64,000 nucleotides of DNA from Catajapyx aquilonaris (lineage: Eukaryota), in NCBI GenBank assembly GCA_000934665.2, contig KZ538090.1, forward strand, positions 62,001 through 126,000. Reading direction: 5' to 3'. Position 1 is the first letter of the stretch. Each line of letters starts with the position of its first letter. A program made the position numbers and the translations under genes. Below are positions 1 to 64,000 of this stretch, piece by piece. The notes under the pieces are model-generated. The model was not told the DNA's origin and ran no database searches. It saw only the letters and a program-made list of their open reading frames with translations.

Positions 1-2710
1 CCATCAATTTCTGGGTGCTCATCAAATAGCTCATCTGTCCGATTGCTTCCAACACACTTTGTCGCACCTAAAAATGAAATTTCCATATCATTGAAAATTA
101 ATTGTTCAAATAAATAAGAAAAAAATCTAATCAGGAATGTTAAAAATTGTAGCAACCTTTGGTTCCCTGCTGTTCAGCCATACACTGAAAAGTATGTCAT
201 ATGCTACGTCAATTTCAGTGCAAAAAAACTCCCTCTTGACAGACTTGTCAGGAGCACTGTCAATGTTCACCAGGTAGTCAGAAATGGCTTCGCTGAATTT
301 GGCAAATGCTACAAAATACATAAAGGAATCACAATATTAACAGGATTGCATGCAAGAAATGTACACTTTACACCTTATGCTAACAAAGCATCATCTTGTC
401 AGTTACCAATAAGTATAATTCATAGTTCTGCAAATGCCTGGGTAAAACAGAGTTCCTCTTGCTTTCACTTATCTCAACCATAAATTACAACTCCTGTCAC
501 ATGACTGATAACCAAAATAAAGTACCCTGACATTTTAAGTGACCATCGATCAGGAAGTTCCTAGACATAGCAGCATCATAAACTGGCCATGAACTGGGCA
601 AGAAACACATGGGGATGACCTTTGCCATGGATCGGAAGAGATGACTAGTATATGTATCTCAGTTTCAGGCCAAGCCTCCTAGAGAGCAACACGTTTGCTA
701 GTGAATATGCTGCACCTGTCAAGTGGATAGTTCACGTTCGAATGTTCCATCTGTTACTAATAAATGAAGAATGCATTCCATATGAAAAATTATATTATTG
801 ATTTATAAATATATTGCGGCACTCTTAGCAGCTTAGATTAAGATATGGATTTGATTTCATATCTGAAAATCATACTGAGTCATACATTCACATGGCAGAC
901 GTATACTTCAAGCATGATGCACACCAGTGCAGTGGTGGCAGGAAAACACAAAATTTCATGTCCACAAATTTCTCTGCTCATCCATTTTCTTGCCCAGGGG
1001 AAAAAACAAAACGTGTATCCCAGCCACAAAGGCCCAAAGGCTGCCATAGTGGGCATTCCAATTGAAATGTTCCTGTCAGCAATTTTGTTCTAAACTACTT
1101 TTTTAAAAACAGTTACTGAAGTAGTTGCTTTAGCAGGTTCATTGAAGTCTTAACTCATAATATTAAGCTGAACTGAATGGTGTGTCCAAGCCCTAAATCA
1201 CAGTGAATGAACAATGGGCATCGAATTTCAGGTGTAACCGATATTTTTACAGGGCACACCCCTTTCTAGGCATAAAAAATACGGGTCAACAAAATATTAT
1301 ATTACCACATTTTGACAACCACTGAGAGTATTAATAAAAAGTAAGTGTTTGAAAAAAGGACCCTAGTGCCAAAAAATTGCTAACCAAAATGGTTATTTTA
1401 CTTGGAACATCATGTATGTAGAATCATGTATGTAGAAGAAGGCCTAGAGATGAAGTGCTTCTAAACCTATTTCTGACACAAAAATAAATTGATTCAACAA
1501 ACCATATGAGAAGATCCACTTCATATTGTCGTACTTGAGCATCCCCATCATTGGGAGCATGGTCCCTAGGATGGCCTTCAAGAAGGGAACTATACCAAAC
1601 ACATTGACAGAGGCCAGAGTAGCCATTGTCTGCACCAAGAAAAACTGTGGCACCACTCCCGGCTGAAATTTAAGCAAAAGTCCCTCCATGACTTCATGGC
1701 AAAATCGCTGGCCCAAAGCCACAAGTATTCCTGAGGCCGGCTTCTGGTAGTCTGGAATAACATCGCCAGTTATGGTGATTTCATTCACAGCTAGGGTTAC
1801 TAGAGCTGGCACTTCATTTGGGTCTATAAAGTCCACTTCTTCTTTGCAGATGGACTCCAAGGCACAGAGGAAGACTACTCTCTGTTGCACTGCCAGCTGA
1901 AAATTAATAAGAACGCAAGGATTAAAGCCACCTATCACATACCCAGAAAAGTCAAGCAATAAAATTATAATTGAGGAAACAGACTGCCATTTTAATGACC
2001 AGCTTAAGTTTTATATACCTCCCATAACCACCAAACCTTATAGTTCCTTCAATTTATATCTGCTTAAAGGCATGAGAAGTTTGCGCGGAAGGTTGGGAGA
2101 CACACTAGCATTTTTGTTAAGGTCAAAAATTATGACTGTATTGGAGCCTACACAACTACAAAGCTAAGAAAATTAAGAAGTGAGAAAACTACCCCAATTT
2201 TAGCAGCAGCTTGACATCGTGAAATGGTGCGTGCTACACCTGAACAGTGAAACGCACTACCCAATTATTATTCGTATCATTACAGCATTATTATCCATGC
2301 ATGGGTTGACACCCCTCTCTCTTTCAAGTAGTACGTCCCTTCCCTCTCCAAACTTTCGCAATGCCTTCGCTGGAGGCCTCCACTCCTTCAACTGACAACT
2401 TGCGCGTAAAAAACGACTGCTTAATGGATCAACCACCTTTGAATTTTCATCCATGAGCTTCTTCACCATGTGCAGCACAAGTCCTGTCTGCCTGTGCCCA
2501 ATCCTCTTGACGGCCTGGCATATCGCTTCCCTCACTTCCTCCTGCTTGTCCACTGCTGCCTGCAGCAAATTCTCAACCATCACTGAAACAGCAAGGACCG
2601 CATGAGACTCCGCTTCCAACAGCACATGCTCTCAGCATGCCCTCACCTTCAATGCACTGATTCTGCGGACCAGCATGGACCACCCCATTGGTCTCCTTCC
2701 CCTCAGACAT
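1..2710 (-). CDS. MROH1: Maestro heat-like repeat protein (MROH1-like), 5' part; runs off the left edge
   Basis: Phase-consistent GT-AG exons 2647-2710 (ATG, MSEGKETNG...), 2437-2582 (VMVENLLQAAVDKQEEVREAICQAVKRIG), 1503-1896 (...QKPASGILVALG...LLLKFQPGVVPQFF...VFGIVPFLKAILGTMLPMMG), 157-308 (AFAKFSEAISDYLVNIDSAPDKSV) and 1-67. The sequence resembles the MROH1 N-terminus as recalled. Confidence 0.85.
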
Positions 2711-3116
2711 CTTCAATAATATTATTGTCACTTGTCAAAGAGCTTCACATGAACCTGCAGTGAGTGGTGACTGCAACCAGCTGGAATGCAGGCGGCCGTC
2801 ACCTGACCCGGCCTTTATCTTCCGTCGATGTCACTCTTATCAGGGCATCGGTAGTAAACAAAAACAAAAAGTCACCACCCCGACCCCCTCCTCCCCCAAC
2901 AACAACCCGGCCACACTCCCCCGCAGCAAGTACTGGTCAGGTGACACGATGCAACGAAGAAGAAAAAAAACCGCAACTACTTGCAATCGTCCATTCACAT
3001 GGAAAGTAGATGGCGCTTGTGTTGTCCTGAACTACTGGGAATCGCCCGTGCACAGTAGTTGCACAAGGGGCGGACTGGGCACGTTGTTGGGTCTGTGAGA
3101 GGAACCTGGGCTCAAG
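2711..3116. promoter_or_regulatory. Probable bidirectional promoter between MROH1 and ELP3
   Basis: The two ATGs (2710 on -, 3117 on +) are head-to-head and about 400 bp apart. The interval is CpG-rich and contains an AGATGGCGC motif near 3009. Confidence 0.6.
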
Positions 3117-5589
3117 ATGGGCCAGAAGAAGAAAAAGGGTGAGTCCAGATGCAATTCAGAAACACCTCAGGAGTAACGAGCATGTGAGATATGTGGTCGC
3201 ATGGATGGATGTATGGTGCAATGTGGCACTTGAACTACCGTCCGGATGTTGGAGAAACAGGGCAATGATGATTGTGTTCCGACAGATACGCAGCTGAGCA
3301 AGCAGGAGCGGATGCTGCTGGTGATTACGGAGATCATTCAGGAGCTGATACGCTGCCATAAGGAGGGGAAGGATGTCAACCTGAACAGGCTCAAGTCGCA
3401 AGTGTCGTCCAAGTATGGGCTGGACTCCTCGCCCAGGCTGGTGGATATCATCGGAGCTGTGCCGCCAGACCATAAGAAGACTCTGCTGCCCAAACTTAAG
3501 GCCAAGCCCATTAGGACGGCCAGTGGGGTAAGAGTGCTGCTGGTGTTGTACGAAACATGCGTGTTGAATACAAAGGGTGGAATTTTCGTCCCACTGCTAG
3601 GTAGCCTACTGCTAACAGTACCACTGGCAACACTGGTGCAGCTAAGTTAGCAGTACCTAGCAGTGGAATGAAAATTCGACCTCAAGTCTTTATGTTGGCA
3701 AGTTATGATTTCAGCTTTGCCTTTGTACCAAAAATCGACTGAAATTGATATTCACAGTATGAGTGCCCAGGCCTAACATCCAATTTACAGTTTCAAATAT
3801 TTCACTAAAGAGAGCCAAAGATGGATTGCAGGCTTATTATAACTTGAAGTAATTCTCATAACACTGTATTTCTTCAGATAGCAGTGGTGGCAGTGATGTG
3901 CAAGCCCCACCGCTGCCCCCATATCAACATGACTGGGAACATATGTGTGTATTGCCCTGGAGGACCTGACTCTGACTTTGAGTATTCCACCCAGTCATAC
4001 ACAGGATATGAGCCCACTTCCATGAGAGCCATCAGAGCTAGATACAACCCTTATCTGCAAACGCAACACAGAGTAGAACAGGTTAGTGTTTTCGACATTT
4101 TTAAGCAAAGTCTGAAAAAGTTATAAGTGACTTACAAGACTTGTCATGTTTCACTATTTCCAGCTAAGGCAGCTTGGCCACAGTGTTGATAAGGTGGAAT
4201 TCATTGTGATGGGTGGTACATTCATGTCCCTGCCTGAAGACTACCGTGACTATTTCATCCGCAATCTCCATGATGCCCTGTCGGGACACACCAGTGCCAA
4301 TGTGGCTGAGGCTGTTCGCTACTCCGAGCACAGCCGCACAAAATGCATTGGGATTACTATTGAGACACGCCCTGACTATTGCCTAAAGCGTCATCTGTCT
4401 GACATGCTGAACTATGGCTGCACCCGCCTAGAGATTGGAGTTCAGTCTGTGTACGAGGACATTGCCAGGGACACAAATCGGGGGCATACAGTCAGGGCCA
4501 CATGTGAGAGCTTCCACCTTGCTAAGGATGCTGGGTTCAAGGTTGTGGCCCATATGATGCCTGATTTGCCGAATGTGGGTTATGAGCGGGATGTGGCCCA
4601 GTTCACAGAATTCTTTGAAAACCCCATGTTCCGTGCAGATGGCCTCAAGATATACCCCACTCTGGTCATTCGAGGGACTGGATTGTATGAGTTGTGGCAG
4701 TCAGGGAGGTACAAGTCGTATCCACCCAACATGCTAATTGATCTGATTGCAAGGGTGCTGGCATTGGTGCCCCCTTGGACTAGAGTGTACCGAGTCCAGC
4801 GAGATATTCCTATGCCACTTGTGAGCTCAGGTGTTGAGCATGGAAACCTGCGGGAGTTGGCTCTGCTCCGAATGAAGGATCTTGGACTTGATTGTCGGGA
4901 TGTTCGGACAAGGGAGGTGGGCATTCAGGAGATTCATCAGAAGGTAAGGTCAATGAAACATTTATCCTAGAACTGAGTTGTCTAGATGATCAGCCATTGA
5001 ATTCATGTCGCTGGAAGTAGTACTCCAGTGATTTTATTTTGTCACTATAAACCCCGTATTTTAAAAATATTTGGACTCAGCTAGATAATTGCAGGAAAAC
5101 GAGTGATGATGCTTATAACTGGATTGTACAGTATTTTAAGTTTTATAATATCCATGGCAGTAATTTAACATGAATTTCCACAAACAGGTTCGCCCATATG
5201 AAATTGAGCTGATACGTCGAGACTACCATGCAAATGGAGGCTGGGAGACATTCTTGTCTTATGAAGACCCTGAACAAGACATTCTGGTTGGATTGCTTCG
5301 CCTCAGGAAATGCTCTGAGGAAACTTTCCGGCCTGAGCTGAAGCCCAATGCATCTATTATTCGTGAGCTGCATGTGTATGGCAGCGTTGTGCCTGTGAGT
5401 GCAAGAGATCCAAACAAGTTCCAGCATCAGGGATTTGGGACTTTACTTATGGAGGAGGCAGAACACATTGCACGTGAAGAGCATGGATCCACTCGCATTG
5501 CAGTTATATCAGGAGTTGGGACACGTAACTATTACCGGAAGCTTGGGTATGAGTTAGTGGGTCCGTACATGGTGAAGAGCTTGGTGTAA
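3117..5589 (+). CDS. ELP3: Elongator complex protein 3 (radical SAM plus KAT domains)
   Basis: Exons 3117-3138, 3286-3527, 3878-4081, 4164-4943 and 5188-5589. Hallmark motifs: [18 protein letters not shown]...[32 protein letters not shown] and [15 protein letters not shown]. Confidence 0.98.
3574..3682. mobile_element. Small foldback MITE in ELP3 intron 2
   Basis: Inverted arms: gggtggaattttcgtcccactgctaggta...actgctaac and gttagcagtacctagcagtggaatgaaaattcgacc. Confidence 0.6.
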
Positions 5590-6363
5590 ATAAATCAAGC
5601 GAGGCCAAATTGCGGCCATAAAATAATGTATTTGCTGGTACAGTGGATGAATTTTAAAGCTGACATTTTGAGATGTGATTGACTAGATTTGGACATGAAA
5701 ATAAAAATCTGGTTATACATACAAAATTACTCTACAATTATTATGCTTTCTTTTCATTCAACATGAACAATTTCCATTTCCTATTACTGAAACTGGCCAT
5801 AATACTGGTATCAAGGATGTAAGCCCATGCTACAAGGAATGCACTAATTCAAGGAGTTTAAAGCATTAAAAAAGTACTGTGGCATCCAGCATAACTTTCA
5901 ATAACATTATAATATTAAATAACAATGTATGGATGGAATGTGACAGGCATGACTGAAAATGCTTAGGATGCCAGTGCACTATTTAGTTGACAAGCCATGG
6001 TGATATGAAAGTCTTTGGCTCATGTGGTAGCTTGTCCTCGTTTCAATCTGGATTCAGTGCATATCAGGTGGCCCACAATCTATGTAACAACTGCATTTAA
6101 TCTGTTTCATACCAATAGAGATCACACATTTGAAAATTGGCATGAGCCCAATCAGAGCGATTGCAACAGATTTTCTGCTACTGCCTACCGTAATTGATGA
6201 CAATAAAAAATCAACCAGAATAATTATTGTGATCTACATGGTCACTTATTGTAGCATTCAATTCATATAGCCTGACAGCAGTGTTACAAAGATCATGGAT
6301 TACATTGCATTGCTTGACGCATCTCATGAAAAAAATAATTAAACTATAAATTAGGAATAAAAG

Positions 6364-9300
6364 TCAGGTCACAATTGGTTTCCCACTGCCAAACGCGTTA
6401 AAAACCACACACCCAAACACATTCACAAGTGCCGTCATTTGGAAGACAGCAGGCCAACTCTTCGTCACCTCCATAATGTACCCTGCTATATACACCCCAA
6501 CAAAACCTGTTGGCAATAGGGAGTCATTAGGTTGCATCATGTGTTCAAATTCTCATTACCTTCTAATTACCTGGAATGGCTCCAGCAGTGTTCATGAGCC
6601 CAAAGACACTACCAGCATGTCTGGGCGCGAGATCCTGTGGATTGACCAGTATGGAGCAGTTGTGGAAGCCTGATGCAGCAAGTGCTAAAGTCATGCAAGC
6701 AAGGGCAGCGCAAAAACTCTCCACTCTCCCAATCAGGATAAGAGAGACAGCTTGAGTACCCAGGCAGAGGGTCTCCACCAGCTTGCGTGTGGCAGTGACG
6801 CTGCAGCCCCGCCTCAAGCAGAAATCAGTGAGCCACCTCCCAATGAAGACGGCAGGGATGGAGGCCACCCAGGGGATGGTGTTGAAGATCCAGCCTTTGG
6901 CCTCTGGGAAGGTTTCGTGGAAGTAGGTGGGCAGCCATGACAGGAGGATGAAGTATCCATTGTTCTGGCACACATGGCCTATGACACATGACCTACGACA
7001 ACAGAAAAGGTGTGATAATAATAACTAGTAAATTTAACTCCTTATACAGCACACTGTGTTCGTTATCAGCCTGGCTCACCAAAAGGCAGGTGTCCGGAAA
7101 TACGTTAACCAAGGAACAGCTATTCTATCCTTTATGGCTGGCCTGGTTCCACACACTAATCTTCTCCTCTGCATAGCCATGGCCCAGTAGTGCAGCAGCA
7201 ACACCCATGACATTCCAAGAAACCCTGTCAAAGAAACATACATTAACAACCAACTGAATCACTAATAATATCAATCACAACTCACCCACAGTATGAAACA
7301 CAGCAGTCCATCCATATCTGTCTAAGACATAAGAGCCCACTGATCCTGTGATAACAGTTCCTATAGCACCACCGGCAGTCACTGCACTGTAAAAGGAGGC
7401 CCTCTCCTTGGAGCCCAAGTTCTGACTAGACAAGCTGGCCATACTAGGAAAGTGGACTCCCTGGAAAGCACCTAGGAGCACTCTGGAGGCCACTATGACA
7501 TGCATAGCTACTGGAGCTGGTGAATTCAGGTGAATCACTTGGGGCATCCAGAAGGTGAGGAGGGACCACCTGGGGTTAATTTGCTTCATTAAACACATGG
7601 CAATGGAGCTGTGAATTCATTTCACAAAGGCACTAAGGCAGGGGTATTCAACTAGTTTATGACAAGGTCCAGTATTTACCTTTCCTGGGCCATTGAAGGT
7701 CCGGACCCCCCGGTAAAGGTATGGATTTTTTATTTGTATCATTTTTGAAAATAGATACATGTGCCGTAAGGGTAGAAGAGCCAATCAAGACAGGACATAT
7801 TGAGACAATTTCCCCATTACGATGTCCTGCACAGGCGCGTAAGCAGAAAAATTTCGGAGGGGGGCCATTTCATAAGCACAAGGTGAACAAACCGTAAAGG
7901 GCGGGGAGCAAGGCTCCCGCAGGCGATTTTTTTTTTTGGGGAGGGGGGGGGNNNNGGGGGGTTGAAGGTCACACGAGCTTAGGTGAAAGTGGGACTGGGA
8001 GATTTGAATGGGCGTGTATTTGATAAAATTTGTAGCACTTTTTCCAAAGAAATCATGAATTAGTAATTTATCATGCTATTTCAAACCATCCTGTATATCG
8101 TTGCGGTCTGGACAAAATTACGTCGCGGTCCGCCAGTTGAATAGCCCTGCACTAAGGCATCTGATTATTATGAATATTCATAGCTAGGAAACATGGACAG
8201 GTCTATGAGCCGATATGAGTGCATTGAATAACTATAAATCAGCTACCTTATACATTTCAAAATTTTGCTTCGTCCCAGTAAGGACTTTCAATGTATTTTT
8301 CTTTTATATAATAAAACAGAAACCAGTTCTCACTGTCAGTACATTTTTCAGGATAAGAGTGACTCCACTCTACTGTTCAGACAGATTTCACTGTATTACT
8401 GCTACTATGATCAGCTCTTGCTATGATCTACTCCTAAGCAGCCAATCAAATGTTATCTCATGGCAGAAATTTTGAAAATTCTTTACAGTTTTACATGCAA
8501 GACCTATTGTTACTCAAATACCATATCTAGTTGAATAATAATAAGCAATTGATGTTTGCTCATTTACAAGCACCATAAGTTCCCATCCAGCCACATTATT
8601 TTATCGCCTCATACGAGGACGGTTTGATAAGTTTGGTAAATCTCTGACGGATGGCGCGCAATTCAGTTGATGTCACGATTCGAATGCCGCACTCTTCAAA
8701 CCAGTTGAGGCTTGATTTCAGCAAGAACTGGCATGTTGTGCAGACGTTTTAAGAGAGCGTCACAGCAGTTGCTACAACAATGGACAAACACGAATTCCAC
8801 GCAGTGATCCAACTTTTTTTTTTGAAGAAGTGGGCGGCTGTCCAGATCAAATCCGAGTTAGATTAAGTTCACGGACACTCTGGACCATCGTTGAAGACAG
8901 TTTATTTCTGGATTAACGAATTCAAACGTGGTCGAACAAGCACTGAAGATGAAGGGTGCTCAGCCGCCCAGTTAGATCACCCCGACGGATATCGTTGAAA
9001 AAATCCATGGTATCATCATGGAAGACCGCCAAGTGACAGTGCATGAGAATGCTGACACTGTAAACATCTCAACTGAATGAGTGCACAATATTCTGCACAA
9101 TGAATTGCACATGAAAAGCTGTGTGCGCGATGGGTGCTGCGACTGTTGACAGTCGACCAAAAACACACGCCCAAGGACATTTCAAAGGAGTGTTTGGCGA
9201 TATTTAATTGCAATCCGCAGGATTTCTTGCGTCGATTCGTGACCATGGATGAACCATGGATTCTCCACTACACACCTGAGTCGAAGCAGCAGTCCAAGCA

Positions 9301-11150
9301 GTGGACAATGGCTGGTGAGAAGGCGAATATTGTTTTGTCAGCTGGAAAGGTGATGGCCACTGTCTTTTGGGATTCCCAAGGAATTGTCCTGATAGACTAC
9401 TTGGAGAAAGGAAGAACAATAACAGGAGCATATTACGCAACATTATTGGACCAGTTGAAAGAAGTGCTTACACAAAAATGCCCAAGATTGGTGCACAAAA
9501 AAGTGCTCTTCCACCAAGATAATACACCGTCCCACAAGTCGACTGTCGCAATGGCAAAATTGCACGAATTACGTTTCGAAGTGGTCCCTCATGCACCCTA
9601 TTCCCACACTTAGCCGTGAGGGACTTCTTCACGTTCCCGAACCGGAAATTTGGCTCCGTGGGAAGAAATTTTCATCAAAAGAGGACGCTGTCGCCACCGT
9701 CAACGAGTATTTTGCAGCCTTCGAGAAAAGCTACTTTTCCAATGGGATGAAAAAATTGCAAACTTGCTGGACCAAGTGTATAGCCCTCAATGGAGACTAT
9801 GTTGAGAAATAACATCGGTTTTTACCAAACTTATCAAACCACCCTCGTATGAACAAATGTAATAATTGTCAGCTGCCTCACCCCATTTTCACCCCCACCC
9901 TCCAGAAAGAGCAAGAATTTTTAAAAATGGCAGTATAGTACACATTCAAGAATATAACATTCTGACTTTCAGGGAGGAGCTGTACCTAAAGCTCACTGAA
10001 AACCAAGGTGTCCATTACGGCTACTCTGCCGTACAAAATATGCGTGCAGGTTGAACCACCAGTCTACCACCATGACACAACCCATTTATAATAATTATGT
10101 TGCTTCATCACAGGAGTACTGACCCAATGGCAGCCATCATAAGGACCCTGCCTCCTCCAATGACATCACTAAGGTAGCCGCCAACAACCTGCGTTAGTGT
10201 GTACCCCCAAAAGAAACTGGAGAGCACTGTGCCAGTCTCTGTCTTGCTCCAGCCTTCTTCTGTTGCCACAGCAGGTGCCACCAAGGGCATGGTGGTGCGT
10301 GATGAGTACAGGGCGGAGGTGCCCATCAAGAGGGTTATCATCCATGCGTGCGTTTCCCTACTGTTGAAAATACATTTATTAAATTACATTACACACTACT
10401 TACTGTATGTTTCTGTTTTTTTTTAAAATAAAATTGTAAAGCACTAAATGTGACTGTTTTCAGTACCGGTATCTCTTGAGATGCACTGCAGGACCATATG
10501 ATGGTCTTCTGTAGTTAATGTACAACCCGGTCTCTTTTCTTAGGCCTCAATTTGCTTGCAAGAATTTCCAGGAGGTATGGTACAATCTGGTACAATCTTA
10601 ACTCGACTATCCCCTGTGCCACAGCCACACAAGGCATTGATGCAACAACAGCAACATTTTTTCCATTCATTGACTGTGAGTGGAACTACTGAGGTTGTAC
10701 ACATTTGTGCAATTTTTTTCCTGTGTCCATTCCAGCATAAAACTAGCACATCCGCATAAGTTGTCTGTGACAAGTACGGCATCTACCCTTTCAATCAATG
10801 CAGGTGTGTGCAGACACGTGCACCCTCCCCTCCCAGTGGATTGCAATGATGCAACGAATAAAGTAATTCGCATTCGTGAGCAATCAGTGCTGCGCTGGCA
10901 GTTTCCTGTCCGACTGCCACGCATCAATTCGAACGGACAAGATTTCGCAAGCAATGCAAATAATCGCGTTTCTCTCCAATTATTCCACGCCTAGAAGCCA
11001 CCTCTAAAAGGGCGACGCTGTCTACCTGGACCAGACGGGATCCTGCTGCTGTGGAAGGTCTTCCTCGGGTGATGCCAGTTTGATCCTGAGGGGGAATGCT
11101 GTCACTTCCCGCTGCCCAGAATCAGACCTTTCAGATGTGGACGCCGCCAT
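6364..11150 (-). CDS. SLC17A9: Solute carrier family 17 member 9 (vesicular nucleotide transporter-like MFS protein)
   Basis: Exons 11026-11150, 10124-10357, 7286-7569, 7080-7224, 6571-6992 and 6364-6506. Motifs: GTVLSSFFWGYTLTQVVGGYLSD, RVLLGAFQGVHFPSMASL, LLSWLPTYFHETFPEAKGW and VNPQDLAPRHAGSVFGLMNTAGAIPGFVGVY. Confidence 0.92.
7639..8149. mobile_element. Non-autonomous hAT-type element in an SLC17A9 intron
   Basis: TIRs CAGGGGTATTCAACT and AGTTGAATAGCCCTG, flanked by a perfect 8-bp target-site duplication CACTAAGG (7631-7638 and 8150-8157). Confidence 0.85.
8614..9847 (+). mobile_element. Full-length but decayed mariner transposon (Himar1/irritans-like) in an SLC17A9 intron
   Basis: TIRs of about 27 bp (CGAGGACGGTTTGATAAGTTTGGTAAA and TTTACCAAACTTATCAAACCACCCTCG) with a TA duplication on both sides. 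Length is about 1.23 kb. Confidence 0.95.
8780..9812 (+). pseudogene. Mariner DD34D transposase pseudogene
   Basis: Start MDKHEFHAVIQ. Motifs WVLRLLT, VTMDEPWILHYTPESKQQSKQW, SAGKVMATVFWD, FHQDNTPSH, HAPYS and CIALNGDYVEK. In-frame stops and frameshifts are present, including one at the YSPDLAP motif. Confidence 0.93.
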
Positions 11151-11344
11151 CTTTGCACGGCCAGGAGCAGTGGCGCCATCTGTCAAAGTCACAGCCACAA
11201 CCACAGATTTCTGGCCACAACAACACGTTATACATCTTTATTAAATAAAATGTACACTCTGTAAGCTATTAGAGGTCAACAGAATTATTACAATAACTTA
11301 TAAACATAAATAAAGCTGATTGGTTATCATTAACATGCACCAAA

Positions 11345-11553
11345 TATCGATATGTCGAGGATGACAAATCGATTCTCACACCCTGTTCATCCAGCATTTA
11401 ACTGGCCGTTACGACCTAACTGTAGTTCATGCTTATTAACTGTTGACTGCCAGTAGCCAGTTAGCATATTTAAAACTGATCAACTAACCCGCATTAACCG
11501 TGCCAATTGGATATCGATACTTTCGAGGGCGTGACCGTGTGCGAATATCGATA
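11345..11553. promoter_or_regulatory. Three DRE elements (TATCGATA) in the SLC17A9/POGLUT2 divergent promoter
   Basis: Perfect TATCGATA at 11345-11352, 11512-11519 and 11546-11553, between divergent ATGs at 11150 and 11638. Confidence 0.7.
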
Positions 11554-11637
11554 TTTGAATTACGGTACCGTATGCGATCGGCGGTCGTCCATGTTTTCCT
11601 TGAGTTCAATGCCATCGATGGTTCTTCCCTCAGAAGA

Positions 11638-13803
11638 ATGCAGAGTCTGAGTGCCTGGATTCTGGGCCTGGTGGGCCTCGGACTGTGCCGCTCCCAGGAG
11701 GTGGTGGACCCTTCCAAGACAGAGGTTTGGGGCCCAGGACTCACACCAGACGAGATTGTGCTACCTGCCAGATATTTTTACATTCACGCTAACACTAACA
11801 ATGGGACAAGGTAAACTTAACAGGAACTAAGCGGACCCGTTTTTTAAATTAACAGCGGGAGATGCCGAGAGATGGTTTAACGGATTGGAGCTCACTGCAT
11901 GACCTGGTTCTCATGTTTGTTTCGTCCCTGCAGGCACACGTTGTCGCCTGGCGAGGTGTTCCTGGTGACCCTGGTGGGAAGGACAACCCACGGTGACTGC
12001 CACGCTTGGATACAGGTGCTGGACAGATATGACGGCAGCTTCATAGTGAGATACAAGCTGTTTCGGACGTGTTGGGATGTGGTGATTAATGTCCAGTATG
12101 CTGGGCGACATGTGGCGATGTCGCCGTATGTTGTAAAAGGAGCTGTGTATCCAGAAGACTGCAGCTGCCCAACATCTGACTTGCAGACGTACATGCAGAA
12201 ATTGGGCTGCCGCAATTATAGCCAGATCGAGTCAGATTTGTCGCCATTTAAGAATGTGGATGTTGACAGAGTGCTTGAGGAGGCAATCGTGAGGTTCAAT
12301 CACAGTGGGACCTACTCCATCTGCAACTATGTGATTAAGTCAAACCGTGTGTACAGGAGATGCTATGGCCGATATGTAGGTTTTAGCATGTTCATGGATG
12401 CTATGTTGTTATCCCTAGTCCGGAAAACTAACTTTCCTGACACAGAATTCATAGTGAACCTTGGAGACTGGCCTTTAGCTAAAACTAACAGTAAACCTAT
12501 ACCACTGTTTTCATGGTGTGGTTCCAATGAAACACTTGACATTGTTATGCCCACCTACGACATCACTGAGGCATCCCTTGAGTGTATGGGCCGTGTCACA
12601 CTTGACATGTTGTCTGTGCAGAGCAATGGTCACAGGCTTCCATGGGAAGAGAAAAAGAAGATGGCCTTCTTTAGGGGGAGAGATTCTTGCAGGGAGAGGC
12701 TGGACCTGATTGATCTGGGGAGGGCTCACCCAGAGTTACTCAACGTGTCCATCACCAATTTCTTCTTCTTCAGGGACTTGGAGGAGGAATATGGGCCCAA
12801 ACAGAGCCCTGTATCCCTTTTTGACTTTTTTGATGTAAGTTATGTAAGCACTACCCATTAAAAGATAAGTGTCGAGAGACCCTCCAATTGGGGAATGCAG
12901 AAAATAGGACCTTAGCACTGCAGAGGTTGCAATCAAATAATACAGCTCAAGTGGAGTAAACTATTTCAGGCTGCCCAAAGCACTCCAAGCCCAAAACCAA
13001 CTGTCCCTAACAGTCCATGGTGCACATTTTATGCCCTAATGATCTTGCAAAGCAGAAAGAAACATAAATTAACTTAATATAAATTAACATGAATTTTTGT
13101 TGAAATTTTCAGCTGCATAGTTGGGTGATATCTTGCATTATTTTCTTAGGCATGTTGGAGGGCCTCTCCTTTCACTTGCAGGCTGATCACCATTCCAAAA
13201 ATGTAGTCACCTCAATTGGCATGAAAGTTAACTTGAATTTATCTTCCTCTATGTTATGGAGAACCAGTTCAAAAATAATTTCACTTTTTTGGACTCACAC
13301 TGTACCCTACCATTGCAGTACCCCTCATGATTGACTATTCAGTCCTGTCACCAATCACTTTCTTACTATTTCAGTACAAGTACCAGCTGAACATTGATGG
13401 CACAGTGGCATCATACCGCTTTCCATACCTTCTGGCTGGAAATTCTGTTGTGTTCAAGCAAGAATCTCCATACTACGAGCACTACTATTCTGAACTTGTT
13501 CCTTGGAAACATTTCATTCCTGTTCAACGTGACCTGTCAGACCTCATCCAAAAGTTACGCTGGGCCATCTCCCATGACGAAGAAGCCCGGAAGATAGGTC
13601 AGGCTGGACAAGAGTATGCCTGCAAACACCTCATGCCAGTTGACATTTTCTGCTATCATGCATCACTTATTCATCAATGGAGCCAGTTGGTGAAGAGCTC
13701 TGTTAAAGTACGTGAAGGTATGGAACATGTTACACCAAAGAAGCGAGATCCAAAGTTGGGTCCATGCATTTGTGATTCGGCCAGTAGCCATGATGAACTT
13801 TGA
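11638..13803 (+). CDS. POGLUT2: Protein O-glucosyltransferase 2/3 (KDELC1/2-like; filamin-like plus CAP10/GT90 domains)
   Basis: Exons 11638-11810, 11934-12834 and 13375-13803. Signal-peptide-like N-terminus, VWGPGL...VLPARYFYI, LDRYDGSFIVRY, EFIVNLGDWP, FFRGRDS, YKYQLNIDGTVASYRFPYLL, and a C-terminal HDEL ER-retention signal. Confidence 0.92.
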
Positions 13804-13824
13804 CCTTAAGATCCTTTCATGTGT

Positions 13825-13836
13825 AATAAATTTATT
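13825..13836. terminator. Palindromic double poly(A) signal AATAAATTTATT
   Basis: Reads AATAAA on both strands. It lies 22 nt after the POGLUT2 stop and about 220 nt after the MAK stop on the opposite strand. Confidence 0.55.
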
Positions 13837-14056
13837 ATGTTTGGAAAACGCCTCTGTGACGCTCCCCTTATTACATGTCCTTTTTTGATTTACAAGGGAG
13901 GGAGATCGGGTACACATTTTTGTACACATATGAGGGTTGGGGAAAGGAGAAGGGTAACATTGGCACATGTCCCACACATGTTCCACGCATGTCCCATTCA
14001 TGCTTCATTCATGATACGCACATGAGCACTGTTGAGGCCATGTGCGTGGCCTACTG

Positions 14057-17000
14057 TCATTTTAGGTACCTGGAAAATGAAAATAAACATTAATTTCATT
14101 GAGCATGTGCTGATATGGTCAGAATCTATAAATCTAACATTTGTTCAGTAGTTTAAAATTAGAAACCAACTCCTAAAAATGATATCGGTACAGTACCGTA
14201 TGGGGCAGTAGGCCCAATTATTTACTTGACCATACTGGGCAGAAAGATACTGTATACTGATATGCCAATTAGAGCCTTACAACAAAGATCATTATTTTGG
14301 TTACAATAGTACAAAATTATATTTATCACTTGAAGTCATTTAAGTTACACTGACTTACTACATGTAGAGACTATTTTGTACTGTGTCTTCATTTTCCACT
14401 GTATCTAAGTAATTGTTAGTAGTCAATGATGCATAAGTTACTTTGTCTACACAGATTAGGGCCTTAAATGTGATACATACTTGGCTGCCCAGTCTGTTCT
14501 CCCATGCATCCCAGCACTGGGCCTTCCACCTACAGGTGCGACAGATGCTGCTGAATACGTATTGTATATTTTCTGGCCAACATTTGTCCCAGACAGGCCA
14601 ATGCCAGAGCCTAGTGCATGGTGCCTAGCATGATGTGAGGCTGCTGACGCATGGTGGTGGTGGTTGTACATGGCATTTTTGGTGCTCTGACCAGCCACAT
14701 ATCTCGACCTGGCCATGTAATGCTGCTTCGCCGTCACCATCCCTGAACCCTGCCTGGAGTCATAACGTGTTCCTGCCATGCTCTGCCGCCCATCTTTCTC
14801 CCCAGCTTCTGCCATACTTCCCAGGAAGTCTTCACTAGCCCTCCTCCTATTATTTTCTTGGTGATGTGACAAGAGACTACCACCGTTTTGTTGATTGCTC
14901 ATCATGCCATTGTGCTGGGCAGTGCCATGCTTCTGGGCCACCTGGAAGTAGGGATACCTGTACAGGTACCCACGTATTAGTACCATGCACATTAATATTA
15001 TGTCAATCAACCTCTGAAAAGCATCATTTTATGTTGCCAGTAAGAAAACGAGTACGGTGTGAGGATTTAAAAGTGCATCCAACCTGAGTGACTGCTGTGC
15101 ATTGGGCCTCTTGTTGGGGTTCCACCTGAGCATGTCTGTCATTATGTCGATGGCCTCCTGGCAGGCATTGGGTATGAGATGTGACAGCGGCGTTGCAGAA
15201 AACTGCGGGAACTTGAAGTTCATGGCTGCTGCCAGCTGGTACCCCTCAGACCATTCCCTCCTGTCAGGAGTCCCCAGCACTGAGCAGATCTTGAATATCT
15301 CGTCGATCTCACTGTTGCCGGGAAACAATGGCCTGAATGTGTACAGCTCTGCCATGATGCATCCCACTGCCCACATGTCAATGGGGCTGCTGTAGGTGGT
15401 TGAGTGCAGCAACACTTCTGGGGCACGGTACCACCGAGTGGATACATAGTCTGTGTAGGGTGGCCGGGACCGGATCTCTCTGGCCAGGCCAAAGTCTGCT
15501 ATCTTGACTAGCTCAGGACCCATACACAGCAAGTTCTCAGGCTTCATGTCTCGATGGAAGAAGCCATGCTTGTGCATGAAGGCCAGCCCCTGCAGGACCT
15601 GGTACATCATGTTGCGGATTATTGGTTCCGGAAACAGTTTCTCCCTGTGGGAAAGTGGTTTTATTATAAGGAGAAGTATAATGAGATCATAATTTTTAAC
15701 CTTCGCTGAATTAACTACATCATCACTTTCTGATGTATGAATTATCAAGAGCTCTTGGAATTATTCAGGAATTGTTATTGTAACTCAATTCATGTTGTAT
15801 GTCATTGCTAACAATTTGGAGAGATGTGATTTATACACAATAAGGTCCAATAACATGTCCAATTAAATATGGTAGAAATGCTTAAATTGAATGATGAGCA
15901 CTCACTGGCACTTACACACAACAAGGTGAGAGCTTACATTGGCCGCTCAAGTAGAGGCCATACAAATTGGTTTCTTGTGAGGTAGAGAAGAACCGAAGGT
16001 CAAGAACTGGTCGAATATGTTGCAATATGCATAGATGTCAACTAACTGGATGAGAACCATCAGGACGGAGCTCCCTGTTCTTTTAATTTTGCAGTACTCC
16101 ATACGTTTGATTATTAATAACCACTGTAACTTTGCTGTTACTGATGGGCTCTGGATGTCTCGTTTTTCAAAAGCACGACCCTTCAGTTTGTATTTTTAAA
16201 TATTGTGACAGGGTAACCTGCAGAGGCGGATGAGTTATTGGAAAGCCCAAGGAAAGCCTATTGCATATGGCTGTGTTTGCAAGCTCTTAAGGCTCCCGCT
16301 TATTTACCTTCCTAAAATTCACTTTTATCAATCCCAAGTGATAAAAGCCTGCTGCACATCCTTGTGTTAGATTATTATTAGAATCAAAGTAAGCAATGTA
16401 GGCCTACTGAAGAGGATCACATTATACTTGCAAAATATTTGACGTTCTCCTACTCTAATGAGATAGATAACCACTATGGCACATAGGAACAGCTGTGAAC
16501 ATTATTAATTTTTCTGCAATACTAACCCTTTCTCATACCGATCCTTCATCAGCTGGTACAGATTCTCCTTCATGTACTCGAACACAAAGTAGAGAGTGTC
16601 ATTCTCTCTGATCACTTCCTTCAACTTCACCACATTAGCATGACTCAACTTCTTCAGCGACTGAAACAAATAAGTATAGACAACATGTGCGTTTTGAAAA
16701 GGGGGTTAAGAAAAGGTTATGACCCGCCCGATGTTTATTAACCCCAATTTTTTTTTCCAGAAGAAGTCAGCCGCTCACGCAAAGACCATATACAGTATCT
16801 TGAAGGGGGGGGGGGCTTATCTGTCCCCAATTTGTGTGGGGTGCTTTGTGAGGTGACGGTGTTTCTCCAGCAATTCGGTTATGTGACAACTAGTTAACTG
16901 AGCCAATCTGATTTATTTTTATTCCTGCTACTGCATGCCCTCTTTGCCCCCCAGATAAATAATAATCGGGTATAACAACACGCAACCCCTTTCCTCCCAT

Positions 17001-20000
17001 CATTCTATATACCCCCACCTACAGCCATTCCAAGCATTGCATGCCCCAACCCTCACTAGAACACGAATAGATCAATGGTGCGTGTTTCCAGCTACCGTGC
17101 GACAGACATGGCAACCATGTACTGGTCAAACAAAATTTCCAGCGAAAGACCCATTGTTGCACATATGCCACCTTTTCCAAGGACGCGATAATACCGCCAT
17201 TACAACCTTATTCTGACCCAACCACCCCACAGCCCAAGCAGGTCATGTAGTATTCAAAGCACTGTAGATGGCCAAGTGAGATTGCATCATGCAGGAATTG
17301 ATGCCAGGTGAATATGGTACAACAAATGGATCAATTCCAACCCCCCCCCCCCCCCACCCCTGGTCGTTCCGATGTCCTTACGTAAAGGCATAATTTCGCA
17401 TGCATGTGTCGGTGGGGTAGACCGTGACCCTAATTGCCTGTCGTTGGGCTCACCGCTGGGAAGACATGCAAACTAAGGAACGGGGTATATGAAAGCGTGG
17501 TACTGTGCGCAAAATGAGGATGAATTTTTTGGCAGGATTCCTATAACACTGACCTTTACTTCCCTGAGGTTCATAGCCTCTTCCCACGAATAGTATTTCC
17601 TCTTCATCCTGCAAAGGAAATGGAAATGGAGGATTATATATGGTTGGTATTTTTGGATGGAGGTATACGCATGGTGCACTATGAAAGAATACGTAAATAC
17701 ACCTACACAGGGTGTAAAATGAAAAACGCGCAAAAACCAGTATAATATTACTGGTATTTTGCGTTTTTTAAGACACCCTACGGTGTGACAAGTAACCATA
17801 AGCTTGTAGCGGTTGAAACTTCCAAAGTAAATAAAGGTCTACTGTCGATACTAGTTTCTTTCAGTCCATTTTTTTCGCCTACGCAGCACTGGTTCTAGGA
17901 ATACTCTTAGTTGAATTCTTCATAACTCCCTATTCTTTCCTTTTCGTACTTATCAGTGGTCAAAAATACCGCGGTTGTCCGCAAGCATGCATTTAACATG
18001 TCATTACCAAATGAGTCTGAATTGTATACAATAATTCTATATGTGAAGAAAATATTGATGTACGACCCGTATAAGGCCGTAATATTACGTAAATCTGACA
18101 ACTGGGGTAATTTGTTGTCTTTGAAAGCAATGGAATTGATTACGTACTTCCCTATACTACTTCATATTGAATTTTTTCGACACGCATAGAAATACTGCAC
18201 GCATTGTGTTATCGGACTGCGCATGCAAATATTTCATTTTAAAATGCGTCAAAAAACGACTCGACTCGCAGCAAATATTCTACGCTGTGCACATGTGAAT
18301 AAGATATAAGGAACTGGAGCAAATAAACGCGTGCTTTTGTAACTGTCGATCTGATAACTCACTTGTCGCCTCATAAAATTCACCTGCTCTATACTTCGAC
18401 AAACGTACATATTTAATAATATTTGTCGCTGTATACTGGTCGTTTGGCACTTTTTGTACTGTATATCCACGTGCACTTGAGCATAGCGTGATAACAACAC
18501 ACCATGAACTATTGATAAGACCTGAAGTTCCGGACACGAGTTACGGCCTATTCTCAAATATACATTTTTTTTGTGTATTAGGTTGGGCCATACACGGCGG
18601 AAACGATTGTGAACTGTCCTTGAATCAGAATCGAAGGACCTAATTGATGACCTTCCTTCAGCACAGCAGTCAATGCGGGGAAAAATTCGGGAATTCCGAA
18701 TAATCCATAATTTGTTATCATAGCTCTCTAGAATGTGCTGCGTCGTAAACGGACTGAAAATAACGATACACAGTATACTGCACACCTGATAATTATCTGA
18801 ACGTTTGCCAGTTAATTATATCTATCCAACACTGTGAGCGAATAGACACGCATTTGACTAAATTTACCTGTAGGCGTATATACAGCAGGTTCATGCACTC
18901 CAACAGCACCAATACAAAAGCGGGCATTATACTGTAATTCAAAGTTAGTATTGAAGGTCATGGACTATAGTATACATCGATTTTTCCACCAACTAAAATC
19001 AGATTTGGCTGCACACCTGCAAACCCATACCGTGAATGTTCCAGCGGTTGAGAACCTCAGTTTCAATCAACTGTCAAAATCAAAAATAAATCCGGTTATA
19101 AATATTGCACATCCCATACAGTGCATGCAAAAATAAAGCTCAGTGAGTAGTGAAAATAGTGGATGGTGCCATTGCATTGCACGAACTATGACCAGGATGA
19201 AAAATAGTACAAACAACTTTATATGCACAGTAAGGGTGTAAGAACTTACTTCTTAATAGCCACCTTTTCACCGGTTTCAAGATTAACTCCCAGGTTGACT
19301 TCTCCGTAAGTCCCATCCCCAACTTTTCCAACGACTCTAAATCTTCTCATCTCTCTCTTTTGACAAAATCCTTCTCCGGTTGCCAGGAAAGGAGTGTTTA
19401 ACAGTACGGGTGAGGAAAGCTCACACGGTGCATCAGTGCAACACAAGTGCAGGAAGACATCGTGTAGTGACACCACGGGCTACCTGCAGAATCACAGGTT
19501 AGACATCAGTTGGGTGTGCTCATGCAAATATTCGCATTTTTTTCAGACACATAAGTTGAGCACTGTGACATGATCGATCTCAATTGCAAATTCATTGATT
19601 TAATAACAGTTGGGTGGGGTTGAAGTCACGTCTCTCAGCACACAGTTCGTTGAACCTCATATTTATTAAGGAAGCGCACATGTTAAAGCACAAGTGTGTC
19701 GCACACGCATTGTTCCTGTGTCTCCAATAGATGGTGAGATAGCCTCGCATTAAATCGTGCACGTCGTGATGCGTGACTAGCGTGGGTTGCAACTAGTCTA
19801 CACGTAAATGGATGCGTTTGCTCACGAAACCAATGCACACCTCTTTTTGCTTCACGTTTTATACTATATGTTCGTCAATATTGACTACAGGCTGCATTGA
19901 CACCCGAATATTTCCTAGCAACAATATCTCCTAATTTCAGCGCTGCCCATTATCCAACTGGACTTTGTACCCTTATATGAAAAGTATTGGGAACAGAGCT

Positions 20001-21207
20001 TTACGACAGTGTCGTGACAGCGTGAAAAATTTATTTATGTGCCAACCCCTTTGAACTTTACAGTTGTGGCTGATTGCCCTCTAATAAATCTATAAGGTGG
20101 ATTTTCTGCAATCATGTCAGTTATACTGTAATGCAACCTGAATTCAGGGCATTCGTGAAATGACAGCTGCGAATTTCCAAATGCGTTATCGAAACGTTAT
20201 CTAACCCTTGTGCCCAATAATTAATATGATTAAGCAATGCAGATGCAAATGCCAGAGTAATATTCAATAAGTTGGCGATATGTCGTAATGAACACTGATA
20301 CCACATTGAGACCAATTTAGAATCCTATACATATGTTATGACAATAATCAGATCAAATTCCCAGTACTGTACCGCAGAAATCGTTACCGAAACAGACCGA
20401 AGAAATGCGCTTGATATTCCGCTGACCTGACCTTATCTCAATTTAGGCAAAATGATCTGCACGACAGGAAATACAGCTCCAGATTCGTAGGAATACAGTT
20501 GGAATGCTGACAAGAATAGCGGTAGGCTATAACAAACAGCCAGAGTGTAACACTGGAAACGATGCAACGTACACTTGAGAGGTAAGAATGAAACCTCTGC
20601 TGAAATAAAGAGAAGAAGCAACCAGGATTGGGTGATTCGTACCATGTGACCAGCAGCCTGCAACCATATAATATAGGCCTATCTCAAAATCAGTACAATT
20701 TTGTTACCGCGATGTAACATGCTAGCTCTTTCAAATCGATGTATTACAACATGTCACAAACTTTGTTAAAATTAGAATATGGAACTTTCCCATATCGGTG
20801 CACCCACACGCTATATCATCTCTGGAAATATCAACCGTGCATCGCAGTATAGGATCCGATCCGATCAACATTTTGTCAATGAAAAATTGATAATCACATT
20901 GCATAATTTTTATTCACTTAATTATTTTAATGCTTCAAACATTTCATACGCAGGCCCGCTTCCCATTTAAATGCAAGCTTGCTCAAAAAGTGGTACCTGA
21001 TCGGATAGGATCGAACCAGCAGCCATCACTCAAGACACACACACACAAACAGAGGGTGAACCAACACTGATCGTTGCACCCAAATCACTTGGTTCCTTAC
21101 CGCTTGATGGCGACCTTTTCACCAGTGTCCACTCTCTGTCCCAGTGAAACGGATCCGTATGTCCCGTCCCCGAGGGGATTCAGCGTGACGTACCGATTCA
21201 TCTTCAT
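14057..21207 (-). CDS. MAK: MAK/ICK (CILK1, DYF-5-like) RCK-family Ser/Thr kinase
   Basis: First coding exon A 21101-21207 ([36 protein letters not shown]) or B 19250-19350. Shared exons 17554-17608, 16539-16660, 15084-15644 ([27 protein letters not shown]), 14481-14957 and 14057-14069, giving the C-terminus [10 protein letters not shown]. Confidence 0.95.
17708..17781. mobile_element. Tiny Tc1-like hairpin MITE remnant
   Basis: cagggtgt...aaaaacgcgcaaaaaccagta is mirrored by tactggtattttgcgtttttt...acaccct. Confidence 0.5.
19250..19350 (-). CDS. Alternative first coding exon B of the MAK/ICK kinase
   Basis: Encodes [33 protein letters not shown] and ends AA|GTAAGT, a phase-2 donor matching exon A. 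Confidence 0.85.
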
Positions 21208-21559
21208 TTGATCGCACTGATTGCTGTCCGAGAAGCCTCCACAGCTTCTCTTTCTCTCAACCCCCCGATCAACAATGCGCGCCGGCCCTCCTCAACACTC
21301 GAGGACACATGTTCTTGCAGGGTCCACCGAAACAAGTCCTCCACTTTTCTGGTCACCTCAGTTTGTGGCACACTGATCGATCACATCGATCCCTTCCCCA
21401 GCCCCTCTTGAACCCCACCCACTTGGTCCTCATGCAGGTACAGGTGCCCCCGTACAGGTAAGCTCATAAGCTGCTTCTGCCCCATTGCTGACAACCTTCC
21501 TCAATGGCTGGAAACAAACCCCTCTCGGCCTCCCCCTCCAACCATCCCCCCTCGATATA

Positions 21560-21573
21560 GTTGCTATGGGGAC
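21560..21573. promoter_or_regulatory. RFX X-box upstream of MAK exon A
   Basis: GTTGCTATGGGGAC (reverse complement GTCCCCATAGCAAC), about 350 bp upstream of the ATG; fits the X-box consensus. Confidence 0.65.
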
Positions 21574-24452
21574 CGATCACAACCCAAGCCCACAACACAT
21601 GACGGACCTACACCACGCTACATACGTACCCAGCAGTATTACAACTGCTGCCCACTGCTCTGTACTGTATATAGGTGGTGCCTGGCCAATGTCAAGGCTA
21701 AGGGTACCTTTTTTAGCCGCACTTCCCACAGGACGTGGCCATTGATTAATCAATCTTTTTGGGCCATGTTACATGCAAGTCCTTCCGATGTCGTACTGCC
21801 CTAATGGATATGAGAGTTGAGGGGAAGTATGGTCGAATGGACGGGATTATATGTGGGCAATAACGCAATTAAATTGATTCCGATGACAGGAGGGCCATAT
21901 TGTATGGCAATAAACATCCAGAGCGGAAGTGTTGAATGACCCTGTCATTACTCTGCTTTTTTAAATGTCAAAGATTTATAGGGAAAGTCAAGGGGAAAGT
22001 ATAGAGGGACACTCAGCAAATTGGCAATGAGAATCTTCTTTGCATAATTATTTGCCCTCTGGGTATGGACCACAAGCTTTCATCCTGGCAGTTAGATGAC
22101 CTAAGAGCCTCTACTGTTCAACGGGAGGTGCGTAAATCAGGAGCTTCTGCCCCTGATACACGCACTTCCCGGTGAACAATTGAGCAATTAGCAATTAGGT
22201 TAGCAAACTGATCTGGATACAAGTACCTAGCATTTAGCACGAACATTGCAATTATAAATGAGCTGAAGTCCATTTTTTCTGACAAAACTGTAAATGGTGA
22301 AAATGTACTAATTAAGTCACAGTGCACATGAAAATCATGTTAATGGCAGTTGACAATATTGTTGCGTGTTTTGTTTTTAAAGAAAATTACAGGTGGGGCA
22401 GCTAACAGGAGGTGGCTTTTTACTGAAGCGAGACATTTGGATTCCGACATGCAAAATTGGGGAACGAAGAAGAATTAGGGGGACGTAATATGTCATTTGC
22501 TCCGCTCGTGATTTCGGGCCATAAATCATAATCACAAAATTATTGAATGCCTTTAACAGTTCGACATAAAGGAGGCGCGATTCTGTGTACTGCGACAGCC
22601 AACGTACGGAACATGTTAAAAGTTTAAAAGCGTCCAAGCTGTTATCCACGGGCTTATGCTATTAGGAAATATAAATCAGATGAAAATAAATTAACGTGGG
22701 GAATACCTATTATTAACTGGATATTAATATAACAGGAAAAATATTCAATATAATGTACCATGTCGTGATATAAACCCATGGCACTTGGCTACGTTCGAAA
22801 ACACCCCCAATATCAGTAAATATTTTACTAAGGCCATACACCTACGGCTTTTAAATATTTAGCTCCCCTTATCTATATAGCCTGTCACTATAGCGTCAGA
22901 GTACAGTTATCACGCTCAAACGTACACTTATGCTGCCATTGCATGGAGAGATACTAAAATGTATAGCGCCTTTTCATGCTAGATAGTTATGACTCTGGGG
23001 CTGTTTCGTTCATAAAAACCTTGCATTAGTTTTTTGCTGCACCGGTCCCCTATTTGTAAATGCACAGTAAATAATGTAATAGCGTCAGTAGAAGGTTGGA
23101 TATCTAGCTACAAAATAAGTAAGCTGCGCATGTATAAGTATAACATTCATCTTGTAATATGTGTAAAATTAATTCGATTATTTATTAACACGGGCTGCCT
23201 TGAACCCATTAGTTTGTGACTACTTCCAAGATTATTATTGGAAAATTGAATTTCTATATTATCATATTAGAGTGTGCTTTATCCTATGCCAGATTAGAAA
23301 GTAGCATAATACCACTCGGTGTAAGAGCGCCTTACACTGGCCTTGAACACTCGATTTCGACCGTGCAGCCAGTGGTGTACTTGTGTAACACCAGAGTTTA
23401 CTACACTGTAATAAATGAATGGATCGAGTTTACCTAAACCACTCCCTCAGCTCCCCCTGCACGGAATATTCAAATTCAGTGCTTACACTGGCGATACACC
23501 AACGTTACACCGGATCATATACACATAGACTGATTGGGTTCCCATGAATTCAGGCAGGACCATGTGCTAATTGGTTTTTGCTATTAAAAATGCTCATCCC
23601 CCAGCTGTTTATGTATGTCTTCCCGGTTACGGTATAACTACAAAAGCATAAAATATTTTCTCTGTACTTTAGCCACTTTCTACAACCTTATGAACAGGAA
23701 CTAGCGAAGAATTTATTTTTCCTGAAGACTTCAGATGTCAAGATATGTCCACCTAGCCGATTCAGCCAGTACAGCACGCTCACAGGTCATTGCAACATTT
23801 CCCCCAGCCCTCTCCCACCTCCCCCACTCCTCCAATTAAAACCTTCAGTAAGTCCCTCTCATTTATAATGGAGAGATTGATATTTCCCGCCCGTATCGAA
23901 GTGTGCCATCAGGACACAGGTGCTGCCACCTGCCTGCCTGCCACTTCGTCAATCTGAAACTCATTGGCGCACTTCAGATTTGACTTCTGCCACTTGAAGT
24001 GAGCCCGCCAGCCCACGACTGGTCCTGATAGGCTGAAAGTCCTACGTACAGGTGCCAAATATGATGTGCCTTTTCAAACAATTCAGAAAAACGATACTGG
24101 TAGTGAGACGATGGAATGGTCGTTCATGCCGTCCGCTTTTGGCAAAGTCAAATTATTGCGACTTGGACTTCTTGGAACTGCTTCTGGGACTTGAAGGGTC
24201 TGGAAGGGCAGTTGGGTAGAGCCTGCAGGGAAGAGGAACATGCAGGCAAAATGTGCCAGACAATTACAAATGCTTTGGGTACGTTAGGTAGTAATGCAGC
24301 TATTTACACCGTAAGGCGTATGACTAATTTTTCCTGCCATTTCCAGTATCTATAAATGCTTTCCTTTCAATTTACAGACCTGCGTGTAGTACAGTCAAGT
24401 CTGTTGCTGGTCAGGAGAGTGCAACCTTAATGGAAGACACTATACATGGAAC

Positions 24453-26719
24453 ATGCTGCGTTCACTTTGCACTGGTACAATTTTGCGGTGCCTGACAAGG
24501 AATGCCGGTTCCGCACTCGTCCAGGCTGCAAAGTGCTCCACATATGACGTGACCCAGACTACCATATTGGTCCAAGAGGGCCTTGAAATACAGGAGGTGC
24601 CAGCTGCTGTTCTGAAAACCTCTCCACCGTCACTGCTCCTTTGTTCCAAGGATGGTGGCATCAATGGGATCCAGGACAGTGGAGGGCATGAACGCTGGAA
24701 GAAGCCTGAAAAGTTTAGGTCCATGTCCCAGGATGAACTGGAAGAGATGTGTGGTGGATTCAAACGATGCCACCAACCTAGAGATGTTTTCTTGCTGTTA
24801 GAAACTATGCCTGAGGAGGAGGTGGCACCACCAGTTGCTCTCCAAGCCTTAGCCAAATTGGTCGAGCTTGAGAACAACAAGCATTTTCGTAACTTACCCC
24901 GGCTGCACAATCCAAATGAGCACCTATTGGATGGCGAAATAAAGCCTGAAGGTGGATTTACAAGAGCAGCAATAGTCAAACAGCTTGTGGACATTATATG
25001 TTGTTCTGATGAACCCAGTGTTCTCATAAACACTCTCAAATGCATCTCTAAGGATGTCAGTTTGGAAGCATCACATCAACACAGAATATGTGACACCTTA
25101 CTTGTCCAGGTCAGTCAAGAGAAGCTGAGTCTGATGGAAATATGTGAGCTGGTTCGCCTGTTCTCTGGGCTTGAATTCCTGGGTACAGCGCAAGCTGATA
25201 AGTTGTGGGTTGGACTTGTTGACCGCCAATCAGATATTGTGTCGTCAAATTTGGCGTCAGTTGCTGAGACACTCCCTCATTTGGGGCAGTCTCAACAGCT
25301 TGTCTATTCTGTGGTTGAAAAAGCTGCAATGCAACTTTGGTGGCAAATGGAACCCGCACAGATGACGACATTGGCAACATCAGTGTGCCAATCTGGGTGT
25401 GCCACACTCCGACTGCTGTCTTCAATTGCACGTTGGCTCAGTGTCAACATACATCTGACAGGAGAACCTGAATTGCTGACAATAATAATCAGTCTGCACA
25501 TGTCAGGTTATTCAGACCACAACACTGAACACGCACTTGAACGGTATATGCGTGCCAGGGCCAACCTCATAAAGGACCCAGCACTGGTTGCTGCAGTGGC
25601 GAGCTATTGCCAACGGTTTAACATGCGTAATTCCACAATATTGGAGTCAATTGGCTCCTTCTTTATCAGCAATGCCAAACAGTGCAGTGCTGCGCACATT
25701 CACTCCATTGTGACTGCATTAGCGCACCTGGACTTTCACCCACTTGATGGGATATGCTTCTGGAAGACACTGGAGGAGGAGCTAGAGGAAAGGTTTGTCC
25801 AGTTCCAGCCTGGTGCTGCCGTGGACACCCTTCTTGGATGTGTGTTGCTGAGGAGGTATCCCATCAACCAGATGAGGAAAGTGATGAATCCGTTCTTCCT
25901 GGACCGCCTGCACCAGACCCGTGACTCATTGCAACTTGCCAGAGACAGGCTCAGGCTCAAGTTGTTGGACACGGCCATGGCCATCGAGTGCCCACACTAC
26001 TTTGGACCAATATTGCCACAGGTATCCTTCCATTGATTTTCAATGTGTCAAAGCACTGTTATATCAGTAGGTTCCTTCTACTTGTACAAAGGGATAGATT
26101 TGAAGCTGATTGTGTGACTGATTGTAAATCCGTGTGTAATCTTATGTGAATAACATGGATCAGCAATTTATGCGGTCAAGACAGCCCAGGAAACACACAA
26201 ACACACATATTGTGGCTGCACCATGGCTTTCTCTTTTTTAAAACTTATTTATGAACTTTTCTTTAGGAAACGCAGGCAAAATCCCTGTGGCAAGATGGGC
26301 GTGTACTCCGCTGTGTGAACATCGTGCGAGACCCTCTGTGTGAAATACTGGGTGGACCAGAGCGCTTCAGCACCCGTGCCCTTCTGGCCCACCTACCACT
26401 GGCAGAGACTTATGTTGTGGACATCTTGATTTATCCGTCAGGAGTTACCATCACATCCCTCACAGGCAGACCTGGTTTAGGTCTGAAGAATTCAGGCATG
26501 GTGGCTGTCCTGATCCATGTCCCAGAACACTTCTGTTCAGATGGGCGTACTCTAGTTGGGATGCAGCTTCTGAGGCACAGACATTTGAAGCTAATGGGGT
26601 TCAAAGTCATCACTCTCAGGATGGAAGACCTTACACACCTCAAGGTGCATCCCAGCAGACTTAGTGATCACCTTAGAACTGCTCTTAGTGAAGTGCTTTC
26701 TCTAGAGGGCATTAGCTAA
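24453..26719 (+). CDS. FAST kinase domain-containing mitochondrial RNA-binding protein (FASTKD family, C-terminal RAP domain)
   Basis: Exons 24453-26021 and 26267-26719. Arg-rich N-terminus resembling a mitochondrial presequence, a helical body, YPINQMRKVMNPFFL...LKLLDTAMAIEC, and RAP-like VAVLIHVPEHFCSDG...LRHRHLKLMGFKVI. The paralog could not be resolved. Confidence 0.82.
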
Positions 26720-27314
26720 TAGTGCACCATGTAGAACCAGCTGCGATGCATTAATATTGCTTTAAAACCAGACTGTGCTAGCATTACTAATTAAGAGGCA
26801 CAAATGAAACCTTTGAACCTGTTGGTCACTGTGAATACCTGGGCCCACTCACTTCTTTCTCGAGGTGATACACACGTAATGGCATGAAATGCCTCTCATT
26901 CAAACTTCTGTATGCTGCTGGCCCAGTGCAGAGCTCAACTTGCATCCCACCTGGGTAATTGAGGGGCTCCCAACAAGAGTGGTTCAAGTGCCAAAAAATA
27001 ATGATCGTCGCGATACGATCTTTCATGTGCAATGCTGGTTGTTGGGCAGAAAAATTGCTGGACAACTTGAACCGCAAAGATTCATATTTGATCACAAATG
27101 ACACCACAGTATGTCATTAACTTCAAGTCCATTTTCTCGGAAACAACATTTTGTGACTTTAACCACTCTTGTTGGGAGTCCCTCAATTATATTTTTGATT
27201 ATGCGAGAGGAATGGGCCAGTGAGGCAGATGGGAGTTTTGGGCATGGTACGCAGGGCAGCAGCCCTCACTGCCTCCTCAATGGCCAATCCCTTCCTTTCC
27301 CACAGCAGACAATA

Positions 27315-27600
27315 CAGGGTGTAAATGAATTCAACTGACAAACTTCTAGGGGTAATAGAGGGGACCAAGACAAACATATTTCGAATACGTTGCGAAACTC
27401 AGCCGCGTACAGCCAACTCAGCCAACGTACTGTTCAAATAGGAACCCATGTCCGGAAACGCGTCTGGTGCTTCCTTGTCTATTGACCCCCTCCAGGTGTC
27501 AATTTTAGGACACAGCTTCCCATACAAAATACGTTTGTCTTGGTCCCCTCTATCACCCCATCACCCCTAGAAGCTTGTCTGTTGAATTCATTTACACCCT
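27315..27600. mobile_element. Tc1/mariner-type MITE
   Basis: The left arm TA|CAGGGTGTAAATGAATTCAACTGACAAACTTCTAGGGG...GGGGACCAAGACAAAC is mirrored by GTTTGTCTTGGTCCCC...CCCCTAGAAGCTTGTCTGTTGAATTCATTTACACCCT. Confidence 0.85.
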
Positions 27601-27608
27601 TATAATCA

Positions 27609-28633
27609 GGTCGGGATGCTTAAACGCACCCAGCCTAAGTGCACCTGGGACGAAACTCCCCCGGCCCAAACGCACCCTGGAATGAATGCACTCGGCCCCT
27701 ACCGCATTCAGCCCAAGTGCACCTGTCCCAATGTCCCCCAGCCCAAAGTCTCCCAGCCTAGCCGCACTTCGGCCCGGCCGCATATGAGCTTTGCTTCACC
27801 CGGCCTAATCGCACTCGGACTTTGCCGCACCCAGCCCAGGAGCATCTGCTCCAAGGTCCCCCAGCCCAAAGTCTCCCAGCCTAGCCGCACTTCGGCCCGG
27901 CCGCATAGGAGCTTTGCTTCACCCGGCAATCCCAGCGATTTCGTCGTCTTTTCTTACGTGAAGATAGGGCTGTATACGCTGAGGATAGGGCTGTATCCGC
28001 AACGAGTGAAGGTTAGGTTAGGTTAGGTTGGGTACTAACCCAACCTAACCAAACCTAACCTTCACATCGTACTAAGCATACTAAGCATACTAAGCAAAGC
28101 TTCGGTGCGGCTGGGCCGAAGTGCGGCTGGGCTGGGAGAATTTGGGCTGGGGGATCTTGGGGCAGGTGCGTTTGGGCTGGGTGCGGCAAAGTCCGGTCGC
28201 GTTTGTTACCGAGTGACGCTTAGCCTGGGTGCGTTTAGGCTGGGTGTACTTGGGCCGAGTGCGGCTAAAAGCCGGTATCCACGATAGAGTTTCTCTCATA
28301 AGAGTCCTCTTACGCGAGAAATCTTGTACGTCGAGACGGACTCTTTGTCGCCTCAGGGCCCCTGTTGTCCCTCTAAAAGGGGATTAAAGTTGAAAATTTT
28401 CAACTTTTCCTCTTTCCTCGTATCCGGGCATGCGCAGTTGGCTCCTCTTATGAGAGAAAACTCTTACGTCGGTACCGGCTTTAAGACCGGGTGTCTTTGT
28501 TCCCATATGCTCCTGGGCTGAGTGCGATTAGGGCTGGTGCGATCGTTACGGGGTGTGCTTGCGCTGGTGCGCTTGGGCCAGGTGTTTTATTTCTCAGGTG
28601 CGCTTGGGCTGGGTGCGGTTAGGCCTACGGTCC
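27609..28633. mobile_element. MULE/foldback-like non-autonomous element with modular subrepeats
   Basis: 9-bp TSD TTATAATCA (27600-27608 and 28634-28642) and imperfect GG...CC TIRs. The arms are built from GCACCCAGCCC-like units, with a ~123-bp tandem duplication and a central inverted (TTAGG)n/(CCTAA)n tract. Confidence 0.8.
28269..28481. mobile_element. PIF/Harbinger-type MITE nested in the foldback element
   Basis: TAA|AAGCCGGTATCCACGATAGAGTTTCTCTCATAAGAG ... CTCTTATGAGAGAAAACTCTTACGTCGGTACCGGCTT|TAA. Confidence 0.75.
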
Positions 28634-29429
28634 TTATAATCATCTGGTGAGCAGCATGTCAGTTTGCTATGCACTGGACCAGAGCTTGAATGCAGATGAG
28701 GATATCTGATGCCATTATAATGATAACTTCCAGATAACTTGGAGCAGGGTTATGGCCATTGCACTATTAATTTCAAAAATCAAAGGTTTCATTGCAGTAA
28801 TGTACTAAATTATTTTTAATAGTGAACAGAAGCCTGTGCATCTCATCAATATACACAATAATGAAGTATGAGTTGATAATAATCAGTGTGGCTTTAAAAA
28901 AAAATTTGACTACAATTCATGTAATTAACTCAACTGTCCTTCATGTTGGGGTACAGTGTTTAGAAATTATTACCTGGTGCTTGTGACAACACAACTACTG
29001 TTGCTTGTTGGTTGACTATGCAGTTTTGCTGATCATATTATAAAGAACTGATCATCTTTTTCAGTTACAGTCACAGGTGGTCCACCCTTACTTCGACCTT
29101 ATGTCATCATTTTGTGTACCAACTCCTGGTCAACAGAAATCTGCCAAACGCACCCCTGGAACCTCACACTTTTATGTTTCTACGGAGATGCCCTTACACA
29201 GCAATATGAGTAAGCCAAAGGAGTAAACCGAGGGGTTATTAAGTAAGGGTAGTCCACGTACACCTTCGTGCGCCTTGTGGGTAGTCCGAGTAGTCCGTGT
29301 ATGCAAAAAATACCCCTCGGAGTTAACAGTGTCAACAAAAAAGAACAATGTTTACTCTTATTGTTGTGTGAGGGCTTCTCCATGGAAACTTGAAAAGTGT
29401 GAGGTTCCAGAGGTGCGTTTGGCAGATTT

Positions 29430-30209
29430 ATAATAATAACTAGGAAAACCCTCGCTCTGCTCGCATTTTCCTAGGGCGCAGGCTTAGAAAACCACTCGCT
29501 TCACTTGCTCTTTTCTAGGCCTGCGGCCTGGGGTACCTATTCAGTGCACCATATCGCCAGGGAAGGGTGTAACGTTAGCCCTTCAGCAGTCTTCGAACGG
29601 CCCGATTCGTGAGAACATGTCTGTCCTGTGTCTGTCATTCCATAAAGGCAAATAAAGGGAACTGATTCTGTAAACAACTTCACAGTAGTGCCAACTGGGC
29701 AACAATACAGAGAAGTAATGGACAGTTTCCCTGGCAACTCAACAGTTGTTGTTTACACCCCATTGCGCATGAGTAGAACTCAGGCCAATGGGGAGGTGGC
29801 GGTAACAATATGAGGCCGATCAATCAGAGGGCTCGGCCAACTCCCGCAAGGATTTTAATATTATAGATGATAATAATTCTGGGATGTGCTTTCACCCCCA
29901 CCTGAGGGCATATCGCACGGACCTTTATTAGATGAAGGAACATTTTAGCGCCTATTGATTGAAACGCCCAGGCCCACGGGTAGGATGACAGGAGGGGATG
30001 TGCAAGGTGCAGTGCAATGGCCTTGTGTGGCCATTTTTAGTGAACTCCCCCGGGTGGTTTAGTCTACTCTATTGGAAATACCACCTGAGATGAAGCCAGA
30101 GGTGACCCTGAACTCTGCACGAGATGAAGTGGGTGTCCCCAGGCGGGATTTGATCCTGGGACCTTAACATCCGTGGGCGCATACATTACCGCAGCACCCT
30201 TCGCCTCCC
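29430..30209 (-). mobile_element. tRNA-derived SINE-like insertion, possibly composite
   Basis: 16-bp TSD with one mismatch: TGCGTTTGGCAGATTT (29414-29429) and TGCATTTGGCAGATTT (30210-30225). The minus-strand head GGGAGGCGAAGGGTGCTGCGGTAA...CCCAGGATCAAATCCCG has A/B-box-like motifs, and the tail is (TTA)n-like. Confidence 0.7.
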
Positions 30210-30271
30210 TGCATTTGGCAGATTTCTGTAGACTAGGAATTGGTAAACAAAACGACGAAGGGTGGAAGTAA

Positions 30272-30408
30272 AGGCCATTTCACAAAAAGATTTTGCGGCA
30301 AACACGTGCCCCGCCAATTGTTATTAATTATTGGCAATAATAAATATAAACAAGAAATATGCCGCAACGCGCGCCGTTTGCCGCGCGACATTTTTTTGTG
30401 AATGGCCT
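30272..30408. mobile_element. PIF/Harbinger-type MITE
   Basis: TAA|AGGCCATTTCACAAAAA ... TTTTTGTGAATGGCCT|TAA, with internal inverted segments. Confidence 0.7.
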
Positions 30409-31248
30409 TAAGGCAGGCCGCCTATACATATTATTTTGGTCCCTTGTAAAGTCCATCTCAAAATGAGCAGTCAACAAGTTCACGACCTCACCTTGAAGAT
30501 ATGGGGAATGTGATAAACTGATTAAATGCCACTTAACCAGACAGACTCATTAATCCCTTAGATTTGCTCTAACATGCTATTCATTGGTGTAATTTTGATC
30601 ACCAGACAAATATCTTCACTGATAGTGAGCACATGCCATATGCCCATGTCCAACCTGGGCATATGGATACCATATGTGTAACCTAACACCTTGCAAACCT
30701 TGCACACACAACATATGCCCAACATTGCTGGCATTACAGAGCAGCTGCCAAAACCACCACCAAAGCATGTGACACTCGTAAAAAATCCATTTGCTCTTCT
30801 ACAAAACAAAAGGACAATGTAACCAACATATTGGATTATTTTCCCTGCATTAAAAAAGCTACAAAATTCAGGTCACAGCAAACTCTGCTTTAATGATTCA
30901 ATATCATACACCATGTTACAAAATAAACGAGACCAAAATTGCACTTTGTTCGAAAAATAACTTCTTGGTAACCTTTGTACTTACCAACTAATTGCATAAA
31001 CTGACCCAATTGTCACTGCTGACATGTGCTTCCCTATTGCATCAACAGAATGCGGAAGGTAACATTTTTATCACAGTTACAGACTGTGGTCCAAAGCTCA
31101 ACTTTTGGTTGTAAGTGGCTCAGGGCAAAGTGTAATGTACATTATCATTTTATACAGTACTGGGAAACAAAAACAGTTCAGAGTATTGTAAATATATGAG
31201 TCACCTTTTCAAACAAATGACACCAAGAGCGCATTTAAAAAATCAGCA

Positions 31249-34200
31249 TCAGCTGTCTCCACCTGCTCCCATCATTGGCACGATCCCATTGACGCTAGTT
31301 GTTGCCTGGCAGTAGAACTCAGCCCACACTGGGCAGTGTGAACTGACACTGCCCCCAAGGGTCCACCCATTTGGTATGGCCAAGTGGGACAGACCTTGCC
31401 TGACCAACCCTGAGTGCCCAGTGTAAAGAGGGATGGCTGATGGCGACAGCCCAATGTTCTGCTGGCTAATCTCTGAAGGGTTGTCAGTATTTTCCATCAC
31501 AGAGGTGCTCGATCCTCCAGAAACCACAGTTTGGAAGCCCATTGCTGACATCTGACCAATAATACCTGTGGTTGGAAATAATATTGGTGACTGGCTTAAA
31601 CTCAACAGTTTCACGTTTAACTGGGAGAGAAGTGAATGCATATTACTCCTGCATTGATGCTACAGGTACAATTCACTCTCTCAGTTTAAATGTGTAGTGA
31701 ATATCTAAAACAGCAGATCCAAAAGCATATCACCGATATCTGAACTTACCATTGCTGTCAGGGTTGCAAACGGCAATGGGAAAGCTTCCTGCTATTGCTA
31801 GGCTAGTCTTGCCTGGCCCCTGAAGTGACTGTAAGGCAGCTTGTAAGCTCTTGGCATTCAGGCTTGGTCCATTGGATTGCTGCCTCCTCAGATTGATATT
31901 TAAGAGAGTGAGGGTCACATCCATCACCTAATCAAAATACGCAGAACAACACCATTTCATTGTATAATTAACATGACTTTCCTAATAAATCATTAGTGAT
32001 TTAAAATGTTATGAACTGATTAAAACCTTGAAAGTGGTGACAAAGGCTTCGCACTGTTCCTCTGCAGTCTCTTGATTGTTGTTGTTGTTGTTGCCTGGAA
32101 AGCCTACAGCCTCTGCAGTTAAGCTCAAAGGATAGCTTGAGTCATAAATGACCCCGAGCTTTGCACATGGTGATGAGAAGGCATATTTCCAGTCTCCTCG
32201 GGGACCGTCCCATTTTTTTGTTTGGTGCAGAGTGGGCTGGTTCAATTCATCACAGATCTGGTAACATGCGGCTCTTTAGAGTTCAATTCTTTACAACAGA
32301 GCTTGTACATTAACTTGACTTGATTAATGAAACTAAAACGAGACTGCAGCAGTAGATAATAACCATACGGTAAGTACCTTTTTCAGTACAGCTTCATTGC
32401 AGACTTCTTGAAGCGCAATAAGAGAGAATCTGAAAGGTATGTCAATCATTTCAAGGACAACTATACAATAGTGATACACATCAGAAAGTGACAGCCACAT
32501 ATCCAAAATCCCAAATTTCCACATGTTACAAACTACTTCCAGTAGTGGCATTAATTAATTGATAACTCACAAAATCATCGGTAAAAGACCAAAGGCAGAA
32601 AAAACATTCCTACATCAACCTGGTTTTTTGAATGTAAATGAAAGGCGCACAGAGCAGACACATAACTACATTTTTAAATACACAAAATGCAATAATTCCA
32701 TTATAAATGACGGCTTGATTTCAAGAATTCATGCCAAATGCGATGCAAAATGTAAACACTTGCGGGAAATACTTTCTGCCTTGGCACAGATGAAGGTCAT
32801 CCAAGTGGATGCCTATGACATAACTTCACAAGAAACATGCAGCATGCAATGTTTTGCAATTTCCTCCATTCAGTAGTGATTTGCAGTTGCACAGGAATTG
32901 CATTTTAAGTAATTCCCCCAGTTAAACATGTGCACATAAAGCTTTTCCAATGCAAACCACATAATAGTGCCTATTTACAGTTTTGCATTGCAGTGTATTT
33001 AGGAGAAAATGGAAGTGTTCCAAGAAAACCCCATGCACAGGCACAGATATATTCTCAGACTCTGCGCATTCTTTCTCCCAAACAGCACCAAACGCTCTGA
33101 TTGTTACGCTTTGCTGAACAACTTCAGGCAAACATTTCTTACCCATTTTCCATTACAGTCCTACAGATGACTTCCATCACCCCAGGATTGGCGGCTTTTT
33201 CTTCGCCCATTCCCCCAAGATTCCAGGTAGCCACCCGAAATGCCTTCCTGTTATCCCTTACATTCCGGAACGCTCTCGTTGTGATTGGGCGTCTTGACCT
33301 TACCGAAAGCAGTTCAAACACATCTTCAAAGCAGGTATCATCTGTCCCAGTCAATGCAGTGCCACCATCCAAACTGTCTCCCACTCCAGTATTAACAGGT
33401 GCAGATGATGATCGTCTGTGCCCCAGGTGTCTCTTTGCATGATTGGCCACCCCATTGCAGACAACTGCATCTTCCAGCAGAAAGCAACTACGAATGGCTC
33501 CTAATTTTCGGTAGTTAAGTCCCCTGACCCGGAGCAGATCATTAATATTGCGAAAAAGCCCCTTCCTGTCCCTGTATTCCACTATACTGGCAGCAAGTTC
33601 CTGGTTGACTCCATGTATGGCCATCAAGTCAAACACAGTTGCCTTGTTTACGTTCACTAAGCGCACTGATGGTGATCCCCGAACACTGCCTCCCCGGCAA
33701 TTGGAGTCACTGCTTGGAACACTTGTGCTGTCCACAGAATGGCTCAGGGATGAAGTACGGCTGTCAAAAATATTTTACTGCTCTTTAATGTGGTGTAACT
33801 AAAGAGGAATTTCAGTCACAAACACAAGTTAAATTTTTAAAACAGTGAACATTATGCATTATTCAAGCAAGTCCAGTATTTTGTTCAAAACCAAAAATAA
33901 AAACATAAAAAATGTCATAATTCAAAGTTTAGGCTGACAACATGTGATATCAATGGTGTGGTCTGTGAATCAATAAGAAGCCCCTCAAGGGGCATACAAC
34001 ATTCCTGAATCATAGAAGGAGTCTATTAATTCTCGTGTGATGGAGGATTTCTGTAGGTATCAAAATATATGCAACAGGCAAGGGAACTGCGAGATGGTGG
34101 GGCGTGGAGAACCTTACCAGTGACATCACACATGGAAAGCTGAATTGCAGTTGCTATGGCAACCTTGAGTGGAAAAAGTTACTTCAGTAAAATAATGCTG

Positions 34201-34793
34201 AACACAGTGAAAACGCGAAGGTATTTTTACCCTGTTGTAAACGAACCAACTCTACTAAGACAACATCAAATAAAACTGGACTGAAGCTGCACCACCTCAT
34301 TGCTTAACAGATAATAACAGGCAATAAATACAAGGGTGCAAAAAAATGTTATACACTGAATCATCTAGTTAATGACCTCATTGATAAAGTGTTTTGTTGC
34401 TACAATACTGGCTACTTTCACAACAAAAAAAGGAAATCAATGTGTGTCATCATACCTAAGGTTCTTCCTCATCCTGGTGACGCATATCTCGGGCCTGACA
34501 AGGTCTAGCTTCTCTGCCCCAATCCCTGACACCAGTGCAATGTCCTCCACCTTCTTGAACCCTCCGATAGCATGCCTGTATTCGACAATGTTCCTGGCCA
34601 CAACCCTATTCACTCCTGGCAGTGTCATCAGCTCTTCCTCTGTGGCCAAGTTCACATCCAGCAGGTGGTCAACCCTGCCTGTGTCAGAGTCCATCATGTT
34701 GAAAGCTGCACTCAAGGGTGACTTCTCTTTCCTTGAAGGGGTCAGGAAGGCAGGCAACCTTGGCCTCTTGGCTGAGCTTGGGCACTGACCCAT
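31249..34793 (-). CDS. EEPD1: Endonuclease/exonuclease/phosphatase family domain-containing protein 1
   Basis: Exons 34456-34793, 33143-33760, 32378-32429, 32027-32257, 31750-31927 and 31249-31565. MGQC N-terminus, two HhH domains (VNLATEEELMTLPGV...IVEYRHAIGGFKKVEDIALVSGIG; VNVNKATVFDLM), and EEP motifs RVATWNL, IALQEV and VRQGLSHLAIPNGWTLGG...HCPVWAEFY. Confidence 0.92.
34150..34163. promoter_or_regulatory. Near-perfect palindromic RFX X-box in the EEPD1 first coding intron
   Basis: GTTGCTATGGCAAC. Confidence 0.5.
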
Positions 34794-37700
34794 CCTGTCG
34801 CTACTCCCTTGTGCCACTTGTTGAATCTCTCAATGTTGAGCATTCATCGTTCAGTCGTTCGTAGCATTCGATTCCTTCTGAAATTTAAAGTGGATCATTA
34901 TAACTGCATTGTAACATTTACAAAATACTGGAAGCTTTATACATGGAAAATAAAGATCTGTGTGATATGCCTCGTGAAACAATTTGGATAGATCTGTAAT
35001 AATTATTATTTTACATCAATTACCCATACTTACATAGCTCTAGTTTATGTAAATAATCCTGCTGCATATATGTAGTTAGTTTAAAAAGCTAATTGCTATT
35101 CCTTCCTGCATGCACAAAATTATCTTAACTATACTCTAATACTAGCAAATATGTTATGGCACTCCCTGTTCACACAGCACTGCTGGCATGTCATGCAACG
35201 TATTTGTCATGATATATGACGCAATGCACACAATCAGTTTGAATTATCAGATACCACCGTCTGGTACTCAGAAGCAACCAAAAAGGCCCTCTGAATGCAC
35301 AGAGAGATGTCCACCACCCCACTCCGACAATGACACATGGACACAAGCAGTACCCGTCACCAGCAGTGAAACTATGCGTGGCATCCCCCCTGCGCAACAA
35401 CACCAGCCAAGACATACGTCACCCTCCAAATAGCAAGCATCCAGCGAGCGCACTGTGCGAGACAAGTCCAGTCCGTCCCACTTTCTACAAGTACCGTGGG
35501 GATGCAGCTATAGAGGAGGGGCGTTGGCACTGCTCCCGCCCGATTACAAATCTCCACCAGCAAACACTGATTACAGGAGTCCCTCGCCTTGACTTCTTCC
35601 TCACTTTTTTTTTCTTTCTTTTCTTCCTGTCTTCTTTTTTGTGGGGGGGCTGCTCTGCTGAGATCATGGGTTGAAAAGGAGGCTGAGTGGGAGCCCCCCT
35701 TTGCTTGTCCCTTCCCGAGCCAAGCAGGGGGACTCTATATAAAAGCGGGGCATTACAGCACGAGCACTATATACGCACATGCCCTTCTCAAGGACGTCCC
35801 GGTGCACCAGCACCCAGTTCCCCAAGGTTATTTTTAAATGCCGACCCTGTTTGCCTGCAGCCCAACTATAGCTGGCTGCCTCGACGGCGCCCCACTCGAC
35901 ATTTACACCCGACAGTGAATTCCCCCGACGACGACGGTGTGACCGCCACTGGTCATTCCCCAAAAGGACTCACCATGTCCGCATGTCATGGCTGGTTGTC
36001 ACAAGGGCCTGTTGAGTCAATAGAGCGGGGCAGTCAGTCACTTTGGGGGCGGGCCGATATGTGGCGACATGCATGGAGACTAGGGGGCATGGGATGTCAA
36101 TATTCGGCTGTCACCGAGCCATGCTCCAGGGATGGAGGATCTAGCTCCTCTCCACTGATGATGATGATGACCTGATGGATGCTGCGGTTTTTGGCCCACA
36201 CAGATGCAAGTTCGGAGTGTGGTTGGCAGGGGGAGACACCTCGCAGGGAATAAAAATAATGGGCGGGGATTCAAAATGTGGCGGGGATGGTGTTTGCTAG
36301 TTACAACTCAACTTGAAGGGAATAATGTTAGCACCCAAAGTGGTTAGCACCTTTCACCATAAATACGGGTATTGAACTCCATCCAACTCCTTACAGAGAC
36401 ACTCGAATTGGATGATCCTTATTATCGCAGGTCTTGCTATGCGACATATCCTCATCAACAGTCTAGATTGGGGCAGTGATGTTGCTTTACAAGTCTTGTA
36501 ACATCTAGGCTGGTTATTGTAAGCATGACTTTTCAAATATCCCCAATTACAGCTCTTTGGCAGGTTGGAACAGAATACGCAATCTAGTGACAAACATCGG
36601 GACGTTTTTGGTGTAGCTATATAGCTGTGCTTCACGTTCACCTCTTCGATTTTTAATTATGCTAAATAAAAGGAGGGCCTAAAACACTCACTCTTGTCAG
36701 TACAGCAATCCAGACTACTAATGAGGATATGCTTTCGATAATATGGAGTGTCGTGTGTGAGTGTATCTGGTTGTCAGTGGAGGACAATTCCAGCACAGGT
36801 TGTGAACGGTGCTACACTCTAACGAGACATGGTAAGTTGTAAAGCAAACTTCATGTTTCTTGGTCGAGTGAGAAGAAAAATATACAGTTGGCTCAGTCTG
36901 CTATATCAAAGGTCTGTCATAGCTGAGGCTGCTATATCAGGAGGCAACTGTAATTATTGGTTCTTTGGGGGGCAGGGGGGGGGGGGNNNNNNACAATGTA
37001 ATAAGATACGGTACCCTGGGATATAGTACCTGCAATTAAAAATGGTACAGTGCCAATTAAATCTTGACTTTCCGAGGGAATTCTGAGAAATAGCAGTTCA
37101 AAGCATTTTGAATAGCACAAAAAAGCACTTCATTCTTGCAAAATCTCAGAAATTTTTTGGCACCTGAGTAATTGATAAAATAAAATGGCACCACACATCA
37201 CACAAAATATATCAAATGGAATGTCGCAATTATGCCAGGTGTATGCTTATTGGTTTGCATCCCATGCATTCCAAAACAAAAATCACTCACAAGTCATGGT
37301 TTAATAATAATTGACACAAACCACTCTGCATAATTTGATGAAATAAATTACACATTTAAACGGAGACAGTTTAAACATTTATTTCATTTATTTTTATTTC
37401 TTGGTATTGTGTACTAAGAACCAGTTGTTGTTTTTGCGTGAAATGCTTCAGTATTTTGTGACAGTAAACCTTCGTGACAACTTGCATTGAGTAGATGGTT
37501 CTGAAAAATGAACTTCATAAAAAACAAAAATCTTCATGTGGCAGTAGCACAACAAGTTAATAAGGATATCCATATTCCTGGATTATTACAACAGCATTAC
37601 AGGGTACACCAGGCAACAGATTTCAATGAATTTCTACAGTTCAGATAATGTACAATAAATTCTAGTGAACAGGTCAAATTCAAAACTAACAATGCATAGT

Positions 37701-38093
37701 TCATGAACTTCATACTGGAATGTGCTACTTTCAAACCTGATGAATCACTGTGAAATTCATTCAACACTTTCACTAATGAATAATTTCACATAATTATTAC
37801 TATTTTTGCATTCCTTTGTGACACTTTCTTCTTAACTAGGTACCTACAACCTAGCTTTGTGATATAAAAATGTGGTGCAAATTACTTCCAATGGATGTGC
37901 AAGACACATTCATTGGCACTGTTCCCTCCAGTGGGAAATTCCCACCTAGAATAATAACTCTGCTGGTGAGATTATTTGTGACATTCATTGCTGCATCATA
38001 CTTGTCAAATTCCTTGTAGTGTCTGTTATTTTTTCAAGGCAGTCACAAGCACCCTCACACTTGTACAATACTATGATATTCAATGTGATAATA

Positions 38094-38671
38094 CAGGGTC
38101 TATCAGAAGTCGGTGCCTATTTTTATTTCCGAATAGCTTTCCAACGAGTACACCTACGGAAGTGAAACATGATTCAAAACGTGCGGGAATTCATGAGATT
38201 TTATCTGGGTGACACCCCAGTGACACCGTGCTACTGTGTCAAGCACAGCTTGACACGCGACTGCGCTTTAGTGGGAGCAGGTTGACACTCTTGGCGTGGT
38301 GGCGCTGATAACGGGGTCAGCTGTGAACAAAATGTCGGACCACCTGTCTGTGACATACGAATGGGGACGGAGTGTTCGGGGGCTGGTCTGTGATCTCACA
38401 GAGAGCAAGAGAGGTGGTCCGACATTTTGTTCACAGCTGACCCCGTTATCAGCGCCACCAAGGCAAGAAGTGTCAATCTGCGCCCGCTAAAGTGCTGCTG
38501 CAGAAGAAGTGTCAAGCTGCGCTCGACACAGTAGCAAGGTGTCACTGAGGTGTCACCCAGATAAATTCTCATGAATTCCCACACAATTTGTATCATGTTT
38601 CACTTCCGTAGGTGTACTAGTTGGAAAGTTATTTGGAAATAAAAATAGGCACCGACTTCTGATACACTCTG
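38094..38671. mobile_element. Tc1/mariner-type MITE with long (~250 bp) inverted arms
   Basis: TA|CAGGGTCTATCAGAAGTCGGTGCCTATTTTTATTTCC... is mirrored by ...GGAAATAAAAATAGGCACCGACTTCTGATACACTCTG|TA. The arms extend inward to gtcggaccacct / aggtggtccgac. Confidence 0.9.
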
Positions 38672-40202
38672 TAGATAAAACTGTCATCACATGATGACAT
38701 ATCACTCACAGTATTTCTGCAACATTATTAACTTTTCCCCTTTAAATCACTGTGCAAGGTGTCACATCACATTGCAATTAAATTGTACAAGTATAGGTAC
38801 TATATCGCCCAAAAAGATAGAGACGATTTTGCATTTGACTCAAGTGCAACTTGCACTTGAGTCAAATGCAAAATTGTCTATCTTTTTGAGCGATATAGTA
38901 CATACATAGGAATAGTTGCACATGGCAAACAAAGGTCAGAAAAATCATCAACAAATACTTCCCACTTGCTAAGTTCCACCTTAAAGCCACAACATGCATG
39001 TAACACTGTTAATAACGAGTACGAACATTGAAGACACACTATGATCTGCTGACCAAATGTTTCCACACTGTACAGTGTTAACCATTTTGGTAGCAAACAC
39101 AAACTCGTTGTAGTTGTCACAGCAAATTAACAACTGTATTAAGATTGTGAATGTCATGCCAACAATCAGTAGCATATGAATTACTTTCACCTTCTCCTGG
39201 TAACAATTCACTACTTGTGTTCAGTACTCCACAAACATGCACCGACCTACCAGCAAAAAAAATATATTTTTGGTGGCTAATTTTGAATAAGAAATGGTGA
39301 GTTGCAAGAATAGCAGAGATTCCATAATTTGTCACAGATATTTCTTTTAAGTATAAAACATGAGAAGTTTCTCCTTTCATCATGTAGTTAAAATTAGAAG
39401 CGATAAGTATATGTGTATCAAAATTTACTATTTTTACATAATCCCTTTAGATTCAAAAATATGTTCAGATATGGCAGAAAGTCCAGAAGTGTTGTCCAGT
39501 ATAAAGGATATCATCCAATATAAACATTAGTGATCTATTCAAGAAAAATATAGGTGTACAGGATCAGTATCAAATAATTTGAGAAAATGTCAGAGTATCT
39601 AATGTGATGTGGCAGCTCAAGTCTTGTTGTTGTAACTAACAATCCCTATGTAAAGCTGTTCAGTTGGCATCAGATGTCATTTTGATGAGAAGTATGTAAA
39701 GCACTGAGAAAATAATTCCATCGCACGAACAAAGCCTTTGACACATCAAACAATGATTTGAAAACTATGCATAACAGGTGATCATGAAATGCACCATAGT
39801 GAATCTAACAAAATTTATAACAAGGGCATGTAGCAGCACACTGGTACACTTAAAATGCATTTGGTAGGTACACTATGGTTCTTAAGAGAACAGCACCTCC
39901 ACTAACTTTCATCAACACCCATTGTTCTAACATTCATTACCACCATTTACTTGATTAGTCCATGAGACAATATTATTGACTTTGCTCTGCATAAACTTAT
40001 CCTCATTGCAGTGCTATACCCTTCTCACTACATTACATGAAAATTATATTCTTACACATATCTACTATCATCTTTTCAAAATAACACCTCACAGTTGATA
40101 TTACAAATGAGAAAAAAAGCAAGTAGAACATGTCACTCCCAATTCAATCCATTCCAGCATCCATCTCCACATAAATATTTTAAACAGAGAAATATGTGGG
40201 GT

Positions 40203-42302
40203 TCAGTAAGCTGGAGAAGTGACAGTGCTTGACGTCTTCGCAGTGGTCCTCTCTCCTTGTGCAATTTCACCTGCACGCCATGCCCTGAACTTGAGGAAGG
40301 CATCAGCGCCATAGGCTGTCATAGCGCAGTAGCCAAAGAACTGCAAATTATAATCAAAGTTATCCACTGCTCTTGAGTAAATGGCACCATGAATACTGAA
40401 TAACAATATTGGAGCAGCACATAACAGTTTCATCATACAAAGGATGGTTCACAATGATTTGTAAAAGTAATTTGCATTAATATGCTCATTTAATCAAACT
40501 CTAATAACATTTAGAAAGTATTAGGTTACATGTATGAATTTAAAGTACTGCAGTGTTTTTCATGCCTGCTTGCATTATGTGGACAAATTCAAATAAGAAA
40601 ACAATGGCAGCAATCACGTACAGTGTAAATTAACGGATATCCACACGTATCACTGACTCGCAGAGCTTTTCCTTTGCGTCATGTAAAAGCTCCGCCAGGC
40701 GGCAATACTTCTGGATATCCATTCATTTCCACCACTGCACACGATTGGTGCAGTCTCTGTTGCATTGTTAGTAAACGGTTTACAAGGCATACAAAAATAT
40801 ATTTAAAAACTGGTGTGACACATTTTATGGTTCACAAATGCTTTAAAAGGACTAATAACTAATAAGGACACTTATTATCTTGTAATAACCAAAGAAATGG
40901 CTACACATGACCTGAAATTTATCTTCACGTAAGAGATTCTGATAGCTGATCACTATTTACCTTAGTATATGCCAGAAAATTAATGTTAGGCTGTAATATG
41001 ATATCAGAAACACTCTGAAACTCAATTTGACTTAGACTCAGCTGATGTGCACATGTAGATCAGTCAGGTACAGTATTACCAGGTTGACTGCTACGAGGCC
41101 AATGTGACCTTCATTAGAAAACTGCATAAAGACTAGTCATGCTAGTATAAAAATTCTCACCGCAGCTGCACCAAATGCCTCATTGTGTCCCCAGTCTGCA
41201 CATAATGAAGCAGCAATGAGGTAGAAGAATGTCAAGATGGCACAGTAGATGAATTCCTGAAAATCAAATGTATCTCAGTATAGTATTTCTAATGCTTTTT
41301 ACCCAAAACCCATTCACATGTGAAATGTCCTATGTTACAAAAAAAAAAACACTTCCTCTTCACCTTGATAATAATTCGGAAGTATTCCTGTTACTTGCAT
41401 CCTGCATGAGACTTACAATTTCGACATCCTGCAAAAAAAATTTGCAGCATGTCACCTGCAAGCAAATATGAACTGAAAAGCTTTTAAATCAATGGCCAAC
41501 TTGTGGCATACATTTGCAAGTCAGTTTCACACTAAGGAAAATAAAGCATTTTTCATGGTTTTCCTCGAGTGACTAAAATATATTGTACATTTGAATAATT
41601 AGCAATTTTATCAGGTTAATCCCATGTGCATTCATAAATATTCAAAGGGTTATACAATAATTTTGGACCTGAGTTACAGAATCACACACTACCAAGTTGA
41701 ATTGCTCCAGTTGGCATGTTCTGGGGCAAGTATTTGAAGTTATTCTCAAACCAGAAAATTTTTCATCAGAGGAGGCTACTTCCACTTTTCAGTAAGACAC
41801 TCACTGAACAGTCTGGTTTGAGATAATTTTTAAAAAAGTGAAAAGATGAAGTGTTATCAGAATGTCAAATAAACATTACTGTGTGTAGGAACTACACAAA
41901 AAATTATGATAATCATACTTACTGCGAGTAGCCATGGCAATTTATAAAACTTTTCCACGAGATGACTCAGGTAACATCCCAGAAGCAAAAGAGTTATCCA
42001 GAATCCTGACATGGACACGGTTGAGAACCATTCACCCCGAGAGCTGACACGGTAAGCAAATCCAGATGACATTATGCAAATGAAACCCAGGAGATTCATC
42101 GCCTGTGGATATCATGAGGAATTACTAAAATGTCAAAAATGTGAAGACATGCCTGATTATGCAAGGCACTTACAACTTGAACCACTTTCAAGATTCCAGG
42201 CAATGTGCGGATATAGCTTATGTCAATCCGTATCATTGGCTGCACTGTTGTAGTGGTGGTTGTGGTCGTCATGTGTTCACCTACGTAACCTGGATCCGAC
42301 AT
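40203..42302 (-). CDS. MARVEL-domain tetraspan protein 1 (CMTM/plasmolipin-like)
   Basis: Exons 42174-42302 (MSDPGY...TTTTTTTTVQPMIRIDISYIRTLPGILKVVQV), 41923-42102, 41161-41256 (EFIYCAILTFFYLIAAS) and 40203-40340 (FFGYCAMTAYGADAFLKFRAWR). Four hydrophobic segments. Confidence 0.9.
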
Positions 42303-45197
42303 TTTGAATTCTCAGTCTGAGGAAGGAGAAAAGATAATGAATGAGCACAACTGTGAATCCTATAAATCCTCAAGAGATCCATAAAACAACTTGACCAATA
42401 GGGTGCTTTTAGGAAGTCAGAGCGACAGGCTCAGTGAAACATAACTTTATGGCAAAGTTAAGAACCTATCTGGGAAGATGAGAGAGCTATGAAGATGCTG
42501 GGAAGATATCCCTTTTACTACCCCTTTAAGCTGATCAATAAACTCAGCCTCGGGATCCCCCACATTATTTTCCTAGCTTATGGGACTTTACTGCACCATT
42601 CCCACACTTCGCTTGTTAAATATGCATGATATGTACCGCTACAAATGTGGGGAGGAAGGAAAACTTCTGCAATTTGTAATAACACCTATTGTATGCAACA
42701 GGATCCCATAATTAATGCAATAAAAACTCTGATTCAACAAACAGTACCATGCAAAGTATTGATAAACCTGATACCTGTCAAGGTCAGCAACATTTTACTT
42801 GCAAATTATGCAGGCTGTTGCCATTCATAACTGTAACAATACCCTTCAAATTGCAACAATGTAGCTATGTAAAATCTGAAAGGCAACACTTTACCCAATA
42901 ACTACTTTTTTTTCTTCGCTTCACCCTGAGACAATGGAACTCTGGGCCAAGACTATTTATATATGTCCTGTTTTCCAGAGTACGCTGAGCTCCCGGAAGT
43001 GAATAATCTAATGCACGTTCAACCATTGCTATGATGATTGTCCAAGCAAAAAAATAATCATCATGGGTGAGGCATAAGTAGAATGTGGAAGGGGGTAGAA
43101 GACAAGAAGGTGACTCATAACAGCACATAGTAGTGGCAAACTGCAATAAAAAAAACTGCTGGTTTGGGCAGCTGCAATACAAGAAGCCTTCGTTTCGGAA
43201 ATAGAGACCTTGCCATTAGCCAAGCGCCTAGTATAGCTCTCATGCAATGCTGAAAAAATAATAATAAAAAGTGTGTCAACTTCCTATCACAAAAAATGAA
43301 ATGGTGCAACACAACACATCTATCATATCATGCAGCCATTGAAGGGGAGTTCTGAGAAACTATTTTAGTACTATGTAACTTTTTGTGCCTTTGAATTATT
43401 GATCTGTCACTTATTGATTCATCTTTGGTTTTGATTTAGTCATTAAATTCACTACTTCGGTGTAAATATGACATCTACTATTGTAAAACAGGAAGCTCTA
43501 TAATTGATGCAACTCTTTCAAGGTCACATTACAGATATTATTAAAGCAGATGAGCTAATTGGGGTTATAAAAAATGCCGAAAAATGGAGCAAAGGGAAGT
43601 CCAAGATTAATGAACTTCACAATTTCGTTGCCAAAAAATTGTACACTGGCCAAGTGGTGGAAGAAGCCAAAAATGTCCTCTGGCAACCTCACTAAACGGG
43701 ACTGCAAACAGTAGTTGTGACTATCCGAGTGAACGAACTGCAAATACAGAAATCGAGGAAAGTCCAGAGCAAGTGGCCTAACACAAGGATTTGCCACTAG
43801 AACTGCATCCAGAAAGTCCAATAGGGTATGCAAATGGTAAAGGGAATCAATTGTTTCAAGAGATCCTGCCAACTTTCACCCTTAATTCCATTCACAGAAC
43901 TGGGTCGATGTAAAAGTACCAGGAAGACAGTGAACTCTTCCTCAGATTGCTATCATCTTTGCTCCCTTGAGTGTCAAGTCATGCACACACACAATGACGA
44001 CTTTAAAAAGTATGAATTCTGCTTCACTTCTGCCACAGTTATATGAACAGGATTTATTGCTTGAAATATTTAGAAATTACAGACAGAGACCATATTCCAT
44101 AAACCCTGGACTAACAGCATGCGCAGATTATTGAATGGTAACATGAAACTTCACTCTTTTAAAATGCCAATGAAATGCGATGATTATCCCATGGCATTTG
44201 TGATGCTAGTTTCAATCGACATACCTAGCCAACATGACTCCCATTACCTTGTTCAACTAAACATAATAGCTGGTCATCTAAAACGGTGCTATAACAGTGT
44301 GAGTAAACTGCTGTCCTTGTGCAAGAATCTCCTCCAAGTCCTTGGCTCATCTCCCACACACAAGGACTACCTAAACTTGTTCCAGACTACCTCCACATTA
44401 ACACGCTTATGTCATTCGGTGTGAATTTTTTTCTTTTTCCTCTGTCTGAACCATGTCAAAGAACTGCTCCTCTAATGCAGGTTCAAGTATGTCTAAAAGT
44501 CATAATTTAAACCAAATAAAAACCACTCATGCACAACAACTAATTCCTCTGCATTTAACCCATAGCTTCCGAACTACCAAATATTCAACACAACACATGT
44601 AACTGTCACTATACCGGTACTCATTTTTAAATGCACAAACATCACAATAGGATGACAAAAAACTGGACTGAATGACACCATCAATGAACCGTAGCTATAA
44701 TTGGGTATCATGTCACTAACTTCCCTTTGCATCTAGTGTAGGAAGACTTTTCAGGGTCCCGGCACATAATGATGTCACCATATCTAAAGGAATAGCGGGA
44801 TCAAGCAATAAATGTTCCAACACAATGTACGTGCCAAGAACAAATTGTACTATTGGAGTTGTCACTAACAAACATAATATTACAACAGCAACTACAGAAT
44901 GCCATAATAGTGATCTCACATGCATGCCCATAATTGTTAGTTGCTGATCATTAACATAGGACTCCTAGGATTATGCCATCTTGGAAGAATAAAATTCTGC
45001 CATACTGTAACATTTTAGGCAGTAACCTTACATGGCAAAGCTATTATTGAAAGGACTACATCGCTCAAAAAGATGGAGATGATTTTTCGTTGAAACCAAA
45101 TGCACAATTTTTGCCTCCATCTTCTCAAGGGATACAATACATCACATAAATAATAATGTCATATTTGATTGGGAATCAAGAAAATCCTGAATGAATG

Positions 45198-45537
45198 CAG
45201 GGGCAGATCCAGACTTTCGATTTGGGGGGGTGGGGGGGGGGGGGTCATGCCGCCATGGCCCNNNNNNNNNNNNNNNNNNNNNNNNNNNNNNNNNNNNNNN
45301 NNNNNNNNNNNNNNNNNNNNNNNNNNNNNNNNNNNNNNNNNNNNNNNNNNNNNNNNNNNNNNNNNNNNNNNNNNNNNNNNNNNNNNNNNNNNNNNNNNNN
45401 NNNNNNNNNNNNNNNNNNNNNNNNNNNNNNNNNNNNNNNNNNNNNNNNNNNNNNNNNNNNNNNNNNNNNNNNNNNNNGGGGGGGGGGGGGTCATGACCCC
45501 CGTTACCCCACCCCCCCACCCCCTAGATCCGCCACTG
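45198..45537. mobile_element. hAT-type MITE spanning an assembly gap
   Basis: CAGGGGCAGATCCAG ... CTAGATCCGCCACTG with an 8-bp TSD AATGAATG (45190-45197 and 45538-45545). The interior is poly-G and Ns. Confidence 0.8.
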
Positions 45538-47117
45538 AATGAATGCCAGTTAAATAACGGGTAAATTTTCCGCAAATATTGGGTGAAGCCAATATTGCAT
45601 AATTTCTGACCACTAATTCTGTAATTGAATATTTTTCAAACTGTCTAATTTTATTTGACACCTTTTTTGTTACGTCCTCGTGATGGTGGTGATAACCAAC
45701 CACAGAAAGTATAAGAATTATTATCTTTCGTGATGACCACAGCCTTGCACAACACAACTCATGCCCTGCCCTATTCTGTAAGACGTAATGATTATGGCTC
45801 CATGGGCCTGTGGGGGCTGCATGCAGTCAACAAGTGGTAGGCACTCCTGGTACAGTTTAATCAGTTAAGAAAACGAAGGAAGTGCAACAGGCTACAATGA
45901 TACACTGCTATCTGCAGCTGGCGGCAAAGTACAAGCACATGTGAAAACCTTCCCACTTGAAAAGTCAACATTCTCCTTCATGATGTGGTTACACACAAAT
46001 CAGCCAATGGTTGGCTCATTTGGAATGTATGGCCATCAGCAGTGCCCGACATGCAGAGTAAAGTGGGCCTCCAGCTACACCATGAATAAATAAACGTAAT
46101 GTCAAGAGCTTGTAACTGGAGGCCATGACGCACTGAGTCCAAACACAAATTGGTGACACCACTTCCTTTTCTTATGGTTGGCCTCGTTCTGTGCACAACA
46201 AGTCACGAAATCAGACTCACTCTCTCTCTCTCTCTCTCTCTCTGCTCTACCACAATATTATTATTCCAAACCGACTCTCGCAGGCAGGCAGGCAGGCAGG
46301 CAGGAGGCGCCAATGGAACACTGAATGAAGCGAGCGGATCGACCGGGGGTGGTTGCTAGGCCTGGAGGCAGGCGGCCCACCACCTCTAAACCCATGGACG
46401 TGTATGGCACGCACGCATCGGGTTACGGGACCCTTCCTCCTACCTTTCTGCGTATGTGTTTATCCGGCTCCAAAATCGATGGGAGAGTGTGCCTCCTGCA
46501 CGCACTGGTCTCGGGTGTTGCGTGCGTCTAATAATGTGTCAATAGTGTACGATGAGAGCGGAGGCCCCCCGTGGCTGGCTGGCTCGTTTCGCACGCGTCG
46601 ATAATCACGCCGGCCCTGCCCACTGCTCTGGGTCTGCCAACCCACAGCACCGTAGTAAAAGAAGAAGCCGGCACCGTATCCTCCTCACTCAGCACAGCGG
46701 GGACAGGATTAAAAAAGTCGCGAGTGGTTGGGAGACTCGGGCCGGGCTGGAGTTGCGCAGGTGGCCGCCAGGTGGAGGGGTCTAACTGGTCGTGGCGGCA
46801 TCTATAAGCGCGTCACTTAGGCAACACTGCCCGGCCCGCCCCCCCACTTGCACGTACGACGATATGCCACTACCAGTTGGCGCATAGGACACAGTCATGC
46901 CAAGCCAATTCTATAAATGATAGTTATTTGCAGTTTATAACTTAAAAGTTTCTATTTATTATTAGTTTATTTACTATATTTATTTACAGCTTATACAGTT
47001 TTTCCCCCAATATTTTTACACTTGCAGAACCCTTGAAATAATTTTCGCGTGTCAGGGAACCCCATTGAGGAACGCCCGCAGTCCTACATCAGAATTATTA
47101 TACTGTATATCTATTAA

Positions 47118-47402
47118 CCCTGAAACCGTGACGTGGGGTCTTTTAGGACCCCAAAGGAATTAAAATGCATTAAAATTACAATTACAATGAACTGTTTGCC
47201 ATTTAAAAAAAGTATATAACAGGCAGTGCATGTTTATTTTGAATTAGCGATCATTTTAGGTATTGTTCAAAGAATGATTGCATATAGTCAATACATTGAA
47301 AAGTATTATATAAAAATTAATACAAATTAAAATACGGCATGGGGTCCTAAAAGACCCCACGGCACGGTTCCCATAACTTTCAGGCACGTCACTGTTCCAG
47401 GG
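47118..47402. mobile_element. piggyBac-type MITE
   Basis: TTAA|CCCTGAAACCGTGACGTG ... CACGTCACTGTTCCAGGG|TTAA, with internal inverted repeats GGGGTCTTTTAGGACCCC and GGGGTCCTAAAAGACCCC. Confidence 0.85.
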
Positions 47403-47753
47403 TTAAATGGCTAAAAAATACATTTACATATGATTAGTCCATTATCACTATTTCTCCAGAAGTACCAGGCAATTTCTTGTGGAGTCATAGGGTTGGAGGA
47501 ACCAGTACTCATAGTAGGGTAAAGATGGTAACGGATGGTAAAGATCAAGACAAGGGGTATGGAAAATGCTGGCAATGTTCCTAATTTTATGGCACATAGT
47601 CATGTGGACAAATGCAGGATGTTAAAATATAACAACTTCTTGTAGGAAATATTTTATTCCTTCACACACTCTTTTTTTCAATCACCGTATAAAACCAGGC
47701 CTTTTAAAATCCTATTCAACTGTTAATTATATGTGACTCTTGCTTGTTGTTAA

Positions 47754-47913
47754 AGCTGCGTTTACACATGAGCGATTTGACGAGCGAAGTCTTCGCTGAA
47801 CAGTAACATCGCTGAGTAACCCAAGTAAGTTTAAGGCGAAAATCGATTGTTACTTTCACCTCGAACAATATTGGTTACTTCCCTTGTCAAATCGCTCACA
47901 TGTAAATGCGGCT
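47754..47913. mobile_element. PIF/Harbinger-type MITE
   Basis: TAA|AGCTGCGTTTACACATGAGCGATTTGAC ... GTCAAATCGCTCACATGTAAATGCGGCT|TAA. Confidence 0.75.
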
Positions 47914-48278
47914 TAATGGGTAAGATGCGCTAGAAAAAGTATAGGTTAATTTCTCTGTACAGAGCCAATAAATGGATTCTTTCTAAATTTTATCACATTG
48001 GGACAAATTCTTGAGCTTGTTGAGATGTGAGTATGTGAAAGCCACCAAAATGGCACCATGAAGCGCCATGCAATGCATGTCGCTAGTCATGGTCCAAAAA
48101 TTACTTTACTACACAATAAAAACAATAAATATCAATAATAACATAAATAAAAAATATCAGGAGTCATAGGCTCATCACAACCAATCTTTCCCACATTAGG
48201 TGAGCCTCAAAGCACTCCCACAAAATTCATTTTCAGGCCACTTTCATTAGCATAATGCAATCAGACGAACTGCTCCAA

Positions 48279-51200
48279 TCAAGTCCTGGGTGAGTCTGAG
48301 ATAACTTCCATGTCATCCCGGCAGCGAGGTATGTAGAGGGTCACACATGTGTGCTCCCATATATCCTGTGGGTATTTTTCCACACATGCCCACTTGTCCT
48401 CTTCAAGATCATAGCATTCTATTACACCTGCGGGGAATTAAATATTGATTAGTTACTTACTGTCCAGAATGTGATAAAGTTGCATTTCAGGTTATTTGAT
48501 TAATTTTCATTAGAATACAGTAAAACCTCGATATAATGCTCCCGGATGTAACGCTTTCCCAGTTTTAATGCCCCTTTTTTCTGCTGGTCCCTTAATCATT
48601 TCCATAAAGTAAATTTTCCTACATATAACGCTATGGGCTTATAACACTACTTTTGGGCAGTCCCTTGAAGAGCATTATATCGAGGTTTTACTGTATTTGC
48701 ATCAATTACCTGTTGCCCTGTCGAAAGTGGCATCACTGTGGAATCCCCCCACAAAGTAAAGCTTGGAATCCACAATGACAATTCCTGCATGGTACCGCGG
48801 AGTGGGCACCCTGGTGATCACTTCCCACGCATCCGCTTCAATGTCGTATGCATCAACAGAAGTGGCTAGAACCCTGTTCCCAGTGGCTTCATCTTCATAC
48901 CACCCTCCACAGGCATACAGCTTCCCTTTGTATGCTAGCATCACATGGTCTACACGTGGGGTGAGCATGGCTGCTCGAGAGTCCCACTGGTCAGAGCGAG
49001 AATCATAGCACAGCATCGAGTCCAACACAAAGTCTTGCTCTAGCCCACCAGAAATAAACATAAAATGTTGCCAAGCACAGCCTGCATGTTGGGAACGGGA
49101 GGCACCAGGGAGGGGGGACACAAGATGCCAGGTGTCCGAAGAGGCATCATATCGTTCACAAGGGCATATGTCATCTGCAACTGCAGGGACATTTTCATCA
49201 GTGTTGCCCTCACTCACACCACCCACTGCGTATAGCTCCCCTGGTGACAGAAGAATAATATATAATTAATAATCCCTTCTACTTGTGTTTCATGGTAAGC
49301 TCTCCAAACAATGTCAGATGTGTAATCCAAACTCACCAAGCACAACATTTAATGAGAAGCGGCACCTCTCCCGCTGCATGGGTGCCATGGTACCCCACTT
49401 GTTGTACCTGGGGTTGTAGCAGAAACCAAAAGGGTGTATGTTCTCTTGCAAAGACTGATTGAAGCAGCCTCCCACCACATACAGCTCATTGTTGAGCACT
49501 GCAGTACCAAAGTTGCACTGCTCCACATGAGGAATACTTGTGAGGTGGCGCCACTTGCCAACAGAGGGCAGGAAGTAAGTGAGGTCATTGGTCACTCCTC
49601 CAATTCCAAAGCCCCCAACCTTCACCACTGCCAGCTCCATTCCACGAGAGTTGACCAGGTCTTCTTGAGATAGAGTGCTCCTCGATGTCTGAGAGTAATA
49701 GGGGGAGAATATTTGTTTAATCTAATGGTTTCTTTTCATTCTAGGAAGAAAATCTCTTCCTATGTCATATTACTACTTTGTATGTGTGTGGGGATAAATA
49801 TGGAACCCAGTAAAAAAATTTTAAAAATCATATTTTGACATGATTAATATCACAGACCATACATCCATACATCAATCATGCACTGTGGTGTCCACAAATC
49901 ATCCCTCACCTAGATATTCTTATTCTGAACTACTTGAAACTTTACCTTAAAAGTGGCAGCCACAACCTGCCTGTAGAGTGGTGCATGCTGTGCCAAAACA
50001 CATCGAAAAGGCCTGAAACAGGAGCAAAACTATGAATATCACAAAAACCAACTATCATTTCAGTTTGCATTTCATGCACTAACCTGGAGTCCAGCAACTG
50101 CTGCAGACTCCTGGGAGCTACCTCATGAAAGTGAACATTACTGAGAAGCCTGTGGGCAAATTGCACTCTTTCCCTGAGGTGGAACTCCATCCATGTAGCA
50201 ACCACATCCAAGACTTCCACCTCAGGACAATCCACAGGAAAGTCACACTCTAGCAGGTACTCAAGCTGGTCCCCTGACAGTCTCTGGAAGTCACCTGTGC
50301 GGGAAAAGTCACGTAGATTGCCGCACATGAAACGGTACGCTATCTTCTTCAACTGATGGAGATCATAAGTCTCTGCTATAGTGGCCACATCCACACAGTT
50401 TTCCAGATCTAGCTGCGCCTGGAAATTAAGATCAAGAATTTCAAATACAGCAGTAGTGTAACATAACAGTGCTAATAAAGGTGAAGGCAGTTGTTAGTGT
50501 CTCATACTGCCTGACACCTAAAAAAAAATAAGAAAAAAAAAGTCCATTGAGGTTTTTGGACATAAGCTATGGTAACAGGCAATGGATAGGCTTTACATGA
50601 AAAGAGAGTGGCATGAACAAATTTCACATTTGGGAAATGGACACCCGTCTATTCCAAGATTTCAATGGAAGTTTGGCTGTGTCCTTGTTTACTTACCATT
50701 TGATTTTAGAGAAACATGAAGGTGATTCAAATAAATCTGACTGATAACGGCCAAAATTAACCTGAATCTTGTAATGCAGACCATTAATATTACATCCTGA
50801 TAGTGTAAACAGCATATTGGTATACAATGGAGCAATGCATTTAACATCATTCACATACATAAATTCAATTGAGTGAATCTGGCAGTCACAATGAGAGATA
50901 CACCAAACAGCCTCAATAGATTAAACAGGCTTCCCAAGCAATCACCTGAATAACACATACCTGTAGGTAACTGGAACAGGCTTCTACAACGGCAGTGAGC
51001 TGAAGGTGGCTGGCAGCTGACAGTACGTCCTGAACATTCAGTAGGTTAAGTGCAAGTCTTGATGTGTAGGCATAGTCAAGGAGCAACCTCATGCCCTGTG
51101 CCGTGACTCCATTGAGGCAGATTTCATCTGCTCTGCTCTCCAGCATAGCATCAGTAAACATGGCCCGGAAGTAGTCACTACAAGAGGCCAATACCACACG

Positions 51201-51365
51201 ATGGGCACGGAAAGAGGTGTTTCCTGCTATCAAGGTCACGTCCAATAGTTGTCCCTTCGTGCGAAGTGAGTTGAGGCCACCCAAGAGAGTAGCCGTATGA
51301 GAAGGAGACTCAAAGTAGGCAGTGTTCAAGGGACGATCCTGTCCCCAGTCCTTTGGGAGTGTCAT
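48279..51365 (-). CDS. KLHL26: BTB-BACK-kelch protein (kelch-like 26-like)
   Basis: Exons 50961-51365 (LLGGLNSLRTKGQLLDVTLIAG...FRAHRVVLASCSDYFRAMFT), 50084-50418, 49946-50012, 49337-49688, 48710-49240 and 48279-48427. Multiple kelch repeats (LYVVGG, MFISGG, LYACGG, LYFVGG). The domain call is firm; the paralog name is tentative. Confidence 0.8.
48518..48693. mobile_element. pogo/Tc1-type MITE in the last kelch-gene intron
   Basis: TA|CAGTAAAACCTCGATATAATGCT ... AGCATTATATCGAGGTTTTACTG|TA, a perfect 23-bp TIR. Confidence 0.9.
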
Positions 51366-54300
51366 GCTGGTCAACAGTGAGTGGTTCAGGGCGGGGAGTG
51401 AGAGTCACCTGCAACATAACGAACAGGAATACTAAGGACCAGTTTAAGAAATAAAATTGGGGAAAATCTCCCATTACGTCCCCATTATGTATACACAACA
51501 CACAATCCCACAGATTTGGATATTTTCTCTTTGATTTGCATTCATGTGTGACGCACTGTGATGATTTTTCTGCACACTATTGCAAAACGAAATTTTTGGC
51601 TAATCGCATTTTTTATGGTGACACGCAAGTCCCCAGTTCAAGGGTAGGTTAAGGATTAGAATTCATGGACCGTTAACTCCAACAATCACTTCCAAGTGTC
51701 ACTTTCATTAAAATTGGTTGCTGCAGCAAGCATTCTCTAACTTACTCCCTGTCCCCATCAATTAACTGTAAACCTGTGCAGCACACCACCCTGTATATTT
51801 GCCTTGTCTTACATTTTATGGCAAGAAAAATTAACTGGCTCTGTGATGAACTACAAATCCCTTAAAACAATGCAATCATGCTCAGCAATATACTACTGCA
51901 ACGTTTGGTTTCTGTAACCTTTTACGTATCAGTGAAGAGCCAACCGAAGCTTGTTAGGCTGGGCGCAAACAGGGAATTTCTGGAGAAACTAGTGCCTACG
52001 CATTCAGCACGTGCGCCGGGTATCACTGCCTGCAAGGAGACCAGTTTCTTGCAAGTTTCTAGCCTGGGAGAAACTTATCGCCTCCAAGTTTCCGCCCCGC
52101 CTTAGTTTGTCAAGATGGCCCTTAAACTACCAGTAGGTCTGAACCATCAGGTAAAAGGTTCCAGAATCTTTCTTTATGACTTTCACTACACTGTAAATCG
52201 CAAAACATATCATGAGCGTCTCTGGTGAGTCTCCCATCATAGATGCTCCATGGGAGACTCTCCAGTGATGCTCTTTTAATGTTTAGCAGTTTACAGTGTG
52301 ACTCTAACATTACAAATGTCTGGTTCCTTTCAACTGATCCTTTCCCTCTACACTGGTTGTGCGTGTCCCTAACAAGCAAGGTCATCGCCACAACCCCAGG
52401 CCACCACAAGTGTCACCTCAGCAGCTGCAAGGTCGAATCCTCCAGTCCAGCTCCTCGGCTCATCTGTCCCTCTTCCCTCCTCAGCCTCAAGATCAGGGCA
52501 TCCCCTGGCCTGGAATCACCCTCTCTGGAGTGTATCTGGAGTGAGTGTCACTGCTCCACCATCTTGCACCTTTTTGGTTGGAGGGGGTGTAGGCTGTAGG
52601 CTGCTGGAAAACGGATCTTGGCCTGGTGCCTCCCTCCGCCGGCAGGGTCGCCCCAGTCGCACTCTTTCCCGCCAGATGCACAACCCGCCCTCGTTTGAAA
52701 CACTTTTTTATTTGTTTCTATTTTTTTACCCGAACAACCCCAATTTCATCCCCATGGTTGCGTCACGGCCCCTATACGATGACCATTATGGGGCCGTGAC
52801 GCAACCGGTACCAAATTGTGCGCCCCATTTCCGGGCCAATACGGGGCCAGGTGCACCCCTTTTCAAGGTCCTTTTTCAAGCACACATTCACCCGTTGGCC
52901 TCAAGTAAGCACACATTGGATATTACAACCGGAAGATCAAGTCCAACGTGTACCGTTAGTTGGCTTGCATGTTGACCATTGTTCGCATCTTGGATAGAGT
53001 ATGTTGCTATAATAAAAAAAATTGTGGGGAGGTGTATACATCACAAAGTGGGTCGTTGGACATGTTTTCATTCGCAAATCTAGTCACGAAATTTTGCGAC
53101 TCTTCCGTGACAGCCAGCACTATGAATAATAATGGTTGGTGTAACATGACATTTGGTAGTAGTTAAATAACCACCACTCGCAAGCCATAACCATAACTCA
53201 TGAGCTGAGTTTAGATAGCATGACAGAGTTTATGCAAAAAGTTTAAAAGTACAGTAACTAGCTGGGCGGATAATGCCATATAAAACTTTCAGGTTATCAC
53301 CAGGAAAAGGGAAATGCCGTACCATGCACCATTTGTCATGATTACTTATGGCGGACAGAGATATGCATAATTAACTTGTATGTTTCTGTCTTCTTGATGA
53401 GTTGATATTTATCGGAGCATGTATACCGTACAGTTAGAAATCCCGAATAAATTGTTTTCCCTCTCAAAACGAATCCCTCCCAGGATTGATATTAGTAGTG
53501 TAACTACAGTAGTTCCTAATACTGTAATATCGCAAATGGAAAAGTGAAATTCAGTTGTTCAGTATTATGTTCACTGAGCTGTGAAAACTGACCTTGAAAC
53601 GCGTAAATTTGTGTCTGTGTGTGTGTGTTTTTTGGTGCTTGAAAGGGCCACAGAAAGTGTACCTCCCCAAATTTTAATTTTAATAGAAATAATGCCCAAT
53701 TTCGCAGTTCACTGAAACGTTCGTATTTACTACCTCCACACTAATAAGGGTTGATCGCTCACGTTGGCAGCAATAGGCACAATAGACACAAAATAAAAAA
53801 GCGTGTCATGTTCTGCTTGTGCAGACATATAACCAGAAGGCATGTACGGTACAACGTCTCTTCCTTATGGACGGTAGGTCAACCTGTTGACTACCGTTAA
53901 GCGCAGGTAACCCACATCGAGCCACTATAACTTTTATGCTGAATATTACCCAGTCAGCATGAGACTCCGATACGTTATCTTATCACGATTCGCTTAATCA
54001 GGTTTGTAGTTCTCTCAGCCAAGTCAGTTGTAAGGTGAAAAATTGCTTGAAAGGAACAGAGCCCCGTTACGTAAGGTACGCGGTATCACTTCACATCCGT
54101 TCTGACACACGCATATTCAAATATAGCCTACGTTGGTTGATCTCAAACAGCGATAGTTGCTATCAGCCGATAGTTCCGTCACTTCCGTTTCCTATATGCA
54201 AAATAGAGCTCTGGTAGTGCGGGTATTCCGTAACCAGCCTGTGATTCTATTTATAAAAATACATTTTTTTTTCTTCTTTTCATCCTGTAATTCTGTAGGA

Positions 54301-55089
54301 AGTTTGTACGCAACGCCCAAATGGAATCTGTTCCCCTTTTTATATGTACCCCTCTTGAAAGGGACGGCCTTGGGGTGTATGTTGATGGTGGGGGTTATGC
54401 TGAACACCCACACAAAAAACAAGCCTGGCGGGCTAGCACCAAAAACTTAAGCCCCTGTTTCGGTTCACCTGTTGAGCAGACATACACCTGTGGCATCCCA
54501 TCATGCCCTCACGTAGCACATATGTACAAGTATACCACACCCATTATACATATCAGTATTAAAAAAATGCGCAATTATGGAATATTCCGCAGCGTTTCTA
54601 TACAAATTGGCCAGATTCGCCCAGTGGTAATGTTGATGGTTAGGCAACAGTGGGAGCCAGTGACCCCAGTCTTTGAACCCTCCATCCTACCCAGCCTACC
54701 TTGATATTTTGCTCAGTTTACATGCACGCGCTGTAGCAACCAACCCCCTAGTGCCACCCCCCACCTACCCTCCCCCATAGAATTATTATCTCTTGCACTT
54801 TCTGCATCCATCAAGGCCTCCCGCCATTTGCGAGTTGGTGGAAGTGGTAGATAGACCCGAATTCCAACGGGGCCCTGCTGGACGAGGCTAGACCGGTTGA
54901 AGGGCTCCTCCAGCCGAGGAAGAACAGCCCACAAGCCATCCAACCAACCAGAGGCCATCCAACAGCAGCAGCGTCGGACAAAAAAAACAAAAAAACATTA
55001 CATTTCGAGGTCCTCTGGTTCAGGCGCCATCTCTTCATCGGCGTCCATTTTCTTGCCGTGACCTGACGTGTGTGACGTGACCTGTCACC

Positions 55090-57687
55090 ATGATGACGGA
55101 GACGCAAGGCCAGGAGAGGTCGTCCAATGTGACAACAATTACTCATACGACAGTGGGCAATCCGACGACTGTGACAGTCAAGACCGAACCAGGACAAGGA
55201 GGAGTACAGTGGTTGAAGTTCAATCCAGCGTACTTTGCGACGTTACCAGGAATTCTGCTGCTCATCGAAGCGGTGAGTGCACCTGTTGCCGTACAGCGCA
55301 GTTGGACAGTGTGACAATTCCATAAGTGTCCACACATTGACGACAATTTAAATGACATAATAACGATTTTGAGCACTTTAAGATGTGCCGCATTTGATTA
55401 ACAGTGTACGCCTCGTTTTATTTCCGTTGCGCCAGCCGCAAATAAGGGCGTTTTGCACTTACATCACCTCTCCATATATGACCAGGTGACGTAACTTATA
55501 ATTGTTGACCTATGCAAAAAAAAAGCACGGAAACAATCGCAATTAGCACGATTGTTTACACGTCACTGCTCTAAAAATAACCATAGTTATATCAGGAGGG
55601 TGCCAAACTGATATTTCATCAATCAACGAATTATATATTCTTAGCCCCCGCACTATACAGGCGTGCCAGTCATACTAATTAACATGCATATGTGCAGACC
55701 TTGGACACCACCACTAACTAGCAGGGCGCATGTGTATGACATGGTGCAAATCTCAATCACTCTTCGTGGGATGGGGGAGTTCATCATCCTTTTGGTTGGA
55801 CTTTTATTGCTTCCGATGAGAGGAGGATGAGCGGTGTCTTCTGAAAGCGAATTTGCAAAAAAAAAGGGATAGTTTCCATTCTAAGCTTGAAGTCGCCGCC
55901 GTGGCCTTGGTTGGCTGCTTGCGTTGCATGACGACACTTCCGCTTCGTTTTTACCAAACGTGGCTCGATCTGCCTGCCAGTGAGGAGGTTTGGCAAAAAC
56001 GTGGGATAACAGACATGCAATGCAGAAATGATAGGATAGATGAGGCTACTGTGTAATTGGGTGTGCATCAATTAATCAGGGAGTAATTGAACCGTAATGA
56101 AATTCACATCACGATTAAACTGTGCAACCTAATGAAGATTAATGGCTCTTAGTTATGCCCGACATGTCTGGCTACAAAGTCAATTTGTGAGGTATTTTTA
56201 AACGTTATTGTGAGAAAGTATGTTGTTTACCTTGAACTTTTTCAGGCATTAGGGAAATGCCAGGATTGGAACATGCCGTATGCAAGAATGACACGCAGGT
56301 GTTATTTTTGTCTATGGAGGGTCTACATGAATACAGATTACAATGTGGCTTGAGGCATTGTTAGGAATAATACACTGAGGCCATGCTCACCCTGTATTTT
56401 GTAACTGGTTGTATCATTTTATGCACATTGCCATGAGAAAAAATTAGGATGAGCAGACATTTGAAGCACAAATCACGATCCAGTGAACACTTGCGTAAAT
56501 ATTATAGCAATATTCTGGCTGTTTTCTCAGAAAACGTGGGGCGGGATATCTTATCAGACCGGGAAAGTGTTGGTCCAAATCCCAAGTCTCATCGGCTAAC
56601 TCATGTTTGTGGGAGGAAACAGGGGACTCTTTCTTTATATAATTTTTTCTTCGAAAGTGAAGAAATCAGGCCGCAAAATCCACAAACCTTGGACAAACTT
56701 TTTCTTTCGGATCCGTTCTTTCGGTTGTCACTGACAGAGAAGATAACAGACGAGAGCGTAGTCCACGCAAAAAACTGTCCAAAACGTCATGACCCGAACT
56801 GCTTATCATAATACCGATATTATCATGCTCACATGTCTATTTCAGTATGAGCTAAAATGATAATGCTACATGATTACAAAAAGTGCGCAATTTCCATCCC
56901 CAGCATTGCTAAAACTTCCGCAATAAAAAAAGGCTCTAATAGCCTCGTTTAGAGTTGGCTTATTCTGGCTCATGGCCGACCATCAACAGACGTCGATCAC
57001 CTTAGTCTGCCCAAATATGCCAATCAATCTGGTTATGGACGTGTTTAAATAAATAAAAAAATTCATTCCTTGCAGCTGCTGGGCATCATCTGTATGTCCC
57101 TGGCATCCCCTGCATACCTCTCAGGGACGCACTGGTTCCTGTTCGTGGTGGTCATCTGCTTCATCATCACAGTCATCATCGTTTTTCTCTACCTACTGTC
57201 CATTCGAGACGCTCTAAAACTGCCTGTCGACTGGAACAATTTGGTAAGACGCTAATCCAAGGTGCAAGTCAGCAGAAAATATGACAACCCATGTTGTACG
57301 TTGCAGGAATTCTTCTACACAGTCGGAGCCACGCTGCTGTACTTCACAGCCTTCATTACTCAGCTGGCCATTTGGGCACAGGTTGATCCCTCGCTTCATT
57401 CCTACTACAGTCATGGACGGCAAATTGTCAGCAATATCAAGGCGAAAAATATTGCTGCTGGGGTACGTCATCATATACTTGAACACTTTTAATAAAATAA
57501 TTCGGTTGGATTGGATTGACATATCGTCACCAAATTAATTCCTGGTTGCACATATCCGGTTCGTTGGTGACCTATGTACTGAGACGAATTCTTTCCTTCA
57601 CAGGTGATCGCATTATTCAACTGCATCGCTTACGGAATTGGAGCGTTCTTCCTGTACAAGCGTCTGAGGGAAAGCCGCGCAAATTGA
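55090..57687 (+). CDS. MARVEL-domain tetraspan protein 2 (CMTM4-like)
   Basis: Exons 55090-55272 (...WLKFNPAYFATLPGILLLIEA), 57076-57243 (LLGIICMSLASPAYLSGTHWFLFVVV), 57307-57462 (EFFYTVGATLLYFTAFITQL) and 57604-57687 (VIALFNCIAYGIGAFFLY). Confidence 0.92.
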
Positions 57688-60670
57688 ACACGGACCAATG
57701 CGTGGAAATGAGCCTTGTATGCAGCGTTGCATATGCAGTTATTTAATTAATCTGTTGAGTGGCAGTGTCTGGATGAGATTAACTTTTTGGGGGATGACTC
57801 GGCGGTGACCATGTCACGTGCGAAAAATGTACAAGTCCAACTTGAGAAGGGTGGGGTACTGGTTTGGGAATGGTAGTTTGGACCAAGATAATAATAATAA
57901 TTGTATGTAAATATTCAGATATGCTTTTGCTATAGTGTTACTATTTTTGTTGTTAGATGTTTCATATGCCTTGGTGACAAAAGATGTAAGATTTTTTTTA
58001 AAAAAGGTTGTATCGTATCATTCACTGTATTTTGAAGGCGGATCCACAGGCCATGTATAGAGTGAGTCAGTGAATCTCTCCAAACTGCTATGATTCGAGA
58101 ACTGTGGGTTACACCAATTGCATTTTACCTTACAACGTGTCATAATCATTATTACAGCTTGGAGTGACGCACTGAATCACCCAATGTTTCATGGTCTCCG
58201 AGTGGGCCATTTCTGGGCATTGATACCTCATACTGTAACCTCATTCAAATATGATAAAAATTTCATGCAAACTACTGTGATATATTATCAGATCAATCTT
58301 TCAATTGTTTACAGTCATATCTAATTACGGAAACAAAAGCCCTGTCAATAACTCGTAACAAATGCAGACCACTTCCTCGAATCCTAACCACAAATGAGGA
58401 TTAATAACCACAACATTTAAGCTGTCAAAAAGTAATATGGGTTTGAATTACCAGTGTGATGCATTTTATACACAGTGCCAACTAATCCAGGCAGTTATTT
58501 CCCTTAGCCCAATAGCATCTCTGGTTGGATACATTCATTAGACATTTCATTGTTTCATAGCTTTACGGCTGTGATGATTCTCTCTCACTTGGATTCAGTT
58601 TTTTTACTTACATTATGTAGATTAAAAGTGTTGATTACTGAATGAATAAACGTCTCTTAACATGCAGTGTTCATAGCTAACACTTGAAAATATCTGTCAT
58701 TTCAAGCCTTGCACGTTACATCTCTGAAAGGAAGGCAAGGAAAGAATCAGGAGAGATGCAGGTAATTGAACATTAATGTAGTGCACCATATCAGACATCC
58801 AGATGGAATCGCGCAACCTTGAAACACACGTGCAGTACCCGTATTATGCATGCATCAAGCCCGGGAGGCAGAAAATGCAACGTTGTGAATGAATCACATG
58901 TCTTACATAAAATTTCGCGTATGACATTAGTTTACTTTTCTGTAACTTGTGAGGACCTGCAATCAGCACAAACCTATGGACATGAATCACAAGCTTCCTC
59001 CTTCTCCTTAGTGAACTCCTACACCTGTTTTATTACATCTCACGTGTCACATTCAGTACAAGTCTTGCCAGTGGGTATTTTCACGAAGAATTCCAAATAA
59101 AAAAAAATCAGTGGCCAATAAAATTCCCATCGAATGCTTTCGTCACATTGTAGGGAGCAAACTACTACTAAAAGTAATAAAGACGAAGTGATTTCTTCAT
59201 GAATGTAACCATAAGACCGTGAATGTAACAATTGCACATGTTATAATGTAATAACTGGCTTTCGAATGTTGTTACTTCAAGTTTCGTATGAACAAGAGAT
59301 TTTATGTGGTCTTCATGCCATTTACTATAGGTCCGACTCAAAATCAGAAGTGCCAATGACTCACTGAAAATCCATAAAATCTAGGCGTGTGGTCCCCCTC
59401 CTTGGGAGAACATTTTTCTTAATTTAGAGTGGGTGTAGTCACTCTTACTCAACCAATATTCCTGAAAATATCACACCGACTCCCATATGAGCCCCATTCA
59501 CACACATGGTGTGCATCTCATTAAGCCAACTACACCATTGTGCCCGACTTAGTACCGTGTCCATTCGACACCATCTGGCAAAACCCCAAGGAATCTGGAA
59601 ACACAATCCTTGACACTCTTTACCACTTGTCATGTCCTTACTAATGACCAATCAGTGCCTTTCTATCATCCCCCTAGCTCATCAGCATCCCCCTATTTAA
59701 ATCCCACAAAAAAAATGGCCAAATATTAATTATGATGCCACGTGAATTACCATGCGTTTGTATCTAAATATATTGATCCTTACATGCGTGTGTTGTGACT
59801 AAGCGTAGGTGGATGTTGGGAAGGGAGATGTTCCCTGATTGGCTGCAGAATAGGTCGTTTGTGGGAGGGGACCCCATATAAAAAAAAGGAGGGACTGAGG
59901 GGTGGTGGAGGGCACTAGTTGGGTGCGGCCACAAGCATCCTTTTTGCCTTATTTTCCTACGCTCCTAGTTGCGTCCTCACGCTCCAAATAGTCCAATCAT
60001 AAAAAATAGAAGTGTATCCTACTTATTACACCACACGATTTGGCGTAAGTATTGCTCACGTCACTTTTTTTTGCAATATACACGCCCAGTTTGGGTGACG
60101 GCAAACCGCGCCCAATTTGAGTGTCACTAGACCGGGCGGCTTTTTTTTTTCTCTCTTCCATATAAGGATAGTCCGTGACCGTGATGCGCTGTTTATTTTT
60201 AGTGACGGATGTGTGTCGTGGATGGGATAATTGTCCGTTTTTGTGTGTGTGTGGTGAGCTGCTAGTGTTTGGGAGAAATTTGAGCTGGTTTGGTTTGAGG
60301 GGGCGGTAAAAGTGGAACAAGCTAGTGGCTTATTTCCTAGCTTTTGACTATTTTTGGTGCAGGCTGAGTTGACGAATTGAACTTCGGGGCAACAGCTGTG
60401 TTTGAGGTGTCATGCATAGATGCTGATGACATCAGTGCACGGCATTTGTGTTTATATTTAAAATTAGTCGGAAATGCTTGCATGACCCAATTCTTCAGGA
60501 AATAAACCGGTGAAAAATTCTTGGAGGTTGGTAGCCCTCTTCCAAAAAACAAAAAGTAATAAATAAATAAAGATGTCTGCTCGACGTAAAATCATAATTT
60601 TACTACAGGCCTCTGACCACTATTGAGTGACAATTTGACTTCTTCTAGCGGAAGCTCCTAACAGGTCAAG

Positions 60671-62118
60671 ATGTCCCATACTGTCACAGTGACCCATACT
60701 ACTCACACCACGTCTTCATCTGCCATATTGGTCAACACAGGCTATGCTTCCTCAGTGCCTGGTCTACTTAAGTTGGCCCAAGTGGTATGATCATTTACTA
60801 CAACACAAGTGCAGTAAAATGTGACATGGCAATGAAATAAACGGAATCTTTACAGATTGTGGGTGCAATCTGTGTGGGAATAGTTGGCCACTACTTCAGT
60901 TACAATACCAGCCGTTACTACAACCTGTATGTATCGGAGCTCTTCTTCCTCCTGATTGCGACGAGCTGTCTGATTGCATCGTCGTGTCTACTCATTTCCT
61001 GCCTGCTCTCTCTCTCCACTGCGGCCATACTCCCAAAGACTCTCTTTGTAAGTAGCATACATGCCATTAAAAAAACTGCTGCATAGTATTTGAATATTGT
61101 ATAGAACCGTATTGTACGTTCAACACACTAGGTTCAAGTCTAGTGCACTGGCAGATTTGCTGAGAGTACAAATATACAATTTCATACATTAAATTGAACC
61201 CTACAATATGGACTGCTCCCATCAACAATGATGGCTACTCAAAGCTACTCCAAGTATGGGTGAACCACCGTGGGGTGAACCATGATAGTACTCCTGATTT
61301 ATATTTAAAAAATAAAAGCACCACAGAACATTGGTGAAAGTGGCTCATGTAAATTCTAGGATTGCAATAGTTGAACAATTATTATATTACTCTTATACAT
61401 GTAAGTTACATATTCTGAATTTTTATAAAGTGGCCAATTTTAAAACTTGTTTCCAGGAAATAGTTTACCATGGATGTGCATTTGTTTTGTACCTTGCTGC
61501 TGGTATAACTCTCCTTATTCCTGTGTCTGACAAAAGATATTACTACCATGAGGCTTATCTTGCTGCTGCGGTAAGTCTAGAATTTAAGGCGCACAACGTA
61601 AAGAAATCACAGGTTGATACCTGATCTGATGTGTGGCATGCCATCACTATTTGCATGATTACCCAGAGTGAAATGACACTATCTTGGATCAGGATGCACA
61701 TGTCAACCTCAGCTGATTTCTTTACAGATGGGGGATTCTGTTTGAAACTAGCATTTTCATTTTCCTTAGGTGATTATTTACCTCTCACTGCTGCTGTTTC
61801 TTAATTTTTGTGCTTCACTGAATTTGGTGGTGGATGTCGTAAGAAGAAATGCAATTTACGAATACAGTTTACATGAGAGGGGTTATGGCAGTAAAATATT
61901 TGCGGGGGTGAGTGCCAAATCAAACAAGACTGCTTTCTCATGTAATTAAGAGCATGCATTTTATATCTGAGAATGATTCTTACAATTACCATTAATGAGA
62001 TTGCAATCTGTCATATACATCGTGATTCTTAATTCTGTTTCAGATCCTTGGACTGATCAATGCCGCCCTCTACCTCATCAGTTTGGTGTTTGCTGTTCGC
62101 ACATACAGACTGGCATAA
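60671..62118 (+). CDS. MARVEL-domain tetraspan protein 3
   Basis: Exons 60671-60784 (MSHTVTVTHTTHTTSSSAILVNTGYASSVPGLLKLAQV), 60856-61047, 61457-61570 (EIVYHGCAFVLYLAAG) and 62044-62118 (ILGLINAALYLISLVFAVRTYRLA*). Confidence 0.92.
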
Positions 62119-63322
62119 ACAACTAAACAAGACTCTCGATTCTTGGATTCACAAGAGCTAGTTATGCATTTAATATCTGTGTGCACATAGAAAATTAATT
62201 TTACATAACTGAATGTCATGAAACAATTGCTTAATTAATATTTTTCATTGCCCTTAGGAAGTGAGATTAACTTAAGGGTTTGTACGCATCTTTGCAGAAA
62301 ATTTCAATTATATTTTCTACATTTAATACCATAGTAAATCATGAAATACTTAAATGAACCAGTCAGATGAAAACCAGGACATTCCATTTAATAAATTAAA
62401 CATAGGCTTTTACTGTACTTAAAATAGAAAAGAAACTTGTGCCTTGATGTATAACAAGATGCACTTGCAGTAACTTCACACATAATACCATTTTGATAGC
62501 ACAGGAATTTTAAATTGATCTGTTATCTACATGAATCTCGAGAAATGTGTTCACAGGATAGTAATCTAGTAATGAATGTTGTACACATTATATAAGATGT
62601 TTTCCAATATTTTGCGGACATGAATGCAAACCTGCAAGACTGATAAAGAATGATCTTCAATGCCATACAAAGTCCAGAAAAGACTTGATGATACAAATAT
62701 TAGGACTTCCACAGCACATCACAAAGTCTTCACAGTGTGAATCTCCTGCTTTTTCAGAGTACAACAAGTGCCATTCTTACGCCTAATGCAAAGACTTGCC
62801 AATGTACTAATACATTCTTCAATAAAGGCCTTATTTAAAGTGATATATCCTTTTAATTGTGACATTTATTAAACAAGCAAATATCATCCAAAATTGCAAT
62901 ATATTTAGGACTCAATAGGTTTGTAAATAATTGCTTCAGTATGCACCTAGGCATTCCAGGTGCAACAATGCAGCATGAACTGGATGAAGACATAATTATA
63001 GTGCATTGTCACTGGAACTCCCAAACACAAACTCCCTGTGTCATCTGACCATTTTTAAAACTGTTAAACTGCTGCAGGTCATCTACCCTGTTTTTTTTTT
63101 TTTTGTGAATGTGTAAAAAAAAAAAATGTAGCTTCCTCATCCAGCCTTCCTCCTCAGCCTCCCAACATTTGGCAGTCTAAATTTAAAAGTCCATCGCCCC
63201 AGTCAGAATTCCTCCCCTGCTGAGCAACCTCCACTCAGCCTGCTCCACCTTCGCACATATTGAGGCATACCTACTGAAAGAAGAGCCAGCAAGAATTTTG
63301 GTTGGGATTTAATTGGGGAACA

Positions 63323-63463
63323 ATGAAGTCTAACCATGTGTCAGTGTCAGTGCCACAGCAAAAGTCATCTGGCATTGGTTGTCCATGCTGCTGCTGTTGT
63401 TGCACATGTCTTAACACTGGATTCTTGAAGACCACACCCGGAATTTTGAAAATTGTTCAACTG
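63323..63463 (+). CDS. First coding exon of MARVEL protein 4 (singles bar-like); gene continues past the window
   Basis: MKSNHVSVSVPQQKSSGIGCPCCCCCCTCLNTGFLKTTPGILKIVQL followed by a GTGAGT donor. It has the same PG(I/L)L motif and intron position as the other MARVEL genes. The Cys cluster recalls singles bar. Confidence 0.75.
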
Positions 63464-64000
63464 GTGAGTACTTCTTCCAGTGTGTGTGCATGTTAATACA
63501 ATGAACACGTACGGGTACAAGCACACAAGTGATGATTATAAAGGGCCAGCTGCATGATCAATAGTAAATCCAGCAAGTGATTAAAGTGAATAATTAGGAT
63601 CAACTATTTGTTATGGATTTCCACCATGCAACCAGCACTAAAAGTAATAAATGTTGAGAAAAGATATGCACAGAAATGCCTTTTCCCACATTTTCACTGC
63701 AGGTAACTTTTTTTGACAGTTGAACTTCTGGTTTGATCAGTGTTTGCTTCATTTGGCTCATGGTACCCCTGATAAGTGTGCAATAATGCCCCCTTATCAT
63801 GGAAATAAAACCATTTTATTATGCCTATGGACGATGACAGTTGCAATATGACATCATAAATTTGCATTTGTTTTCTCTGGGAGATTCTTACATTTTCCTC
63901 ATTCTCAAAATTTAATAAACAATAATCTGAGATTTCTAAAGAAGCACCCCAATAATTAGCATCATGGTCATCTCATTAATCTAATAGAAGATATTCCTTC

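Follow-up and report, generated by a model that had tools for sequence, protein, structure and literature searches.

A diverged duplicate of the ATP-pocket exon in a MAK/ICK/DYF-5-type kinase gene of Catajapyx aquilonaris probably encodes a second version of the enzyme

In the 64,000-nucleotide stretch of Catajapyx aquilonaris contig KZ538090.1 analyzed here (the window), a MAK/ICK/DYF-5-type kinase gene on the minus strand contains two ATG-initiated exons, A and B, each of which encodes the glycine loop and the VAIK lysine (Table 1). From its sequence, exon B probably supplies a second version of the enzyme. The explanation that we favor on balance is an ancient tandem duplication of the first coding exon, with both copies kept coding and B used instead of A, resulting in two kinases. 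A sequence-only reading of this DNA had described two ATG-initiated N-lobe exons whose phase-2 GTAAG donors fit exon 2 in frame, and both points are borne out by translation and by reading of the donor and acceptor sites.

Table 1. Exons of the kinase gene and features upstream of exons A and B (window positions)
Feature	Positions	Strand	Description
Exon A	21101..21207	-	Canonical first coding exon; encodes MKMNRY...VAIK and ends 2 bases into the following codon
Exon B	19250..19350	-	Diverged second copy of the first coding exon; own ATG; ...VAIK plus 2 bases
Exon 2, common to A and B	17554..17608	-	First base completes the R/K codon; acceptor tttcctttgcag
Exon 3	16539..16660	-	Terminal codon split
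Exon 4	15084..15644	-	Kinase C-lobe; TDY activation-loop motif
Exon 5	14456..14957	-	C-terminal tail to TAA stop
X-box-like palindrome GTTGCTATGGGGAC	21560..21573	.	353-366 nt upstream of A's first ATG
Leader of exon B	19351..19485	-	Possible acceptor, TAG, two upstream ATGs

The phase-2 donor of exon A is GTAAGG at 21100-21095 (context ...AAGCG/GTAAGG) and that of exon B is GTAAGT at 19249-19244 (...AAGAA/GTAAGT); joined to the exon 2 acceptor, the first yields an R codon and the second a K codon, each in frame. Counted from the MNRY/MRRF ATG, A and B are 101 nt each, with the same orientation and the same donor position, and they lie 1.75 kb apart, B being inside intron 1. With exon 5 taken as the last exon, the exons listed predict an A form of 448 aa and a B form of 446 aa, both in frame. 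As first described, exon A stands as an exon, except that its coordinates carry two residues (MK) beyond the peptide quoted for it, which begins at the second ATG, 21201. The ORF of exon A, counted from its ATG, is just 36 codons long, so that a length cut-off would account for the absence from the ORF track noted in the sequence-only reading. When the whole 64-kb window was searched by tblastn with a termite ortholog, the one extra kinase piece recovered was exon B, at E = 7e-7: the duplication is limited to the first coding exon. Together with the Pfam match of B by itself, given below, this match shows that the resemblance of B to A is not accidental.

The family identity of the gene is clear from its C-lobe. 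The Pfam Pkinase profile scores 162.4 bits on exon 4, indicating a protein kinase catalytic domain; on single exons it gives 21.0 bits for B (profile positions 2-30) and 18.6 bits for A (positions 1-30). The best 120 matches of the C-lobe exon are 82-88% identical to it, and the named ones are mostly MAK, ICK or dyf-5, with part of the 120 labelled "hypothetical" or otherwise named. The activation loop in exon 4 contains the TDY motif, which is typical of the RCK family. Judged by sequence similarity, the gene is an ortholog of the RCK kinases MAK, ICK (CILK1), DYF-5 and LF4. Exon A is its canonical exon, since the N-termini of all 116 orthologs examined are of the A type; the N-terminus that it encodes is 92% identical to that of the termite ortholog, and the exon 2 segment agrees with orthologs at 18 of 19 residues.

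Exons A and B are identical at 19 of 33 residues, leaving 14 amino-acid changes, and differ at 43 of 99 nucleotides (11, 10 and 22 of the 33 first, second and third codon positions; pS 0.69, pN 0.35). Their likeness is confined to the exon, as a single 76-nt HSP of 70% identity, and the flanks are unalignable. The recount, the near-saturation of synonymous third positions and the unalignable flanks uphold the original claim of 19/33 identity and of an exon duplication that, on this evidence, is old.

Purifying selection had been proposed from the concentration of identity in GDGTYG and TGEKVAIK. These blocks contain 6 synonymous and 0 non-synonymous A/B differences, and simulation and permutation point the same way. 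Exon B keeps all six of the kinase invariants tracked (the three G-loop glycines, V18, A31 and K33), an outcome seen in 0.66% of 5000 neutral-drift simulations, and it retains its ATG without a stop codon, as do 11% of them. Because the loci behind the first simulation profile had been retrieved for their resemblance to B, that profile was biased towards B, and the drift test was repeated with a B-independent profile of 15 ortholog N-termini retrieved without the use of B. The profile score of exon B is 43.2 bits; the 5000 simulated sequences score 13.1 bits on average and 39.5 at most, and none reaches B. The 14 changes sit at family-variable positions; permutation gives p = 4.4e-4 when the entropies are independent of B and p = 1e-5 when 56 metagenome peptides are used. 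Taken alone, the codon-position contrast rejects neutrality of B since the duplication marginally, at an inferred, rough binomial estimate of ~0.04, because synonymous drift in A adds to the differences. Together these observations suggest, indirectly and from a single species pair, that exon B has been retained under purifying selection as an exon for the kinase N-lobe.

The most serious challenge to this conclusion is that exon B is a relic in intron 1, a dead or dying duplicate that was long functional, or was conserved by chance, and is now unspliced. A B-type isoform is absent from the annotated orthologs and from the other libraries searched, the region upstream of B contains no promoter-like X-box, and the Y4F change in B replaces a tyrosine that is otherwise invariant (56/56 family peptides). 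Against this, exon B carries no disabling change: its ATG, 33 open codons, phase and GTAAGT donor are all intact. A dead duplicate is unlikely given that the changes are confined to variable positions and that no simulation matched the B score. An exon long dead, with saturated third positions, would look different; very recent silencing fits the data but is an extra assumption. We therefore consider a relic unlikely, though it is the alternative to be taken most seriously.

A duplication of the age suggested by synonymous saturation would be expected to have left B in other lineages. No B-type N-terminus occurs among the 116 orthologs (82-88% identical), which are insects and one isopod and include no close relative of Catajapyx aquilonaris; the gene differs in this respect from the MAK/ICK/DYF-5 orthologs. 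A search of the representative library returned 21 proteins at E ≤ 0.001, of which P0126 (2027 aa) was left out of sequence inspection; among the other 20, again with no close relative, no ortholog of B was found. Nine of the 20 are of an unrelated kinase type (RFDIIKKLGQGTYGKV...). P0125, discussed below, and nine short fragments (eight single-exon ORF fragments and P0137, which runs past the exon boundary) are 57-64% identical to B, roughly the A-type level, and are not B orthologs. P0132 and P0127-P0130 seem B-like at first glance; by residue count, P0132 is nearer A (24/34) than B (21/34).

A metagenome scan gave 594 pattern matches, of which 395 were confirmed and 80 kept. In these 80 loci, which include no close relative, the best full-exon identity to B is 61% and there is no second MAK-type copy; four loci have an extra weak match to other kinase-like or stop-containing sequence, and the arthropod-like locus L031 has no second copy in the 5.5 kb that follow its A-type exon. 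A word-index protein search with B extended to 42 aa yielded one non-scoring candidate at the "longer" setting and, at the "near" setting, none sharing three words. These blanks weigh little: the searches also missed A-type proteins that have six words in common with B. In the literature on DYF-5/CILK1 isoforms, on CG42366 and on alternative first exons of the glycine-rich loop, subscription journals being outside the coverage, we found no description of an exon pair of this kind in the MAK/ICK/DYF-5 family. CG42366 may be the fly ortholog; the literature passage that mentions it calls it a "kinase".

The region between the two exons bears on how B might be used. A possible acceptor (ctaac...ttctgcag, AG at 19485-19484) lies 133 nt upstream of B's ATG. 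Joined to this AG, exon A reads CG+G and then TAG (19482-19480), in agreement with the earlier claim that splicing A to the acceptor at 19483 gives an immediate TAG. The analysis supports A and B as coding-compatible, by their sequences, only as alternatives. If the leader of B starts at 19483, it contains two ATGs ahead of that of B, both out of frame (19460 and 19433). Nine short inverted-repeat pairs were found between the introns as candidate docking or selector sites, none convincingly placed, and they were rejected for this reason as evidence of mutually exclusive splicing.

The same leader suggests that B might be mainly a regulatory "poison" exon: use of acceptor 19483 in transcripts started at A would place the in-frame TAG directly after A, and the resulting nonsense-mediated decay would tune the kinase level. 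The CTAAC branch-like site and its acceptor, the position of the TAG and the strong B donor all fit such a role, and splicing coupled to nonsense-mediated decay is a published topic. However, a poison exon needs neither an ATG nor an open kinase-like frame nor amino-acid conservation with synonymous turnover, and the acceptor is moderate by a crude pyrimidine count. Such regulation could also coexist with coding use of B; as the main role of the exon, we consider it improbable.

Two further explanations fare worse. Insertion of a fragment of a diverged paralog from elsewhere, recent enough that the selection signature would be the paralog's history, would explain an intact B without use in place. 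However, B occupies the homologous intron in the sense direction and its donor has A's codon phase, an arrangement that would be very improbable for a random insertion, and no transposon-like repeat was found flanking it; we give this explanation little credence. Inclusion of both A and B in one mRNA, with a doubled beta-1 to beta-3 segment, is scarcely credible: the AG at 19356-19355 would connect A to B in frame, and an ostracod gene model described below does read two copies in frame, but this AG lacks a pyrimidine tract, B retains its own ATG, the ostracod model is an automatic prediction that may be a chaining artefact, and we know of no place in the kinase fold for a doubled glycine loop.

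That model is Darwinula stevensoni CAG0889880.1 (P0125), an ortholog which, like the Catajapyx gene, has two copies of the same exon: an A-type copy and then a diverged second copy, open and in frame, directly before MKRKYYSW. It differs from the Catajapyx gene in that the second copy has no ATG in the model and both copies are chained, in an automatic prediction. The second copy is nearer the A types (21-22/31) than B (18/31), and since it shows no special likeness to B, a common origin of the two is unsupported. In the same library, P0124, from an unrelated eukaryote kinase, is a model with three copies; both it and the Darwinula model look like chained copies.

It is instructive to compare the exon pair with known alternative exons of kinases. 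Alternative splicing of mammalian MAK affects the C-terminal part of the protein. MAPK8 (JNK1) and MAPK14 (p38 alpha) are CMGC-group kinases with homologous alternative exons inside the kinase domain, as proposed for the present gene, but these exons are internal and encode part of the C-lobe or substrate-docking region instead of the glycine loop. Both genes are reported among the human substitutions derived from tandem exon duplication (PMC8373072). A further likeness is to exons 7A and 7B of FYN (FynB/FynT), a vertebrate Src-family kinase in which alternative homologous exons cover the kinase ATP site, described as tandem homologous exons (PMC9741552). The FYN exons are internal cassettes of a tyrosine kinase, and their isoforms have been shown experimentally; the exons described here are first coding exons, the second of them of putative use, with their own ATGs in a CMGC/RCK serine-threonine kinase. 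The earlier claim of novelty thus holds in part: none of the 116 MAK/ICK/DYF-5 orthologs is B-type, but the Darwinula model already has two tandem copies and FYN has alternative exons at the ATP site.

Upstream of exon A, the X-box-like palindrome is a candidate RFX site of an A promoter. It recalls C. elegans dyf-5, which has a functional X-box at -285 (PMC3245922). The motif is the sole match between 10147 and 34149, and a motif scan found none between A and B; as evidence it is weak, since ~9 chance matches are expected in the whole window.

In the explanation that we favor, the first coding exon of this MAK/ICK (CILK1)/DYF-5-type gene was duplicated in tandem long ago, and both copies have stayed coding. 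Exon A would be the ancestral form, its transcripts most likely beginning at an upstream ciliary promoter of the RFX/X-box type, and B would replace A in transcripts that either start internally or carry a non-coding leader exon from upstream. Splicing of either exon to exon 2 would then produce two otherwise identical kinases of 448 and 446 residues. Their differences, 14 in 33 residues, fall in strands beta-1 and beta-2, in the turn between beta-2 and beta-3, and at the residue that follows the glycine loop; these elements form the roof and the outer face of the ATP pocket. The sequence establishes the anatomy of the gene, the age of the duplication and the signature of selection, whereas we infer the expression of B, its mutual exclusivity with A, the promoter arrangement and any functional difference between the two forms.

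MAK/ICK/DYF-5 kinases set cilium length and the turnaround of intraflagellar transport. A wider idea, which we put forward tentatively and with considerable doubt, is that duplication of the exon for the ATP-pocket roof has occurred repeatedly in the RCK ciliary kinases of arthropods, in the Catajapyx gene and in Darwinula. One gene might then provide two enzymes that differ around the glycine loop, each under its own transcriptional control: a ciliary form driven by RFX, and another serving a different cell type, for example the germ line. This would parallel the vertebrate whole-gene duplication into MAK and ICK/CILK1. For annotation, the practical point is that prediction programs may miss an exon of this kind or chain the two copies. 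If the favored explanation is correct, a serine-threonine kinase would join the short list, represented by FYN, of kinases with alternative homologous exons at the ATP site, and two forms differing only around the ATP pocket would constitute a natural experiment on how this surface affects activity, regulation and partner binding.

The C-lobe exon of the kinase gene matches Pfam Pkinase at 162 bits, and the gene carries a TDY activation-loop motif. The best 120 database relatives of this exon are 82-88 % identical to it; most of the named ones, mostly insects plus one isopod, are annotated as MAK, ICK or dyf-5. Identity never exceeds 88 %, so the searched library lacks both this organism and any close relative; the organism is taken to be an arthropod, probably an insect or some other pancrustacean. 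The N-terminus is missing in 4 of the 120 relatives and A-type in all of the other 116, which share 26-30 of 33 residues with exon A and 18-20 with exon B. Because every one of these 116 N-termini is A-type, exon A is the canonical exon and exon B its diverged copy.

The gene model was built by comparing five orthologs with the whole window by tblastn, with matches inspected for two of them, followed by inspection of the junctions. The reading frame runs through all the exons and yields a protein of 448 aa when A comes first and of 446 aa when B does; the first base of exon 2 completes an R codon after A and a K codon after B. In the same tblastn searches the first coding exon alone had a second copy, and neither intron 1 nor the rest of the 64 kb contained further kinase fragments. 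The sequence-only reading had described two ATG-initiated exons with donors fitting exon 2, and this was borne out by reading 21500-17400 of the minus strand and by three translations; its peptide for A starts at the second ATG (21201). At 16505-16540 (minus strand), the frame of exon 3 remains open beyond the donor, where the relative P0114, a database protein, has LMKERYDHGDKLFPEQM: an alternative donor or small insertion variant may thus exist in some species.

Exons of the kinase gene and neighbouring features in the window
Feature	Position	Strand	Basis or remark
Exon A	21207-21101	-	35-residue peptide, ending CG/GTAAGG; strand read and translated
Exon B	19350-19250	-	33-residue peptide, ending AA/GTAAGT; strand read and translated
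Exon 2	17608-17554	-	preceded by strong pyrimidine tract and AG
Exon 3	16660-16539	-	tblastn with orthologs, junction inspection
Exon 4 (C-lobe)	15644-15084	-	tblastn with orthologs, junction inspection
Exon 5	14957-14456	-	tblastn with orthologs, junction inspection
Maestro-like HEAT-repeat exon	1444-2010	-	Pfam
ELP3 (ELP3_N, Radical_SAM)	3234-5589	+	Pfam
MFS transporter, exon-like pieces	6364-7616, 10108-10383	-	Pfam
GT90 glycosyltransferase with filamin repeat (POGLUT/KDELC-like)	11881-13803	+	Pfam
FAST_1 (FAST-kinase-domain) gene	24390-26036	+	Pfam; divergent from kinase gene

Between the two MFS transporter pieces lies a mariner/Tc1-type transposase remnant (9104-9613, plus strand; Pfam Transposase_1, 74.8 bits), and a short N run at ~7900-7960 (XX in several frames), within a low-complexity stretch, marks an assembly gap.

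Exons A and B differ at 43 of 99 nucleotides (11, 10 and 22 at codon positions 1, 2 and 3), with pS = 0.69 and pN = 0.35, and no A-B alignment was found outside the exon. Since pS is near saturation and the flanks do not align, the exon duplication is old, as had been proposed from the sequence.

Might B be a long-dead duplicate? The codon-position contrast alone rejects neutrality of B since the duplication only marginally (rough estimate about 0.04), because third-position divergence stems partly from A's own synonymous drift. We also ran 5000 neutral simulations in which exon A drifts randomly until codon positions 1 and 2 have together accumulated the observed 21 changes: the ATG was retained without a stop in 11 %, and all six tracked kinase invariants in 0.66 %. 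On a profile built from 15 distinct N-termini of orthologs, independent of B because they were retrieved through the C-lobe, B scores 43.2 bits, while the simulations average 13.1 with a maximum of 39.5, and none of the 5000 reaches B. With a first profile B reached 57.8 bits and the best simulation 30.2, but this profile is biased, since its 56 metagenome peptides were picked for likeness to B. The 14 changed positions in B (2, 4-10, 17, 19, 22-25) are the family-variable ones (permutation p = 4.4e-4 with B-independent entropies, p = 1e-5 with the metagenome set). The claimed concentration of identity in GDGTYG and TGEKVAIK holds: these blocks contain six synonymous and zero non-synonymous A-B differences. 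Pfam Pkinase scores B slightly higher than A (21.0 and 18.6 bits). Position 4 is discordant, F in B versus Y in 56 of 56 family peptides, but the change is conservative. Given these tests, and given that the ATG, frame, phase and GTAAGT donor of B are all intact, a long-dead duplicate is very unlikely; the tests also bear out the suggested purifying selection on the duplicate exon.

How B would be used is less direct: its expression, its start site and the mutual exclusivity of A and B are what we infer from the sequence. B may be transcribed from an internal start near its ATG or, alternatively, be joined to a putative leader exon via the acceptor at 19483; a leader starting there would contain two out-of-frame upstream ATGs before B. 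The AG at 19485-19484, joined to A, gives a TAG directly in frame, exactly as the sequence-only reading had it. Because use of this acceptor after A would produce a premature stop, a regulatory poison exon is a live rival to the two-isoform reading, or an additional function of B. Among the short inverted repeats of the introns, no convincing docking/selector arrangement was found. An octamer-like motif (ATGCAAAT/ATGCAAAA core) occurs three times in intron 1 (18216-18232, 19118-19134, 19515-19531), once ~30 nt upstream of the possible exon B acceptor.

We scanned for X-boxes with what we take to be the consensus. Upstream of exon A, 353-366 nt from its ATG, there is an X-box-like palindrome, GTTGCTATGGGGAC, and no such motif was found between A and B; because about nine chance matches are expected in the window, the motif is only suggestive as a promoter site. 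A minus-strand gene with helix-hairpin-helix-like repeats (31249-34829) has, between its ORF pieces, a near-perfect palindromic X-box-like motif, GTTGCTATGGCAAC (34150-34163, one mismatch to the presumed consensus), which may be a chance match or may serve a ciliary gene nearby as an RFX site. The candidate upstream of A may be compared with the X-box at -285 on which C. elegans dyf-5 depends (PMC3245922).

No B-type sequence was found in any library searched. Two word-index protein searches with B were blank, which is weak evidence because even A-type proteins were not returned. When 1.84 billion representatives were searched in full with HMMER, 21 proteins reached E <= 0.001, and none of the 20 examined is closer to B than A-type exons are. 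In a metagenome scan, 80 of 395 confirmed loci were kept; their identity to B is at most 61 % (full exon), and none of the 80 has a second MAK-type copy. The representative search also returned P0125, an automatically predicted gene of the ostracod Darwinula stevensoni: in this model, an A-type copy (...VAIKK) is followed by an in-frame diverged copy and then MKRKYYSW. The second copy matches the first copy of the same model at 22 of 31 aligned residues, A at 21 and B at 18. It has changed in segments where B has changed too (positions 5-8, 17, 21-24). An independent duplication is at least as likely as common origin with B. The gene predictor has probably chained the two copies by mistake, and the model illustrates how annotations can conceal an exon of this kind. 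An unrelated eukaryote kinase, P0124 (a eukprot gene model, 304 aa), has three tandem glycine-loop-to-VAIK-type segments, VGHGTYGHVYLGH..TG.KCAIK, apparently N-lobe exons that were, here too, duplicated in tandem and then chained.

Tandem-duplicated homologous exons used alternatively are a known class, rare and usually functional, in which MAPK8 and MAPK14 are listed (PMC8373072); for MAK/ICK/DYF-5, a search of open-access papers yielded no report of such a pair. The two-isoform reading is partly supported, in its duplication and selection parts. A duplication of the age suggested here would lead one to expect B in related lineages.
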